A stretch of 61,669 bases of DNA, the filler included, from Stramenopiles sp. TOSAG23-6 (lineage: Eukaryota): assembly GCA_900128565.1 (NCBI GenBank). It is 14 parts of 14 records of this genome, joined end to end, with 100 filler letters (N's around TTAATTAATTAA, not from the genome) between each part and the next. Parts side by side here need not be neighbours in the genome. Positions count along the whole stretch, not along the records: positions 17,716 to 22,034 come from LT637195.1; positions 22,135 to 26,452 come from LT637196.1; positions 26,553 to 30,867 come from LT637197.1; 11 more parts are not named here. One strand, given 5' to 3'. Below are positions 1 to 61,669 of the stretch, one piece after another; position 1 is the first letter of the stretch, and each line of letters begins with the position of its first letter. The position numbers and the translations under genes were made by a program. Under the pieces are notes generated by a model, which saw nothing but the letters and a program-made list of their open reading frames with translations, did no database searches and was not told the DNA's origin.

Positions 1-123
1 AAATTTTGTACCTAACAAATTTTTTTTATTATCAAAAAAAAAAAAAAAAAAAAATTCATAGAAAAGTTTGTACCTAATGATGTTTTGTATATATATTTTG
101 TATATATATTTTTCACAATGTAT

Positions 124-3100
124 GCTATTCGAAGGTTGTTCTCCTGTATTATTTCATTATTTAAATAATTTTTCTAGATCAGTTCGGGTATTTCCGAAAT
201 ATTCTTCAAATAATGAAAACGTTGATAGAAAATGTTATGAATCGTCTATTATTTCAGAAAACAGGAATGTTCCAACAAAAAAAATTTTAGTTCGTTTTTT
301 TGCACAAGCCAATGTGACGAACCCTAACCCTAATGATCTCAATACGCAACACGATATATCAAATACAATGTTACAAACGTATAATGAATGTGCGATGATT
401 TCAATTCATTGTATATCTGCGACAGGTTTGCGCCAAAATTCATCTTTATTTAAATTAGCCTCCTCAAATTCTACATTTTGTAAAATTTCATTATATACAT
501 ATACGAATAATTCAATGAATATAGAGTCATCATCAACTGATTATTCAAATTGTAAATGCTTAATGAATGTATGCACTGCACCTGATTCTTCTGGAGCAGG
601 TTTGTCACCCATGTGGAATGAACAATTTTTTATGTCATTAAGCAGTGGGGCGATTTCAGATTTCTTTTTTAGAATTGAAGTTTGGGTTTGTGGTTTAATA
701 GGGAGAAAAAGTATGGTAGGTAATGTAAATATTCCTTTATTAGCTATTTATCAAAAAAATCTTGAACATTCAAAATGTGAATCATTTCAATGTGAAGATA
801 AAAGTGAATGTAAAGAAAAAAGTGGATTAGACTGTATACATTACCTTGTAAGGATAGTCATCATAAAAATCAAAAAAATCAAAAAAGTAGATACAATACA
901 ATAAATTTTCAAAATACACCACCAAAAAATTCATTTGAAAATGGTACAAAAAATGAAAGTTTTTCAAATTGTGCTGCAATACGACTTGGATTTCGTGTAG
1001 ATGTCACAGGTATGTTTAATGCAATGAGTGCTGTATTACAAGGTCAATTAGTTGTATACAAATCAATAGGTTGTGTGAGTTTGACAAAGTTGCATTCTCA
1101 GGATGAAAACACACGAAATAATGTAACAAATGACGTCACAAAAATTTGTGATGATGATTTTATTGATAATTTTTATCATTTAAAACAAACACGAAAGAAA
1201 ATTCGACATTCTAAAGCATATCATCAAGCAAATGATTATATTGCCAATCCTTTATATAATATTCAAAGTGACGGTATATCTGAAGCATCAAAAACATCTA
1301 AAAATATGTATAAAAATATACAAAAACACGAAATACTCGATGAAAATTCGTATACAATTTTTATAATACCAATGATAGAGCGAGCTAAATTCCTCATTAA
1401 AAGCTATTATCAATTGATTTCTTGTACAACTTCATCTGTAGAGGATGTTTTTGAACACTGTGATGAAATAAATTGTATAGAAGTAATAGCGATAGAAAAT
1501 GGACAAAACATTTTGAAATGTTTTTTCATTTTTATACGAATTTCTTTATTGTATGAATTTGGAATTGTAGTATATAGGAAATACCATCAAAATTTACTTC
1601 AGTTACTGGTTGAATCATTTACATCAGACAACAAAAATTACAAACAATATTTTTATAAGGAGTGTTTTGTACTTAATTGGGTACAACAATATATAGCCTA
1701 TTCAAATTATAGATATTCTACTGATGTCCCTGTCACAGACTTGACTTGGTTACAATGTGAAGTGCAAAAGGAAATTGAACTCAAACGAATGAGTGCAATA
1801 CACGCAAGTGATATACATGGCTATTTTATGCAATTAGAACATATGGCACAACAACTTGATACAAATATATCTCATTATATTTCACATAATACAAAAGAAA
1901 CACAAAAACCACAAAAATATAATTATAGAGATAATGAACAAGCTATTCTTGTATGGGAATATTTATACCAAAGTAATCACAGTAATACAGATAATTCATA
2001 TAAAAAATGTATTTTAACCCCAGGGATAGGAACTGATCCGTCACAGATGAAAGGTGCACAAATTACACCAAAAAAGAGTTGTATTCGATGTATCATTTCT
2101 ACAGATGGAGAGTCGAGTAAAGATTGTATATATGATCAACAATGTTGTCGAGGTATTACTACATTTACGCAATATGCGCAATTATTATTTTCCACTACTG
2201 TACAACAACATATAACATCATCATCATCATCTGGTGTTACTCGTAGTATGTATGGACTTTGCCTCCGTTGGAATTGTATCACTGTATCTCAATGGTATGC
2301 TGCTCAAATTGAAAAATTAAATCATCGCTATTTAACAAATCCATTTCATAATTCTGGTCAAATTCATGTTACATCAAATTATACATCAGGAAATTCTTTT
2401 TTTTATGTCAAGAAAATGTTTACATATGTGTGAAGTATTATCACCTGTTAAATATAACGGTATTGTAAAGTCAGCTATTCCGTTATCCCCCGAACTGTCG
2501 ACACAATCATGGATTTTAAAAATACACGAAATCGGTGTCATTGGACCCTCTACCTTATCATTTGGTGTCAGTACACAAAAAGTGGATATTTTTAAACCCT
2601 TGGGTACTTTTTCAATATTCATTTTCAAATGTATTATTTTAATTTTTTTTTCATAGTAAATTTCGTACCTAATGAAGTTTGAATGTATTATATTGTTCAA
2701 TCATTAGGTCTTGACCCATCGAATTGGGTAGTGACGTCATCGGGTTATACAATGCATAATAAAAAAGTACAAAAGTTTGGTATGAAACTTTGCAATGGAG
2801 ATGCCATCAAAATTAAAATATGTTTTCTACAAAAGCCTTTCAAAAATGCTAAAAAAATAGCAACAATGAAACTTTATTTGAATGGGAAATTTATAGGTTC
2901 ACCGTTTCCTTCAATACAAATCGAAGAAAATAACGATAATAATACTACAACTTTTTTATATCCAATATTTTCTTTACCTCCGAGTTGTATAATAGAAATA
3001 TATTCAAATGTAGATGCAGAAAAACATGAAATATACAAAAAAGATGTTTTTGAGGTTGACCCATTTGTACAACCCATCACAAACCCTATTTCTAATTTGA

Positions 3101-4243
3101 CTACAACTATAAAAAATATACAAAATATAAAAGATATCAAAAGAATGGAAAAGCAAAATACAAAAAATACAAAAAATACAAAAAATGTAAAACTAATGAA
3201 AAAAAAAATATTACATCCAACATCATTGTATATGAAATCGTCAATTATAAATATTTCATATTTGAGTACTTCAACATGTGAAGCATCAAGTAGTAGTAAA
3301 GATTGTATACCTAATAATAGTAAAGATGGCTCTCGACAAACCTGTTGGACAAGTACGCGTAAATCAGCAAAATCACGAAATCAACCGGTTTGGTTATCAT
3401 CAATATTTTGTAGACCTTCAGTACTGAAATATATTCAAATATTTTGGCGCCGAGCACCTGTTTTATTTTATATACAAATATCTCGAAACAAAGCTGCTTC
3501 TGATAAATATAGTCAATTATCAAATGAAAATTCTTCAATTGAAAAAATTCATTCTAATTTAAATGTTTCTTCAAAAAATACAAAAAATAATAAAAATAAC
3601 AAAAAACGATACCGCCAATCTATTCATCAATTTGTCAATGGTGAAATTGTTCAATGTATTTCTCCAAAGGCTGAATGGGTGACAATTTCAAAACTAATAC
3701 GAATGTCTGGACCAGGTTTGTTCTTACAATTAAATTTTTGATTTTTTTTTTGGTAAAAAAAAATTGTACCTAACAAAAAAAATCCAAAAAAAAAAATATT
3801 TTTTCACCATTGGATTAAAATTGAATTACCAAAGATGTGTATAGCAAGTGCTATACGAATTGTTATTCCATTTGATACACGAAATGGAACAACAAAAAAT
3901 GGATATATATTTTCAGTGACTTGCTTCAAGGTGTTTGGATACCCGGTACCACTAGAAAGTGTTTTGCCATCTGGTTTTGATTTTGCATTTCCTTTCATCA
4001 ATGTATCTAAACAACCTAAACAACATACACAACAAAATTTAAAAAAAAATAATCCCAACCCTAACCCTAGTCAAACAAAACATACAAAAAGTGTTTTTGA
4101 AAAAAACAAAAAAAAAACAAAATAATAAATTGGGACATCGGACATTTTCAAGTACACGAAATATGGAAACTATAGATATTATCCCCAAAACGTGTGATGG
4201 TCTCAAAATTGGCCTAGGGCCATTTTATTTTGTGTTATACCAT
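124..4243 (+). CDS. Large multidomain protein, partial at both ends: C2 domain, SPRY-like region, discoidin/F5-8-type-C-like region
   Basis: C2-like SPMWNEQF..FRIEVW..VGNVNIPL; SPRY-like SFGVS..PLGLDPSNW..LYLNGKFIGSPF..LYPIFSL; discoidin-like DGSRQTCWTS..IQIFWRRAP. Family introns end at 123, span 2604-2707 and 3716-~3814, and start at 4244. Apparent frameshifts near 834, 2397-2404 and ~4100-4120. Confidence 0.55.
2604..2707 (+). mobile_element. Repeat-family intron, GT-AG member
   Basis: KPLG|LDPSNW is restored; core TTTCGTACCTAAT present. Shifting the register by -2 would create a TAG stop. Confidence 0.85.
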
Positions 4244-4338
4244 GTATGTTTATGTGATTCATTTTTTTTACTATGAAAAAAATGTACCTAACAAATTTTG
4301 ACAATTTTTGACAAATTTTTTCATTCTTTTTTTTTTTA

Positions 4339-4438
4339 NNNNNNNNNNNNNNNNNNNNNNNNNNNNNNNNNNNNNNNNNNNNTTAATTAATTAANNNNNN
4401 NNNNNNNNNNNNNNNNNNNNNNNNNNNNNNNNNNNNNN
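4339..4438. other. Artificial scaffold linker (first of 13)
   Basis: N44-TTAATTAATTAA-N44. Identical linkers at 8774-8873, 13196-13295, 17616-17715, 22035-22134, 26453-26552, 30868-30967, 35278-35377, 39684-39783, 44089-44188, 48493-48592, 52891-52990 and 57285-57384. The intervening pieces decrease steadily in length (~4.34 to 4.29 kb). Confidence 0.98.
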
Positions 4439-5109
4439 CTCTGAACAGCTTCAACGAATGAGGTTGTACCTGACTTTGCGACAGTACCCAGATTTTCAAT
4501 TAGATCTTGCTTTGTCATTCCGATACCAGAATCAGTAATGGTTAACGTGCGTTTCTCTTCGTCAAATTTGATACGGATTTCAAGTTCCTCCTTGACAGCT
4601 AGAGCGTTTGGATCTTCGAGACCAAGGAAACGGATCTTATCAAGAGCGTCACTTGCGTTTGAGATAAGCTCGCGCAAGTAAATTTCTTTGTTCTTATAAA
4701 GCGAATTAATGATGATGTCCATCAGTCGACTTACTTCAGCCTGAAACTCAAAAGTTTCAGCTTCAGTTTCCATGGAGTCTTCCATTTCCTTAGTAATCTG
4801 TCATATGAAATATACAAAACGTCAAACAAAAATGAGTACGATGGAATAAAAATATACAATTCAGTCATAACTACATCAGTAGATTGAACTTGTAACACGG
4901 AAACATCTATTACAACTATTTTCGTGAGAATATGGGAAAGATAAAAGAGAGCTCAACCGACTAGGAACAATGTTAAAAAAGCTAACAAATTTACGTGGAA
5001 AACTTACTGCCGAAGCATCTACTGAAGCATCTTCTTCAGCATGGGCAACTTGCGTTGCTATGGCAAGAGCCATGAATGCGAAAATACAAAAGATATTTGA
5101 AATGCGCAT
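4439..5109 (-). CDS. HSP90B1: Endoplasmin / GRP94 (ER HSP90), 5' part
   Basis: Signal peptide [82 protein letters not shown]. Exons 5109-5008 and 4797-4439. Confidence 0.95.
4798..5007 (-). other. Canonical GT-AG spliceosomal intron (not of the repeat family)
   Basis: GCA|GTAAGT...TATGACAG|ATT, phase 0, 210 nt, no family core motif. Confidence 0.88.
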
Positions 5110-5473
5110 CTTTAGTGACCTCGGAAATGAATTTCTATTCGATGAATTCCTTGAGTTCCTCTGTACTAATTTTATTTTAGTACTTTCAAAGTGGAACCAA
5201 TTAGGGCCACACAATTTTACAATTGCGACGTGTCAGATCTGACGCGTTGCAAATTGCAATTTTTGACTAGAGGTTACCAGTACCGGGTATCATAGTCTGA
5301 GTCCTAACAGAAATTCGTGAGGACACGTGCGATAATAATGTTTTCAAAGAGACATAATAATGTATGAACACGAACAATAGCTACTGTACTACTACTACAT
5401 AAGAAATTCAGTGTGTGATAGACAAAACTACTCTATCGAGATATAATCCAGTGCTACTTTATAAAGAGACGAT

Positions 5474-7467
<1,994 letters not shown>

Positions 7468-7613
7468 CCAAAAAATGTTCCATAAATCTATATTGTTGTT
7501 ATTGTTTTTATTGTTTTTATTGTTTCTTTATAATAATTGAATAGAATACAACACCGTATACGATTTTGACTATTTATTGTATATATTTTTTTAGGGTCAT
7601 CAAAGAATTTACA

Positions 7614-7898
7614 TTACTTGAAAAAGGTACCCGTTTGGGTTGTTTTTGTAGGTTTTTCACCAACAGAAGTTTCAGAGGAAGAAAATTCACCGAGTGAATC
7701 TGCCTGTGGAGTTGCTGGATACGCACTATTTCTATTAAGTTGCATAAAACTGTCCCGAAATATATACGTACCACTAGCAACACCAAGTGCTGTTACCAAA
7801 AATAATTCGAACCAATTGATCTGTCGCGGTGACAACCGAACCTTCGCACCCTGCTTGTACAGTATAGGCTTTGCTACTCGTGCAAATCTAGATGCCAT
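7614..7898 (-). CDS. Small single-TM protein, PIGBOS1-like
   Basis: 94 aa with an Arg-rich N-terminus and the TM segment FELFLVTALGVASGTYIF. Resemblance to PIGBOS1 is by eye only. Confidence 0.5.
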   Translation of the reverse strand: MASRFARVAKPILYKQGAKVRLSPRQINWFELFLVTALGVASGTYIFRDSFMQLNRNSAYPATPQADSLGEFSSSETSVGEKPTKTTQTGTFFK

Positions 7899-8234
7899 GT
7901 TAATCTCAACTTATTTTTTAGTATAATGAATACAAAGATAAAAGTATTGTTCACAGAGAATTGTAATGTGTTCGACTTGGGCCTACTACAGTACCTGTAG
8001 GATGTGTCGTTGTGTTTCTGCTATGTCCTCGATCTGACTCTTGCCTTGGTTGGTGGTTACCCGGGAACAAGGATTTCGTGCGATCGATCATACGTACGAA
8101 TCATGATGCCCGAACATGATCAACAACAACAACATTTTGTTCTTCTCATAATTCTGCATAGCATATCCTGTAGAATTTTTTAGTTTTATTCTTTTTTGCC
8201 ATAAAATTATTGTTTTAGTTATAGAATACATGGT

Positions 8235-8678
8235 ATGATGAGCGCGTCTGAGAAAATATCGGAGCCCTCCACGGTGGAGTCGGTACCCACGTTAGCTTAT
8301 GTGTATTCCCAACCGTTGATAATGTACCAGCAGCAGGGTCTAATACCAGTTCAACCCTTAGATACAAATCATGAACGTCGTGTATTAGAGCAAGCACTTC
8401 GTGAAAGTGGTAGACGTGTCGCTCTTAGTGTAGATGTAGCTACTAGTGATACACTACGTACGCTTGCCACATGTGGTTGTCGGGCCCTACACTGGGCTGG
8501 TCACGGATTACCTGGCTACTTAGGTTTCGAGGATGCAAAAACTGGAGCTTTACACCCTGTCAATGCGGCACAGCTACGTGGTTTATTCGGTCTTAATGCT
8601 GGATGCCAAGTTGTTTTTGTTAGTGCTTGCCATTCTGAAAGTGCTGGAGAAGCTTTTATTGCTGCAGGCGTACCACAT
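8235..8678 (+). CDS. CHAT-domain (caspase-like) protein, first exon
   Basis: ALHWAGHG, VVFVSACHSE, AFIAAGVPH. A family intron starts at 8679 and runs to the scaffold end. Confidence 0.85.
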
Positions 8679-8939
8679 GTATGTTTTTTTTTTTTTCAAT
8701 TTCAAAATTTTGTTTCGTACGAAATTTCGTACCTAACGATATTTTTTGTGATGTCGTGTTTTTTCACAATACANNNNNNNNNNNNNNNNNNNNNNNNNNN
8801 NNNNNNNNNNNNNNNNNTTAATTAATTAANNNNNNNNNNNNNNNNNNNNNNNNNNNNNNNNNNNNNNNNNNNNTTTCGTACGAAATTTTGTACCTAACAA
8901 TTTTTAGTTTTTTTTTTGAAATATTTTTCCAAAATACAT

Positions 8940-11258
8940 GGCGGTAGTCGAAACAAAATAACTTACAACAACGCGCGAGGAGAAGATGGCTCAACAATGC
9001 TTCGTATTTTAAATACGAAAGCATGCAATCATGGTACGATGTATGCTGCATTAGTACATCGGATTGATTCATTTCGTCATTCGTCTTTTCGTGACAACGA
9101 TGGAATTTCAATTAAAAATGATTATTTTTTTGATTTTTCAATACGTTGTATTGGCGGCCGTGGCGAAACATATTCGTCTCACAATGCCTATAATTTCACC
9201 AAAACAATTCAAAGAATGGAAACCTCTGGCGTACCCGTGATGCTTGCAGCGCAAAGTCCAGTCGAACATGAAAAAAAAGATCTGACAATCCTGGGTCTGC
9301 ATTTATCAATATCTTTGACAACAACTCGTAGGTTTTTTTTTTCAAATTTAAAAAAATGTTTTTTGTACGAAATTTTGTACCTAACATTTTTTTTTTTTTA
9401 TTTTTTTTTTCACAATACATGCTACGAAAATCTTGGAGATGACAAAGATGTTGACATGCAAAATGTAATTCGATACGGCATGGTATCGATATCGCAAAAG
9501 CCAACGCGTAATGTCCAAACGGATCAGATTGAAAAAATGAAAAACAAGAATGTGACAAATTTAATTGTTTTCGATGGTGAAAATACCGGGAAAATTGAAG
9601 GATCTATTGGTATGAATGTTTTTAAGGTTGCCTTGTGTGCATCTCTTGTTCGCGTCGCTTTAAAGAAAAAAATAGATAGAAAACATAGAAAACGACAAGA
9701 TTATTCTCTTAATGATAGTGAAAATGATGTAAAGGATTTTGCAAAATTGGCGATGGTATCATTAGGCTTGAATGAGAATGAATCTGTGGAAGTTCCAACA
9801 AAACTTAAAGTACGTTTTAAANTTTCCATTTTTTTTTTATTTTATTTTTTTCATAGAAAATTCTGTACCTAACGATTTTTTTATTTGATATTTTTTTTTT
9901 TACATGACGAACATCAGAAACGTATCAATGCCAAAACATTAACTTCAATCCCAAGTGCCCATTTGGAAATAAAGGCAGGCTATTTTGCATCTACTGCGTT
10001 AGGGGCGACGATTCATTATGATAAACAAAATCAAGAAAATGGTTATATAAAAAAACCATTTCCATCGTTATGTCGTGTTGATTCGATTGAATACAATTTG
10101 ATCGAAAAAATCAGCAGGGAATTTACTAACCCTAAAGGTAAAGTAAAAGCGGCAATGCTCATCCGATTAGTTGGATTGGAGCCATTCTATTTGGAAAATG
10201 ATGATTTGGAAAGTGATGATTTGGAAAATGATGATTTGGAAAATGATGATTTGGAAATTAATGATTGGGAAGTTGGCGTCAAAAACATTGTAAAAAAAAT
10301 CCAAAATGTTGGTCAATTTCAATGTCATCGTGCAGCGCATGATGTTCGGTATTTTTCTCAAATCCGATTATATCAGGATAATAAAGAAAAATGTGAAAAT
10401 GTGATCAGTCATATAATTCGTGTTGTAGATGATGAGACAATCGATAATCTGCAATCGATCGAATCAATCAATGATTCTGTGGACAATATCTGTGAAAACT
10501 TGGAAATTTGTGGTAATAAAGTAAATAATTTAGAGAAGTACCACATAGCTGCCGATTTGGCAAAAGTTTTTGGTCTGAAATATGATCGACCTGATAAAGT
10601 CTATACGCAAACTTTTCGTGCTAATCGTGGTGAAGGACGAGGTTTTGCTGCAATATCTGCAACGCTTGCTCGGTATTATGAGAATGATATGAATGGTTTC
10701 CCAGGTTCTTCTCTTGGTCTTGCAGGCGAGCGAACTATGTTAAAAGATACTGCCGAGGCATTGAAAAGTGTATGTGATGTAGCTTTGGCAAAAAATAAAA
10801 ATGGTAATGAAAATCATAATGATACTGATGATACTGATGATACTGATGATGATATTAATAAAGACAATCCAACAAATCGTGATTATATTGAGAAAGCAAT
10901 AGAATCACATTTATTGATTGTTGACGATTTTATGGATATTACTGAATATTTGTGTGCTGTATGTTATGGATTATTTAATGCTATATGTACAATGCATAGA
11001 TTAACCAAAAATGATAATGACGATGATGATGAAAATGACGATGATGATGAAAATGATGATGAAAATGATGATGATGATAATACCAAATTTCTTCCTTTCT
11101 GTAAAAAGAATCGGATGATTCATAAAATTATTTCCTTTGATTTTGCAAAAACATATTACGATAAATACTATAAAGTTCGTAAAGAAGTTCAAAAGCGTAG
11201 TCGTGAAAGTCCTAATGTTGTTGAAAATGGTTCAAAACGTGCTCGTATAAATAGGTGA
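8940..11258 (+). CDS. Uncharacterised protein, 5'-partial, with Asp-rich low-complexity tracts
   Basis: Open frame across family introns 9328-9420 and 9810-9914/9917; DDLEN repeats; basic C-terminus. Confidence 0.7.
9328..9420 (+). mobile_element. Repeat-family intron, GT-AT, 93 nt (3n, stop-free)
   Basis: GTAGGTTTT...TTTTGTACGAAATTTTGTACCTAAC...CACAATACAT. Confidence 0.75.
9810..9917 (+). mobile_element. Repeat-family intron, acceptor AT (9914) or AG (9917)
   Basis: GTACGTTTT donor and GTACCTAAC core; both acceptors are in frame. Confidence 0.7.
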
Positions 11259-11539
11259 AACATTTCTTTTACAATGACATTATGTCATTTTAATCTTTTA
11301 ATAAAAGATTTTATTTTCATTTACACATTTTTATATTTTTTTAAATTCTAAATTTGGTATTATTTTTTATACATGGCTCAAATAAAATTGAGAAAATCAT
11401 GCTACATTTTTATATGCACCACGTCATTTACTTTTATCAGTAAAATTTTATAAATATTATTTTGTAAATTTCCATGTGTATAGTGTAGTATGATACACTT
11501 TTATCAATACAACGCGTCATAGTTACTATCAATTTGAAA

Positions 11540-12965
11540 TTTTTTTTCATACGAAATTTCGTATGTAAAAAAAAATTNCAAAAAAAAANGTAATTTTTTT
11601 TTTCGAACGAAATTAAAAAAAATAAATATTTCTTTTGTAATGATACACAAACATAAAGTCACCAAAATGTTAAACATTAAACAAGAAATTTGAAAGAAAT
11701 CAATATAATGTTTATTAAAAGGTGGACTGTATCTATGTTAGGGTTAGGGTTATTTTTTCTTATCAAAAATTCTGAAAAAATAAATACAAAGATTTCGTGT
11801 AATATTCAAAAAGAATATCGATTTGAAAATTATTTTTTTAAAAAAATAAAAATTTTATGTTTTTCTGACAATGAACCAATGCTGTTCTATATCCATGCTC
11901 AGTATTGATAATAAGCCACATTGTGTCAGTTAAAAATTTTCAACATTTAACGGCTAGAAAATTCGTTGTCATTGCATCAAGATGAATAATAATATACCTA
12001 GGATTAGTTTTTTTTTTTTTTTCATACCTAATTTTGTACCTAACGATTTTTTTTTTTCTACGGTTGTTAGGGTTAGGGTTTGATTTTTTTTTTTTTTTTT
12101 TTAGGGTTAGGATTTGATTTTTGATACGAAACGATTTGTTTTTTCAAATAAATTTCACAATACACATCATCATACGCTATTAGTGTATCAATATTCCCTT
12201 CAATGATGCATTTTTGGTTTGTGTGCTGATCATAAAATGTTATTTGTTTAGTATTTGTTTTTTTTTCATACGCAATGTTGTACCTAACGATTTTTTTTAA
12301 AATATGTACAAAATTCTCTATGAAAAAAAACTAACTAGGATATTTCTATTTCAAAGATGATGAATTACATCGGTATAGATAAAAAGAAATTTATTGAACA
12401 AAACTTCAAGATTGTATAAATAACAACCGTATCTTCAAATTNAAAAAAAAAAAAAAAAAATTATGTATTAACTAGGGTTAGGGTTGCTATTCTTTGTCTA
12501 ATTATAATCAATTGAATTAAAATGGAACAATATACATCATCTATCAAATAAATTTCATTCATGATATAATCAATCAAATTACTCTTTATACCAATAAAAC
12601 GACGGAAAAGCATCAATTCAAAGCATTTCAAAAAAAATTATTTTCATACGAAATTTCGTACCTAACAAGAAAAAAAAAAATTATCTAACAATTTTTTTTT
12701 TTTTAGGGTTAGGGTTAGGAAAATTTGTAACGATTTGTTTTTGATATAAATTTCACAATACACATGATAGAAACTAAGAATGTATCTCAATTATTTTTAC
12801 AAAATATTATTTTTTTGTAATGTCTTAGGATTGTAATGTATTAGGAAAATGTCAAATTTTTTTTTTTTTTTTTTTTTGATTTCATACGAAATGTTGTACT
12901 TAACGATTTTTGTTTTTTTCGTACGAAATGTTGTACCTAACAATTTTTTTTTCAAATATATTCCT
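11540..12965 (+). repeat. Cluster of repeat-family intron cores with no recoverable ORF, some carrying TTAGGG tracts
   Basis: Cores near 11545, 12030, 12270, 12645, 12880 and 12920; TTCACAATACAC ends at ~12165 and ~12763; the stretch between the 12030 and 12270 elements has stops in all three forward frames. Confidence 0.6.
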
Positions 12966-13321
12966 GCGGACTTGCAATGAAAAACTGGCTGAAACGACAT
13001 TAAATACTTCAATTAGATCCACCATCGATTGTTAGATATAGAATGGTATACAAATGTACAGCATCGTAGATTGTCGGCAAATTTTGTTGAAAGGATAATA
13101 TTGCTCAAAATTATTAAAAGAAACAAATGTACCAAAATTTAAAATAACAATTGATGTTTAGAACGTAAAATAAATTGTGTACAAATATGTCTTGTNNNNN
13201 NNNNNNNNNNNNNNNNNNNNNNNNNNNNNNNNNNNNNNNTTAATTAATTAANNNNNNNNNNNNNNNNNNNNNNNNNNNNNNNNNNNNNNNNNNNNTGAAA
13301 ACCTTTTTAGAAGATAATTAT

Positions 13322-13963
13322 TTGGAGTTAGAAGAAGATGGTGTTTTGGGCGCAGAGAAAAAGTTACAGTCTAAGCTCTTGGCAAAGCCAAAAACAAGTG
13401 AAAAAATGTACAAAGTGGATTCGCATATTGCGTGCGCTGTTGCAGGTTTAACTTCAGATGCCAATATTTTGATCAATCGTGCTCGTTTAACAGCACAACA
13501 GCATTTTTTCAGATTCCAGGAACCACTTCCAGTAGAAGACCTCATCAAAAGTCTCTGCAATATGAAACAGACGTACACTCAATATGGCGGTCTCCGACCA
13601 TTTGGTGTGTCTTTTCTCTTTGCAGGTTGGGATTTAAATCGCGGATTTCAGTTATACCATTCTGACCCATCTGGAAATTATGGTGGTTGGAAAGCGACGG
13701 CCATTGGAAATAACAGTCAAACCGCGAGAGATAAATTGAAAACAGACTACGAAGAAACACTCACAGTAGAAAAGGCGTTGGTACTTGGCGTCAAAGTTCT
13801 TCGCAAAGCCATGGATTCTACTCCATCTATTGACCGTATGGAGTTTTCTACATTAACAAAAGACGCAAATGGTGAGTTAAAGCTGGCATTTCTTGACAAG
13901 GCTAAAACAGAAGCCATCATCGCCAAAGCTGTTGCAGAGGAAGCTGAAGAGGGTGATGAATAG
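13322..13963 (+). CDS. PSMA4: 20S proteasome subunit alpha-3, 5'-partial
   Basis: HIACAVAGLTSDANILIN, KQTYTQYGGLRPFGVSFLFAGWD, FQLYHSDPSGNYGGWKATAIG. Confidence 0.96.
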   Translation: MELEEDGVLGAEKKLQSKLLAKPKTSEKMYKVDSHIACAVAGLTSDANILINRARLTAQQHFFRFQEPLPVEDLIKSLCNMKQTYTQYGGLRPFGVSFLFAGWDLNRGFQLYHSDPSGNYGGWKATAIGNNSQTARDKLKTDYEETLTVEKALVLGVKVLRKAMDSTPSIDRMEFSTLTKDANGELKLAFLDKAKTEAIIAKAVAEEAEEGDE

Positions 13964-14177
13964 ATATACATATACTTAAAATAGTTTTAAGTTCACAAAT
14001 CATTTCAAATATATAACTAGTGGTATGTTTATTTTCCTTCAACAAAAGAAATTGTTTAGGTCAGGAATTTCTTATGAAAAAAAAATTGAACAATAAATTT
14101 GAAATTAAAATTTTAGGAATTTCTTATGAAAAAAAAATGAACAATAAATTTGAAATTAAAATGAACTCATTTACACG

Positions 14178-15488
14178 TCAAGAATATACATTTATCAAAG
14201 GCCTACTCTCACGTAGAGTAGTTATGGCGTATACATCAACGTCACATCCTTGAATGTTTAAGAATTTCAATTTTGGTAAAGCTTGTCGCCTGTTTTCATT
14301 CTCACTATTAGTCGTGCTTTTATTCTCTTGTGTGTTATTTATTCTTTCGTATTCGGGAGGGTTAGGGTTATCTACACCCGTCTGTTCAATCTGATCAAAA
14401 TCTTCCGTTGGTTCCCATAGAGGCGATAGTACTGTTCGGCCAACATTCGTACAACCTCGAAGTTCTAAAGTTTCTAAATGGTGGAAATTTTCTACAATTT
14501 TTCGTAACATTCCTGAAGAAATCCTTACACAACCACCAAGATCAAGTAGAGTTAATTTTGCTGAATGACTCCTTTGTTTTCTAAGTTCGAGGTGTAGAAT
14601 ATGTGAAATAGCAACATCATCAACTAATTTACACGCTCTCAAAACTAAATGTTGTAACGCCGAGCAATTTCGAGATAAATCTTGAAGATCAAATTCAGTA
14701 ATTTTAATACCCCCGACATGCAAAGTGATTAGTTGACGGCCTAAATGTTCTGCTAAAATTTGAAAGCCTACATTGGATACTCGGTAACACCCACCAATAT
14801 TTAATGAACTAAGATGTTTGCAATGATGTGCTATTGCCTGTACGCTTCGATCACTTAGATTTGTGCATAATTCTAAACCTAAATTTTTGAGTTTTTTACA
14901 GCCTTTCGCCAATAAAATCACCCCTTTATCCTTCACACCCAAACAATACGTTAATGTACAAACTTCAAGTAAAGGACAGTATAATGATATTTCACGAAGT
15001 CCTCGCCCTGTCAAATTTGTACAAAATGAAAGATCAAGGACTCGAAGGAAAGGACAGAATCCAGCTATTAACTTGATACCGATATCAGTTAACTTTGGTG
15101 AAGACCATGGCAAGTTCAACGTAGATATATCATGAGTTTTCCGTGTTTCCAATACATTACTCTTTTCTTCGGGTATATCAAGGGGGCGCTGCAAATCAAA
15201 TTCAGTATCTGAGTCTGATTCGTCTGATTTGTCTGAAATATTGTTGACTGGGAAGTTAAACGAAGACGAGCTGTTTGCAAATAGTGTTCGTTTTTGATGT
15301 CGCCTGAGAATCAACCACTGTTTGATATTAGTATCAGTCAGACTTCCATTTATTGTCCCTAAACTCGAAGACTTCACAATTTGAAGTATTCTGTCTACTA
15401 CAAAACTTGGAAGATTTTCTAAGCACTCGTAAAGACTGAGGTTGACCGCAATGCAACGAATAGAAAGTTCCAATAAGGTTGGACACAT
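14178..15488 (-). CDS. Leucine-rich repeat protein (cysteine-containing, FBXL/AMN1-like)
   Basis: Repeated LxxLxLxxCxxLTDxG units; N-terminal PTLLELSIRCIA; intronless. Confidence 0.88.
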   Translation of the reverse strand: MCPTLLELSIRCIAVNLSLYECLENLPSFVVDRILQIVKSSSLGTINGSLTDTNIKQWLILRRHQKRTLFANSSSSFNFPVNNISDKSDESDSDTEFDLQRPLDIPEEKSNVLETRKTHDISTLNLPWSSPKLTDIGIKLIAGFCPFLRVLDLSFCTNLTGRGLREISLYCPLLEVCTLTYCLGVKDKGVILLAKGCKKLKNLGLELCTNLSDRSVQAIAHHCKHLSSLNIGGCYRVSNVGFQILAEHLGRQLITLHVGGIKITEFDLQDLSRNCSALQHLVLRACKLVDDVAISHILHLELRKQRSHSAKLTLLDLGGCVRISSGMLRKIVENFHHLETLELRGCTNVGRTVLSPLWEPTEDFDQIEQTGVDNPNPPEYERINNTQENKSTTNSENENRRQALPKLKFLNIQGCDVDVYAITTLRESRPLINVYS

Positions 15489-15863
15489 TTAATTGATAGT
15501 GTTTTTTTGAAATTCGTACCTAACAACTTGTCTTTAGTAAATATTCCATATTTTGATGTGTGATTGATGATTGCTTTTGCATGTTGGTCAGAATTAATTG
15601 CATATTCTGCAGCAATCCATTATTACTACTAGTGTTGCATAGGAGTGGGGATACCTACAGTAATATTTTTGGTAATAGTAGATAATAGCGACAGGGAAGG
15701 TAGAGGTTAATATCTGTCAGTTAACGGTCGACCGTTGACTAAACAGACACCACCGCAATAATAGATACCGTTGATACCACTGAATCTTCCTATTTTGCAA
15801 AAGTCTCTCATAAACTAGGACATAAATGTCTCACATGTTTTAAATATTCTCGGTAATATAAAT

Positions 15864-17615
15864 ATGGGATCTGAAGAACCTCATCCTTGTTTATGGTTTG
15901 ACTTTACAGTGGAAGATGACACTACCATAACTGGAGCAAAGCAAACACCTCAAGGTATCTTTGGAAGTCTCGCTCATTCTCCTTCACATACAACTAAAAG
16001 AAGTACAATAGCCCAGAATGTCGTTAAAAGTGACTGCTTAAGACGAAAGTACAATGAAGCTTTCTATAGTGGTGCAGGTTTGATTCTGGCGAAAATGCAG
16101 GCGTTAATTAGGGGTACATTATATAGAGCTCGAATCCACCGGGAGCTTTCTTTATCCAACTGGGATGTTTCCCGGGTAGTTCATTGGATTCACACAGATT
16201 TACATTTAATCCAACATGCATATACTATAGATGAAATGCAGATTTCGGGAAGTGACTTACTCGGACTAAATGATAGCCTTCTTAATACATTGTATATTAG
16301 CAAACCTGAAGAACGCAAACAGTTACTTGCTGCTGTGCGTAATGTAATTAAAGAAGCTCTCATTCTGAAAATGAAACGAGAACAAAAATATCTGAAGTAT
16401 CTTCATAGCGCACGTTTCTTGCAGTCGTGGTATCGATCATATTTTCGTAGATTGGAAAATCAAAAAGAGTGTACGGCCCATTTTTCTATCAATATAAAGG
16501 CACTTCGAGAATCAAATTTGGCTTCCAATTTGGGGATTTCTGGATTGAATATGTTTGAGAAATATAACGATGGCTCTGATTCTTCCGAGAATAATGCCTT
16601 TGATACATCGCGACGTCAGATTAAAAACAAAAGAAGGAATGTGAAACTTCAACTTAATGCGGAACTGTTTCTACAGTGGTCAAAACGACCGTGGAGAAGA
16701 AGTAAACTACCAGAACGATATAACGATGTGGAATCAGATGTTGAAAATATTATCAGAAAAATTGGACCAGTTGAAAATGATACATTCCGTAAAACCGAAA
16801 CAAACAAAAAACAGGATCAAATTTCAATAAGCATTATAGATGAAGAGTTTGTAAAAAATAAGATAAGTGTAGCAAAAACAGAAACCCCCCAACTCAGGAT
16901 AAAAATACCAGTATCAAATATGTTTGTAGACTCACTTGGATGTTCTAATCATTCAAAACATTGGTCAACGCAATATCGCTGGAGACTTCTTTCATGGATG
17001 TGCGAAGAAATACTGAAATTAAACACATACAGTAAAGACGCTGATCACACACCTTTCCAGAATACTTTGAAATATGCCGCAGAATTAGAGAAATATACAA
17101 TACAAGCTGTGACTGCATTTCATAAAAAAAGAACGGATACTCTTGAGAGACACAGAAGAATCGTTGCCAAACTCAAGGGAGAAAAACAAGAGTTGACTGA
17201 ACTTCTACAAGGATATTCTCTAGCAAATACAACTACGAATTCTAAAACGCCAGGAAAGTCACATAAATCACATCATTGGTTTCACCATAAAAAGAAAGAA
17301 GATGCACCTGAAACATTACATAAGTCACATCATTGGTTTCATCATAAAAAGAAAGAAGAAATACCAGAAAAGTTGCATAGTTCACATCATTGGTTTCACC
17401 ATAAAAAGAAAGAAGATGCACCTGAAACATTGCATAAGTCACAACATTGGTTTCATCATAAAAAGAAAGAAGAAATTCCAGAAAAGTCACATGAGTCGCA
17501 TCATTGGTTTCATCATAAAAAGAAAGAAGAAATACCAGAAAAGTCGCATAGTTCACATCATTGGTTTCACAATAAAAAGAAAGAAGATGTACCTGAAACA
17601 TTGCATAAGTCACAT
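15864..17615 (+). CDS. IQ-motif/SAM-domain protein with His-rich tandem repeats, 3'-partial
   Basis: IQ-like MQALIRGTLYR and LQSWYRSY; SAM-like WDVSRVVHWI..ISGSDLLGLNDSLLNTL. Confidence 0.75.
17255..17615 (+). repeat. 60-bp coding tandem repeat, about 6 copies (SHHWFHHKKKE[D/E]xPE..)
   Basis: CATCATTGGTTTCAYCATAAAAAGAAAGAAGA recurs every 60 nt in two subtypes. Confidence 0.95.
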
Positions 17616-17769
17616 NNNNNNNNNNNNNNNNNNNNNNNNNNNNNNNNNNNNNNNNNNNNTTAATTAATTAANNNNNNNNNNNNNNNNNNNNNNNNNNNNN
17701 NNNNNNNNNNNNNNNGTACGAAATTTTGTACCTAACGATTTTTTTTTCAAATATTTTTCCAAAATACGT

Positions 17770-18608
17770 GTGTTTATTACGAAATGCAAGTATTGTATCC
17801 AGGTTTTGCCCGTACGAGTAAATCTTAAAGCATGTACGTTTTCATCATGAATTTCAAATTTATTTTATTTTTTCGTACGAAATTTCATACCTAACGTTTT
17901 TTTTTACGAAAAAAAAAAAAAAAAAAAAAATTCACAATACATCTGTTCAGGCGATTGAACGACGTGTCGAGGAAAAAAAGAAAGAAATGCAAGATTTTAG
18001 TGAAGAATTCCAGCAAGCAAAAAAATTATTTGAAACAGCAAAAAATCTGTGGGAAAACGCAAAAGAAAAATATGAATTTGAGAGCAATAATGTTGATGTA
18101 TTATTACAAGCTCGAGATGACGTATACCAAAGTGCTCATGTTCCCGAGTCAATTGCTCTTGCAAAACTACCTATAATTGTGCGTTTCATTTTAATTTCAA
18201 ATTTATTTTTTTATTTTTTTATGTTTTGGTAGAAAATTTCGTACCTAACAAAAAACATTTCAAACTTAAAATGATATGGTTTCACAATACTTGCGGAGGT
18301 TCCAACAGGTTTAAAACCAGGAGATAAATTTGAAATGGTATCAATGAACGGCCAACCATTTAAAGTAAATGTCCCGTATAGAATGCCAAAGCCTCGTCCA
18401 GTTACAAATGATGAAATTTCAAGTCCTACGTCGAACACCTGGTTATTACGTGTACGTTTTCATTCTTTTTTTCATACGAAATTCCGTACCTAACGATTTT
18501 TTTGGAAATAATAACGATTTTTTTTTTGAAATATTTTTCACATTACATGTCGAACAGCCAGTGGAAAGTTCGAATGAAGAAAGTTCATCCAATTGTAAAC
18601 AACAATAA
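17770..18608 (+). CDS. Uncharacterised protein, 3' part (4 exons)
   Basis: Exons 17770-17833, 17943-18178, 18293-18451 and 18549-18608 join in frame (..LKA/SVQAIERR..LPII/AEVPTGLKPGDKF..WLLR/VEQP..stop). Confidence 0.75.
17834..17942 (+). mobile_element. Repeat-family intron, GT-AT
   Basis: Phase-1 join is in frame; the nearby AG at 17950 is out of frame. Confidence 0.82.
18179..18292 (+). mobile_element. Repeat-family intron, GT-TT, flanked TT/TT
   Basis: ATT|GTGCGT...CACAATACTT|GCG. Confidence 0.8.
18452..18548 (+). mobile_element. Repeat-family intron, GT-AT
   Basis: CGT|GTACGT...CACATTACAT|GTC. Confidence 0.78.
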
Positions 18609-18644
18609 AGAATGCAAATTTCAAAACTTTTTTCTGGTGTTTTT

Positions 18645-20646
18645 CTAGTTTTGTGCAAATTCAGATAACATTTTGTGACAATCAGAATATTTTTTTCTTG
18701 CCACCGCACATGTATTTTGGAAAAATATTTTCAAAAAAAAAAACTTAAATTTGTTAGGTACAAAATTTCGTACGAAAAAAAATTCAAATTTGAAAAAAAA
18801 TAAAACATACTGAGCTGCGTCTTTGATTTCTTATTTAGGATGGTCATTGGACTCATTCCATCATTTGCTCGGTCATATAATGCATCTTTTTTTGTCATCT
18901 CTTTTGCTTTCCGCAACGCTTCTTTTGAAAATGGATAAAGAGAGATGTCAATAATATATTTTGGAAAAATATTTCAAAAAAAAAAATTTCAATTTGTTAA
19001 GTACAAAATTTCGTACGAAAAATAAATTCGATTTTTTTGTGAAAAAAAAAATAAAACATACATATCTGCCTTTTTATTTTCCACTTCTGTATCTTCAAAT
19101 ATTACTGGTGCAATCGTGGGTAAATAACGCATAAGTAGTTTCAAAATTTTGATATTTCCTTTTTCTGCTGCAACATGAAGCGCATTGTATCCATCAGTAC
19201 AAGTACTATGAAAAAATATTTTCAAAAAAAAAAACTAAAATTTGTTAGGTACAAAATTTCGTATGAAAAAATATAAATTTGAAATTATAATGAAAACGTA
19301 CGAGCTAAGCACACTAATGAACCAGATCGAAGTAAAATATCAACAATTTCATATTTTTCTAAACGAGTAGCAATATATAAAGGGCAATAGCCTCCCCTTT
19401 GTTGTATGTTTACATCCGCTCCGGCTCGAGCTAGCATTGCCACACAATTTTGATACCCACCAAGTACCGCAGCAAATATTGGGGTACATGTATTATGAAA
19501 AAAAAATTTAGTTAAAAAATTTGTTAGGTACGAAATTTCGTATGAAAAAAACAATTAGAAATTCATATCAAACGTACATCCACTTTTTTCATCAATAACG
19601 TTTATATTTGCAGAACTTTTGAGTAACCAAGATAGACAATCTCTTCTACCTCTGCGAGCAGATATAAAAAGGGCTGATATGCCATCTGTGCTTGTTTTCG
19701 TATCTATGTATTGTGAAAAATATTTTTTTTTTTTCAAATTTAACTTTTTTTTGTTTGGTATGAAATTTTGTAGTAAAAAAAAAAATCATGATGAAAACGT
19801 ACATATCAGCAGGAATATAACAATCCAGTAAAAATTTAACTACGTCAGCATGTCCATTTGATGCAGCGAGATATAACGCTGAGTGTCCATTGTCATCAGT
19901 AACATCAACTTTACTCCCCGCTTTTACTAAATATCGTATTGCACATATATTATAAAAAAAATTAAATTCGAAATTTGTTAGGTACAAAATTTCGTACGAA
20001 AAAAAAACAAAATTCGAAATTCATAATAAAAACGTACCTATCTTCCCCCGTGTAGCCGCAAGTAAAAAAGCAGTGTCCTCAGAATCCCCAACTCTTTGTA
20101 AGTGAACATGTATTGTGAAAAAACATTACAAGATTTTTGTTATTAGGTACAAAATTTTTCAAAAAAAAAAATAGACAAAAAAAAAAGAAAACGTACATCT
20201 GCACCAGCTTTTAAAAGTTCACGGACAGATTTTGAATTTCCTGATATTGCCGCGGCGTGCAAAGGTGTTGTATTGTTATATATCAGAGGTTTATCTACAT
20301 TTACACCCGCTTCAATTAATTTCCGCACACAATTCGACCCTGACAGACCTGTTGCTTTCCAACAAGCCAAAAATATTGGCGAAATACCATTTTCAAGAGA
20401 AGTATTTGGATCTCCACCTGATTTAATCAGTAGTGAAAGAGCATTGATGCGCCCCTGTGCAGCAGCTGTACAAATAGGCGTGGCCCCACACTCTATTGGC
20501 AAGTTTACACTAGCCCCACTATCTATTAAACGTCGGAGGGAATCACAATCTCCAAACTGAGCATTTGAATATACTTCTTCAGAATTTCTACTCAATATTT
20601 TATTACCCCAGTCATTGGCGGCAGAGCTTTGCTGGTTTGTGCTCAT
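18645..20646 (-). CDS. Ankyrin-repeat protein, 8 exons
   Basis: TPICTAAAQG, TPLHAAAISG, SALYLAASNGH, TPIFAAVLGG, NALHVAAEKG. Seven family introns: 20108-20196, 19945-20037, 19706-19802, 19488-19577, 19201-19301, 18954-19061 and 18710-18810. Confidence 0.9.
18710..18810 (-). mobile_element. Repeat-family intron, GT-AT
   Basis: TQL S|AVARKK in frame to the stop codon. Confidence 0.78.
18954..19061 (-). mobile_element. Repeat-family intron, GT-AT (identical to 21729-21836)
   Basis: KAD I|IDISLYP in frame. Confidence 0.75.
19201..19301 (-). mobile_element. Repeat-family intron, GT-TT
   Basis: Restores LA R|TDGYNALHVAA. Confidence 0.82.
19488..19577 (-). mobile_element. Repeat-family intron, GT-AT
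   Basis: Restores KSG C|TPIFAA; ATGTAC is duplicated at both junctions. Confidence 0.88.
19706..19802 (-). mobile_element. Repeat-family intron, GT-AT
   Basis: Restores PAD I|DTKTSTDGISALF. Confidence 0.85.
19945..20037 (-). mobile_element. Repeat-family intron, GT-AT
   Basis: Restores ATRGKI G|AIRYLVKAG. Confidence 0.82.
20108..20196 (-). mobile_element. Repeat-family intron, GT-AT
   Basis: Restores KAGAD|VHLQRVGDSEDTAFLLAA. Confidence 0.86.
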
Positions 20647-20730
20647 TACTTACGATGCGCCTTTGGATATTGGCTGAAGCGAGTAGTATTCCTAGGTAGA
20701 ACAAGGCTAATATGAGTCTCAAAAATCTTT

Positions 20731-20776
20731 CTGACTTCGTAACTTGTGTGACCTGACTTCGTAACTTGTGTGACCT
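20731..20776. repeat. 22-bp tandem duplication in a divergent intergenic region
   Basis: CTGACTTCGTAACTTGTGTGAC x2. Confidence 0.9.
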
Positions 20777-20958
20777 ATGTCCTGCGACACGTGTAACTGT
20801 AAAAACGTCTGAAATAGCTAGAAAAATACCTCTCGAAGAACGAGCTGTTTGTGACTTCTTTATTTAGACATTCCATCAAAATTGTGACATGCTTTGATTT
20901 TCCTTTCAATATGATTAGATTTGTAATATGATCTAGTATTCAATTTATCAATATTCCA

Positions 20959-21979
20959 ATGTATACGCAGCATTTTCCAAGCCAAGAACAATATCAGCAA
21001 TATGGACACTCTCAACAATTTAGACAGCCTCAACAATATCAACAACAACAATTTAGACAGCCTCAACAATATCAACAACAACAATTTAGACAACCTCAAC
21101 AATATCACCAACAACAATTTAGACAGCCTGAACAATATCAACAACAACAATTTAGACAACCTCAACAATATCATCAACAACAATTTAGACAACCTCAACA
21201 ATATCAACAACAACAATTTAGACAGCCTCAACAATATCAACAACAACAATTTAGACAACAATATCACCAAACGCAATATGAAATTCAACAACAGCCGCTT
21301 AGATATCAGACACAATATGGAGATGTTGTTCTCCAGTCAAACGATCGATCTTTTTCTCGAAGCAAATCCCCATTTAGACCAGTCTCTGCGTCAAGCGATG
21401 AATCCATTAATTCTCAAAGCAAAAACGCTGTATGTTTTATTTTTTTTTTTAACAAAAAAATCGAATTTTTTTTTCGTACGCAATTTTGTACCTAACAAAA
21501 TTTTTTTGAAATATTTTCCAAAATACCTACAACTCAAGACAAGATGTCAGAAAAAGAATTTAAATTAGCAAAAACAGCAAAAGAAAGTATAGCTTCAGTA
21601 ATGGAACTAGTATCCAAATTTCGGAATAAGGATTTTTGTATAACGCAAGCAAGCAAAGCAAAATCTGCAGCAAATCATGTTGCTAAAGAAAGTGCTCTCT
21701 CCGCTTGTAAAGTGACGGAAGAAGCACTGTATGTTTTATTTTTTTTTTCACAAAAAAATCGAATTTATTTTTCGTACGAAATTTTGTACTTAACAAATTG
21801 AAATTTTTTTTTTTGAAATATTTTTCCAAAATATATTATTGACATCTCTCTTTATCCATTTTCAAAAGAAGCGTTGCGGAAAGCAAAAGAGATGACAAAA
21901 AAAGATGCATTATATGACCGAGCAAATGATGGAATGAGTCCAATGACCATCCTAAATAAGAAATCAAAGACGCAGCTCA
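20959..21979 (+). CDS. Gln-rich repeat protein, 3'-partial
   Basis: QFRQPQQYQQQ repeats; introns at 21430-21528, 21729-21836 and from 21980. Confidence 0.7.
21013..21270 (+). repeat. 33-bp coding tandem repeat, about 7.5 copies
   Basis: CAACAATTTAGACARCCTCAACAATATCAACAA. Confidence 0.95.
21430..21528 (+). mobile_element. Repeat-family intron, GT-CT, flanked CT/CT
   Basis: GCT|GTATGT...CCAAAATACCT|ACA gives KNA|TTQDKMSEK. Confidence 0.8.
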
Positions 21980-22034
21980 GTATGTTTTATTTTTTTTCAA
22001 ATTTGAATTTTTTTTCGTACGAAATTTTGTACCT
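21729..22034. repeat. 306-bp inverted duplicate of 18756-19061 (intron + exon + partial intron)
   Basis: Appears identical, including the rare GTACTTAAC core variant. Confidence 0.92.
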
Positions 22035-22134
22035 NNNNNNNNNNNNNNNNNNNNNNNNNNNNNNNNNNNNNNNNNNNNTTAATTAATTAANNNNNNNNNN
22101 NNNNNNNNNNNNNNNNNNNNNNNNNNNNNNNNNN

Positions 22135-25100
22135 ATTGTCGCGTTTCTCTTGACTTCGACGACTTTTGTACAAAGCTTCGCCACTGATTTTTGTAGGAAC
22201 GCTCAAGTATTTGAGTGCTGCTCTCAATGGAGTAGAGTATAAGGCTGCAAAAAATTGGCACGGGACAGATGTTATTGAAGTAAGCGTTGATGATTTGGGG
22301 AACACTGGAGTTGGAGGGGCTTTGACTGATGACATACTTCTAACTGTACATGTCACCCCAGTAGATGACAAGCCTCTGGTCATGATTTCAGAAACATCAG
22401 TGGAAACAGTCGAGGATACAACGTACATTGTGAATGAAATAGCAATCTCAGTACCAGATGGACTCTATGGACCTTGTCATAATTCAATGAATGATATAAA
22501 CAACAGCCACGCAATACATTATGGCATTCCATGTGAAAATAAAACTGATGCAGGAATGGAAAATGTAACTGTAACAATCCATGTTGATAACGGTACATTT
22601 TCTATTACTAGAGGAATTTCAGATTTAGTATTTACAAATGGTGATGGCGAACTTGATTCAACTATGACATTTGAAGGACCTGTAGATGCTATTAATAATG
22701 CGCTGAAAGAATCACTTTATTTGCCTAATTTAAATTGGCACTCGAATTTATCGACATTAGATCAAATACGCGTCACAGTGGTTCATGGGACAGTAAGCAA
22801 TAGTCAAGTATTAATGGTTCGAGTAATTCCTATGAATGATGCACCTGTTTTAGGTGTACCTGGAGCACAATACGACCCCATTTATAAGGTACAGGATAAC
22901 TTATCCCAACGGGTGAATGGCATAGACGTGATTTCTATTCCTGAGGATATCAAGCGCATTATTACAGGGATTTCAGTTCGAGATGTTGATGCGGATGATA
23001 ATAGTGGTTTGATCAGTGTATCTATATCAGTATCACACGGATATATTTGGTTATCCGAGTATTCACCAATACAGGAAATGTTGGAGGGTACTGGATTTCG
23101 TGATAGGAGTGTATCTTTTCTTGCAACAGTGGCGAATGCAAATCTTGCATTGAAATATTTAACATACGAAGGGGAACTTGATTACTACGGCTCAGATGCC
23201 ATATCGATTATAGTAGATGATAATGGTAATAGTGGGGAATCACCAGGTCGATGTAAAGTCAATGGAATTACCTCTACAGAATTACTACACTCTGCGGTGT
23301 GCATAAGTACATGTAGCGATGAAAATATTGATTTAAATCTTGGTTCTTCTGCTTGCACTGGTGGATATTGCATTGATTCTCTTGGCAATCCTATGATAGA
23401 TAAGAGACCAAATGAGAGTACTTGCAACGCAAATGATGGAGAGCAATGGGTCATCCGAGTTTGGACACAACGTGAATGGATTACTTCTGGTACATCGACT
23501 TCGCTTTTAGATGAAGTTTCTATCCCTATCTCTGTTGAAGCTGTTAATGATGAACCAGTTATTAGTATTCCACTTACACTCCAAGAATGCCTCGAAGATG
23601 GAAAGCTTAAATTAGTGGGTATACAGGTCATTGATGTTGACTCGCCTTCATTACTGGAAGTTACTGTTGAAGTTGGCGAAGGTATGATTACTCTAACTGA
23701 GATGGTAGGATTGGAAATGTTGGAAGGTGACGGAAATCAAGATGGATTTACTAAATTCAAAGGTAGTGCAGAAAACATTAGTCGTTCTTTAAACAATTCT
23801 GAATATCAGCCAAGATTTAGATGGAACAGTATGAACCGCGCACCCGATACAATCACTATTACTGTTCGCGACAATGGTAATTCTGGTGCTGGTGGAGAAA
23901 ATATTGTCAAAGCTACAATACACGTAAATGTATTACCAGTAAATGACGCACCTGTGATTCATTTACCAGGAATGGTCAAAGAATATGTTTATGATGGCCG
24001 TGAAGAAACTGTCAGTGTAGAAACATTAGTTTTGTCGGAAGACTCGCTACTTGAAATGCACGACATTTCTATAGTGGATCCCGATGCAGCCGAAGCTTTC
24101 GGTGGCATGTTGAAGGTATCTCTGACTTCCAGTCGTGGTACAATATCTTTGTCATCTATTCGGGGGGTGAAATTTATTTCTGGTAGTGGCACGAATGATC
24201 GTTCAATGACATTTGAGGCGGCACCTGATATGGTAGATGCCGCACTATCGACTGTGACATATCGACCACCACTGAACCAATATGGCGCTGACTCAATAAA
24301 TGTTGTAGTCAGTGACTATGGTAATACTGGTGCTATCCAACCAGGCATCCGGACTGCGGCGCATATAGGTACAGACGAGCGACAATGTATTCGTCTTACT
24401 GCCGCGGATGGTACTGATGCAACATCAGCGACTGGACAATTTAAGTTATCNACTGATGGTGCTACATGTAAACCTGCNGTAGATATCCAATTTTGCTTGA
24501 ATCAAAAGGTTGCCGGTGAGTGCACAGCCGCCAAGCACTGTACGTGGAATGGCACTACGGCATTGTGTACAGCTGCTCCAGAAAGTTGTTCCGATGTTGT
24601 CTCACCAACTCAATTAAATTGTACGACATCAGCGCATTGTATTTTTTCTCCGCAAGCTGAAACAGCATTTATAGATGTTACATCAGTATTGACCCTTGAT
24701 AATGCATCAAATGGCAAAGGAACAAATAATATTTTGGCTCATGCAATACAAAGTATTGTTGGAGAGCAAGATCCAAAACTTCAAGAATTAGGTAATACAG
24801 GACGAGAAGTACACCACCCGCTGATTGTAAGAACTTCCCACCACCCTCAATATCTTCAGTGGTGTGTCCAATTTCCTTCTTCACTTGGAGATATTAAACA
24901 ACTGACTGTTCCAGAAGTTCCACTTAGTTCAAATACAAATCCTATGGAAGCATTGGTATGGACAGAAGTCAATGGTAAAAAGTCAATTCTTAACGAGCTT
25001 TCTGATTCCCAAATCTTACCTATTTCAATTACAGCTGTCAACGATGCACCAAAATGGAACTTACCATTAAGTACTATCCCAGTGCATGAGGATAAGGTTG

Positions 25101-26434
25101 CGCCCATTAAAGGCATTTCTTTTGTTGATAGTGACACAATAATGAATCCGGAAATGATCTTGCAAATAGATATATCTGTCAAATATGGACGAATTTCACT
25201 GACGAATGTTGATGGGCTAACATTTAGCGAAGGTGGCGTACAACCTGGAGATCATGATAATAGCGGAACATGGGCATCAAAAGTACGTTTTACGGGTACT
25301 CAACTACAGCTAAATCGTGCTCTCGCGGGATTGTTGTATGCTCCTTCGTTAGATTGGAATTCATCAATGAATGCTAAAGAAGGTTTTGATACAATATCAT
25401 TATTAGTTGATGATCTTGGTAACTACGCCGACAGTACTAGCGCACCATTAGTAGCATCTACAGAACTACACTTGCAACGTGTTGAAGGCATCAATGATGC
25501 ACCTATTGTTCATGTCCCAGGCATGGTTTTGACAGAAGGAGCATGTGAATCCGAACTCGACGCTTCTCAAGTTGAGCATTCCCATACAAGTCCGCACGTA
25601 AGTGCAGCTGGTCGTTGCAAAACGTTAGTCTCAATTTCTCCGCTTTCTGCATTTGAAGATGAATACTTACCAATTCCAGGTGTATGGATAGACGATCCTG
25701 ATTCACACGAAATATTTGGTGCCAGTATGAATGTTACAATGAGTTTACTGCATGGTAGTGTCTCAATTACAACAAGTGATGGGCTATTTTTTGAAGATGG
25801 AAATGGTACGGATGACAACCGACTTGTTATCATTGGCCCTTTGAAGCGTATTAATGAAGCTCTCGGATCTCTCAAGTACAAAGGACCTCAAGATTGGTAT
25901 GGAGCGGATCATTTGACAATATTTGCTGATGATCGAGGTTTTAGTGGCCAAGGACCAGCTTTAAATGATACAAAGACAATACCTATTCATGTTGAGCCTG
26001 TGAACGATTCTCCATACTGGGCAAATTGTCCAACTACACAATTAAATTTGCACGAAGATGGTTCGCTGAAACTGAATGGGTTTAACGTCATTGATATTGA
26101 CGCAACAAAGTTTGATATTCCCCGTGTATTTGGACAATCTCAATCACCAACTGTCGATGATAACGATCAAGGTGAGTTATGGGTTACAATTGATCCCGAT
26201 GTAGGTTTTATCGCAATAGGAGATCGCGATGCTGGCGAATCGCGTAAATCTGCAGAGCGACTTACATTTAGTCGCGGAGATCCTAGCAACGGAGTCATTC
26301 AACCTGGAAGACGTAGTTTACAAGGACCCTTTGTACAAGGAACTTCTTTCAGTGGTTTAGTTCGGGACGTAAACCTTGCATTGATGGATTTGATATACAT
26401 CCCGAAGCTCAATGTGGTAACTTGGAAGTATTGA
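22135..26434 (+). CDS. Very large cadherin-like/Ig-repeat surface protein, internal fragment
   Basis: About 8 repeats ending in V(N/D)DxP with DxD and DxGNxG motifs; Cys-rich inserts; no introns. Confidence 0.85.
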
Positions 26435-26706
26435 AATGGGTGAGAAGTCAAANNNNNNNNNNNNNNNNNNNNNNNNNNNNNNNNNNNNNNNNNNNNTTAA
26501 TTAATTAANNNNNNNNNNNNNNNNNNNNNNNNNNNNNNNNNNNNNNNNNNNNCGATTTGGGATATTAATTAAGAATATTGACACGAAATCCGTGCCAATA
26601 TGTGTATTTCGTGATGTTTGGCCATTATTCAAATGGTAGCAGATCGACCTCATTCGATCGATACCGTTCGTGTGTCTGTGTGGCTACTTACAACTAAAAT
26701 TGTTAG

Positions 26707-29667
26707 ATGATGAAGCGAATTTTTGCTTCAGTAAAGAAACATTCTTCATTTTTGACACCATGTCGTCAATTTACTACAGCACCACACGAAGATCTACGAA
26801 AGAACATAAAATTTTTGGGTTGGGCTTTAGGAACCTGTATACGAGATGAGTCAAAGGCTGCATATGATACTGTGGAAAAGCTGCGTGGACTGGCAAAAGA
26901 ATGGCGTTTGGAGAAGAAAGATCAGAAGAATGAAAAACTAAATGAAATTATCACTATTTCATCTTCGCTTTCTCCTGGAGCAATACATAAAGTTGCTCGC
27001 GCATTTACCCATTTTTTAGCTTTAGCAAACTCGGCTGAAGCGCATCATAGACTAAAACGAAGGCGCGAAGATGATTTGCAGATTGATAAAACTAATACTA
27101 ATACGCTTGAAGACTACCCCCAACCTCTAAACACGACGCTTGGTACATTTCAACAACTACTTGGTGTGCAAGAAAATAAATACACAACGGGCCCGATGGG
27201 AGTCGGAAAAGCAACAGCGTCACCAAAACAAATTTACGAAGCGCTTTGTACTCAGGAGGTTAACATTATTCTAACAGCACACCCGACCGAAGTGAATCGA
27301 CGTACGGTGGTAAGACGTCATATTGATATCGGGAACGCACTTGCTGCACGAGATCGGAAAGGGATGACATGGTTCGAAAAGAAAGAGGCTGAAGAGCAGC
27401 TTCGACGTCAGGTAGAGACTCTATGGTGGACAGATGAAATTAGAAGAGCAAAACCTACTCCAAACAAAGAAGCTGCTCACGGCATTGAAATCGCGGCAAA
27501 CAGCCTCTGGCCCGCTATTCCAAAAGTTTTAAGAAGAATTGATGATGAACTCTGTTCAATGACGGGAATTCAAAAGCCACTTCCACCTGATATAGCGCCA
27601 GTAAAGTTCGGCAGCTGGATGGGAGGCGACCGTGATGGAAATCCTAATGTTACGCCCAAGATCACTAGAGAAGTTGCAATCATGTCTCGTTTACGAGCTG
27701 CAAAATTAATCAAAGAGGCTATGATTGATTTACGCGATAACTTATCTTTGAGTGCAAGGAAAGCCACGCCCGAATTATTAGCCTTATTACCACAGAGGGA
27801 AGAGAATAATTCTCAAGAGCATTTAAAGCATCAACCCTATGCTCATCTATTTCATCATTTAGCCCAGCAATGCGATGCCACAATTTCGATTTTGGAGAGT
27901 GGCAGATTCTATCCATCTCAAGAAGACGATTTGATTCATAATGTTGAACCTTTATTGTCGAGCGAAGAGCTTGTAAATACATTAATGGTGGCTTATAATT
28001 CTCTCATAGAAGCTGGAAGGAATACTATTGCCGATGGTAAACTTCGTGATGTCATTCGCCAAGTTAAATGTTTCGGTCTCGCTCTTCTCCCCCTTGATTG
28101 TCGAAATGAGTCCGTACGGCATAGTGAAGCTCTTGATGCAATAACACGCTATTTAGGCATTGGTTCTTATTTAGATTGGGATGAAGATACACGAATGAGA
28201 TGGCTCTTGAAAGAGCTCTCAGAAAAACGTCCATTGCTGCCGACAAAAGGATTTAGCAATAATGATTGTTGGACCGACGGTCAACATTATGCTAAACTTG
28301 GCAGTATGTTTACCACTGTAGTTTGTGACACGCTCGGCACATTTGATATGATTGCCTCTTTACCTCCAGAGAATCTCTCAGCATATGTTATCTCGATGGC
28401 ACAGAATGCCTCTGATGTATTAGCGGTAAGACTGCTTCAATCCGAGGCTGGTGTAGCCGTTCCGATGCGAGTTGTGCCTCTTTTCGAGACTTTAGATGAT
28501 TTGCAAAGGGCTCCTACTATAATGCAATCTTTGTGGGATATTCCATGGTTTAAGGGCGACATTAATGCCAAACAAGAAGTCATGCTTGGCTATTCCGATT
28601 CTTCGAAAGACGCAGGCCGACTTGCTGCTGCATGGGCTCAATACATTGCACAAGAGAAACTAGTCAACTCTTCACAAGCTGTTGGTGTAGATCTAACATT
28701 ATTTCATGGCAAAGGAGGAACAGTTTCACGCGGTGGTGATCCATATGTATTCAGAGCCATATGCGCACAACCTTATGGTACAGTCAATGGTAAGTTTCGA
28801 ATCACAGAGCAGGGAGAGATCATCACACAAAACTATGGAAATCCTGGTATTGCAGAGCGACACTTAAATACATACATTGCTGCGATTCTTTACGAGAAAT
28901 TTTTACCAAAAGGAAACAGACAACCAAAAGAAGAGCACCGACTGCTCATGGATGCGCTTGGTGATCGGAGCTGTCAAGCCTATCGTCGCATTGTGCGTGA
29001 TGAGCCTGCATTTATTCCGTACTTTCGCTCAGCTACACCTGAGCTTGAAATCGCGGCTTTGAATGTGGGCTCGAGACCGGCAAAGAGGCGACCGACAGGA
29101 GGGGTAGAAACGCTTCGTGCAATACCTTGGGTTTTCTCTTGGGCACAGACAAGACTCAACTTGACTGCATGGTTAGGTATTGGTACAGCTTTTGAGTCCC
29201 TTGGTCCACTAGAACGCAAAACTTTACAAGACATGTACTCTCATTGGCCATGGTTCACCGCTCTTGTTGATGTTGTTGATATGGTTCTCGCGAAAACCGA
29301 AAGTGATATAGCCGAAAACTATGATCGACAACTTGTGGAGACACTAGAGAAGGGCGAGAGTACAGCTGGATTTGATGCCGATGAGCTTCTACATCTTGGT
29401 AAAACTCTTCGAAACGAATTAGCCGTAACAGAAAGAGAACTACTGTCTTTACGAGGATATAGCACGCCGCAAGAAGAAAATGCAACCTTGCAAAGCGCAC
29501 TCTTGGTACGCAATCCATACGTGGATCCATTGAATGTCTTTCAGGCTGAAGTACTTCGAAGACTTCGTGAAAATAAGTACAAAGACGAAAGCGAAAAGGC
29601 TGTTCTAGAAGATTCTTTGGTTATTTGTATTAATGGCATTGCTAACGGGCAGAAAAATACAGGATAA
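26707..29667 (+). CDS. PPC: Phosphoenolpyruvate carboxylase, probable mitochondrial presequence
   Basis: LTAHPTE, FGSWMGGDRDGNP, QEVMLGYSDSSKD, FHGKGGTVSRGG, LRAIPWVFSWAQTR, C-terminal KNTG; intronless. Confidence 0.98.
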   Translation: MMKRIFASVKKHSSFLTPCRQFTTAPHEDLRKNIKFLGWALGTCIRDESKAAYDTVEKLRGLAKEWRLEKKDQKNEKLNEIITISSSLSPGAIHKVARAFTHFLALANSAEAHHRLKRRREDDLQIDKTNTNTLEDYPQPLNTTLGTFQQLLGVQENKYTTGPMGVGKATASPKQIYEALCTQEVNIILTAHPTEVNRRTVVRRHIDIGNALAARDRKGMTWFEKKEAEEQLRRQVETLWWTDEIRRAKPTPNKEAAHGIEIAANSLWPAIPKVLRRIDDELCSMTGIQKPLPPDIAPVKFGSWMGGDRDGNPNVTPKITREVAIMSRLRAAKLIKEAMIDLRDNLSLSARKATPELLALLPQREENNSQEHLKHQPYAHLFHHLAQQCDATISILESGRFYPSQEDDLIHNVEPLLSSEELVNTLMVAYNSLIEAGRNTIADGKLRDVIRQVKCFGLALLPLDCRNESVRHSEALDAITRYLGIGSYLDWDEDTRMRWLLKELSEKRPLLPTKGFSNNDCWTDGQHYAKLGSMFTTVVCDTLGTFDMIASLPPENLSAYVISMAQNASDVLAVRLLQSEAGVAVPMRVVPLFETLDDLQRAPTIMQSLWDIPWFKGDINAKQEVMLGYSDSSKDAGRLAAAWAQYIAQEKLVNSSQAVGVDLTLFHGKGGTVSRGGDPYVFRAICAQPYGTVNGKFRITEQGEIITQNYGNPGIAERHLNTYIAAILYEKFLPKGNRQPKEEHRLLMDALGDRSCQAYRRIVRDEPAFIPYFRSATPELEIAALNVGSRPAKRRPTGGVETLRAIPWVFSWAQTRLNLTAWLGIGTAFESLGPLERKTLQDMYSHWPWFTALVDVVDMVLAKTESDIAENYDRQLVETLEKGESTAGFDADELLHLGKTLRNELAVTERELLSLRGYSTPQEENATLQSALLVRNPYVDPLNVFQAEVLRRLRENKYKDESEKAVLEDSLVICINGIANGQKNTG

Positions 29668-29791
29668 ATTATCTATATTCCTTGATATTACAATTTTCGA
29701 AAATACAGTACGTATTGCAAAGAGTAAAGGTATAGACATTAATTCTGCAAAGCCAAATCGATTGATTGGAACTTGGAAAAGTCCCGAAAAT

Positions 29792-30145
29792 ATGTCTATA
29801 GAAGGCTTTTCATCTCAACATGGATATCGTATTTATTTGGATGTCAAGGGTACATGGATTGCAGAGGAGTGGACGTTTGTTGCTGGTGATGATGAGGAGG
29901 ATCGGTTTAATCAACGAGGAGGTTACTGGGTGATTAAAGATAAGAATAACCCTAAACAAAATGTAGATGAAAATATATCACAAAATATAACTCTTTATCT
30001 GAAGGATAGTTGTACAGCAAACAACACATCAAATAAACAAAAAGTAATCTGTACGTTATGGAATAACCCTAACCCTAATGAAAATTCTGATACATATCAA
30101 ATATTAGAATTTTTTGGTAAAAGTAGTGAAAATTATCATCCATAA
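29792..30145 (+). CDS. Hypothetical small protein (start uncertain)
   Basis: Open frame 29633-30145 with protein-like composition; first ATG outside PEPC at 29792. Confidence 0.4.
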   Translation: MSIEGFSSQHGYRIYLDVKGTWIAEEWTFVAGDDEEDRFNQRGGYWVIKDKNNPKQNVDENISQNITLYLKDSCTANNTSNKQKVICTLWNNPNPNENSDTYQILEFFGKSSENYHP

Positions 30146-30213
30146 ATTATTGGCATTAGGTTAGGGTTAATGATTTCTGTTATGACATTAGTTCTAACAA
30201 CCTTATCTGTAAA

Positions 30214-30801
30214 TTATAAAATAAACTCATCNTTANTNAATGATTNANCTTTTCTATTATCTTGTTTTGTCGATTTCGTGTCGTTGACGTCATCAGCAGA
30301 CGGATCATCATCATTGAAAAATGATTTCGAATTTACATCAAAAATAGAAGTAGGACTGTATTTTGAAAAATATTTGAAAAAAAAAAACTTGAATTTGTTA
30401 GGTACAAAATTTCGTACGAAAAAAAAATCGAATTTGAAAAGAAAAAGATACCTGCTCAACTCTTCTTCATATTTTTGGTCAAATGACACATTGAGAACAT
30501 TCATAGATACATCATTTACTTTATCTTTTAAATGTTGCTCATCATCCGGATGTTTTTTGTCTTGATTTGATTTATTTTTTAAATGTTGCTTATCATCCTC
30601 CCACATTTTATGACGTTTCAAAATTTTCATTTCTTGATTAATTCTTGAACGTTTTTTTGTTTTTTCTTTGGACAGTCTCAAAATATCATGATCAAGTTCA
30701 GAAAGAAGTATAGTGTTTTCAAAATCAAAAAATGATTTATTGTGTATATCCATTAAATCATTATATTGCCCCAACGTTTGAATGATTTCCTTATCAAGAC
30801 G
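30214..30801 (-). CDS. Coiled-coil protein, 3' part
   Basis: Exons 30801-30452 and 30355-30214; the upstream family intron ends in AT at 30802. Confidence 0.6.
   Translation of the reverse strand, partial: RLDKEIIQTLGQYNDLMDIHNKSFFDFENTILLSELDHDILRLSKEKTKKRSRINQEMKILKRHKMWEDDKQHLKNKSNQDKKHPDDEQHLKDKVNDVSMNVLNVSFDQKYEEELSRYLFLFKFDFFFVRNFVPNKFKFFFFKYFSKYSPTSIFDVNSKSFFNDDDPSADDVNDTKSTKQDNRKXXSXXXDEFIL
30356..30451 (-). mobile_element. Repeat-family intron, GT-AG, flanked AG/AG, 96 nt (3n, stop-free)
   Basis: AG|GTATCT...TTTCGTACGAAATTTTGTACCTAAC...CAAAATACAG|T. Confidence 0.85.
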
Positions 30802-31057
30802 ATATATTTTGTAAAAATATTTCAAAAAAAAAACTAAAATTTGTTAGGTACAAAATTTCGTACGAAANNNNNNNNNNNNNNNNNNNNNNNNNNNNNNNNN
30901 NNNNNNNNNNNTTAATTAATTAANNNNNNNNNNNNNNNNNNNNNNNNNNNNNNNNNNNNNNNNNNNNTTTTTTTCAAATTCGATTTTTTTTTTTTTGAAA
31001 ATTTTGTACCTAACAAATTTAAGTGTTTTTTTTTTGAAATATTTTTCCAAAATACAT

Positions 31058-31331
31058 TGATTCAAATCTCTCAGTTCGAAAGTTAATTTCTACCTCAAAG
31101 AGTTTGAATTTGGTTGAACATTTAGGAGTTTCATACCCATCAACATTTCCTGCTTCTTGTCCTTTATTACGTCGCGATGGTTTCGTATCATCAGCTAGAC
31201 ATGATGGAATTATTAATTTATCAGTCACTGAGGAAATGATAAAGGAAGCGAATTGTGCAAGTTGGGATGAAACAACACAGTGCCACGTGTCAGATCATCG
31301 TCCTGTCCTTGCACTTTTAAAAATCGTATGA
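31058..31331 (+). CDS. Endonuclease/exonuclease/phosphatase-family protein, last exon
   Basis: STFPASCP..RRD..VSDHRPV; preceded by the family acceptor AAAATACAT ending at 31057. Confidence 0.75.
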
Positions 31332-31659
31332 GGTATCTACTGGTACTACGTACGTATTGAACCACAAGGGTTGTCAATGGCATTAAATTTTATTCAATTT
31401 TATTACAAAATTTCAAAATAAAATTAAATTGTATGAATTTACCCCCCTATCCCAACCACTCATGTAGTCTTTACTATTCTACACTATTTGATACTGTTTC
31501 TATGTACTTTTATATAATGAGAAATGAAGAGCACGTTGTGGGTTCTATGAGAGACATGGGATGTCAGATTCAATCATTCATTCTGATCAAATCATATATA
31601 CATTTACACTTGCTGATTCAAGTACTCTTACACATTGTACCCATATATCATCAACGCTA

Positions 31660-33093
31660 TCACTTATTTATATCCATATATACTTTACATCGTATTCTCA
31701 TTCGATTCTGTTGATCGGAACGTGCTACTCTCCGCGCTCTTCCTACCCTGCCAATTCGGATTTCATTTGCACGTTCTTTTGTACGGTTTTCCTGCCTCAA
31801 TCGAGCGTGTCTTTTTGCTTGAGTAATGCATATGCTGTCTACGTTTATGATTGCTTCATATCCCTCATACATGATATGATTCGTTTTGTTTGTTGTAGTG
31901 GATACAACAGCACTAGGTGCTTTACATTGCTTGAATTTGTAAATACATTTTACAGTTTTCGGTATATGTCGCAGTCCCATTGTAAAAGCTAATTGATAGT
32001 TAGTAGGATCTTTCGCAAGCTGGCTATAAAAATCATGAGAAAATGCCCATGCAGTATTATCAGGGACTTTTCCTTTTGTACAAATGACCGCAGTATTAAA
32101 TTTAGAAAAGGCATCTATAGCACTTCCAGAGTTACAGACATTGACGATGACGAATTTACATGGACCAATAATTTGGGCTAGATCGTTGTATGACATGGGC
32201 TTTCCTGATCCAGTTTGCAGCTGATTTATTCCTTTACTGTGCACAGAAAAATGAAATCCGTCATACTTATTTGTGTAAACTTTCTGCTTCAATGTTTCGA
32301 TACTGAAGTTTGATAACCTTTCAATCAAAATATTTTTTTTTGTAATCCAATTGTATTCGTCATCGGTATTTAGGCCATCGCCATTTACAGATACAAATAA
32401 AACCTTTGGGGGCTGTTGCACTGCAAAATCTGTTGTTGAAATCCCTCGATTAAGTGTAGGACCTCGAAATATCATAGGTTGGAAACATACGACCGCCCAG
32501 GCCTTTGAATAATAGAAATCACCTTCTTCTCCTTTTGGGTGTTTGATTTTTTCCCATCCTTCTTCATTGGGCATTTCGCCTCGAGCCCAACGATAGTAAA
32601 ACTTTCCTTCAACTCTGCTATCTACGTCTACGAAATTTTTATACGTAATTCCTCTTTCAGCTAATTCCACGTCGTCCGGGAAATACATCATGGTTCGTAA
32701 AAAAGTATCTTTTCTAGAAAACGAATCATATGGTATAAATCTGAATGTCGTCCATGAGTTCTCATTACTCCATGATACATTGAAATTTGGCTTCACGTAT
32801 GGTGGTTTGTTATTCTGGCCATCATATTTTCTTTCGTATATTTGTTTGTGCATTGTAAGGTACAGCTCGCGATATCTCGCACTCTTAAAATGTACAAAGC
32901 GGAATTTTTTTTTTGTTGGATTTTCCTGTGTCATGGCTTCGATAACAGATGTTGGGAGTGAATAACTTCTGTGCTTTTCTGAGTAAACTGTATTTCCCCG
33001 TCCCTCGAATACGTCCCTGACTGCTTCATGGTCAATCCAATTTTCTTTCGACTCATAGTGGTTGATCCATTCTATTTCTTCGATATCGCTCAT
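31660..33093 (-). CDS. CHAT-like (caspase-related) domain protein
   Basis: FHFSVHS, VIVNVCNSG, VICTKGKVPDNTAWAFSHDFYSQL; intronless. Confidence 0.7.
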   Translation of the reverse strand: MSDIEEIEWINHYESKENWIDHEAVRDVFEGRGNTVYSEKHRSYSLPTSVIEAMTQENPTKKKFRFVHFKSARYRELYLTMHKQIYERKYDGQNNKPPYVKPNFNVSWSNENSWTTFRFIPYDSFSRKDTFLRTMMYFPDDVELAERGITYKNFVDVDSRVEGKFYYRWARGEMPNEEGWEKIKHPKGEEGDFYYSKAWAVVCFQPMIFRGPTLNRGISTTDFAVQQPPKVLFVSVNGDGLNTDDEYNWITKKNILIERLSNFSIETLKQKVYTNKYDGFHFSVHSKGINQLQTGSGKPMSYNDLAQIIGPCKFVIVNVCNSGSAIDAFSKFNTAVICTKGKVPDNTAWAFSHDFYSQLAKDPTNYQLAFTMGLRHIPKTVKCIYKFKQCKAPSAVVSTTTNKTNHIMYEGYEAIINVDSICITQAKRHARLRQENRTKERANEIRIGRVGRARRVARSDQQNRMRIRCKVYMDINK

Positions 33094-33404
33094 TTTAAAA
33101 AATGAAATACAATGTTTGAATTCTATGTATCACCCCAAGATAATATTACAGTAATTTTAATTTTAATCACAATAATTTAATGAGATCAATTAATTTGTCG
33201 TATCTTTCTTTCGAACAAGCAAATTACTACTCCGAAAAGTAACTCGGAACTGCCACGTGTCAAACCTCAGGGGAAAACGCGAATTACTGGGCACTAATGC
33301 CACAAGACCACGCGTCACTTTCGTCGCTCTAATAGCAGCTACTAGTTACACAAGCCAGATAAGAATTACTCTTAACAGCCATACTTCCAACAAAAGACAA
33401 CACA

Positions 33405-34925
33405 ATGCCTTCACAAGGAAGTCGACAATTTGCGCACGTAGCTTCTTTGCAACAAAATGCTCTTGATTCAATCAACGGTTCGAAACCACGCATATTTCCA
33501 AAAGAAGCAGAAAACCTAAGAATAGCAAAAATGTGTACCAACTGCGGGAAAAAACATAAAGTAAGCTGGCCGATAATTGGTACTGATAAAAGGTACTGCA
33601 AAAATTGTCATTGTAAGTGTGTGCATGAACACTTTGAAAATTGGCAAAACGGGCGTGAAACTACTGAGACTGCTCCTGTTCGTTCTAGAGTTCATTCTAT
33701 TTCTATCAGCAATGAAGAACGCGACATAGCAGAACATTTGACAAATTTGAAGGATTTTTGTCGCGAACTCAATAAGGATCCAAATACGCTGAATACATGC
33801 GATTTGAGTCGCGACGCGATTGATGATGTTGAATCTATCGTGAAAAACATTAAAGTTCAGTATGATGCTGAACAGAAGCAGGTAAATCGTCTGACCGTTA
33901 AAAAAAATCGTCTCGTGGGTAAATCAGGTATGAAGTCTCGTGATATCTTGATTTTTGTGAGTGAGGTACACGCGTGTTTACTTGACTTGAAAAAGGTAGA
34001 GACAGTCTGTGAATCTACAGATTACCTTGAAATCAAACAAAACGAGGCAGCCGACAACTATCAAGAGAAAAAGAAAGCAAAGACTCAAGCAGAAAAAAAT
34101 GAAAAGGTTGCAAAAACATGTGAAGACACAATGCGAACGGAGGTTGGATTTGAAGAATCGTGGAAAATTCTTACAGATGAAACTACGAACAAAATAAAAG
34201 TTGACCTTAGTGAAAATCGATATGATTATGCCAGTGCAAAGGCATTGAAGGAAATTATTGATACGCTTTGTATTTGGAACAATGAACACCATGAAAAACT
34301 TCGCGAAAAATTTAATTTGATGAAACCGGAGCTTTCTCAGATGATTGATGGAAAATTGGCAAAAGCTTACGAAGAAAGCACCATATCAATTGTCAATAAG
34401 TACAACAAATTTCTGATGGAGTTGGATAAAAGCAAGGAAGAAATACAGAAAGATATTGACAATGATCGGGAGACATTTGGTGAGAAATCTGATCCTCTTC
34501 GCTTGGATAAAGAGAATAAATTGAAAGCCACTAAAAACCGAATTAAACATATTCAAGAGAGTTTGAATAACGAAACAAAAGAGATTGAAAATTTCCCTTC
34601 TTTATTAAATGGTCCATTCAAGATTCTCTTTAAAAAGCTATCGCAAGAAACCAAAGTAAGTTGGCATGAAGCCTTCCGAAATCTTTCTACTGAAGCTGAT
34701 GACAACGAGGTAAAAAAATATGCAGAACTTGCTGCATATGCGATCAATTGTCACTTTCCTTGTACTCGTACTGATGTAGTAGTACATCCTCTACCATCTA
34801 TTCCAATTGCGAACATTGCGAAGCGAAAACGCGACGAATTTGAAGGCGACGACGAGCCCTCAGCTAACAATGACAATGTAAAGCCTAGACGAGGAGGTTG
34901 GTTTTCTTTCCGTTTCTTTAATTAA
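33405..34925 (+). CDS. Coiled-coil protein with an N-terminal Cys/His cluster
   Basis: CTNC..H..CKNCHC..H followed by heptad-rich sequence; 506 aa, intronless. Confidence 0.75.
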   Translation: MPSQGSRQFAHVASLQQNALDSINGSKPRIFPKEAENLRIAKMCTNCGKKHKVSWPIIGTDKRYCKNCHCKCVHEHFENWQNGRETTETAPVRSRVHSISISNEERDIAEHLTNLKDFCRELNKDPNTLNTCDLSRDAIDDVESIVKNIKVQYDAEQKQVNRLTVKKNRLVGKSGMKSRDILIFVSEVHACLLDLKKVETVCESTDYLEIKQNEAADNYQEKKKAKTQAEKNEKVAKTCEDTMRTEVGFEESWKILTDETTNKIKVDLSENRYDYASAKALKEIIDTLCIWNNEHHEKLREKFNLMKPELSQMIDGKLAKAYEESTISIVNKYNKFLMELDKSKEEIQKDIDNDRETFGEKSDPLRLDKENKLKATKNRIKHIQESLNNETKEIENFPSLLNGPFKILFKKLSQETKVSWHEAFRNLSTEADDNEVKKYAELAAYAINCHFPCTRTDVVVHPLPSIPIANIAKRKRDEFEGDDEPSANNDNVKPRRGGWFSFRFFN

Positions 34926-35855
34926 TTGTTCCGTAAAGTTATAACCTTTATTTATTTTTGCAGTGTTTTTTTATCAATGGAAGATATTGTACACAATGCA
35001 ACAAAATACGTACAAGAATGTGGAGGACTTCGTGTTGATGTTTCTGTTATAACCCTAACCTACATGCTTATGTTAATTTAGTCTAAGCATCTTGAGATTG
35101 AATAATTAAATTTTATTCATTAATCTTTATGGTATAATTTTGAATTTTTCGAATTTAGATTTTATTAAGATTTGAGATTTGAATAAATCGAAATCAAATC
35201 TCAGAATTTTTCAATGGTCAATCTCGTGTCTGATAATCTACTGAAGCGATAATAATACTGTGAAACACGCTGCAACANNNNNNNNNNNNNNNNNNNNNNN
35301 NNNNNNNNNNNNNNNNNNNNNTTAATTAATTAANNNNNNNNNNNNNNNNNNNNNNNNNNNNNNNNNNNNNNNNNNNNGTGCTGCAAATAATGTTGCCTTG
35401 AAAAGTTTGCTCATGTTGACCATTTTGAAAATTCTGTATTGTCAAGTATAATAAAGTAAAAAGTTTTGTCACTAAGCATTGCTGAATATATATAGTAATT
35501 GATATCTTGTTATCGTTGATTCCTTGGTTATTTTTTCTGGATTTTGTTTCTCTCTGTAAAGCATATACATTTTGTTTATTCTAGACCAATTGCAGTATTT
35601 TTACGAATAAATGAATAATGTACAACCTACCTTTTTGAAAGAGTTAAGCGATTGAATTGCTGAATTTTGAAGTTTTATGAAAGCGAGAATCAGAATCTCA
35701 ATCATGTTTGGGAAATGTATTTTTCGTTTTGTAAAAAATTGTGAAACCGTAAAAAAAAATCATATTTATACACTACAAAACTTTGCATAAAATATCAACA
35801 TATATCTTCGTGTGTGTATAAATATAGATTGTATACATACAAATACATAAAAACA

Positions 35856-36583
35856 ATGTTTGGCCGACAAAATCGGTTTGATTATACGTATGATAGAGAT
35901 TATGTAGCAGACAATGGAGGAACAGGTCCTGGAGCGTATAATATATCTGCTAATCATGGCTATAGCACAGCTAGTTATCGATCTGGTTCTGTCTGGGCTC
36001 GAACTTCTTTACCGTACACACAATCGAATTATTCAGATAATATTGCAATAGGACCTGGGTCATATAGTCCTCATTTACTACAACAAAAGAAATATCGAGG
36101 AGGAGCACTCTCTCAATCAAGTAGAACAGATGATTGGATGGGTGTGTGTTATTCAAATGCAAAACAAAGGGCAAAAACGAGTTACAATCGTCACAATCGT
36201 CAAACATTAAAATTTCAAAACAATACAAATAGAATTAAAGATAATACTAAAACCACAGAAATAGAAAATAATACAAAACGTGGATTAATTGCATGTATGC
36301 GATTATATCGCCAAGCTACACAAAAACAAAGAGATTTACAAATTCTTTGTAGGAATAAAAGAGATGAAGATAAATGGAATGTTTCATTGAGGAGTAAGCC
36401 TCGAAAGAAACTTCCTATTATAAAAGTATTTGATGACTCTAATGCAATAATGTATCATTCATCATTTACGTCTAATGAAATGAAGAAAATGAAAATTCAT
36501 TCAAAACAATCGATGAAAAAGAGAAATTATACTACTAATAACACTAATAACACTAATAACACTAATACTACTACTACTACTAC

Positions 36584-36622
<39 letters not shown>

Positions 36623-38348
36623 AAATAATAAAAACTTCAAAGAAAATAATGTAGTCAGTGGTTCCTCTTTTCTTATGAAAGACAAGTCTTCAATTGAAGG
36701 ACATTATGATGATGATGTTTCTATTAAAAGTGACATTATTACGTCTAATATTTTGGGAATATCAAATAATGAAAGAAAACATAAATCAAAAAAAGTAAAA
36801 AATTCAAAAAATACTATACCAAAATTAAATACTACTACTCACCCTAACCCTGAATCTTCTTATTCTACTCATTCTATTTTACATAAAAACAGAAACAAAT
36901 CTAATGTCTCTGAAGGGGTGAAACATAAAAAATCTTCACAAAGGATAATAATAAAAAGTAATCAAAAAAAGAATCAAAAGCAAAATATAGAAAAATCATT
37001 TGAAACAAATAAAACAAATAAAACAAATAAAACAAATAAAACAAATAAAACAAATAAAACAAATACATCAAAGAATGTCTACAAAGGTTCCAATACTACT
37101 ACTAGTTATAAAAATAATACAATAAATCATAATAAGAAGAAACAAAAACGGCCACGTGGCGGAGCCCAACAACGTCTTTTATCTCGTGTGAAACTACAAT
37201 TAACACAATTACATCCAACGCCAATAGCTGCAATAAAAGATATACTAAGTTGTACTCCTAGTAGTAGTAATACTAATATTGAGACTATTGAAACAAATAG
37301 TAAAGAGTATACAGAAATGAATATATTACCAAGAAACATTCATAATGGATTAAATATGCTTGGTTTAGATATTTCAAAAGTAGATGCAAAAATGATTTAT
37401 ACAATAGCAAAAGAGCGTGATGATAATAATAAAAAAAATATCGTTACAATAGAATCAATTTGTAATGCTATTTTTGGATTGAATGATTCAAATGATTCAA
37501 ATACTACTTCTAACCAAAACAAACAACAAAATTCTTTTAATAATTCAATAAATGAAAATAATAAAAACAATAAAAATAATAAAAACAATAAAAACAATAC
37601 AAACAATAAAAATAATAAAAATAGTAAAATACACTCAAAAGAAAAGAGACAACAAAGAGGACAAAATAATATTGAAAATAGTTTTATGGAAGATAATTAC
37701 AATAATGAAAAAAATACAATGAATGAATCAAAATCTTTAATCAATGATGATTTTGATACATCCTCTGATGAAGATGAACGAAATAACCCTAATAATCAAA
37801 ACCCTACACATAATAATAGTGATGATTTTGATACATCCTCTGATGAAGATGAACAAAATAATACTAGACCTAATAATAGTGATATATCTCAAATAATTAA
37901 CAAAGATGACATTATGAAATCTTCAAAGATAACAAAACCAAATGAAACAAATTTTGATGAAACATTGCCAAACACTAATGAAACAGATAAATGGCCAAAA
38001 ATTGTCAAGAAAGCAGATGGTTCAGTGCATATCACAAAAAAATGTGGGGATACTGAAACTGTACTCAAAGATGGAATGCGTATTGAAATATGTAACTGTC
38101 AAAAACATAGATTTATTAAAAGGCAAAAAGCACCAGATGGCACAATTATTGAATCACTACGAAATGGTATTCGTATACAAATCATGCAAGATGGGACACA
38201 AATTGAAGTTAGACCTGATGTATTTTTAATTTACTATTAATTTTTTTTTTTTTTTTTTTTAAAAAAATTTTTTTTTTTTATAGATAATTTTTTCCCCAAA
38301 AAAATTTTTTTTTTTTTTTTCATAAAAAATTTTTTCCCTAAAAAAATT

Positions 38349-38386
<38 letters not shown>

Positions 38387-38922
38387 TTTTCCACAATACA
38401 TGGAAGTTCTCTACAAACAAATCCAAGTGGTACAACAATTGAAATACATACAAACGGTACCAGAATACAAACAAATATAGATGGATCAAAAATTGCACAA
38501 ACTCCTGATGGGTCAACATTACAGATTAATACTAATGGTAATACAATTGAAACAAAACAAGATGGTACTCGAATACAAACAATGAAATCAGGAGTATGTT
38601 TTATTTTTTTTTTTACAAAAAAATCGAAATAATTTTTAATTTTTTTTTTGGTAAAAAAATTTTGTACCTAACAAATTTGAGTTTTTTTTTTTTGAAATAT
38701 TTTTCCAAAATAAAGGTACGCATTGAAGTTCGTCCTGATGGTAGTGAATTACAAACAAATTTGGATGGAACAAAGATCATTAGTGATACATCAGGTGATA
38801 GACAGACAGTCCTGCCCTGTGGGTGTACTCATATTTTGTTCTCTACAGGAAAGGAAAGACAAAATTTATGCCAAGAACATCTGAGAAGTGCAAACACTGC
38901 TGCAGAGTTACATCAATTATAA
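35856..38922 (+). CDS. Low-complexity protein with N-terminal PGPGxY (STPG/SHIPPO-like) motifs and C-terminal xDGTxI beta repeats (Tcp10/CENPJ-like)
   Basis: GPGAY, GPGSY; repeated PDGT/QDGT units; introns at 38220-38401 and 38594-38715. Confidence 0.7.
38220..38401 (+). mobile_element. Repeat-family intron (core degenerated to homopolymers), GT-AT
   Basis: Restores EVRPD|GSSLQTNPSG, matching the internal repeat EVRPDGSELQTN. Confidence 0.85.
38594..38715 (+). mobile_element. Repeat-family intron, GT-AG
   Basis: KSG|VRIEVRPDG; the AG sits in the same aligned position as the AT of other members. Confidence 0.88.
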
Positions 38923-39052
38923 TATATCAATTGTAACTCTAGTACACTTTAATAAAATATTTAAAATTTAAAAAAAAAGTAGAAAACGTTATAAAATTCA
39001 ATTGTAACTTTAATAATAAAATATTTAATTTAAAAGAAAACGTTTCATTTAA

Positions 39053-39388
39053 TTATAAAAGTGCAGATTGTAAACAAAATCGTGGACCTTTCGAATCTCT
39101 CACTTGTCTTAAAGCAGCATGTATCTTTACAAAAAATGTCAAATTTGAAACTAGTCAAAACAAAATTTTTTTTTTGAAAATTCTGAACATTTCAATAATA
39201 AAAATGTACATGAGTTACTGATAAATGCTGAAGGAGTCTTTCTATTGGACTAATAAGCTCTACACGTGATAGAAAAGATAATTCATCATTATAATATAAA
39301 TGTTCTAAAATAGACATATTCACGAAATCAGCTGTTTTACATATATTGTGAAAAAATATATATTTCTTTTATAAAGATTGAGAATGTA

Positions 39389-39432
<44 letters not shown>

Positions 39433-39592
39433 AAAAAAAAAAAATAAAAAAAAAAATGTAGTAAAAAAATGTAGTAAAAAAAATGTACATTTCGTGTCTA
39501 TAGAAAAATATTCTCGTAATGGTGACGTCATAGGATCAGGATATGTTATAAGAACAGTCATATCAACTAATTTTAGTTTTTGACCGTCTGTC
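39053..39592 (-). CDS. CTLH/CRA-domain protein (RanBPM/GID-complex-like), 3' part
   Basis: LITYPDPMTSPL..ADFVNMSIL..SPIERLLQHL; GT-AT introns at 39341-39488 and 39119-39209. Confidence 0.75.
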
Positions 39593-39783
39593 ATTTATTT
39601 TGGAAAAATATTTCAAAAAACCCCCTCAAAATTTGTTAGGTACAAAATTTCGTACGAAAAAAAAATCGAATTTGAAAAAAAATNNNNNNNNNNNNNNNNN
39701 NNNNNNNNNNNNNNNNNNNNNNNNNNNTTAATTAATTAANNNNNNNNNNNNNNNNNNNNNNNNNNNNNNNNNNNNNNNNNNNN

Positions 39784-42700
39784 CAAAATACTTTGTGCTG
39801 ATATTGTGTAATGATAATCACCTATGAAGCCATATGCACCTACATTTGAATAATTAATTACGATACGTATTGTTAATCCAACTTCTCTATATGTTTTCCC
39901 TTCGTGTACCTCTGACTCATCATCAAGATTAATTCCAATCTCGTCAAGTAAAAATCCAATAGGATAAATATCATCCATCATCTCGAGCTTTTTATAAGGA
40001 TCATAATTTTTTAAACAACATGAATTATCTAAGCCTTTTTCAAGTTCTTCACACTTTGGAGGCTCAGTTGATGTTTTGCAATCAGGATTGACATACGAAG
40101 GACACGGGTAACCTTTCTTTTTGTAATAATTACATGGATTTCTAATATCTCCTTGGCTATTTACGAAAAAGCCCTTCATTTTCCTATTAGATTTGGTTAC
40201 AAAAATTTCATTACCAGTAAAAAATGGGGTTTGTTTTGAGATTATATCATGAAAAATGCGTATAGTTGCCATTTCTATTCCTGCGATATATTTTGATTCG
40301 TTTCTTTTATCATCTTCCTTTAAAAAATTATTTTTTTGTGTAGGTAATACTCTGAAAAGATTTTTACTCAGATGAGTTGAAATAAAAGTTCCCTCTGCAC
40401 CCTCAATTGAAAAAATTACTTCATCGCTCATTCCATACGTACATAGTTTAGCGCTATTATTTATAGTTGAAAGATCTCGAGGTATCCATTTGCCTGAATT
40501 ACAATCGTCTTTTATAATTCTTCGCACCCACTGTTGTGTTGTATTAGAATATTTAATAGGTGAATAGAATGAACCATTCAATAGAGTCGTTGACGCTGGT
40601 GTGACAACAGTTCCATCTGGGATTCTAATACAATTGTCAAACAGTGGATCTAAATCAGGTCTATCATATATTTCGTTCAATGTAACAGGTGTATCCCAAT
40701 CTTTCATGTTTTTCCAGTATTTGACACCATGTATATAAAATTCTTCCTTAAATTCTTCTTTTTTTTTAAATTCACCATCTGTAGGGGTAGGACGTGTTTC
40801 AGTGTGTGCATCATGCCAAATTTGATCTAAATTTTTTTGAATGACATTGTTTTGCGCAGTCTTACTTAACTTAAGTAGGTATGCTAGATTTTGTTCGGCC
40901 AGAATGTCATCTATAAGTTCGGAATCGGAAAAATCATGATAATGGGCAAAACTCAGATAAATTTCAACAAGTTGCCAAAAAGCTGCTATGTTTTCTGCAA
41001 AAAGAAGTTTTACAAGCCCATCTAGTAAAGATTTAAAAAAGGAGCAGTAATTGACTTTCTCGTTAAGAAAAAAACTAAAGAGGTCCCTAGATTGTATTAA
41101 TTTTTTATCATCGTTGTACCATTCTTTCTCTAACCATTCAACGTTTTGTCCAAAGTCACGACATTCCTTTGAAGACTTCATTTTCAGATCAAAAGCAGCA
41201 GGAAATTTCTTTAGTTTGGGCAATAGTAGTCCCCTAAAAAAATTCACAGAGACTTTGTTGTTGTTGTTGTTGTTGGTGGTGGTGGTGTCAAGGTTGCTGT
41301 TGGTGGTGGTGTCAAGGTTGCTGTTGTCAGGGCGGATCGTGTTGAATTCTTCCTTCATACACTTTTTCACCTCGTTTTCTTGGTGTTCCAATGTGTTGCA
41401 ACACGTGTCGGTATCCACTACGGCGCAAGGGTTGCCGGCACAATAAGTGGTCTCTGCTGCATCGATGAGAGGGTTGTTGACCCCACAGATTTTCATTAAA
41501 TCATTATCACTCGATATGCTGCTGCACTTGGCTTTGCAACACTTTTCGGCATCATTTTTGTCGCATGCGTTGCTGGTACAATAAGTTTTCGATGCTGCGT
41601 CGATGAGGAAGCCGTTTTCCCCACAGATGTTAATTAAATCATTATCACTCAATATGCTGCTGCACTTGGCATTGCAACACGTGTCGGTATCCACTGTGTC
41701 GCATAGGTTGCCGGCACAATAAGTGGTCTCTGCTGCATCGATGAGACGGTTGTTGACCCCACAGATGTTATCATCACTCAATATGATGATGCTGCTGCAC
41801 TTGGCTTTGCAACACGTTTTGGCATCATTTTTGTCGCATGTGTTGCCGGCACAATAAGTTTTCGATGCTGCGTCGATGAGGAAGCCGTTTTCCCCACAGA
41901 TTAAACTCTTGTTCATGCTGCTGCACTTGGCTGAGCAACAACTGGTGGCATTGGCGCTGTTGCATGGGTTGCCGTCACAATGAATGGTGTCTGCTGCTTT
42001 GATGATCTGGCCGTTTTCCCCACAGGTTTCGGCAATTAAAAAATTCGACATGGTGTTGCACAAGGCATTAGCCTCCAAACCGCGTCGTGTGCGGCGGGTC
42101 CTAATGTCATCAAGGTCTGGTGTTGGTGTTGGTGATGTTGTTGGTTCTGGTGTTGGTGTTGGTGATGTTGTTGGTTCTGGTGTTGGTGTTGGTGTTGGTG
42201 TTGGGTCTGGTGTTGGTGTTGGTGTTGGTGTTGGGTCTGGTTTTGGGTCGTTCAAGTTCTTTTTCACAAGGTCTCTCAACGTTTTCTGAAATTCTTTCTT
42301 ATCGGGTTTTAATTGACCAAACATTTGTTCTTTAAATTGATAAAACACCTCATCGTTTGCGTCTATGTGCTTTCTATAAAACGATCTTATTAACAACTTA
42401 TTTAAATCGTCTTCTGTGACACAGCAGCCTTTGATCTGATCTTTGAGAGTCTCATCCGCGAATTCCGGCATTTTTACAACTCTTCGTAGTTTTTCACTTT
42501 CTTTACAAAATAAATGAGTCTCATCAGCTTTACACGTTGGGAATTGTTTTCCTAAGTGTAGCGATTTTTTGTTGCCCTTGTCATCCAGTATAGTGATGGA
42601 GCTCATGCCTTCATCTGGTTGAAAGTACGTCTTCCGTAAGTTTTGACAGAATCCATGATTATGACCTTTAGTAATCTCGTGTTTTTCCGTATCTTCACAT

Positions 42701-43062
42701 CTTATACACTTAGATTCCGGAAGAATACAAAAGCCTTTAGGGCAATTAGATGCATGAAAATCATTCTTTTCTATTTCGCGATCCATACATGCTTGACCAT
42801 TTGTATATATTCTATCAGAAGGTAAACAATAAGGATACAAATCTATCGGTAATAAATAGCGTTGTGTTGAAATGAAGGCTGCTGCATTGACCACTCCCTC
42901 TGGTTTAACAGCTTTTATTGAACCTTGACCAAAAGTAAACCTAAAAATTAAGTAAATAAAAATTAGAAGTTGAAAAAATCTATACATGTAACCAAGTGGC
43001 AAGTGAATGACATATAACTGCGGAAATGTATAATAGCGAAAGAATCTATTCCATAGAGTCAT
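39784..43062 (-). CDS. P2X-receptor-like channel with a very large ectodomain insertion, 3'-partial (TM2 missing)
   Basis: N-terminal YYTFPQLYVI..LGYMYRFFQLLIFIY (TM1); C-terminal YIAGIEMATIRIFH, DIYPIGFLLDEIGINLD and YREVGLTIRIVINYSN, as in algal/amoebal P2X. Confidence 0.72.
41400..42250 (-). repeat. Cys-rich ~40-aa repeats (x5) plus a Pro-Thr linker inside the P2X-like gene
   Basis: ICGENGFLIDAASKTYCAGNxCDxxDAxTCCKAKCSS units; (PT)n tract at 42117-42250; visibly higher GC than the flanks. Confidence 0.9.
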
Positions 43063-43391
43063 CTTTAAGACATATAAGGATACCTACCTCCTTGAAAACA
43101 ATATCATTTTGCTATATTTTTAACGGAAATAAATTTTAACGTTTCAGTTTACAAACCTGCTTCAAAAAATCCGATGTTTTTTTTTTCGTCCCGGATCTGC
43201 AGTGATATCGGAGGAAGCGCATGCTCTTTAAAATCTCTGCCGAAAAAGTAAGAAAAAAGAAAAATTAGCGATGCAAACTATCGAAGTATAATTGTAAAAA
43301 TACTTTGAATAATTGTATATACCTACATTGAGTCTTACGATTTTGATTCACGTGCTATAATTCCTCGGAGGTGTGGTGACACGACACAGTC

Positions 43392-43820
43392 ATGGATCTC
43401 TCCTCGTCTTCCTCGTCGTCATCCTATGAGCCTCGGTCCTGGATTTCTTGGTTTACTGAACAGCAAAAGAATCAATTCTTTTGTATGGTAGATTACGAAT
43501 TCATTGAAAGTACATTCAATTTATATGGGCTTCGAAGTGATGTGTCGAGGTTTAGCTACTGTCGAAATATATTAACAGAAGAAATTGATAGTTCTTCTGA
43601 TGGTAGTACAGTACCAAGTGAATGGGAAAGTCCCCTTTGTGCTGATCTATATGGTCGAATACATGCTCGATTTATCAATACTGATGCCGGCCAAGCAACA
43701 ATGGAAGCCAAATATCTTAATGGTGATTTTGGTCAATGCCCTCGATTTGCTTGCAATGGCCAGAATGTTTTACCTGTCGGACTCTCTGACATTCCTAATC
43801 AGTCCACTGTGAAGGTCTAT
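43392..43820 (+). CDS. CSNK2B: Casein kinase II beta subunit, first exon
   Basis: SWISWF..NQFFCMVDYEFI..FNLYGL, LYGRIHARFI, DFGQCPR, LPVGLSDIP..TVKVY. Confidence 0.93.
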
Positions 43821-43909
43821 GTATGTTTTATTTATTTTTTTTTCGTACGAAATTTTGTACCTAACAAAATTTTTTAGATTTTTTTTCAAAATATTTTTCC
43901 AAAATACAT
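43821..43909 (+). mobile_element. Repeat-family intron, GT-AT (possibly chimeric)
   Basis: Near-consensus sequence; the downstream exon 43910-44031 is open but is not CK2-beta. Confidence 0.75.
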
Positions 43910-44029
43910 GTATTTGAGCAAAATAAGCAGTTCCCAGTGTCTCAACTAAAAGGTTACAAACGTGTGGAACAAAAGGGCCAATTACTATCTCTAATTCGTT
44001 TTGCTGACGACTTAGGGGTTTATCGTCTA

Positions 44030-44081
<52 letters not shown>

Positions 44082-44188
44082 TTTTTTTNNNNNNNNNNNN
44101 NNNNNNNNNNNNNNNNNNNNNNNNNNNNNNNNTTAATTAATTAANNNNNNNNNNNNNNNNNNNNNNNNNNNNNNNNNNNNNNNNNNNN

Positions 44189-45612
44189 AAATATTACATT
44201 TATTTTAGAAAAATATTAAAAAAAAAAAAAAACTAAAATTTGTTAGGTACAAAATTTCGTACGAAAAAATAAATTCGATTTTTCTGTAAAAAAAAATGTT
44301 AGGTACAAAATTTCGTACGAAAAATAAATTCGAAATCGAAAAAAATCGTTAGGTACAAAATTTCGTACGAAAAAAAAAATCGTTTTTTTCTGTAAAAAAA
44401 ATATAAAACATACACTATTATTTGTATTTGAAACTGTACCAAATTCAGTTTGTGTAGCTCCTGGTACGACATTTGTTAGTAAAATACCTTTGAGAGCATA
44501 TTGTATACAAAAATATTTCAAAAATGATTTTTTTTTGTTAGGTACGAAATTTGGTATGAAAAAAAAAATCAATTCTTTTTTTGTGTTTTTGTTTTTTTTT
44601 GTTTGGTATGAAATTTTGTATGAAATGTTTAATGTAGAATTAAACTATTAAGTAATGAAAAACGTACTAATTCATAATGTAATGATTGACAAATAGAAGT
44701 TGTAAATGCTTTTGTAGCTGCATATAGAGCATTTGTAGGTTGTGGACTAATTCCAACAATTGAACTAATAACAATAATTCGACCATTAGGGTTAGGGTTA
44801 TTTGTACAAAAAAAGTTTTGTACAGTTTTTGTTTTTGTTTTTGTTTTTGTTTTACTATCATTATTATTATTATTAGTAGTAGTAGTAGTACTACTACTAC
44901 TACTACTACTACCATTATCACTACAATCATCATTATTATCATTATTATTATTACTCCTTATCATATGATTTGCAATAGAATATAATAAATTCGTTAATGA
45001 AAAAACATTTAACGATAAAATTTTGTCGATTTCTTTCTTGTCTAAATCTAAAAATAATTTTCTTTTTGCAACTCCTGCAGCACAGACTAAAAGTACAATA
45101 TGACCTGTATTATTTGTTATTTTTTGTATATGGTTTTGTATATAAGAGCCAACATCAAAATCGGAGGTTAAATCAAGAGATAAATATGCTATATTTTGTG
45201 TTTTTTTTTGTGTTGTTCTTGAATTAGCAACGCATTTTGTATCTAATGAGTTTCCAACTTTTTGCTTATTTTTACACGTAAAAGTCAACTTGGATGATAA
45301 TAATTCGCTTTGAAGTTGTTTTAACTTTTCTGTACGTCTTGCAACCAACAGGATATTGAAACCTCTTTGTGACAAATCTCGAGCACATTCTAAACCTATA
45401 CCTGAACTCGCGCCTGTTACTACAGCCCATCCATTCATTGATGGTTCTAGTTTTTTAATTTTACGTAGATTGAATGAGTGTAAAGCATATGATACGACTT
45501 GAAGTATTGTAATGAACACAAGCATTCGTTTAATAAACACTGTAAACACAAGAGTATGATATATAGATGAATCAAACATGATTGCTATAATAGTACACGC
45601 CATGGCTAACAA
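44189..45612 (-). CDS. Short-chain dehydrogenase/reductase (KCR/17beta-HSD-like), partial
   Basis: [46 protein letters not shown] introns at 44498-44667 and 44198-44413. Confidence 0.92.
44198..44413 (-). mobile_element. Repeat-family intron with three tandem cores, GT-AT
   Basis: TTCGTACGAAATTTTGTACCTAAC x3 at ~50-55-nt spacing. Confidence 0.82.
44498..44667 (-). mobile_element. Repeat-family intron, GT-AT
   Basis: Restores LHYEL|ALKGI; the next AG is out of frame. Confidence 0.85.
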
Positions 45613-46186
45613 CGTTGCAATGACAGGTTTATCCGGATAAAGAAAAAANATTTTTTTTTNCTATATATTAATATGATCAAAAAGTACAGGCGGGTATAAA
45701 TACACAAGTAAACTGTTTATAGAATACTTATTGTATATTCAAAGTAAACGTATAAAGTAAAGAACTGAAAATAATTGTAATCTAAATAATAATCTTTAAA
45801 GGCAGAAGAATTGATTATCAATCGTAAACTAGTAAACAACAACAATCAAAAAAATCATAAAGTCAAAAAAAAAAAAATGAAAAAAAATGAACGACACGAA
45901 ATCGAAATGTGACAAAATCGCGATAGATTGCACGAAATCTTTCATTACCGTTATATATAATGAGTAACTGTTTTTTTGAAAAAAACCTCCACTTCAAATT
46001 CATCATTTATTTCTTCGCAAGTCTTCTATCATGTCACTTTTTATATTGTAGATTAAATACAATTTATCATACGATATACAAAAACATATGAATATAATTG
46101 TTGCTATGACGTCATATAGACAATAATTGCTATGAATGAATAAGCTTGTTTGAAAAGTAGTATAGATTAAAGAAAAAGAAGTCAAA

Positions 46187-46767
46187 ATGACCGACGACTC
46201 AGATCATCTATCTCAACAGATTCCATCAGCAGAAAGTAGTCATATCCTTCTGAATGAACAAGCATCTCATTCATTGGAGCAGACTATGAATATACAAAGT
46301 AATACAAATGATAGTTTACCAAATATACAAAATGTACAAAATATAGAAAGTAATATAAATGAGAATTCACAAACTATCAACAACAATATAGATTCTCAAA
46401 CAAATTCTTTGATTCAAAATAGTACATCTATTGAAAATCAACCTATATTAATAGAATCACAACCCATTGAAGTCGATCAAAGTATTGAAATAAACGAAAC
46501 TAAAACATCAATTTTGCATAATAAACAGAAAACCAACTTGGAAAACAACAAAGAAAAAATTGAAAACATTGAAAACACTGAAAAATGTGAAAACACTGAA
46601 AAATGTGAAAACACTGAAAAAGTTGAAAACACTGAAAAAGGTGAAAAAGTTGAAAAAAAGAAAATGCAAATGTGGTCTGGCGAATCAAATATTTTAGTTG
46701 CAGTTCGAGTAAGACCATTAAATAGACGTGAAAAACGATATAGTAGTAATGTACGTTTTTCATCATT

Positions 46768-46800
<33 letters not shown>

Positions 46801-47033
46801 NNNNNNNNNNNNNNNNNNNNNNNNNNNNNNNNNNNNNNNNNNNNNNNNNNNNAAAAAAAAATATTTTTTTACAATATCGACACTTCGATCATTAGATGAA
46901 AAAGTAATTGTATGTTTAGACCCAGGTATTAAATCTTCAGGTCCACTTCGTCAGAACAGAACCCGAGAAAAACGATATGCATTTGATCATGTATTTGACG
47001 CAAATGCAACGCAACGTCAAGTCTTTGAAAAAA
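46187..47033 (+). CDS. Kinesin-8 (KIF18/KIF19-like) motor, 5' part
   Basis: NILVAVRVRPL, LDP..LRQNRTREKRYAFDHVFD; family introns at 46751-~46879 and from 47034. Confidence 0.88.
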
Positions 47034-47382
47034 GTAAGTTTTTCATCATGAATTTAATTTTTTTTTTTTTTTTTTTTTTTCATAGTAAATTTTTTACCTA
47101 ACAAAAAAAAAAAAAAAAAAAAATTTTAAAATTTTTTTCAAAAAAANNNNNNNNNNNNNNNNNNNNNNNNNNNNNNNNNNNNNNNNNNNNNNNNNNNNNN
47201 NNNNNNNNNNNNNNNNNNNNNNNNNNNNNNNNNNNNNNNNNNNNNNNNNNNNNNNNNNNNNNNNNNNNNNNTTTACTATGAAAATTTCATACAAAAATGA
47301 AAAAAAAAATTCTTTTTTTTTTTCATTTTTTTTTTTTCCAAAAAAAAAAAAAAAAAAAAAAAAAATATTTTTCACAAAACAT

Positions 47383-48342
47383 AACAATTGAACTTGGTTT
47401 TGAATTACTGTTTCAATCAAAATGGAAAGAGGCACAAATGGTAATGACAAAATATATAACAGGGCCTTTTTTAAAAACAAATCCATTTGCACATTTTATA
47501 CTTGGAATTTCGTCTTTATATTTAAGTGATTGGACATCTCATCATAGCCCTAACCCTAGAGAAAAAAAATCAAAAAAATCAAAAAACTCAAAAAAATCAA
47601 AAAATAATATTAATAAAAAATCAAGTAAAAATAGTAGTCATGATAGCGATTCAACAACAGATAATAGTTTTACCAATAGTGTTGATAGTAGTAGTACGAA
47701 TAGTGATTCAGATTCAGATTCAGATGATCAAATCAAAAACTTAAATTTTCATACAAAAAAAAAATCACAAAAAAAATCATCCACATCAAACCCTAACCCT
47801 AACCCTAACCCTAGACGATTGAAACGTTCGAATAAAAGTGTTTATAAAAACAGACAAAGAGCTTTAGAACATTTTTGTATAGCATTTAGTATCGTTCCTG
47901 AGAGTGATTTGTTTTGTACATTTATTATTCAAACATTGTTGGATAGACAGGTATGTGTTTAGTATGAATTTTTTTTTTAGTATGAATTTTTTTCAAAAAT
48001 TTTTTTTAATTTTCAAATTTTTTTTTTTTTTTTTNCTATGAAAANTTTCATACCTAACAATTACATTTTTTTTTATAAATATATCTTTACAAATACATGC
48101 TTTGGTTGAATGTGAAACTATATCGAAAAACATCTCCACCCAAAGAACAAAGAAAAAAAAGAATGTCAAAACTACAACAACAAAAATAAAAAATATTTTT
48201 GATTCATCAAATATAGTAAGGCTAGGGTTAGGGAATCAAAAATTGCATAAAATGGCAACAGTGGAAAAAATTGTAGAAGTCTATAAAGTTGTACTTTCAT
48301 TGTGTTGTAATGCACCGACAAATCCTAATTCTTGGCAGTTGT
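47383..48342 (+). CDS. Uncharacterised helical/TPR-like protein fragment (not kinesin; joined across an N gap)
   Basis: Exons 47383-47950 and 48099-48342 join in frame across GT-AT intron 47951-48098. Confidence 0.6.
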
Positions 48343-48592
48343 GTACGTTTTTTCTTGTAAACAAATTGATAAATTGACAAATTGAAAAAAAAAAATAATG
48401 CATTGTAAATTTTGTACCTAACAATTTTTTTTTTTTTTTTTTTTTTAGGAAATTTTGTACCTAAAAAGTTTTTAAAAAAAAAAAAAAAAAAANNNNNNNN
48501 NNNNNNNNNNNNNNNNNNNNNNNNNNNNNNNNNNNNTTAATTAATTAANNNNNNNNNNNNNNNNNNNNNNNNNNNNNNNNNNNNNNNNNNNN

Positions 48593-50356
48593 GGATGATT
48601 TTTTATATGATTCATAACTACACAAAATTCTCCAAGCTCAATTTGTAACATGTGCATTGCATGTAATTTTAAATTTAGTTTTTTTTCTTTCTTTAAATAA
48701 ACTAGACCAGTAGTGTATCTTTTATCAAATAGTTCCGATATTTCTTTTTGGACATTCTCAATTTCAATTTCTAATGTATCAATTTTTTGTTTATCATTTT
48801 TGTGTTTTTGTTTCATTGTAATTTCTTCGAGTAGTTTTTCGTGTTTTACTTTGACATTTTCCAAATCAAATTTCACCTGTTTTATTTTTAATTTTTCTTT
48901 TTCGAATATTTTTTTTAGTTCATCTTCATTTTCTTGAAATTCTTCCCGCTGTTTTCTAACATCAACGATGCGTAATTGATATTCATTTTGTGTTTTTTTC
49001 GTTATTTTTGTCTTTTCAAACAACCAAGCTTCCAATGCTGATGTTTTCTCCTGTAAAAATTTGGATATATCTTGAGCAGAATTGAATAAATGTGAGGAAT
49101 ATTCAATTCCAGCTGAATCACCAATATGATATAATTTATTACTATCCGATGCGATCTGTTGTGCATTTTGCCATTGTTGACAATCTTTTTCTGTATTTTG
49201 TACACAAAATCTTGAAAATTCACTAATTTTTATTAAATTGCTTTTCATTTCAAAAACACGATTCATTATTTCATTGAAATTATCATTATATAAACTTTGC
49301 ATATTTAATAATCTTTGTTTTTCTTCATTGTGTAATGACTCTTGATATTTAATTTTATTCAAAATGTCTTTTTTTTTCTTGATTTTGGATATTGTTTAAA
49401 TCTTGAAGCCATCCTTGATGTTGATGTTCCATTTCATATTTTAATTCAATTAAATTTTTTTTTTCATGTTTTGCTCTTTCTAATTCTTCTTGTAATGCAG
49501 AGAATTGAGATAAATTATCCATTATTGAGATTTGTTGCTCGTAATTAATAAATTGAGATTTCAAATTTTGAATAAGTAAATGATTTCGTGTTACTTTCTT
49601 ACGTATAGTTTGTATGATGGCTCTTGTTTGATTAAATTCTGGATTTTTCGAAAACTTTTGATTTGGATTTTTCGAAAATTTTTGTGCTACTATAGAACCT
49701 CCTTTTTTTTTATACAAGACACGAAATATATATATAAATTCTTCAAAATTAATGTTTTGTGTATTTTGATCATGAATTTTAGTTTTTACAAGTAATTGAT
49801 TAATGTCGTGTGTTGTATATTCTATATCCATATGTTGAAATATAAGATATATTTCGTCAAGTGTGAGACATCCTTTTTTTTTTGTACCAAATTGTTGAAA
49901 AATATCCATTAATTCCTCTACTGTGATAATAAAACTCTTATTATTTTTTTTATAATTATTATTATTTGTATTATGCCTTTGATCTTTTGAATTCATAGTT
50001 GATCTCGTTAGAGACAAAGTGTCAAGCGGATCAAGCGGATAGTTGACATCTCGAGTTGTTGAAATAATGTGGAAATTTTCTTCATTTCCATTTTTTTTAA
50101 GTTTTAATAATATATACTTGTCTGGTACATATTCAACAATGACATTACAAGTTCTCTCCGTTACGAATTGAACACATTTTGGATTCCATATCGTTCTCTC
50201 AGGAGGGAGTAAACTCTTCAAGTTGAGACTTTGAGGTTGTTTTGATTGATCAGTTTTTCCTAATGAAACTACTATTGTATACATACTCATATTTGATTGG
50301 ATTGTTGTCCATGGTTTTATATTTTGTAGAGTATTATCTGTCATAGTATGATACAA
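48593..50356 (-). CDS. EF-hand/coiled-coil protein, 3'-partial, with an apparent frameshift near 49370
   Basis: ELMDIFQQF..GCLTLDEI and INFEEFI; the two ORFs join if one base is removed from the A9 run. Confidence 0.65.
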
Positions 50357-50755
50357 CTAGATAATGTTTATTGCATTTGTATGTCGAATATTAAACGAAA
50401 ATCGTTTCTTCAAAGATTTACGCTTCGAGATTATAAATTCTAATAAGCTAAAAGTTTAATTTCGTCGTTTGCAAATGGCCAAAGTTTGCAAGTTGTTGCA
50501 AAGCAGTTACATTTATTTGCGTTTGGTGGTACCCGGTAAAAAAAGTATTTTCATTAAAATTTTTTCGCAAAAAGTTCGAGTTCGAACAAACAACAATTTT
50601 GTAACATGTTCACATGAGTTTTTGACGAGCAGCTCTGCGAACAGACTCCTGAAAAAAAATTCTTTTTGATAAGATGTGTTACTCTGAGTTCTTCATTTAG
50701 TTAAGAGTTCATTACTTGGGTTATTTAGCGTTTTTCTGTGTAGTGAGCATATACG

Positions 50756-51493
50756 ATGAATTCTTCTGTCTCTGGGAAGGAACCAACGCAACAAATGAAG
50801 TCATTGCAACAACACCTCAAAATATTAAAAGATGAACTTGACGAGACTGAAAAATCTGTGTTTAACGCAGAAACTGTTTATTTACAGGAAACACAACTAG
50901 TAGGAAACATATGTCGTGGTTGGGAAGGTTTACTCGATCATCGTACATTAAAAGATAAAGAGCGATTTTCTAAAAGGCACAAGGTTCCTGATCAAGAAAG
51001 ACTTTTTTCATTTTCTTCATATACTGGTGGTTGTAATACTGCAAATATGACTGGTTTCAATGTTATACATTCAGTTTCCCCTTCTCGATCCACTTCACCT
51101 CTTCCTGGATATAGCTCTACATATAAAGCAAATAAAATCTTAAATAATTTTTCTGACTTTAAGCCTATAAAATTAGTAGAAAAAATTTTGGTTGAAGGAG
51201 GAGAGACAAACGAGGACGTTGAGAGTTCAGATGATGCAGAAGACAGTGAAGATAGTGAAGATGCGACAGATGAAACTGAAGAAGATGATGAGGAAGAGTC
51301 CGATGATATTAATGATGATGGAACAGATTATCAAGAAAATACTATTGATGAAGATGATATTGAAAGCTCGTCATCGACTATAAACCCTAACCCTAACAAA
51401 AAAAGAAATCGAAATAGTATGACGTCATCCAACTCAGATGAACCTGTTTTACTTCAAGGGAAACGTAAGAGAAAGCGAAAGGTATATAACTAA
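50756..51493 (+). CDS. EAF6: NuA4 histone acetyltransferase subunit Eaf6
   Basis: EKSVFNAETVYLQET..GNICRGWEG..ERLFSFSS; acidic tail and NLS. Confidence 0.88.
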   Translation: MNSSVSGKEPTQQMKSLQQHLKILKDELDETEKSVFNAETVYLQETQLVGNICRGWEGLLDHRTLKDKERFSKRHKVPDQERLFSFSSYTGGCNTANMTGFNVIHSVSPSRSTSPLPGYSSTYKANKILNNFSDFKPIKLVEKILVEGGETNEDVESSDDAEDSEDSEDATDETEEDDEEESDDINDDGTDYQENTIDEDDIESSSSTINPNPNKKRNRNSMTSSNSDEPVLLQGKRKRKRKVYN

Positions 51494-51789
51494 ACAATGG
51501 ATAGTTTGGGTTTTGATATCCTTTTTTTATGTAAAGAATATAATATTTGACAACATACTTTACAAAAAATATCCAATTCGAATTTGGGAATATTTACAAC
51601 CCTAACCCTCGAGAAAAGTATTTATTATTCATTTATTTTTGGAGTGATTTTGAGATAATTTGACGCTTCATTAATATAAACGAAGTTGAATGAAATTTCT
51701 ACATATTTCTAGATTTGTAATGTATAAAATGAAAAGACTTGTCCAACACTCAGCAACTTTTCTTATTTAATCTTTTCTTCTTTAAATGA

Positions 51790-52677
51790 CTAAGTCCAAA
51801 AAAGATCTTCTTCTTGAATAAAATGAAATATTTGTTTTGATTTCCGAGATTTTTTTTTTTTTGTAGGGTAAGATTTCTTCTTTATATCATTTATATCAAA
51901 CTTTGCAGAATAAATCTTTCTTTTATTATTACCTGGTACTAGTATATTCGGAATTGAACAATCTGTACCATATTTTGTACCTAATGATTTTTGAAAAGCA
52001 ACTTGAAAATTTTGACATTGTACGTCTTCCAAAATATAACTTTTTCTAGCACTTGTAATACACTCTGTATCTAACGATTTATTGAATAGAGACTGACTTT
52101 TACAAGTACTTTTTTTTTTCGTTTTCAATAGTTTTTTTTTATTTCTTTTTTTTTTTGTTTTGTTTGGCCCGATTTTATTTTGTTTTGTACCAAATTTTGT
52201 ACCTAACGAGTTTAACATTGTTGAGGAAGGATCAAATGTATTTTTTTTAATAGTATTTAAAGATTCTGTGATGTGATATCGATTTTGCTGATCAAGTAAA
52301 AGATGTGTTTGATCATTTTTGTCATTCTCTGTGACTTTTATACCAAATTCCGTACCTAACGAATTTCGAATTTGTTCTGTGGCATGTCTCTTAAGGTGTT
52401 GGTGTAAAGAATATTTTTGATTATATATAATATTCTGTACTTGATTGTTTTGGAGCTGTATATGGGATGCTGTATCTTTATCTATCTTGCTGTGAGAATA
52501 TACTTGATGTTTGTTCATTTTTTCTAACTTTAAAAAGTATTTTTGTGCATGCGTCCGAATTTGTGTCAGAGATCTTGTCTTTACAATATTACCTATAAGT
52601 TTCCAATTTTTACCATATTGTTCAACGCCTCTCAAAAATAGTTGATGTTCATGAGCTGCCCAAGTTCCAGAATTCAT
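51790..52677 (-). CDS. SHAQKYF-class single-Myb transcription factor
   Basis: GTWAAHEHQLFLRGVEQYGKNWKLIGNIVKTRSLTQIRTHAQKYF. Confidence 0.93.
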   Translation of the reverse strand: MNSGTWAAHEHQLFLRGVEQYGKNWKLIGNIVKTRSLTQIRTHAQKYFLKLEKMNKHQVYSHSKIDKDTASHIQLQNNQVQNIIYNQKYSLHQHLKRHATEQIRNSLGTEFGIKVTENDKNDQTHLLLDQQNRYHITESLNTIKKNTFDPSSTMLNSLGTKFGTKQNKIGPNKTKKKRNKKKLLKTKKKSTCKSQSLFNKSLDTECITSARKSYILEDVQCQNFQVAFQKSLGTKYGTDCSIPNILVPGNNKRKIYSAKFDINDIKKKSYPTKKKKSRKSKQIFHFIQEEDLFWT

Positions 52678-52990
52678 TTGTAATTCTTGAATGTTACTTT
52701 TGTTTGTTAAATTTTGGCGTTGTTTACTGATGCTGGGGAAGAAAGAGTATTCACAATGAATTTCAATTTTTATCAGAGTATGAACCCGACATATAGTAGT
52801 AAATGAATCTCAATTGATTCAACAGAACTAAACCGTATTGTCTTCTCTGTGGTTATCTCAAAACAAAAGAAACAATTTGTAAATTGTAAANNNNNNNNNN
52901 NNNNNNNNNNNNNNNNNNNNNNNNNNNNNNNNNNTTAATTAATTAANNNNNNNNNNNNNNNNNNNNNNNNNNNNNNNNNNNNNNNNNNNN

Positions 52991-55900
52991 ATTTGCATCC
53001 AGACAAAACTGTCGGAGAAAAAAAATATTTCAAAAAAAAAAAAAAAATCGTTAGGTACAAAATTTTTTTACGAAAAAAAAAAAAAAAAAAAAAAAAAAAT
53101 TAAAAAAAAAATTTCAAATTTTTTTTTTTCAAAAAACATTTAGATAAGAAATTGAAAAAAAAAAAAAAAAACGTACGTGCACACGTATACCAAGTTGAAG
53201 CAGGTCTGTGTCTTTTAATACATTATTTTTCATTAAACATGGTGTTGAGTGTTTTTTGTCACAACACCATTGATACGCTTTTTCATTACTACGGTTGCGT
53301 CTAGACCCCTTTATATCAAAAACTCTATCGGGTACATGTTTTGTTGAAACATATTGAAAAATTTTTTTTACCAAAAAAAAATTTTTGTTAGGTATGAAAT
53401 TTTTTTACCAAAAAAAAAAAAAAAAAATTTTAAAAAATTTTAAAAAATTTTTGAATAATTTTTGAATAATTTTTGAAAAACGGACATGATTTTCAAATAA
53501 ATTTTTCATCACTAAAAAATGCATAGGGTCCCGGGTACCCAATGTAATTGTATGTAAACCACAAAAACGACATAATAAAGAATTTGTACCATGAATCATT
53601 CGTTGAGCATATGACTGCAACCATAAACCGGATGATTTCGTGTCTTTATCTACAATAGGGTTAGGGTTATAATTTTTTGTACCATTTTTTGTACTTAACA
53701 TCAATTCAACTTCTTGAAATGGAATTTTTTTAATTAAAAATTTTCGATCATTTGAATAAAAGAAAAAAGCACCACTACCAGCTTTGGTTGGTGCAACTGA
53801 CATTTGTTGTGAAAAATATGTATCAAATATAGTTGTTATTGTTATTGTTATTGTCTGGATGTAAATTTTTTTTAAAAAAATTTAAAAAAAAAATTTTAAA
53901 TTTTCAAATTTTTTTTTTTTTTTTTTAAATTTTGATAAAAAAAACGACATACATTGATGCTAAATGTCCTGTAAATAAATTTCGTACTAAATTTTCGTAT
54001 CCCACAGAATTAATATATTCAGTTGTGGATATTTGCCACTGTTGGCGTAATACATAAAAAACATGTGAAGCATAATCTTTGAAAAAACAGGTTTGTTCCA
54101 TTTCTAAATTCGAAATTGGTTCAACATTATCTTCTGCTGTACTTATTCTATATGTATCAACCGTAGCAAAATCATATGGCATAACTGGTCTTGAACCTTC
54201 ACATGCAGCACGTCGAGCTCCTATTTGTATTCCTTTCATAACGGATAACATCCGATGCCATCGGACATTTTATGTAAAGAAATATATTTTTTTTTTTTTT
54301 TACATTTTTATTAGGTACAAAATTTCCTATGAAAAAAAAATTAAAAAAAAAAAAAAAAATTCATCACCCAAACACAAAAAAAATTTAAAAAAAAAAAAAT
54401 CATACTATAAAACACATACATCACCAATTGGAATTATTTCAGCCTCTCTTTTTTGAAATATAAACTTTTTTTCCGTTTCTCCTAACCCTAACCCTAAATC
54501 TTCGAATTGTGTATTTGTAGAATCATCATTACTCATCAAGGATTCAAAAATGACGTCATCCATTGGAGAATGATGAGGATACTATATTGTAGAAAAATAT
54601 TAAAAAAAAAATCTAAAATTTTTTGTTAGGTACAAAATTTCGTACGAAAAAAAAATTCATACAAAAAAAAAATTAAAAAAAAATAAAACATACATGTTCA
54701 GTTCCACGTCTTCGTAAGGAACGTCGAACAGATTTCGTGACAACTGTATTTTTTTCATCTACATTTTTTCTATATTTCGTGTTTTTTTGTTGTTGTTTCG
54801 ATTCTTTTTCATCAAAGATAAATTCAAAATCGTCAGTTTTTTCATGATTCATTTGGAGCTCCTCTAATAACATAGTATGTAAAAAATATTTATTTTACAC
54901 TCAAAAATTATCGTTAGGTACATTATATATAATTGTCTAAATACAAATTCTCAAAATAAAAAAAATTCTCAAAAAAAAAAAAAATTCTCAAAAAAAAAAA
55001 AATCTCAAAAAAAAAAAAATTTTAAAAAAAAAAAAAATCCCAAAAAAAAAAAAATTTTTGGGTTTGAAATTTCGTACAAAACCAAAAAAAAAAAAAAAAA
55101 AAAAAAATGAAATTACTATATACAATATTTCAAAAAAATTTAAAAAAAAAATTTAAAAAAAAATTTAAAAAAAAATTAAAAAAAATTTGTTAGGTACGAA
55201 ATTTCCTATGAAAAAAATTATGATGTAAAAAATTACATTGGTGGTGATCGATGAGCACTGCATAACGTTAACTCTCGAGCTCTTTGTAATACCATGTATT
55301 TTGGAAAAATATTTGAAAAAAAAACTTAAATTTGTTAGGTACAAAATTTCGTACGAAAAGCAAAAAAAAATTTAAATTTGAAAAAAAATCGTTAGGTACA
55401 AAATTTCGTATGAAAAAAAAAATTAAATTTGAAAAAAAATAAAACATACATCTGATAATTGTCACGAGAATTTCGACGACTTCGATTTCGTGTTGACCCA
55501 AAACCAAATGTTTCTGTTGTATCATTTGATAGAATTGAACCATTCGTACTGTTTTCATTCAGTAGGGTTAGGGTTTCCGCGGCTGTTTCCCCAACAGTGC
55601 ATAAAAATGTAGTAAATAATTTTGAATGATTTGCTATAAAAACTACATTCAAAACAAGATCTTTGAAAGATTCACATTTCTCAAAATTATACAGTTCAAT
55701 CTGTTGCAAATGTTTTTCATTCTCTGAAATTTTTTTAGACATTTTTTTAGGGTTTTTAGGGTTTTTAGTTTTTTTTTGAAAATTTTTTTGAAAATTTTTT
55801 TTTTCCTCTGAAATTTTTTCGATTTTTTTTTGAAATTTTGTCTTTGAGTGTGGCATTGAAACACCAACAAGACCTCTAAGTACAATCGTACAACCAAGCC

Positions 55901-57034
55901 TAGAATCGCATCCTTCGAAACAAGCATACATGAAATGTTAAGAAAATATATATGTGTTTTTTGTTACGTACGAAATTTTTTTTTTTGAAATTTAAAAAAA
56001 AAAATTTCAAAAATTTTCAAAAATTTTCAAAAATTTTCAAAAATTTTTTTTTTTTGAAATTTAAAAAAAAAAAATTGAAATTACGACGTACATGTCGTCT
56101 TTATATCCCGGAATCAAATTATTTTTTACACCAAAAGAGTGCATTCTAAATAATGAACATGTACCCAGAGTTTTTCTAGCATCGGCTTTATCAACATTGA
56201 ATGTATGATAAATATTGAATTTTTTTTTTTTTTTGTTAGGTACAAAATTTACTACAAAAAAAATTGTAAAAATGTATAAAAAAATATTTCAATTTTTTTT
56301 TTGTTAGGTACAAAATTTCATATGAAAAAAACGTACATGATCTACATATGCCATAATTCGTGCTCCAGTCATTCTAGAGACCCAATTTAAAATTGACGGT
56401 TTCACATTAACAAAAACGGACAAACCTGCTTGATACAATAAATCTAAACCAAATTTCGAAACATTTTGACTTACTAGAATTAAATTCGCATGTAAGGATA
56501 TCATGTAAAAACAATATTTGTCATATTTGAAAAAAATATATTAGCTCATCTGGCTTAACATGTGAAAACAACTGAAAATCTTCAACATTTCAAAAAAAAA
56601 ATTTCAAAAAAAAAAAAATTTCAAAAAAAAAAAAATTTCAAAAAAAAAAAATTCAAAAAAAAACATACATGAAATTTTTGCTACTAAAATTTCTAAATAT
56701 TTTTCTTCTTGTTCTAATAATACATCCAATGACGTCATACATCCTTTTTTTCGTTCAAAATTTATCGGGCAGCTCAATAATGTATTTTGTAAAAATATTT
56801 AAAAAAAAATCGTTAGGTACAAAATTTCGTACGAAAAAAAATTGGATTTGAAAAAAAATAAAACATACATAGAATTTTTGGTCTTTCGATAAAGTTTTTC
56901 ATTTTTCTATGCGACAATTGTTTTCTAAAAATTACACCATATATTGAAAAAAATATTTTTAAAAAATTTGATTTTTTTTGTTAGGTACGAAATTTACTAT
57001 GAAAAAAAAATTACTTATGAAAAAAAATTTAAAA

Positions 57035-57069
<35 letters not shown>

Positions 57070-57176
57070 CGTAGTAATCAAATTTGAAAAACAATACAAT
57101 GAAAAGACTAAGGAATAAAAATACATTGATAACACAGCATTGAGATCGAATTCCACCTGGTATAGTTTTGACCCGT
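52991..57176 (-). CDS. FAB1: Fab1/PIKfyve-like phosphatidylinositol-phosphate 5-kinase (TCP1-like and PIP5K domains), internal part
   Basis: VKTIPGG, GVIFRK..HRKM, PKILLL, QEEKYLEILVAKI, LGTC, FEGC..LGCTIVLRG, FKDYA..F..LR, GSGAFFFYSNDRKFLIK, SLLCRFCG, FDIKGS, LKDTD. Twelve family introns: 56939-57124, 56780-56868, 56498-56668, 56196-56336, 55930-56091, 55294-55449, 54872-55236, 54582-54693 (AG), 54267-54419, 53802-53952, 53336-53485 and 53009-53176 (AG). Confidence 0.9.
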
Positions 57177-57233
57177 ATATAATGTGACTTTTTTTTTTTA
57201 AATTTTCATTTGCTTTGTTAGGTACAGAATTTA

Positions 57234-57284
<51 letters not shown>

Positions 57285-57384
57285 NNNNNNNNNNNNNNNN
57301 NNNNNNNNNNNNNNNNNNNNNNNNNNNNTTAATTAATTAANNNNNNNNNNNNNNNNNNNNNNNNNNNNNNNNNNNNNNNNNNNN

Positions 57385-57935
57385 CGAATTTCACCACAAT
57401 TTAGTTTTATTACATTCGTATCATTTTTATTGTATATTTTAAGAGATCATTTGATGTGTACGTTTTTAAAATTGATTTTTTTACCTTTTTTGTTTTTTTT
57501 CCATAGAAAATTTTGTACTTACGATTTTTTTTAAATCAAAAAAAAAAATATATATTTTTTCACAAAACATCTTTGCTTGGTAGATCATTGTATATTATAC
57601 CAGCATGCCTCTTCAAACTTATATTTTTAATATGGTTCAGAAACTGTAAAGAAATCTGTTGTAATGCACAAAAAGAAGCACACCCTAAACCTATCCCTAA
57701 CAACCCTAACCCTAACATTTTGGATACACACGAAACAATAAAAATTAGAAAAAATCAAGAATATTCCATCAATTTTCGTGTAAATATCATAACATATGTG
57801 ATATATCCTCTGACGTCATTTTTATTAGGTATATGCACATCTTTTTATATCTGTAGTACTTCACCATGGTTATGCTTACAAAATATGATTTATTTATTGA
57901 GAGGCATTGGAAACTTTCAAGCACTGGAATGTTAG
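57385..57935 (+). CDS. Multi-pass membrane protein, 3' part
   Basis: Hydrophobic exons join across GT-AT intron 57458-57570 (DHLM S|LLGR). Confidence 0.6.
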
Positions 57936-58330
57936 GTAACAAATTGTTGTATGAATTTTTCATTTTGGAGGATTTGGAAATATTTTGAGAAAGAATTTTT
58001 ACGTAACGAAAATTGGAAATTTGGAAATTCCGTTTGAAACATTCGAAAATCCAGATATGATAATATCATGCGAGAAGAATAAATATTATTTTCTATATTA
58101 TACATTTGGTTAAATTGCTTTGCTTTGCTGTTGTATTTGTTTTGGAAATTTATGTCACCATTGAGATTTGTAACACGAAAAAGGTGGAAATTTTGAAACT
58201 TCTTTTTAATGTTTTTTGTCGGGCTGTTGGAATATTTTTTTTGACAGGTAGCGAATGTTGATACGAAAGCACTCTCTATGACCACTTCTTCATTGGTTTT
58301 ACAAACAATCTAAAATCCCAGACTTTCACA

Positions 58331-59164
58331 ATGACCCGCGAAACTATCACTATCACCTTTTCTAGCCCTGAAGATTCCTCAGAATCTGAAAACATTGTTG
58401 AGACATTTACAAAATGTCAGCTAAAGTCGCGTGATCCTAACGAAGTGTCCCGTTTTTTTTCCAGGATGAGAGAAACGAATTCTAGTAGCTTCTCGATGTC
58501 GCCAGACATAGATGAAAATCGTATAATGGGTGCAGATCTCATTCGGTTTGTCTGTAATTATGTACGCACAGGCTTGTTAATTTGCCCTGTCAATGTTGAA
58601 GGAGAAGAATGCGTCACAGCTTTAGATTTCTTTGGATTCGATTTTGACATTAACGAGTCAAAAATTAAATTTGACGAAGAAGAGAACTTTGGCAAGCTTA
58701 TTCGCTGGGATAACTTTGTCAAGTCGCTCAAAATGGTTGATAGTGCAGTGAGTCAAATAAAAAAAAAACTCATGGCATCAGACGGTGTACTAAGACACAG
58801 GTTTGTTATATCTCCACCTTGTGAAGGAGATGAAGACTTCACCTTGAGCAATCTGATGGATTCTGCAGGTACTACAGCGTCACGATTTTATTTCGGTTCG
58901 TACAATTCAAGAGACTTTTCCGATGTTCTTGGCACAGAAAGTGAATCGGCAAAGAATGCTCGAGCGTTGCTACTAAGTAAGGTGACAGATTTTCAAGGGA
59001 TTTCGTCTAAATGGCAAAATTTGAGACTTCGTTATCGAAATACTGGTTGTGCCTCTTATCCTGAATTCGAGTACAGAAACTATTATGTTCTTAACATGGA
59101 AGTGTTAGAACCCAGTGTGGCTGAACGTGGAATTAAACGTAAACGCGAATCCATAGAAGATTAA
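58331..59164 (+). CDS. BTB/POZ (KCTD-like) domain protein
   Basis: LIRFVCNYVRTGLLICP..ALDFFGF; intronless. Confidence 0.65.
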   Translation: MTRETITITFSSPEDSSESENIVETFTKCQLKSRDPNEVSRFFSRMRETNSSSFSMSPDIDENRIMGADLIRFVCNYVRTGLLICPVNVEGEECVTALDFFGFDFDINESKIKFDEEENFGKLIRWDNFVKSLKMVDSAVSQIKKKLMASDGVLRHRFVISPPCEGDEDFTLSNLMDSAGTTASRFYFGSYNSRDFSDVLGTESESAKNARALLLSKVTDFQGISSKWQNLRLRYRNTGCASYPEFEYRNYYVLNMEVLEPSVAERGIKRKRESIED

Positions 59165-59338
59165 GATTAAAAAGCTATATAGATAGATGTATCAATAGAG
59201 AATTCAAATGAAAATTGCCATATAAGCTTAGTCGATAGAGTATGCAGATAGAATTATGTAAATCCGCTGGAGTAGCTATACATTCATTAAATTTTATTTT
59301 TTGTTCAATTGATATTTTTGTTCAAATGCTAGTACTGA

Positions 59339-59443
59339 TATACTTCAAAGATTTCTCCGTTGTTTAATTTTTCTATACTTCAAAGATTTCTTTGTTGTTT
59401 AATTTTTCTATACTTCAAAGGTTTCTTCATTGTTTAATTTTTC
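59339..59443 (-). repeat. 35-bp tandem triplication of the HMG gene 3' end
   Basis: TATACTTCAAAGRTTTCT..TTGTTTAATTTTTC x3. Confidence 0.9.
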
Positions 59444-60070
59444 TGTTTCAGCAAGTTTTTGATATGGAATTCTCTGCGCCTCAGTTGTGTTTTTCCACAT
59501 CTTGGAGATTGTTGTAACTTTGTTCCTACTAGAATTTTTTACATTTGATAACAAAGCAAATTTTTCTTTAAAAAAGAAATTGTATGCTGTAGGTCGTCTT
59601 TTCCTCTTTTTACCATTTTTCTTGTCATTCTTTGCCGATGCAGATTTTTTAGATGTATTATTCATATTCATATGGCGAGTCCCTTTGTCGTCCTTCTTAT
59701 AATTTCGTTCATCAGAACAATCTTGAAAATGATCATATTCCTGAACGACAAGTCCGGAATATTCTAGATCAACGTCAACAAAACGTTCATCAGTTTGATT
59801 TCTTTCAGAGGGTATATCATCACTATTTTCATTATTTCGACATTCATCCCACTGAATAGCATCTAAATATCGAATAATTGCCTTTGCTTCACGCACATCT
59901 GCCATTATTCTACTTTGGTTTTTTGATCTTGGGTTGTGCTCTTTTGATTCCTTTTTTACACGAGGAAGTAGTTTTTCTGCATTCACAGGTACCACGATAG
60001 CATCAACTAGGGAAGCAGAATCAATACTCTTTGTTTGTGAATCTATAGGGACTACAATAGGAGGATCCAT
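59408..60070 (-). CDS. HMG-box protein
   Basis: RRPTAYNFFFKE..ISKMWKNTTEAQRIPYQKLAE. Confidence 0.88.
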   Translation of the reverse strand: MDPPIVVPIDSQTKSIDSASLVDAIVVPVNAEKLLPRVKKESKEHNPRSKNQSRIMADVREAKAIIRYLDAIQWDECRNNENSDDIPSERNQTDERFVDVDLEYSGLVVQEYDHFQDCSDERNYKKDDKGTRHMNMNNTSKKSASAKNDKKNGKKRKRRPTAYNFFFKEKFALLSNVKNSSRNKVTTISKMWKNTTEAQRIPYQKLAETEKLNNEETFEV

Positions 60071-60387
60071 AGAACTTTTTCCAACTTTTAAAAGTACTCT
60101 CTATCAAACAATTGCATTGCCATTAAGCAACTAGGGAATGCAATATTCCATTATTTAAGCTTACACAATATGTACCACATGCACACCGTGTCGGTGTTGT
60201 TGTGTTTGAAATCGAAATTTTTCTTCGCAATTTTCGCTGAATTTTCGAGAAAAAAATCGCAAAATTATTTCGTGTTTTTTTCATCATCAATCAAATCGTT
60301 GTTCTCGAACTCGAACGAACTAAATATAACGATATACGAGGAGTTTAACTAATATTTTAGGAGGAGACGCGATTGTATTCATTGGTA

Positions 60388-60699
60388 ATGGCATATTATC
60401 GAGGACATTCCTTGAGAGTGTTATTAACATTGTGCATTGCTTCATTATATTGTAGAGATGTTTCAAGTTTGTGGAACCCTAGTAGCTGGGTGCTTAACAA
60501 ATGGAACGTCGAAGACTGGAAGACCAAAGCAGCAACTGCCACTGGGCAGTATGTTGATGCCACAGTGTCTAGCGCGGGAGAATTCTGCACCATAGCCAGT
60601 AAATGGAGTCTGAATAAAATACATAATTTCAAGGAGAAAAAATTCTTGCAGTCAGTCAGTGCTCTCTATTTTTTTGGAAGTTTTGGAACATCGATCTGA
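60388..60699 (+). CDS. Hypothetical signal-peptide protein
   Basis: Hydrophobic N-terminus; 3' structure uncertain. Confidence 0.4.
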   Translation: MAYYRGHSLRVLLTLCIASLYCRDVSSLWNPSSWVLNKWNVEDWKTKAATATGQYVDATVSSAGEFCTIASKWSLNKIHNFKEKKFLQSVSALYFFGSFGTSI

Positions 60700-61145
60700 A
60701 CATCAACTTGACTCGATCGATCCCTTTCTTTAGGTACAAAATTTCGTACTAAAACCACCCACGAAATGATAAAACGATTGAGCGATACCGGGTAACAGAA
60801 ATCGAAAACGTATTGCATTTTTAATTGTATAAATGTGTCTAAATCATCAAATTTCAAAAATGCAATGCATGTAAAAATTCTGATTGTATACGAAACCAAA
60901 TCTAAATAATAATAATTGATCAGAACCTGGTGTACAGCTCCACACCAAAAACAAAGATGCGACATAACACTGAACAAACCTGCCTGCTCTTGCAAGAATT
61001 TTTGAATTTTTGAATTCAAATTTTGAAATTCAAATTTTTCATTGGACGAAATTTTTCAGTAACCCGTACTACTACTACTAATACCAATACAGATAGAACA
61101 AATACTATCGCAAAGCATACTACTAATCTTTCTCTAGTGTGTGTC

Positions 61146-61669
61146 ATGAGAACTAACATAATATTCCAAGTCATCCTTGTTATTCTCTTTGTACCTGGGC
61201 TAGTGGAATCGAAAACGGAGAACTTGCGGAAAAGACGAGAACATAATATAGAAAAACCTTGTTTCTTTAAAAGAAAAAAGAGCTTTTTTACGCCGAATTT
61301 AAATATATTGTCTACTCCTTGCCAAGTAGAAATATCACATACAAATGAGCAGAAAATGAAGGTTTATCTTACAAATCTTTTAGATTCAAGATATAATGAT
61401 AATACGCCGACACAATCATCTTCAACTAGTGAAGAAAGTGATAAAACGAGTGAAGGGGTTGAAGCGGGTGGGAAAACAAGTAATGTTAAGACTGACAACA
61501 ATATAGCTGATGAAAGTGATATTAAAGCAGCTCAAGAGACAGCGAAAACAGCACTTGAAGCATCAAAGAAGGAAGCTGCAGCAGCTGAGTTACAAAAAAA
61601 AGAAGCAAAAAAGGCGGCAGATGAAGCAATTGCAGCTGCTAAACAAGCAACTGAAGCAGCCGAAAATGA
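61146..61669 (+). CDS. Secreted Ala/Lys/Glu-rich coiled-coil protein, 3'-partial (absent from the ORF track)
   Basis: MRTNIIFQVILVILFVPGLVES signal peptide; the frame stays open to the window end. Confidence 0.75.
   Translation, partial: MRTNIIFQVILVILFVPGLVESKTENLRKRREHNIEKPCFFKRKKSFFTPNLNILSTPCQVEISHTNEQKMKVYLTNLLDSRYNDNTPTQSSSTSEESDKTSEGVEAGGKTSNVKTDNNIADESDIKAAQETAKTALEASKKEAAAAELQKKEAKKAADEAIAAAKQATEAAEN

What the first reader, a model, noticed from the sequence alone, without database searches (positions are those of the whole stretch)
18179..30451. Introner-like architecture: GTA...TAC terminal inverted repeat and a boundary duplication that supplies the acceptor
Seen: elements start GTATGTTTT or GTACGTTTT and end AAAATAC, an imperfect inverted repeat. 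In 23 of 37 resolved introns the last two intron bases equal the two exon bases before the GT: 20 AT/AT, plus TT/TT (18179-18292), CT/CT (21430-21528) and AG/AG (30356-30451). The downstream exon also often begins with GT (about 16 of 37), so AT|GT takes the role of the classical AG|GT proto-splice site. Established: introners derived from non-autonomous DNA transposons carry TIRs and TSDs and co-opt one splice site from the TSD. Inference: a MITE-like element inserts with a 2-nt (possibly 4-nt ATGT) duplication, and splicing removes the element plus one copy. Insertion is then scarless whatever the dinucleotide.
Basis: partly seen in the sequence, partly recalled or inferred. Interest (0 to 1): 0.82.

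Follow-up and report, generated by a model that had tools for sequence, protein, structure and literature searches.

The report
Self-contained GT–AT introner family
Most introns in this marine protist DNA are copies of one ~100-base repeat that carries its own splice signals and ends in AT instead of the usual AG, and the two-base "duplication" at its borders looks more like a preferred insertion context than a true transposon footprint.

Summary
The repeat family is real. A 24-nt core occurs 38 times against 0 expected, and a profile finds 54 stretches on 10 of the 14 concatenated contigs. Copies run from GTAYGT, through a small hairpin and a CTAAC branch site, to YAT. Three RNA contigs and one exact homology junction in MetRS show that they are spliced as GT…AT.

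The boundary match is partly confirmed. In my curation, 17 of 28 resolved introns have identical upstream and terminal dinucleotides: 15 AT/AT, one TT/TT and one AG/AG. The correlation exceeds chance modestly (permutation p=0.011).

The idea that a duplication supplies the acceptor fails as a general rule. In 6 of 12 introns with a non-AT upstream dinucleotide, the intron still ends in AT. One of these is RNA-verified (CA|GT…AT). Six upstream dinucleotides differ from AT at both bases, so they are not a decayed AT duplication.

Best reading: an introner-like element that carries both splice sites and sits preferentially at AT|G(T) sites. How it moves is unknown. Antisense copies inside a coding ORF and head-to-tail joints hint at DNA-level mobility. 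I found no description of this in the papers searched.

The parts
6650..6758 (+). Intron in the MetRS gene, GTATGT...CCAAAATACAT, AT/AT. The junction is fixed exactly by homology.
   Evidence: Only the cut 6649|6759 gives [15 protein letters not shown], the motif of homologues P0002 and others. The public model P0001 mis-splices here.
17834..17942 (+). Intron, GTACGT...CACAATACAT, AT/AT
   Evidence: The frame runs on into the next exon and reaches phase 0 at 18179.
18179..18292 (+).
   Evidence: The frame fits (66 codons open at this cut). Cuts 3 nt either side, or at ...GATAT| 15 nt earlier, keep the frame too. No RNA joint was shown.
18452..18548 (+). Intron, (GT)GTACGT...CACATTACAT, left unresolved
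   Evidence: Two cuts both leave open frames (19 and 33 codons). Left out of the counts.
18710..18810 (-). Intron, GTATGT...CCAAAATACAT, upstream CA and terminal AT: an RNA-verified mismatch
   Evidence: RNA contig X6 record 9 joins 18811 to 18709 (table 8; mapped through the inverted copy checked).
18954..19061 (-). Intron, GTATGT...CCAAAATATAT, AT/AT, RNA-verified
   Evidence: RNA contig X7 record 17 covers 18849-18953 and 19062-19159 (table 8).
19201..19301 (-). Intron, GTACGT...CATAGTACTT, TC/TT mismatch
   Evidence: Frame. Only this cut keeps the usual ankyrin spacing between G..L and ..LH (spacing recalled from the ANK consensus; Pfam Ank hits on this gene).
19488..19577 (-). Intron, AT/AT
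   Evidence: Frame and ankyrin continuity (...EKSG|CTPIFAAV).
19706..19802 (-). Intron, AT/AT
   Evidence: Frame. 27 DNA-run contigs of other copies start matching exactly at 19706 (table 7).
19945..20037 (-). Intron, GTACGT...ATAATATAT, AG/AT mismatch
   Evidence: Frame (98 codons open) and ankyrin continuity (GKIG|AIRYLVKAG).
20108..20196 (-). Intron, GTACGT...CACAATACAT, AT/AT with GT after it, RNA-verified
   Evidence: RNA contig X6 record 12 covers 20198-20487 and 20038-20108 (table 8). The register is ambiguous within ATGT.
21430..21528 (+).
   Evidence: Upstream frames of 167 and 166 codons are both open and need different cuts. No identical protein is in the libraries.
21729..22034 (+). 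Perfect inverted copy of 18756-19061 at a contig end: probably an assembly or amplification fold-back through the repeat
   Evidence: 306 of 306 bases identical to the reverse complement.
30356..30451 (-). Intron, GTATCT...CAAAATACAG, AG/AG: a family member with canonical GT-AG ends
   Evidence: Frame (35 codons open against <=7 for other cuts); profile hit E=1.7e-15.
30803..30867 (-). 3' half of a copy cut by the contig end (...AAAATATAT|CG)
44498..44667 (-). Intron in a short-chain dehydrogenase gene, TA/AT mismatch
   Evidence: Frame; adh_short hit. The junction EL|ALKGI..N.V.PG keeps the usual spacing (consensus recalled).
38220..38401 (+). Intron, AT/AT. The junction restores a repeat motif.
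   Evidence: IEVRPD|GSSLQTN matches the uninterrupted IEVRPDGSELQTN in the next exon.
38594..38715 (+). Family member ending AATAAAG, GA/AG mismatch
   Evidence: Frame and repeat motif; profile hit E=4e-12.
51790..52677 (-). Myb-domain ORF holding three antisense core-like stretches, read as SLGT(K/E)(F/Y)G
   Evidence: Translation; profile hits on the + strand at 52169-52215 (E=1.6e-6) and 52324-52367 (E=9.8e-5); Myb domain.

Best explanation
Each copy is a complete, self-contained spliceosomal intron belonging to one repeat family (an introner-like element). The repeat unit itself carries all the signals:
- the donor GTAYGT;
- a T-rich spacer;
- a 6-bp hairpin (GUACGA/UUGUAC) placed directly before a CUAAC branch site;
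- a T run;
- a non-canonical acceptor YAT| (AT in 21 of 28, with AG and TT variants), 31-52 nt after the branch A.

The host's U2-type spliceosome removes exactly GT...AT.

Copies sit preferentially at exon sites reading AT|G(T). Because the preferred upstream AT equals the element's own last two bases, most borders look duplicated. The acceptor is nevertheless part of the element and is not copied from the target.

Shown: the family, the GT...AT excision, and the mismatched borders. Inferred: that the spliceosome does the cutting, that AT|G(T) is a site preference, and that the element is or was mobile. Mobility was probably at the DNA level.
For: Family: 38 core matches against 0 expected. 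54 profile stretches. Conserved blocks with shared subfamily variants in the spacers. Element bins are about 10^3 times deeper than exon bins in both a DNA-like run and RNA runs (table 2).

Excision: three RNA contigs skip 18710-18810, 18954-19061 and 20109-20197. The only register common to all three is GT...AT. MetRS homology fixes 6650-6758.

Repeat-unit limits in other copies: DNA-run contigs stop matching exactly at the 5' G (18810, 35 contigs) and at the last T (19706, 27 contigs) (table 7).

Acceptor carried by the element: terminal AT in 6 of 12 introns whose upstream dinucleotide is not AT. 6 upstream dinucleotides are two changes from AT, while all 7 non-AT terminals are one change from AT.

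Site preference: upstream AT in 16 of 28 against a 12.2% baseline; downstream GT in 11 of 28 against 4.7%.

Spliceosomal signals: GTATGT or GTACGT in 20 of 28, and a CTAAC-like motif 31-52 nt from the 3' end in 26 of 28.

DNA-level presence outside sense introns: antisense core copies in the Myb ORF, and fragments in ORF-free DNA at 11.5-13 kb.
Against: The upstream and terminal dinucleotides are correlated beyond the shared AT bias (permutation p=0.011; Fisher p=0.023). A pure site preference does not predict this unless intron classes are mixed.

The TT/TT and AG/AG matches, and possibly CT/CT, are what a real duplication would give.

Only 4 junctions are fixed exactly; the others rest on frame, which leaves +/-3 nt open. 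The sample is 28 introns from a fragmentary assembly with at least one fold-back join inside the repeat.

No snRNA or splicing factor could be examined: there were no Rfam hits in the window and no genome is held. No insertion polymorphism or autonomous partner was seen.
Confidence: 0.55

Rival explanations
1. One reading: a MITE-like DNA transposon (GTA...TAC ends) inserts with a true 2-bp target-site duplication, usually AT. Splicing removes the element plus one copy, so the acceptor comes from the duplication.
For: 17 of 28 borders match, including TT/TT and AG/AG. Matches exceed permutation (p=0.011). Terminal AT follows upstream AT in 15 of 16, against 6 of 12 otherwise. The ends GTAT/ATAC plus AT form a perfect 10-nt palindrome, ATACATGTAT, when joined, as in the head-to-tail RNA contig (table 5c). 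Antisense copies in an ORF suggest DNA-level insertion.
Against: 11 of 28 borders do not match. These include RNA-verified CA/AT and the repeat-spacing-fixed AG/AT and TC/TT. Six upstream dinucleotides differ from AT at both bases, too many for decay of an AT duplication in copies that keep their conserved blocks. The non-AT matches alone are not significant (p=0.13). The inverted repeat is 3-4 bp in the GTACG subfamily. End pairing appears in 3 of 8 folds, with z between 0.0 and -2.0. None of the 41 ORFs scanned has a transposase.
Confidence: 0.25
2. The intron spreads at the RNA level: the excised GT...AT intron reverse-splices into transcripts at AT|G(T) sites and is then copied back into DNA. 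This gives precise, duplication-free insertions.
For: The repeat unit equals the excised unit exactly (table 7). All 28 resolved copies are in the sense orientation. There is no convincing duplication and no transposase in the window.
Against: Antisense core copies inside the Myb ORF, and fragments with telomere-like inserts in ORF-free DNA. Head-to-tail joints in a DNA-like run (table 5). Sense-only orientation in genes is also what selection on a DNA element would leave. No reverse transcriptase was seen in the window.
Confidence: 0.12
3. There is no mobility. These are old introns whose likeness reflects strong selection for the same splice signals in an AT-rich genome (signal convergence).
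For: Conservation is concentrated in the blocks that look like splice signals (5' end, branch site, 3' end). Pairwise identity is only 0.72-0.83 among the best 15 pairs.
Against: Non-signal spacers share subfamily-specific variants, such as ACAAAAAAATCGAATTT and CAAATTYGAATTTT, between unrelated genes. The palindromic core TTTCGTACGAAA has no known splicing role. Copies or fragments occur outside sense introns. Contigs break in the repeat at 7 of 28 ends.
Confidence: 0.05
4. Excision is guided by structure and does not need the spliceosome, as proposed for euglenid nonconventional introns. The paired ends would set a cut 2 nt beyond the helix.
For: GUAU/AUAC pairing leaves a 2-nt 3' overhang in 3 of 8 folds. 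A head-to-tail ...ATAC-AT-GTATG contig in an RNA run could be a circular intron (table 5c).
Against: The GTAYGT donor and a CTAAC branch site at a steady distance are conserved. Folding energies are no better than shuffles (z 0.0 to -2.0). The GTACG subfamily pairs only 3 bp. Introns lacking the ATAC anchor still end in AT (for example 54267-54419 and 55930-56091). Head-to-tail joints also occur in the DNA-like run.
Confidence: 0.03

Closest known systems
Introner elements of Micromonas pusilla and Aureococcus anophagefferens (non-autonomous DNA transposons that create introns)
   Same: A multi-copy short element that makes up introns in unrelated genes of a marine protist. It has short inverted ends and an apparent short direct repeat at the borders. 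Review PMC11282704 (passages read) describes 3-nt duplications and inverted repeats, with one splice site carried by the element and the other co-opted from the duplication.
   Different: Here both splice sites lie inside the repeat unit. The acceptor is AT rather than AG. The border repeat is absent in 11 of 28. The inverted repeat is only 3-8 nt.
Non-canonical introner elements of Amoebophrya (Syndiniales), PMC7789003
   Same: Repeated non-canonical introns in a marine protist, with inverted repeats at the ends and short direct repeats overlapping the borders. No obvious transposase (passages read).
   Different: Amoebophrya has 8-20 nt inverted repeats, 3-5 nt direct repeats, no fixed terminal dinucleotides, and U1 snRNA was not detected. 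Here there is a fixed GTAYGT donor, a CTAAC branch site, a YAT acceptor and one dominant family.
Fritillaria borealis non-canonical introns (AG-AC, AG-AT), thought to derive from MITEs
   Same: Acceptors ending in AT or AC are processed on a large scale, with a link to transposon-like ends and an exon context that mirrors the intron end (review PMC11282704, passages read; the primary paper is recalled, not read).
   Different: An animal rather than a stramenopile. Its donor is AG, not GT. It has many unrelated sequences rather than one conserved family.
Nonconventional introns of euglenids and hemistasiid or eupelagonemid diplonemids
   Same: Non-GT-AG ends, pairing between intron ends, short repeats at the junctions, and a proposed MITE origin (PMC12621601 abstract and passages; PMC11282704 passages).
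   Different: Those lack a conserved donor and U1 complementarity and rely on strong end pairing. Here the donor and branch site are yeast-like and end pairing is weak.
Fungal introner-like elements
   Same: Multi-copy introns that carry all their own splice signals and lack clear duplications or inverted repeats (recalled; named only in the review's reference list as I saw it).
   Different: The fungal elements have canonical GT-AG ends and are longer. Here the ends are GT-AT and the elements are about 90-115 nt.
U12-type introns with unusual termini (GT-AT is among rare reported pairs)
   Same: GT-AT termini are on record for rare minor-class introns (seen only as a search listing for PMC1557818; details recalled).
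   Different: The donor is GTAYGT, not RTATCCTT. The branch site lies 31-52 nt from the 3' end, not about 10-20 nt.

Membership tests
Introner elements (transposon-derived introns, Micromonas/Aureococcus type) | Many similar copies forming introns in unrelated genes | tested here: met
   38 core matches against 0 expected. 54 profile stretches. 28 resolved introns in ANK, MetRS, SDR, PIP-kinase and other genes.
Introner elements (transposon-derived introns, Micromonas/Aureococcus type) | Target-site duplication of fixed length flanking each copy | tested here: not met
   The 2-nt match holds in 17 of 28. 11 mismatch, one of them RNA-verified. AT-upstream with GT-downstream occurs 6 times against 6.3 expected, so there is no 4-nt repeat.
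Introner elements (transposon-derived introns, Micromonas/Aureococcus type) | One splice site carried by the element, the other co-opted from the duplication | tested here: not met
   Terminal AT is present in 6 of 12 introns with a non-AT upstream dinucleotide. The repeat unit in other copies ends exactly at GT and at AT (table 7).
Introner elements (transposon-derived introns, Micromonas/Aureococcus type) | Terminal inverted repeats | tested here: inconclusive
   At least 3 of 4 pairs between GTAY and RTAC in 18 of 28. The repeat extends (GTATGTTTT/AAAATAC) only in one subfamily. Folds are no better than shuffles.
Introner elements (transposon-derived introns, Micromonas/Aureococcus type) | Insertion polymorphism, or an autonomous partner | not testable with these tools
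   No genome is held. The collections lack the element. The one long DNA-run contig (20010-21042) carries the intron. None of 41 ORFs has a transposase.
Euglenid/diplonemid nonconventional introns | No conserved donor or U1-type signal; stable pairing of the ends defines the borders | tested here: not met
   GTATGT or GTACGT in 20 of 28. CTAAC-like branch site in 26 of 28. End pairing in 3 of 8 folds, z 0.0 to -2.0.
U12-type (minor) introns | RTATCCTT donor and a TCCTTAAC branch site 10-20 nt from the 3' end (features recalled) | tested here: not met
   The donor is GTAYGT. The branch A lies 31-52 nt from the 3' end.
Tc1/mariner-type MITE (2-bp TA duplication) | TA dinucleotide on both flanks of inverted-repeat ends (feature recalled) | tested here: not met
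   The flanks are AT, not TA. Re-parsing the borders around the internal TA gives ends without inverted symmetry (reading of the sequences).

The most novel reading that the evidence does not exclude
A marine stramenopile has shifted its main acceptor from YAG to YAT, and its intron load comes from one DNA-level mobile introner. The ends of this element, when joined, form the palindrome ATAC-AT-GTAT. The element would then move through a head-to-tail (circular or tandem) form and integrate at AT|G sites by a crossover at the central AT. The apparent 2-nt duplication would be a recombination overlap rather than a staggered-cut footprint.
Probability: 0.12. Interest if true: 0.9.

Novelty: new variant of a known kind. 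Interest (0 to 1): 0.66.

Why it matters
If this holds genome-wide, it is an organism whose spliceosome routinely uses a non-AG acceptor (GT–AT) while keeping a textbook donor and branch site. Its introns would also come largely from one proliferating element. That bears on two open questions: how introns are gained in bursts, and how the second splicing step recognises the 3' splice site.

The exon context has shifted together with the intron end (AT|GT in place of AG|GT). This makes the long-debated origin of "proto-splice sites" testable in a natural variant.

There is also a practical point. Public gene models from this genome are mis-spliced at these introns (MetRS model P0001), so proteomes and completeness estimates for this uncultured lineage are probably degraded.

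I found no description of this in the searched papers. The searches were: 'MAST-3' with introns, GT-AT with non-canonical introns and stramenopile, uncultured stramenopiles with splice, and introner with marine stramenopile (0 papers). I also ran term searches inside PMC5778133, PMC12614181, PMC8163842 and PMC12130899. Supplements were not read.

Tried and rejected
- Whole genome: none is held.
- More copies from public collections. The 24-mer core gave 0 hits in metagenome contigs, viral contigs and genome contigs. A 17-mer gave 64 loci, and none of the 3 that resemble the core has the element around it. The contingency test therefore stayed at 28 introns.
- RNA-derived proteins bridging the TT/TT and CT/CT introns. 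There was no hit for exon 18293-18451 among longer proteins. For exon 21529-21726 there was only a 36%-identical protein.
One contig was laid instead. Only the best-supported rows are printed, so the absence of a joint for other introns means nothing. No intron-less DNA contig appeared among the rows shown.
- CK2-beta intron 43821. The ORF after the element has no CK_II_beta match, so this intron was dropped from the counts.
- Rfam: no family in the window, so no snRNA could be compared with the AT|GTAYGT donor.
- A 4-nt ATGT duplication: no excess. A TA (mariner-type) re-parse and a Helitron A|T re-parse do not fit the RNA-verified CA|GT border. U12-type: rejected on the donor and on branch-site distance.
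- "Either upstream AT or downstream GT" compensation: Fisher p=0.69.
- Older copies as the source of mismatches: rejected. 18710-18810 (CA/AT) is among the copies most similar to the rest of the family.
- Diplonemid origin was considered early and dropped after the protein hits.

Full report
**Setting.** The window is not one locus. It is 14 contigs of about 4.3 kb, sorted by size and joined by N44-TTAATTAATTAA-N44 linkers. GC content is 22-42% in 2-kb bins. No whole genome is held.

A MetRS ORF has as its best database hit a gene model (P0001). That model is 100% identical over its aligned blocks, so it comes from the same or a near-identical genome. The next hits are oomycetes at 46-49% identity. 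The organism is therefore a stramenopile. The source label of P0001 points to a marine uncultured stramenopile group, which I did not test independently.

Seawater metagenomes and poly(A) metatranscriptomes hold parts of contig 17716-22034. Laid contigs match with few differences; for example, a 1033-nt DNA-run contig shows 7 other letters.

**The repeat family.** The core TTCGTACGAAATTTTGTACCTAAC occurs 38 times at <=3 mismatches, against 0 in shuffles. A profile built from 17 copies finds 54 stretches at E<=1e-3, and the 17 match by construction. Contigs end inside the repeat at 7 of 28 ends.

In the laid runs, bins holding the element are roughly a thousand times deeper than exon bins. This holds both in a DNA-like run and in RNA runs (table 2). 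The tool warns that depth is not copy number.

An alignment of 23 introns shows three conserved blocks:
- the 5' end, GTATGTTTTATTTTTTTT or GTACGTTTTCAT;
- the core;
- the 3' end, GAAATATTTTTCCAAAATACAT or TTTTCACAATACAT.

The spacers between the blocks vary in length. They carry variants shared between unrelated genes, which is subfamily structure. The best 15 pairs are 0.72-0.83 identical.

The first 12 bases of the core (TTTCGTACGAAA) are a perfect palindrome. In 7 of 8 RNA folds, GUACGA pairs with UUGUAC to make a 6-bp hairpin directly before CUAAC. Some introns hold two or three cores through internal tandem duplication (55294-55449 and 44200-44413).

**How the introns are cut.** Three RNA contigs give exact joints on the ankyrin gene (table 8):
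- X6 record 12 skips 20109-20197.
- X7 record 17 skips 18954-19061.
- X6 record 9 skips 18710-18810. It was read through the perfect inverted copy at 21729-22034 (306 of 306 bases).

Each joint allows several registers because of repeated bases. The only register common to all three is GT...AT.

In MetRS, only the cut 6649|6759 gives [15 protein letters not shown], which is the motif in homologues. The public model P0001 reads HVFDRIK there, so it was mis-spliced.

For the remaining introns I used reading frames and, where available, repeat or domain continuity. Frame alone leaves +/-3 nt open.

I kept 28 introns and left out four:
- 18452, where two cuts are both open;
- 21430, where two upstream frames of 167 and 166 codons are open;
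- 56668, whose 3' end is unclear;
- 43821, where the ORF after it is not CK2-beta.

Among the 28:
- The donor is GTATGT in 10 and GTACGT in 10.
- The last two bases are AT in 21, AG in 4 and TT in 3, so the last base is T in 24.
- A CTAAC-like motif lies 31-52 nt before the 3' end in 26.
- AGs close behind the branch site (for example TTTAG and TTAAG) are not used.

**The border match.** The upstream exon dinucleotide equals the terminal intron dinucleotide in 17 of 28: 15 AT/AT, TT/TT at 18179-18292, and AG/AG at 30356-30451.

Upstream AT (16 of 28) is far above the 12.2% of exonic GTs preceded by AT (binomial p=2e-8). Downstream GT (11 of 28) is far above 4.7%. So AT|GT really does stand where AG|GT stands in other eukaryotes.

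The pairing is also tighter than the two marginal biases give. Permutation yields a mean of 12.7 matches against 17 observed (p=0.011), and Fisher's test on [[15,1],[6,6]] gives p=0.023. The two non-AT matches alone give p=0.13.

**Why I do not accept that a duplication supplies the acceptor.**

First, of the 12 introns whose upstream dinucleotide is not AT, 6 still end in AT, 3 in AG and 3 in TT. Only 2 match.

Second, the mismatches are well founded. CA|GT...AT|GT (18710-18810) is RNA-verified. AG/AT (19945-20037) and TC/TT (19201-19301) are fixed by ankyrin-repeat continuity and spacing. TA/AT (44498-44667) is fixed by the spacing of a dehydrogenase motif. GA/AG (38594-38715) is fixed by an internal repeat motif. 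The ankyrin and dehydrogenase consensus spacings are recalled.

Third, 6 of the 12 non-AT upstream dinucleotides differ from AT at both bases, whereas all 7 non-AT terminal dinucleotides differ at one base. That pattern fits a fixed AT acceptor with point variants. It does not fit decay of an AT duplication. The CA/AT copy is among those most similar to the rest of the family, so age is not the explanation.

Fourth, contigs from other copies in the DNA-like run stop matching exactly at the 5' G of 18810 (35 contigs) and exactly at the last T of 19706 (27 contigs). At 17834, where the exon ends CAT, they run 2-3 bases further (45 and 32 contigs) (table 7). The repeat unit is therefore GT...AT, often preceded by AT.

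Fifth, AT-upstream together with GT-downstream occurs 6 times against 6.3 expected. This gives no sign of a 4-nt ATGT duplication.

**The inverted repeat.** GTA...TAC is common: at least 3 of 4 pairs in 18 of 28. The longer GTATGTTTT/AAAATAC pairing holds only in the GTATG subfamily. In folds, the ends pair in 3 of 8 introns, and energies do not beat shuffles (z from 0.0 to -2.0).

When the ends are joined they read ATAC-AT-GTAT, a perfect 10-nt palindrome. Exactly that junction appears in an RNA-run contig (X6, joint 19063 to 18957 with G between, which reads ...CCAAAATAC-AT-GTATGTTTT on the element strand, table 5c).

Many joints from a 5' start to a 3' end of copies appear in the DNA-like run X3 (for example 18810 to 18953/18954/18957/18958, with 8, 4, 16 and 4 contigs; table 5). 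These may be tandem copies, circles or mapping across copies. I could not tell which. The window itself has no such junction.

**Mobility.** All 28 resolved copies are in the sense orientation, which selection would produce under any model.

Against a purely RNA-level spread, the Myb-domain ORF (51790-52677, minus strand) contains three antisense core-like stretches read as SLGT(K/E)(F/Y)G. Two of them are profile hits (E=1.6e-6 and 9.8e-5). One antisense frame of the element is free of stops (my reading of the consensus). The ORF-free stretch at 11.5-13 kb holds five same-strand fragments, two of them with (TTAGGG)n inside.

No transposase, integrase or reverse transcriptase domain was found in 41 ORFs. 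With 61 kb examined, that says little.

**Verdict.** This is an introner-like family, but each copy is a self-contained GT...AT intron, and the acceptor is not borrowed from a duplication.

The residual correlation (p about 0.01-0.02) is unexplained. It may reflect a mixture of intron classes: AG-ending introns tend to follow G-ending exons. Alternatively, a real duplication may underlie a subset. With 28 introns from a fragmentary assembly that contains at least one fold-back join inside the repeat, I cannot settle it.

**Compared with what is known.** The review PMC11282704 and the papers PMC7789003, PMC12621601 and PMC12130899 were read as passages. Against these, the element is closest to Micromonas/Aureococcus introners and to Amoebophrya non-canonical introners. 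It differs in three ways: a fixed canonical donor and branch site, a YAT acceptor, and no consistent duplication.

I found nothing on this in the papers searched. Large introner surveys state that they discard families with unfamiliar splice sites unless RNA supports them (PMC12130899, passage), which could explain why it was missed. Supplements were not read.

Noticed in passing
320, 4057, 6505, 11737, 12066, 12473, 12703, 14358, 30064, 44786, 47789, 51383, 51598, 53656, 54481, 55563, 57702: There are 17 short interstitial telomere-like repeats, each >=12 nt of (TTAGGG)n on either strand, spread over at least 9 contigs. Several lie in frame inside exons: DNPNPT in MetRS, WNNPNPNE at 30064 and DLGLGLGE at 54481. 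Two lie inside element-like repeats in ORF-free DNA. In MetRS the repeat falls in a loop of variable length, so I could not show that it is an insertion.
   Followed up: partly
21729-22034 vs 18756-19061: Perfect inverted duplication (306 of 306 bases) that starts at an intron's 5' end and runs to the contig end. It is probably an amplification or assembly fold-back through the repeat. Flanks of other copies could be mis-paired in the same way.
   Followed up: yes
5474-7467 (MetRS) and protein P0001: The public gene model for this gene is identical in its blocks but drops conserved stretches and mis-joins the GT-AT intron (HV-FDRIK instead of HWTVDRIK). Annotation of this genome therefore seems to miss the non-canonical acceptor.
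   Followed up: yes
51790-52677 (-): A Myb-domain ORF carries three repeats of the peptide SLGT(K/E)(F/Y)G, encoded by the antisense strand of the element core. These are likely exonised antisense copies.
   Followed up: partly
contig 17716-22034, tables 5 and 5c: Head-to-tail joints between the 3' end and 5' start of element copies (…ATAC-AT-GTATG…) occur in RNA runs and in a DNA-like run. They could be tandem copies, circles or cross-copy mapping.
   Followed up: partly
22166-26434 and 26707-29667: Two long intron-free ORFs on GC-richer contigs (about 0.40): a 1422-aa protein with a bacterial cadherin-like domain, and a PEP carboxylase whose nearest Atlas clusters are bacterial. The PEPC contig also carries two element copies, so it belongs to the eukaryote. 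The cadherin-like contig has none and could be foreign.
   Followed up: no
60725-60768: A lone core-like stretch (TTAGTACGAAATTTTGTACCTAAA) in GC-richer, non-intron-like surroundings. Its meaning is unknown.
   Followed up: no
18452, 48343, 57458: Three copies have an extra GT directly before GTACG (GTGTACG). The donor could lie 2 nt further upstream there, and the data cannot tell.
   Followed up: no

What the first reader, a model, noticed from the sequence alone, without database searches (positions are those of the whole stretch)
43821..43909. Conserved internal core: a 12-bp palindrome fused to an extended branch-point motif, set unusually far from the acceptor
Seen: TTTCGTACGAAA is a perfect palindrome followed directly by TTTTGTACCTAAC. 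Variants include TTCATACGAAATTTCGTACCTAAC, which forms two staggered copies of TTTYGTAC. Hand-counted distance from CTAAY to the intron end is 43, 43, 44, 41, 47, 45, 35, 34 and 32 nt, and the spacer is A/T-rich and typically lacks AG. Established: the U2 branch consensus is TACTAAC and the U12 consensus is TCCTTAAC; TACCTAAC lies between them. Inference: an extended snRNA pairing or a dedicated protein may replace AG recognition, and pairing of 5' GTATGTTTT with 3' AAAATAC could bring the splice sites together.
Basis: partly seen in the sequence, partly recalled or inferred. Interest (0 to 1): 0.7.

Follow-up and report, generated by a model that had tools for sequence, protein, structure and literature searches.

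The report
AT-ending introns with a matched U1
The motif is the branch-site core of a short intron copied thousands of times through a marine protist genome; these introns mostly end in AT instead of AG, and the genome's U1 splicing RNA gene has changed so that it matches their start.

Summary
The motif is real (9,037 exact 13-mers in 21 Mb). It is the middle of a ~97-nt repeated intron family in a MAST-3-like stramenopile. Frames, stop codons, homologues and one polyA-RNA contig show removal from GT to the two bases after ...AATAC (AT in 134 of 180); these two bases tend to repeat the last two exon bases, like a 2-bp target duplication. The branch-point reading is likely but unproven. New: the only U1 gene found (two loci) has three changes at its 5' end, all complementary to this family's donor (10.1 versus 7.4 of 11 pairs), while ordinary introns fit a standard U1 better. 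The scan had already noted this family and core on other DNA of this genome, but no note shown mentions the U1 change. The copy at 43821 is probably an assembly chimera at its 3' end. No lariat, no U1 expression data, no transposase partner.

The parts
43392..43820 (+). Exon 1 of casein kinase II beta, ending at a codon boundary
   Evidence: Pfam CK_II_beta positions 1-127, E 6e-39; 90% identical to P0001
43819..43820 (+). Last two exon bases (AT), left copy of the 2-nt repeat; pair with U1 positions 9-10
43821..43829 (+). Donor box GTATGTTTT, complementary to the variant U1 5' end
43841..43852 (+). 12-bp palindrome; inherited element sequence and the most decayed box; no evidence for a hairpin
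43853..43865 (+). Branch box TTTTGTACCTAAC; inferred branch A at 43864
   Evidence: Conservation; standard U2; no lariat data
43866..43895 (+). A/T-rich spacer with one skipped AG at 43876-43877; the probable mis-join lies at or before 43890
43896..43909 (+). 3' box ending AAAATAC plus terminal AT (inferred 3' splice site after 43909); probably taken from another copy
43910..44034 (+). Open exon of an unrelated gene, followed by another donor-like GT and a poly-T run at the contig end
   Evidence: No Pfam hit; no similarity to P0001; sequence
6650..6758 (+). Family member in methionyl-tRNA synthetase; GT..AT removal restores the frame
   Evidence: gene name from my reading of the translation
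18710..20196 (-). Seven family members in one ankyrin-repeat gene
18179..18292 (+). Member with TT on both sides (GT..TT)
21430..21528 (+). Member with CT on both sides (GT..CT)
30356..30451 (-). Member with AG on both sides (a GT..AG copy of the same family)
44198..44413 (-). Member with three tandem cores
4801..5010 (-). Ordinary 210-nt GTAAGT..AG intron in an HSP90-family gene, used for comparison; coordinates approximate, branch-like site 35 nt from the end

Best explanation
The motif is the built-in branch site of a family of ~97-nt mobile-element-derived introns (introners) spliced by the major (U2) spliceosome. Step 1 (shown in DNA): copies sit in the sense direction in unrelated genes, in all three phases, with a 2-nt repeat at their ends and a weakly symmetric C-AT-G target. 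Inferred: a staggered-cut insertion duplicated two bases. Step 2 (gene shown, use inferred): a U1 whose 5' end reads AAACGUACAU pairs with up to 11 bases of the donor region CAU|GUAYGUUU and fixes the cut at GT. Step 3 (inferred): standard U2 pairs with CUAAC and the last A is the branch; the longer invariant box is kept by a protein or by pairing around a bulged C. Step 4 (cut shown, rule inferred): the 3' cut falls two bases after ...AATAC whatever those bases are, at least ~32 nt from the branch. The acceptor is therefore chosen by position and the 3' box, not by AG. One copy of the repeat leaves with the intron, so the coding sequence is restored exactly. The palindrome is inherited element sequence, perhaps a DNA-level site, and is not needed as an RNA hairpin.
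For: Family: 180 full copies called from 300 core clusters; 156 found from ends alone with 0 in the reversed control; nearest unrelated copy median 87% identical with homopolymers capped; genome-wide 1,940 AT-ended against 87 AG-ended matches to one strict pattern. Removal: GT..AC plus 2 nt needed in 50 of 53 testable copies, phases 18/16/16; join open on the element strand in 152 of 165 and on the other strand in 36. One polyA RNA contig (run X9, depth 5, 190 and 135 nt on the sides) skips exactly the 92-nt gamma-tubulin copy, and none of its five equivalent cuts ends in AG. Register: of 51 copies with unequal end dinucleotides, 3 give a stop only if the cut is shifted to NNGT..AC; gamma-tubulin copy 3 gives the Phe seen in 104 of 104 homologues only with the GT cut. 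Repeat: equal dinucleotides in 120 of 180 (permutation mean 91.7, max 107 of 5,000); non-AT matches 18 (mean 3.1, max 12). U1: three differences from the Rfam consensus in the first 11 nt; mean pairs 10.1 against 7.4; duplex -9.3 against -2.0 kcal/mol; better in 174 of 180; no gain in the shifted register (5.9 against 5.8). U2, U5 loop 1, the U6 ACAGAGA box and the Prp8 core are standard.
Against: Only one RNA contig shows a junction; the joint table was swamped by the repeat. No lariat data. An AG-ending cut that keeps the frame exists near 64 of 180 copies. One copy (L053) gives a stop only under the GT cut, in a join that has another stop too. Gamma-tubulin copy 2 gives the conserved Met only under the shifted cut; that exon end is odd and the RNA contig stops matching 19 nt before it. 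The U1 scores 54.1 bits, below the family cut-off of 69.5, has an altered loop II, and its expression is untested. Six ordinary donors pair better with a standard U1 by duplex energy, so a second U1 may be missing from the assembly. Inverted end repeats are weak and no transposase with matching ends was found. Two divergent CK2-beta paralogues carry a copy at the same codon boundary, which is unexpected for independent recent insertion.
Confidence: 0.68

Rival explanations
1. Same introns and branch site, but the variant U1 is a by-product (pseudogene or minor paralogue), and an unassembled standard U1 does the work, as in yeasts and Micromonas, which keep a standard U1 with atypical donors.
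For: U1 below the Rfam cut-off with an altered loop II; ordinary GTAAGT donors fit a standard U1 better; the genome is incomplete; standard U1 with atypical donors in 69 yeasts and in Micromonas (10.1101/2022.06.08.495308, section 16).
Against: All three changes match the family donor, including the exonic -1 base. The gene lies between intact U2 and U4 genes at two loci. No standard U1 was found by model, pattern or DNA search.
Confidence: 0.13
2. The core is mainly a DNA-level signal of the mobile element (a binding site made of direct and inverted GTAC repeats) or neutral inheritance, and branching happens elsewhere or loosely.
For: The repeat architecture of the core; solo and tandem cores outside recognisable introns; a core inside a Harbinger-like element; the invariant extra C is not explained by U2 pairing.
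Against: The branch box stays near 3% divergence in the 47 copies whose palindrome has lost three or more bases (the box was part of the search key there, but one search agrees). Its distance to the 3' end has a sharp lower edge near 32-33 nt and matches ordinary introns. A binding-site model would favour the palindrome, which is the part that decays.
Confidence: 0.09
3. One reading: an extended snRNA pairing to the core, or pairing of the intron's 5' and 3' ends or a palindrome hairpin, replaces AG recognition.
For: The ends are partly complementary; a 6-bp hairpin just before CUAAC is predicted in 46% of 180 folds; paired cells of the palindrome slightly exceed shuffles (9 of 500).
Against: Standard U2; no both-side change in the 6-bp hairpin; apparent compensations in the palindrome are decay to T and A runs and are matched by slid controls; the 5'/3' pair at +4 is broken in 70 of 180 copies.
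Confidence: 0.05
4. The introns are cut two bases earlier at both ends (mostly AT..AC), by the minor spliceosome or in a shifted register.
For: The 3' AC is more constant than the two bases after it; the cDNA junction is ambiguous where the repeat is intact; gamma-tubulin copy 2.
Against: Three stop-codon cases and the Phe case; U1 fits only the GT register; no U11, U12 or U6atac found (inconclusive); the donor lacks the U12 consensus (recalled).
Confidence: 0.04

Closest known systems
[quoted passage not shown]
   Same: Many similar short introns in unrelated genes, a locus-specific repeat at the junctions, exact restoration of the coding sequence, an aquatic protist host.
   Different: The repeat is 2 nt (3-9 bp cited in PMC9860276) and need not be AG; the 3' end is mostly AT; inverted repeats are weak; the element carries a long fixed branch box; no autonomous partner was found.
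Non-canonical U2-type introns of Fritillaria borealis and F. pellucida (PMC13326754: abstract, section 21, first part of section 26)
   Same: Transposon-like introns removed without a 3' AG; 3' AT is frequent; a YAY triplet often sits both before the donor and at the intron end; ordinary GT-AG introns coexist.
   Different: Fritillaria donors are mostly non-GT and its two U1 versions have identical 5' ends, with adaptation by U2AF duplication and m6A. Here the donor is GT in 170 of 180 copies, one sequence family dominates, and the U1 5' sequence itself has changed.
Co-evolved U1 snRNAs of Entamoeba and Mastigamoeba (10.1101/2022.06.08.495308: abstract, section 16, first part of section 21)
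   Same: A U1 5' end altered to match an atypical donor consensus.
   Different: That paper counts three changes over two lineages and concerns the general donor consensus. Here three changes lie in one U1, one of them opposite an exon base, and match a repeat family, while standard donors persist.
Lineages with strong branch boxes and constrained branch-to-acceptor distance (hemiascomycete yeasts, Trichomonas, Ostreococcus; PMC2483917 abstract and passages)
   Same: A near-invariant branch motif and a limited distance to the 3' end.
   Different: Those lineages are intron-poor, keep AG and mostly have short distances. Here the box has an extra C, the distance is 33-46 nt, and the genome holds thousands of copies.

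Membership tests
Introner (mobile-element-derived intron family) | Many sequence-similar introns at unrelated gene positions | tested here: met
   180 full copies; nearest unrelated copy median 87%; 1,940 plus 87 strict matches genome-wide
Introner (mobile-element-derived intron family) | Removed from RNA with the coding sequence restored | tested here: met
   50 of 53 by frame; one RNA contig
Introner (mobile-element-derived intron family) | Locus-specific junction repeat (target-site duplication) | tested here: met
   120 of 180 equal, 18 non-AT matches against 3.1 expected
Introner (mobile-element-derived intron family) | Recent gain shown by empty-site alleles or intron-less orthologues | tested here: inconclusive
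   The listed DNA contigs of run X2 end near the copies and no joined DNA form was listed; no relative's genome could be searched
MITE / non-autonomous TIR transposon | Clear terminal inverted repeats | tested here: inconclusive
   About 4 bp plus T/A runs; +4 pair broken in 70 of 180
MITE / non-autonomous TIR transposon | Autonomous element with the same ends | tested here: not met
   Three transposase families searched; the Harbinger-like element has its own unrelated 28-bp inverted repeats; other families were not searched
U2-type (major) spliceosomal intron | GT donor pairing with U1, G at +5 for U6 | tested here: met
   GT in 170 of 180; pairing; standard U6 box
U2-type (major) spliceosomal intron | Branch A used to form a lariat | not testable with these tools
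   Only contigs were available; motif and distance are consistent
U2-type (major) spliceosomal intron | Terminal AG | tested here: not met
   AG in 8 of 180, AT in 134; works like a U2 intron but is non-canonical
U12-type (minor) intron | U11, U12 and U6atac present | tested here: inconclusive
   None found, but the genome is incomplete and the controls could not ring
U12-type (minor) intron | AT-AC register with the U12 donor consensus | tested here: not met
   Stop-codon and homology cases favour the GT register; the consensus itself is recalled
Structure-guided non-conventional introns (euglenid type) | Stable pairing that joins the intron ends | tested here: not met
   End pair probability above 0.5 in 24% of 180 folds; no covariation

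The most novel reading that the evidence does not exclude
The host runs two recognition routes in one major spliceosome. A dedicated U1 variant, co-evolved with an invading intron family, commits thousands of GT..NN introns whose 3' end is set by the branch site and the AATAC box with no AG check (U2AF35 lost or bypassed). A standard U1, or none, serves the older GT-AG introns.
Probability: 0.3. Interest if true: 0.9.

Novelty: new variant of a known kind. Interest (0 to 1): 0.7.

Why it matters
It would be a natural case of a core spliceosomal RNA changing to fit a mobile intron family. The Fritillaria study names this route as plausible but not taken there. It also offers thousands of natural substrates for asking how a 3' splice site is chosen without AG. 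In practice, a public model of the gamma-tubulin gene (P0107) loses conserved residues at each of its three copies, so gene models for this organism are likely wrong wherever the family sits. The palindrome by itself matters little.

Tried and rejected
Special U2 or U12: U2 is standard; U12, U6atac and U11 were not found. Second, standard U1: 58 pattern matches against 68 for the control; 8 of those loci scanned with Rfam, 0 hits; the DNA search found only the two known loci. Hairpins and end pairing: rejected; the excess over shuffles for the palindrome reflects block-wise decay, since the strongest mutual information is between neighbouring columns. U2AF35: not found by one pattern (the single hit was another gene), among 16 zinc-finger matches, or at one candidate locus; SF1 was not found. 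These are not evidence of loss, and the question stays open. A U2AF65-like gene is present. Transposase partner: none with matching ends. The element in viral contigs: 0; in JGI metagenome contigs: 1 locus with one typical copy. U5-U2 cluster in metagenomes: 0, so no relative's U1 could be read. Ab initio calling of ordinary introns was too noisy to use (21 candidates); seven hand-read introns were used instead. A search for a transcript-derived ankyrin protein found only distant relatives. PDH-E1-alpha and the other copies on L141 showed no listed junction contig. Runs with small shares were not used as habitat evidence. Rfam found nothing in the window. Literature searches that found no report of this family; two MAST genome papers searched by word do not discuss their introns; no supplements were read, and the family tables of PMC9860276 and PMC12130899 could list it.

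Full report
Observation. The palindrome (43841-43852) and the following 13-mer (43853-43865) are as described. The 13-mer has 71 matches with up to two mismatches in the window against 4.5 expected, and 9,037 exact matches in the 21.1-Mb genome G000 against one control match (some contigs are duplicated). The window is a string of short contigs joined by N-linkers, and the finding lies on G000:C2502. A public protein model labelled GSMAST32 (P0107) matches this genome's gamma-tubulin piece by piece. I therefore read the organism as a MAST-3-like marine stramenopile; this rests on the label, not on a tree.

What the motif belongs to. In the window and the G000 loci held, 300 core clusters gave 180 full elements; the other 120 lie at edges, are degenerate or are solo cores. 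An element has three boxes joined by T/A-rich spacers: a donor GTAYGTTTT, the core, and a 3' box ending in AATAC. The median length is 97 nt. Searching by the two end boxes alone found 156 elements (0 in reversed sequence), of which 129 contain TACCTAAY. The nearest copy at an unrelated locus is 87% identical at the median and 96% at best, with homopolymers capped. A strict three-box pattern matches 1,940 times with a terminal AT and 87 times with AG.

It is an intron, cut from GT to two bases past the 3' box. In 50 of 53 copies with a unique frame on both sides, removal must cover GT..AC plus two bases, with phases 18/16/16. The join is open on the element strand in 152 of 165 cases and on the other strand in 36. 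One contig of polyA run X9 joins L141:8595-8784 to 8877-9011 and so skips exactly the 92-nt first copy in gamma-tubulin; none of the five equivalent cuts ends in AG. This is the only junction I could see, because the repeat swamped the joint table. The last two bases are AT in 134 of 180 copies, TT 18, GT 12, AG 8 and other 8. They equal the last two exon bases in 120 of 180 (permutation mean 91.7, maximum 107), with 18 non-AT matches against 3.1 expected. The empty site is weakly symmetric: C before and G after the pair in 51 and 57 of 120. This fits a 2-bp target duplication, although splicing preferences could add to it.

Register. Among 51 copies outside the window with unequal end pairs, three give a stop codon only if both cuts are moved two bases left, and one gives a stop only with the GT cut, in a join that has another stop as well. 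The third gamma-tubulin copy yields the Phe found in 104 of 104 homologues only as a GT..GT intron. The second copy argues the other way (Met only with the shifted cut), but that exon end matches no homologue except this genome's own model, and the RNA contig stops matching 19 nt before it. I take it as a probable assembly error. An in-frame AG alternative exists near 64 of 180 copies. The public model P0107, which deviates at each copy, loses conserved residues at all three gamma-tubulin junctions.

The core. The branch-box positions are 88-97% conserved apart from the C/T position, while the four C and G bases of the palindrome are 60-75% conserved. The palindrome is perfect in 64 of 180 copies. 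Where it has lost three or more bases (47 copies), the branch box still diverges by under 3% (the box was part of the search key in that set). The most variable positions of the donor and core are CpG sites. The palindrome hairpin is not predicted (probability 0.01). An overlapping 6-bp hairpin is predicted in 46% of folds but shows no both-side change in 55 distinct sequences, drawn from 61 of the 180 copies. For the palindrome, both-side changes equal those of slid controls and are decay into T and A runs. Pairing of the two intron ends is broken at +4 in 70 of 180 copies, with 3 compensated.

Distance. Branch A to 3' end has a median of 37.5 nt, two modes at 33-36 and 43-45, and few values below 32. 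Six of seven hand-read GT-AG introns of this genome have their best branch-like site 34-38 nt from the AG (a small, hand-picked set). The distance is long but normal for this host. AG is about half as frequent in the spacer as in shuffles, yet 52 of 180 spacers contain one, including this copy.

The machinery. U5, U2, U1 and U4 genes lie head to tail at two loci. U2's branch-pairing region and U5 loop 1 are standard, as is the U6 ACAGAGA box. The 941-residue Prp8 segment examined aligns to human Prp8 with one gap. U12, U6atac and U11 were not found, which is inconclusive. U1 begins AAACGUACAUGG where the Rfam consensus has AUACUUACCUGG. The three changes, at positions 2, 5 and 9, pair with +7 U, +4 C/U and the exonic -1 U of the family donor. 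Over 180 donors this end makes 10.1 of 11 pairs against 7.4 for the standard end, -9.3 against -2.0 kcal/mol, and is better in 174; it gives no gain in the shifted register. Against reading too much into this: the gene scores 54.1 bits (cut-off 69.5), its loop II differs, its expression is unknown, and six ordinary donors form more stable duplexes with the standard end. No standard U1 was found. U2AF35 and SF1 were not found and a U2AF65-like gene was; the assembly is incomplete, so this stays open.

This copy. Exon 1 is CK2-beta. The exon after 43909 is unrelated. The matching exon 2 is on G000:C2046, whose end shares 53 identical bases with window 43838-43890; the next best among 249 other cores is 43. 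The true intron is therefore probably a longer two-core copy that also ends in AT before the next codon, and the window copy is a chimera. A second CK2-beta paralogue has a copy at the same codon boundary, which I cannot explain by independent recent insertion.

Origin. Transposases of three Pfam families were sought. A Harbinger-like two-ORF element has its own 28-bp inverted repeats, unrelated to the intron ends, and holds a solo core. ISL2EU elements make AT duplications (PMC4482050, passages), which is a lead only.

Comparison and verdict. It works like a U2-type intron and meets the introner criteria I could test, but fails the terminal-AG test and is not shown to be a MITE. The closest systems are introners that take their 3' site from a target duplication (PMC9860276 passages; PMC11282704 parts 1-3; PMC12130899 passages), the non-canonical introns of Fritillaria, whose U1 versions have identical 5' ends (PMC13326754 abstract, section 21, first part of section 26), and the co-evolved U1s of Entamoeba and Mastigamoeba (10.1101/2022.06.08.495308 abstract, section 16, first part of section 21). 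Six literature searches showed no report of this family; supplements were not read. The scan's own notes describe the family and this core many times in this genome; none of the notes shown mentions a changed U1 gene, and a word search found none. Verdict: a new variant of a known kind. The palindrome alone would rate about 0.3; the AG-less family with a matching U1 rates 0.7.

Noticed in passing
L006:9-645 and L007:9-645 (G000:C1146, C6122): U5, U2, U1 and U4 genes lie head to tail with gaps of 2, 23 and 5 nt at two loci, leaving no room for separate promoters; possibly one precursor. A conserved stretch after U4 looks tRNA-like, but ARAGORN finds nothing.
   Followed up: partly
L006:349-508: Besides its 5' end, the U1 has an altered loop II relative to the Rfam consensus.
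   Followed up: no
L061 (G000:C3813) and L140 (G000:C2046): Two divergent CK2-beta paralogues have a family copy at the same codon boundary; a third paralogue (C428) matches the whole Pfam model in one open frame.
   Followed up: partly
window 12020-12941, 15512, 51973-52360: Solo or degenerate cores without recognisable end boxes, in apparently non-coding DNA or opposite a Myb-like gene.
   Followed up: no
family-wide: The most variable positions of the donor and core are CpG sites, often changed to TG or CA, which hints at methylation; the branch-to-end distance has two modes about 10 nt apart.
   Followed up: partly
family-wide: 10 of 180 copies start with GA, AT, GC or GG instead of GT; long U1 pairing might tolerate this.
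   Followed up: no
L167:502-3609 (G000:C2432): Intact-looking Harbinger-like transposon: a transposase and a second convergent ORF, 28-bp inverted repeats, and a solo core between the two stop codons.
   Followed up: yes
window 21729-22040 versus 18760-19061: Inverted duplication that joins an element to the wrong exon; with mirror-image contigs (C2, C4) this points to amplification or assembly artefacts at the repeat.
   Followed up: partly
element bins of L141: RNA runs X7 and X8 hold many contigs with element sequence, which may mean retained introns, pre-mRNA or DNA in the library.
   Followed up: no
window 12066-12110, 12706-12720, 44787-44799: TTAGGG-like hexamers are scattered through A/T-rich DNA and inside genes.
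   Followed up: no
L094 (metagenome contig): One typical AT/AT copy in a gene on a JGI metagenome contig, showing the family outside this assembly.
   Followed up: partly

What the first reader, a model, noticed from the sequence alone, without database searches (positions are those of the whole stretch)
53009..57124. Fab1/PIKfyve carries 12 family introns in 4.2 kb, 10 of them GT-AT inside conserved motifs
Seen: the joins restore CCVIN|GVIFRK, PKIL L|LSCP, LVAKIS S|LHANLILV, VDH|VDK, DD M|YACFEGC, LAS M|SVAPTKAGSGAFFF and FENH|VPDRVFDIKGS. Twelve consecutive junctions stay in frame under one rule (GT start, end 2 nt after the AAYAY-like box), which is very unlikely by chance. Several members have lost the central palindrome but keep the GT and AT ends. 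Inference: the termini are under selection while the interior decays, so the system is old and functional.
Basis: partly seen in the sequence, partly recalled or inferred. Interest (0 to 1): 0.82.

Follow-up and report, generated by a model that had tools for sequence, protein, structure and literature searches.

The report
Repeat-family introns that end in AT
A lipid-kinase gene of an uncultured marine protist is cut into 13 pieces by copies of one small mobile-element-like intron that starts with the normal GT but mostly ends with AT instead of AG, a rare way of marking introns that ordinary gene finders miss.

Summary
The gene lies on the minus strand of one 4.3-kb contig (52991-57284). It holds 12 complete introns, 10 GT..AT and 2 GT..AG. 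Removing them gives a 721-codon open frame with a Fab1-type CCT domain and a PIPK kinase domain.

The introns belong to a ~90-110-nt family: GTATGT, a CGTACGAAATTTTGTACCTAAC core, a T-run, then ..ACAATACAT. The core occurs 52 times in 61.7 kb against 0.01 expected.

In-frame joins alone are weak evidence, because many in-frame alternatives exist. Stronger support:
- Two kinase junctions fall in ungapped conserved blocks of 4 of 4 homologues.
- A family copy in the methionyl-tRNA synthetase gene joins exactly at residues 316|317 of a solved enzyme.
- A 3'-end matrix trained outside the contig ranks the frame-keeping acceptor first in 8 of 11 introns.
- No all-GT-AG model keeps the conserved residues.

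The organism is a stramenopile, not a tunicate. Best reading: introner-like, MITE-derived U2-type introns with a relaxed last base.

RNA proof is missing. The metatranscriptome contigs showed no spliced joint, and three run into introns.

The conserved "palindrome" is really its branch-site half. This is a new variant of a known kind.

The parts
52991..57284 (-). Fragment of a Fab1-like gene (CCT/TCP-1 domain + PIPK kinase domain); both ends run off the contig
   Evidence: Pfam Cpn60_TCP1 and PIP5K on exon ORFs; 7k2v_A (PIKfyve) matches exons E4 and E6; 721-aa spliced frame
57177..57284 (-). Intron I0, 3' part only (contig starts inside it); ends ..ACATTATAT|
   Evidence: Core TCTGTACCTAAC at 57228; sequence read
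57125..57176 (-). Exon E1 (..RVKTIPGGIRSQCCVIN)
56939..57124 (-). Intron I1, 186 nt, aat|GTATTT..TCAATATAT|, GT-AT
   Evidence: matrix rank 1 of 203
56869..56938 (-). Exon E2 (GVIFRKQLSHRKMKNFIERPKIL)
56780..56868 (-). Intron I2, 89 nt, near-consensus family copy, tat|GTATGT..AAAATACAT|, GT-AT
   Evidence: matrix rank 1 of 106
56669..56779 (-). Exon E3 (LLSCPINFERKKG..LVAKIS)
56498..56668 (-). Intron I3, 171 nt, no family core, cat|GTATGT..ACATGATAT|, GT-AT
   Evidence: rank 1 of 188; the GT-AG alternative deletes residues aligned to 7k2v_A 218-263
56337..56497 (-). Exon E4 (SLHANLILVSQNVSKFGLDLL..SRMTGARIMAYVDH)
   Evidence: 7k2v_A 218-263, E 7e-05; Cpn60_TCP1 profile 251-301
56196..56336 (-). 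Intron I4, 141 nt, two cores, cat|GTACGT..ACATTCAAT|, GT-AT
   Evidence: matrix rank 25 of 158 (top hit 5 nt upstream is out of frame); one GT-AG alternative (-2 aa) not excluded by homology
56092..56195 (-). Exon E5 (VDKADARKTLGTCSLFRMHSFG..YKDD)
55930..56091 (-). Intron I5, 162 nt, degenerate core CGTACGTAAC, cat|GTACGT..ACATTTCAT|, GT-AT
   Evidence: rank 1 of 179; GT-AG alternative deletes YACFEGC.. aligned to 7k2v_A 297-314
55450..55929 (-). Exon E6 (YACFEGCDSRLGCTIVLRG + long low-complexity linker holding telomere-like units)
55294..55449 (-). Intron I6, 156 nt, two tandem family copies, gat|GTATGT..AAAATACAT|, GT-AT
   Evidence: rank 1 of 173
55237..55293 (-). Exon E7 (VLQRARELTLCSAHRSPP)
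54872..55236 (-). Intron I7, 365 nt, two cores, aat|GTAATT..ACATACTAT|, GT-AT
   Evidence: rank 3 of 382; an RNA-run contig (X3 record 18) runs 49 nt into its 3' end
54694..54871 (-). Exon E8 (LLEELQMNHEK..RRRGTEH)
54582..54693 (-). Intron I8, 112 nt, near-consensus copy, cat|GTATGT..ACAATATAG|, GT-AG at the family's usual end position (an AT 3 nt further, 54579, is also in frame)
   Evidence: rank 1 of 129
54420..54581 (-). Exon E9 (YPHHSPMDD..EDLGLGLGETEKK..IIPIGD)
54267..54419 (-). Intron I9, 153 nt, core GTACCTAAT, gat|GTATGT..ACATAAAAT|, GT-AT
   Evidence: Junction (aa 458) lies in an ungapped block in 4 of 4 homologues; rank 4 of 170; RNA-run contigs X2 records 8 and 9 run 6 and 14 nt into its ends
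53953..54266 (-). Exon E10 (VRWHRMLSVMKGIQIGARRAA..GHLAS)
53802..53952 (-). Intron I10, 151 nt, no family core, aat|GTATGT..ACAACAAAT|, GT-AT
   Evidence: Junction (aa 562.7) in an ungapped block ..SM|SVAPTKAGS.. in 4 of 4 homologues; rank 1 of 168
53486..53801 (-). Exon E11 (SVAPTKAGSGAFFFYSNDRKFLIKK..LVMKNLFENH), PIPK core
   Evidence: Pfam PIP5K 1.9e-17
53336..53485 (-). Intron I11, 150 nt, core CATACCTAAC, cat|GTCCGT..ACAAAACAT|, GT-AT
   Evidence: rank 1 of 167; junction in a length-variable region (1-aa gap against P0001)
53177..53335 (-). Exon E12 (VPDRVFDIKGSRRNRSNEK..LQLGIRVH)
53009..53176 (-). Intron I12, 168 nt, family core, cac|GTACGT..CTCCGACAG|, GT-AG (provisional: only 6 codons follow)
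52991..53008 (-). Exon E13, first 18 nt (FCLDAN), cut by the contig end
6650..6758 (+). Family copy in the methionyl-tRNA synthetase gene, cat|GTATGT..AAAATACAT|tgg: the exact-junction control
   Evidence: Exon A residue 62 corresponds to 4eg1_A 316 and exon B residue 1 to 317; likewise 3kfl_A 332|333 and 2csx_A 288|289
44498..44667 (-). Family-type intron in a short-chain dehydrogenase gene, tta|GTACGT..ACAATAT|gct. The exon ends in A, so it cannot be re-read as AT-AC
   Evidence: Sequence; exon A ends at adh_short profile position 167 of 195; exon B alone gave no hit
4798..5007 (-). Ordinary non-family intron GTAAGT..ACAG in an HSP90/GRP94-like gene: canonical GT-AG introns coexist
   Evidence: HATPase_c on the next exon

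Best explanation
These are spliceosomal (major, U2-type) introns created by a short non-autonomous mobile element, an 'introner' of MITE type, in the nuclear genome of a marine stramenopile. Each copy brings a strong 5' splice site (GTATGT or GTACGT), a branch site (TACCTAAC), a T-tract and a fixed 3' box (ACA-N4-AT). It inserts in the sense direction, mostly at an AT. The intron removed runs from the element's GT to the AT that follows the element's ..ATAC end. This takes out the element plus one copy of the duplicated AT and restores the original reading frame. This organism's splicing machinery must therefore accept U, as well as G, as the last intron base. Shown here: the family, its anatomy, its orientation, frame restoration and exact junctions by homology. 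Inferred: that removal happens at the RNA level by the major spliceosome, that AT is a target-site duplication, and that the element is or was mobile.
For: Family and copy number:
- The core 20-mer occurs 52 times in 61.7 kb against 0.01 expected.
- In a 15-copy alignment the invariant columns are G1 T2 A3 G5 T6, the TAC-TAA of the core, and the terminal A.A.TA..

Orientation:
- All 11 core hits on the Fab1 contig have one orientation, sense to the gene. With the looser pattern it is 14 sense copies, plus one chance-like hit inside an exon.

Junctions:
- MetRS joins at 316|317 of 4eg1_A, 332|333 of 3kfl_A and 288|289 of 2csx_A.
- Fab1 I9 and I10 fall in ungapped conserved blocks of P0001, P0030, P0013 and P0003, 4 of 4.
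- With boundaries set by element homology alone, removal keeps the best through-frame in most well-defined copies.
- A 3'-end matrix trained outside the contig picks the frame-keeping acceptor first in 8 of 11.
- For I3, I5, I9, I10 and I11 the GY-AG alternatives delete residues that align to homologues.

Spliceosomal signals:
- GTAYGT is the donor in 9 of 12.
- A CTAAY motif lies 33-52 nt before the 3' end in 10 of 12, followed by a T-run.
- AGs only ~10 nt after the branch site go unused in I6-I8.
- Some copies carry AG at exactly the position where others carry AT: I8; 38594-38715..AAAATAAAG; and the copy whose core is at 30408..AAAATACAG.
- A canonical GTAAGT..ACAG intron coexists in the window.

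Lineage:
- The PEPC gene's relatives are stramenopiles. The nearest labelled protein, P0045, is identical to the window outside its annotated gaps.
Against: No RNA proof. Note that 86 joints were not shown.

All three exon-intron borders that RNA-run contigs reached continue into the intron: the I7 3' end by 49 nt, the I9 5' end by 14 nt and the I9 3' end by 6 nt. This could be DNA carry-over, pre-mRNA or a sister strain, but it is not what efficient splicing predicts.

The element bins are as deep relative to exons in the RNA runs as in the DNA run.

AT is not sufficient to define the 3' site: 3-9 other ATs lie between branch site and 3' end. How the site is chosen is therefore unexplained.

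The exon end before GT is not AT in about 7 of 24 copies examined, so the target-duplication idea is not clean.

Terminal inverted repeats are only ~6 nt (ATGTAT/ATACAT, counting the flanking AT).

One family intron, in CK2-beta (43821-43909), is not followed by the missing 55 positions of the domain in any frame.

CCT-domain junctions I1, I2 and I4 rest on motif continuity that I recall, not on a tool alignment. Exons E2, E3 and E5 gave no hit alone.
Confidence: 0.74

Rival explanations
1. The introns are removed by a minor (U12-type) or transformed minor spliceosome. That machinery is known to tolerate variable 3' ends, including GT-AT, and in Physarum it was expanded by a transposon-like process.
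For: GT-AT is a recurrent non-canonical U12-type boundary: 17% of the non-canonical class in Physarum (passages of bioRxiv 10.1101/2020.10.12.336362). GTATGTTT matches 6 of 8 positions of GTATCCTT. CCTAAC resembles CCTTAAC (sequence).
Against: None of the 12 donors has the ATCC core. The branch-like motif lies 33-52 nt from the 3' end and is followed by a long T-tract, which are U2-type features. U12 sites lie close to the 3' end and lack the tract (for the definitions). GTATGT is a perfect U2-type donor. No U11, U12 or U6atac was found, but only 61.7 kb could be searched.
Confidence: 0.07
2. Excision does not depend on the spliceosome's usual site recognition. Either pairing of the intron ends defines the cut (as proposed for Euglena nonconventional and Amoebophrya hairpin introners), or the elements are cut out of the DNA (IES-like) in the expressed nucleus.
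For: The ends are complementary over ~6 nt, and centroid folds pair them. AT alone cannot define the 3' site. RNA-run contigs retain intron ends. AT on both flanks recalls the TA-bounded eliminated sequences of ciliates (recalled knowledge).
Against: RNAalifold finds 0 conserved pairs in 15 copies. Fold energies do not differ from shuffles, with z of +0.35, -0.61 and -1.24. The strictly conserved parts are a donor hexamer and a branch-site motif, which such mechanisms do not need. The sense-only orientation argues for an RNA-level, strand-dependent process. The DNA run carries the introns. No nuclear dualism is known in stramenopiles (recalled).
Confidence: 0.06
3. The elements are not removed at all. 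The contig shows a dead gene riddled with insertions, or an artefact of single-cell amplification and assembly.
For: Signs of assembly trouble exist. There is an inverted duplicate inside one contig, 18954-19061(-) = 21729-21836(+) including flanks. The CK2-beta gene breaks off after a family copy. No spliced RNA was seen.
Against: Every exon frame is intact over 721 codons. The same elements sit in essential, well-conserved genes and restore them exactly (MetRS). All copies are sense-oriented. Positions respect codon continuity by frame-blind tests. Chimeric joins would not create a family with conserved splice signals.
Confidence: 0.03

Closest known systems
Introner elements / MITE-derived introns of Micromonas and the stramenopile Aureococcus anophagefferens (Huff et al. 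2016; surveys PMC9860276 and PMC12130899)
   Same: A short multi-copy element in unrelated genes, sense-oriented. It carries splice signals, and one splice site is supplied or completed by the duplicated target. The host is a marine protist, and Aureococcus belongs to the same supergroup.
   Different: Those elements use canonical GT-AG and have clear terminal repeats and duplications of constant length (as summarised in PMC7789003, passages; Huff 2016 itself was not read). Here the 3' end is AT in most copies, the terminal repeats are ~6 nt, and the duplication is 2 nt and not universal. In-paper term searches found no 'stramenopile' or 'MAST' in the two surveys. Their supplements were not opened.
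Non-canonical introns of the larvacean tunicates Fritillaria borealis and F. pellucida (PMC13326754, section 21 read in full; PMC11282704, passages)
   Same: They are transposon-derived. A YAY triplet lies before the 5' site and forms the last three intron bases. 3'AT is the commonest ending, 44% in F. pellucida and 34% in F. borealis. A T-rich tract is kept and removal is by the major spliceosome. Here NAT precedes the donor in 11 of 12 introns and ends 10 of 12.
   Different: In F. borealis the 5' end is also non-canonical (AG/AC and AG/AT dominate), whereas here it is a perfect GTAYGT. The host is an animal, whereas this is a stramenopile, so the similarity is convergent. Duplicated U2AF subunits explain the Fritillaria case; here U2AF could not be examined.
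Introner elements of the dinoflagellate parasite Amoebophrya (PMC7789003, passages)
   Same: Repeated intron families with inverted and direct repeats at the borders and non-canonical ends, in a marine protist.
   Different: Amoebophrya shows no preferred dinucleotides, has 8-20-nt inverted repeats forming hairpins, and lacks a U1 protein. Here there is one uniform GT..AT rule with a strong donor and branch site and no significant hairpin.
[quoted passage not shown]
   Same: Mass gain of introns whose ends look like inverted repeats flanked by a 2-nt duplication. GT-AT occurs among the accepted boundaries.
   Different: Physarum introns carry U12-type donors (RTATCYTT) and a branch motif 9-12 nt from the 3' end. 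Neither is met here.

Membership tests
Introner / MITE-derived spliceosomal introns | Many near-identical intron sequences in unrelated genes | tested here: met
   52 core hits against 0.01 expected; 15-copy alignment with a clear consensus drawn from Fab1, MetRS, an ankyrin gene and others
Introner / MITE-derived spliceosomal introns | Copies lie in the sense orientation of the host gene | tested here: met
   11 of 11 core hits on the Fab1 contig are sense. An automatic ORF-based test over the whole window was too noisy to count: 10 sense only, 6 antisense only, 13 both, 22 none of 51. On reading, 4 of the 6 'antisense' cases are filter artefacts and 2 lie inside a Myb-like ORF.
Introner / MITE-derived spliceosomal introns | Terminal inverted repeats and target-site duplication of a DNA transposon | tested here: inconclusive
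   ATGTAT..ATACAT (6 nt, counting the flanking AT). AT lies on both sides in about 17 of 24 copies read. One copy has CT on both sides, 21430-21528. No autonomous partner was seen in the window.
Introner / MITE-derived spliceosomal introns | Removed from the transcript by splicing | tested here: inconclusive
   No spliced joint was listed. Three borders run on into the intron in RNA-run contigs. Contigs only, low depth.
Introner / MITE-derived spliceosomal introns | Presence or absence differs between close relatives (recent gain) | not testable with these tools
   No genome is held. There was no relative of the Fab1 exon and no exact core 20-mer in the metagenome collection.
U12-type (minor) introns | Donor RTATCCTT | tested here: not met
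   0 of 12 donors carry it. They are GTATGT x6, GTACGT x3, GTATTT, GTAATT and GTCCGT.
U12-type (minor) introns | Branch motif TTCCTTRAC close to the 3' end, without a pyrimidine tract | tested here: not met
   CTAAY lies 33-52 nt from the 3' end and is followed by a T-run
U12-type (minor) introns | Minor snRNAs present in the genome | not testable with these tools
   No Rfam hit in the 61.7-kb window. The whole genome is not held.
Structure-defined nonconventional introns (Euglena and Amoebophrya type) | Stable, conserved pairing that brings the intron ends together | tested here: not met
   0 consensus pairs in 15 copies; z-scores +0.35, -0.61 and -1.24 against shuffles
Fab1 / PIKfyve | CCT (TCP-1-like) domain | tested here: met
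   Cpn60_TCP1 at 5e-05, below Pfam's own cut-off. 7k2v_A residues 218-263 at 7e-05, and 297-314 weakly at E 0.74.
Fab1 / PIKfyve | C-terminal PIPK kinase domain | tested here: met
   PF01504 at 1.9e-17
Fab1 / PIKfyve | Kinase domain of the type III (Fab1) subfamily | tested here: inconclusive
   The best 43 relatives of exon E11 include EF-hand, ankyrin or GPCR-PIPKs. None of the 18 scanned carries a CCT domain. PDB hits to PIP4K, PIKfyve and PIP5K are all weak, E 0.07-0.6.
Fab1 / PIKfyve | N-terminal FYVE domain | not testable with these tools
   The contig starts inside intron I0; the upstream exons are not in the window

The most novel reading that the evidence does not exclude
An uncultured marine stramenopile has, independently of tunicates and dinoflagellates, evolved a major spliceosome that routinely accepts U as the last intron base (GU..AU). 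This let one MITE family colonise its genes at roughly one copy per 350 bp of this gene. The family brings its own donor, branch site and T-tract, and takes its last two bases from the duplicated AT target. In that case most of the organism's introns are invisible to standard gene finders. The 12-nt telomere-like in-frame inserts scattered through its exons might then be repair scars of the same mobile activity.
Probability: 0.4. Interest if true: 0.82.

Novelty: new variant of a known kind. Interest (0 to 1): 0.68.

Why it matters
If the reading holds, this is a further, independent case in which a burst of transposon-derived introns went together with a relaxed splice-site rule. It has an unusually clean signature: a canonical donor and branch site, with only the last base changed. 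That makes the open question of how the 3' splice site is recognised directly testable, for example through U2AF, second-step factors, or G1-to-last-base pairing.

It also has a practical side. The published single-cell assemblies of this group report only about 2,700-3,300 predicted genes in 19-21 Mb (PMC5778133, table seen in passages). The public protein closest to the window's uninterrupted PEPC gene lacks 110 residues in 7 internal gaps. Gene catalogues of these abundant ocean protists may be badly fragmented because GT..AT introns are not modelled.

Tried and rejected
1. Tunicate origin. The YAY/3'AT signature first suggested Fritillaria. I rejected this because the window holds a PEPC gene whose relatives are stramenopiles.

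2. RNA support. One search for runs and one laying (runs X2, X3, X7 and DNA run X1; contigs only). No spliced joint was listed for the RNA runs. The joints shown were all repeat-driven ones from the DNA run, and 86 were not shown. X7 covered only low-complexity stretches. This is no verdict either way.

3. Relatives elsewhere.
- Word-index protein searches with exons E11 and E4 ('longer') found nothing.
- The metagenome scan with E11 found 233 pattern matches, but none was a relative.
- The exact core 20-mer had 0 matches in metagenome contigs.
- The whole genome is not held.

4. Junction checks of CCT exons against solved structures or Pfam. E2, E3 and E5 alone gave nothing. The SDR exons gave nothing in the PDB (I set too strict a threshold).

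5. Within +-45 nt each GT-AT junction has 1-5 in-frame, stop-free GY-AG alternatives.
- For I3, I5, I9, I10 and I11 they delete residues that align to homologues.
- For I1 and I2 they break motifs that I know only from memory.
- For I4, I6 and I7 homology cannot exclude them. They use weak donors or an AG ~10 nt from the branch site.

6. AT-AC re-reading. The ends can be slid by 2 nt, but the shifted reading gives inconsistent 3' ends (AT-AC, AT-AT, AT-CA, AT-AA). It is impossible where the exon does not end in AT (44667; I12). Rejected.

7. Conserved RNA hairpin. Rejected.

8. Automatic orientation test. Too noisy in this AT-rich DNA.

9. Not in print. I found no report of such introns in MAST-type stramenopiles in searches, nor in term searches inside PMC5778133, PMC8163842, PMC12614181, PMC9860276, PMC12130899 and PMC9903769. 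Supplements were not opened, and subscription papers are not covered.

Full report
WHAT IS THERE

The 61,669-base window is not one locus. It is a chain of ~4.3-kb contigs joined by N44-TTAATTAATTAA-N44 linkers. The finding lies on one contig, 52991-57284, and the gene reads on the minus strand. Stop-to-stop frames on that strand carry a TCP-1/CCT-like segment and a PIPK kinase domain (Pfam Cpn60_TCP1 5e-05; PIP5K 1.9e-17). Exon E4 matches the CCT domain of human PIKfyve (7k2v_A 218-263, E 7e-05). The CFEGC..GCTIVLRG stretch of E6 matches 7k2v_A 297-314 weakly (E 0.74).

Splicing by coordinates joins 12 exons through 11 introns into 721 codons without a stop. A twelfth intron (53176-53009) leads into six more open codons before the contig ends. 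Ten introns are GT..AT. I8 and I12 are GT..AG.

THE INTRONS ARE ONE REPEAT FAMILY

The core GTTAGGTACAAAATTTCGTA (plus strand, so antisense to the gene) occurs 52 times in the window with up to 3 mismatches. The expectation is 0.01. Fifteen short copies from Fab1, the methionyl-tRNA synthetase gene, an ankyrin gene and others align to this consensus:

GTATGTTTTATTTTTTTT..ATTT.AATTTTTTTTTCGTACGAAATTTTGTACCTAACAAAT..TTTTTTTTT.AAATATTTTTCCAAAATACAT

The invariant columns are the donor (G1 T2 A3 G5 T6), the TAC-TAA of the core, and the terminal A.A.TA.

In the 12 Fab1 introns:
- The donor is GTATGT or GTACGT in 9.
- The exon ends in AT in 11.
- A CTAAY motif lies 33-52 nt before the 3' end in 10.
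- The last nine bases fit ACA-N4-AT in most.
- Intron G+C is 13-18%.

So what is conserved is a branch-site-like motif, not a palindrome. RNAalifold finds no consensus pair in the 15 copies. Three single copies fold no better than shuffles, with z of +0.35, -0.61 and -1.24.

IS THE GT..AT RULE MORE THAN CHANCE?

Open frames alone are weak evidence in such AT-rich DNA. One search lists many alternative in-frame acceptors per junction. I therefore used tests that do not look at the frame.

(a) A 14-nt matrix of 3' ends was trained on 10 introns outside the Fab1 contig. It ranks the frame-keeping acceptor first among 106-382 positions in 8 of 11 Fab1 introns. I7 ranks 3 and I9 ranks 4. I4 ranks 25, with the top hit 5 nt upstream and out of frame.

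(b) I set boundaries by element homology alone: the nearest GTAYGT upstream and the best match to AAAATACAT downstream. For most well-defined copies, removing exactly that span gives the longest through-frame. Examples at shift 0 against shifts +1 and -1 are 62 against 45 and 7, 65 against 18 and 6, 59 against 12 and 7, and 92 against 29 and 22. There are exceptions, such as 18810-18710 and 55449-55294, where the short exon E7 limits the measure.

(c) Homology across junctions:
- In the MetRS gene the copy at 6650-6758 (cat|GTATGT..AAAATACAT|tgg) separates two exons. They align to solved enzymes with consecutive numbering: 4eg1_A 316|317, 3kfl_A 332|333 and 2csx_A 288|289.
- In Fab1, junctions I9 (..IIPIGD|VRWHRML..) and I10 (..GHLAS-M-SVAPTKAGS..) fall in ungapped conserved blocks of all four intron-less homologues compared, P0001, P0030, P0013 and P0003.
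- I11 lies in a length-variable region, with a 1-aa gap against P0001.

Within +-45 nt each GT-AT junction has 1-5 in-frame, stop-free GY-AG alternatives.
- For I3, I5, I9, I10 and I11 they delete residues that align to homologues.
- For I1 and I2 they break CCT-family motifs that I know only from memory.
- For I4, I6 and I7 they cannot be excluded by homology. They need weak donors (GTTTTT, GTCGTC) or an AG ~10 nt behind the branch site.

There is thus no all-GT-AG model that keeps the motifs.

A caveat on the exact ends. Exon and intron usually both end in AT, so most junctions can be slid by 2-3 nt. The shifted readings give inconsistent ends (AT-AC, AT-AT, AT-CA, AT-AA). They are impossible where the exon does not end in AT, as in the dehydrogenase gene (tta|GTACGT..ACAATAT|gct) and in I12. 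GT..AT is the only uniform reading.

WHOSE GENOME

No Rfam family was hit and no whole genome is held. An uninterrupted 986-aa phosphoenolpyruvate carboxylase gene (26707-29664) has stramenopile relatives at 45-48% identity: Tribonema, Chrysoparadoxa, Ectocarpus and diatoms. One labelled protein, P0045, is identical to the window outside seven annotated gaps totalling 110 residues. Its label points to the MAST-3 group of uncultured marine stramenopiles. I did not pursue the source further.

My first lead was the larvacean tunicates, whose introns show a YAY triplet before the donor and at the intron end and most often end in AT (PMC13326754, section 21). That lead is wrong as to lineage but remains the closest functional parallel.

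HOW IT MOST LIKELY WORKS

The element carries three things:
- a perfect major-type donor;
- a strong branch site at a normal distance;
- a T-tract.

All copies on the Fab1 contig are in the sense orientation, 11 of 11. A canonical GTAAGT..ACAG intron sits in the HSP90/GRP94-like gene. Some family copies carry AG exactly where others carry AT: I8; 38594-38715; and the copy whose core is at 30408.

The simplest reading is U2-type splicing in which the last base may be U or G, with A at -2 kept. The AT found on both sides in about 17 of 24 copies read suggests a 2-nt target duplication that supplies the 3' end. This resembles the introners of Micromonas and Aureococcus, and Fritillaria. One copy has CT on both sides (21430-21528).

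Shown here: family, anatomy, orientation, frame restoration and exact junctions. Inferred: RNA-level removal, the spliceosome type, mobility and the duplication.

Not explained: how the right AT is chosen. Between 3 and 9 other ATs lie between the branch site and the 3' end. The ACA box 9 nt upstream is the best candidate signal.

WHAT SPEAKS AGAINST IT

RNA evidence is lacking. Two seawater metatranscriptome runs hold parts of the contig. Laid as contigs they cover some exons at depth 2-8 and show no spliced joint among the rows listed. The three exon-intron borders they reach all continue into the intron:
- X3 record 18, 54715-54920, runs 49 nt into I7.
- X2 record 9 runs 14 nt into the I9 5' end.
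- X2 record 8 runs 6 nt into the I9 3' end.

The element bins are very deep in both RNA runs, and relative to exons they are no less deep than in the DNA run. This fits DNA carry-over, pre-mRNA or sister strains, but it is not positive evidence.

One family intron, in CK2-beta (43821-43909), follows an exon that ends at profile position 127 of 182. It is not followed by the rest of the domain in any frame. The cause may be a composite intron or a chimeric contig. An inverted duplicate inside another contig (18954-19061 against 21729-21836) shows that the assembly has artefacts.

RIVALS

- A transformed minor spliceosome. GT-AT is a known U12-type variant (Physarum passages). It is unlikely here because no donor has ATCC and the branch motif is far from the 3' end with a T-tract.
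- Structure-guided or DNA-level excision. It is unlikely given the conserved donor and branch site, the lack of structure, and the sense-only orientation.
- Dead genes or artefacts. This is contradicted by intact frames and exact restoration in MetRS.

THE GENE ITSELF

The CCT plus PIPK architecture is Fab1-like. However, the FYVE region would lie off the contig. The nearest relatives of the kinase exon among 1.8 billion representatives are EF-hand, ankyrin or GPCR-PIPKs (best P0001, 46% identity, E 2.6e-13). None of the 18 scanned has a CCT domain. PDB matches do not resolve the subfamily. I therefore call it Fab1-like.

NOVELTY

Introners with non-canonical ends are known from Fritillaria, Amoebophrya and others. 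Canonical introners are known from the stramenopile Aureococcus. A uniform GT..AT family in a heterotrophic marine stramenopile was not found in the searches and papers listed under Tried and rejected. Supplements were not opened. It is a new variant of a known kind.

Its value lies in two things: the clean single-base departure from the canonical rule, and its likely effect on gene catalogues of abundant ocean protists.

Noticed in passing
window-wide; e.g. 320-333, 4057-4069, 6505-6518, 14358-14370, 30064-30078, 44786-44800, 47789-47813, 51383-51397, 53656-53669, 54481-54497, 55563-55575, 57695-57716: Short telomere-like runs (CCCTAA)2-4 are scattered through the window. The 12-mer AACCCTAACCCT has 19 hits against 0 expected, in runs of 12-25 nt. 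Thirteen of the 19 lie inside ORFs of 110 aa or more. Eleven of those read N-P-N-P in the ORF's own strand and frame, one reads TLTL and one LGLG. In Fab1 the NPNP sits in a loop that is a gap in homologues P0030, P0013 and P0003. They look like in-frame insertions. One literature search found no matching report.
   Followed up: partly
51966-51985, 52188-52207, 52341-52360 (ORF 51790-52809, minus); also 53676-53700 in Fab1 exon E11: Antisense copies of the intron-family core lie inside a Myb-domain ORF (Pfam 3.6e-11). They are read as a thrice-repeated peptide SLGTKFGTK / SLGTKYGTD / SLGTEFGIK. A similar ..LSTKNGTKN.. lies next to the NPNP insert in Fab1 exon E11. These may be exonised antisense element fragments.
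   Followed up: no
26707-29664 (+): The window's PEPC gene is an uninterrupted 986-codon ORF. The closest labelled public protein, P0045 (875 aa), is identical at the diagnostic positions but lacks 110 residues in 7 internal gaps. This looks like falsely predicted introns in the public annotation of the same or a nearly identical genome.
   Followed up: partly
43380-44088 (+): A casein kinase II beta gene matches Pfam positions 1-127 of 182 up to the donor at 43821. After the family intron (43821-43909), none of the three frames continues the domain before the contig ends. It may be a composite intron or a chimeric contig.
   Followed up: partly
18954-19061 (-) and 21729-21836 (+): Two family introns and their flanking exon sequence are identical in inverted orientation within one contig. 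This may be an inverted chimera of whole-genome amplification. I counted them as one locus.
   Followed up: no
4798-5007 (-): An HSP90/GRP94-like gene with a signal peptide carries an ordinary non-family intron, GTAAGT..ACAG. Canonical GT-AG splicing therefore coexists with the GT-AT family.
   Followed up: partly
11700-12720: In a T-rich non-coding stretch, family cores are followed within about 20-40 nt by TTAGGGTTAGGG runs (12033, 12655). The stretch holds four telomere-like 12-mers. This hints at a link between an element variant and the telomere-like repeats.
   Followed up: no
55295-55438 and 56735-56878 (element cores) versus exon bins: Summed contig depth over the element cores is about 270,000 in the DNA run, against about 200-370 over unique exons. 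It is 7,800-14,800 in the two RNA runs, against 2-8 over exons. This suggests on the order of a thousand copies, and abundant element sequence in RNA libraries. The tool warns that such depths are neither copy numbers nor expression levels.
   Followed up: no
53486-54266 (-), kinase exons: The kinase part is closest to EF-hand-bearing PIPKs (P0001, P0003, P0013, P0039), not to known Fab1 kinases. None of the 18 relatives scanned has a CCT domain. A CCT domain joined to this kinase type may be a lineage-specific architecture.
   Followed up: partly
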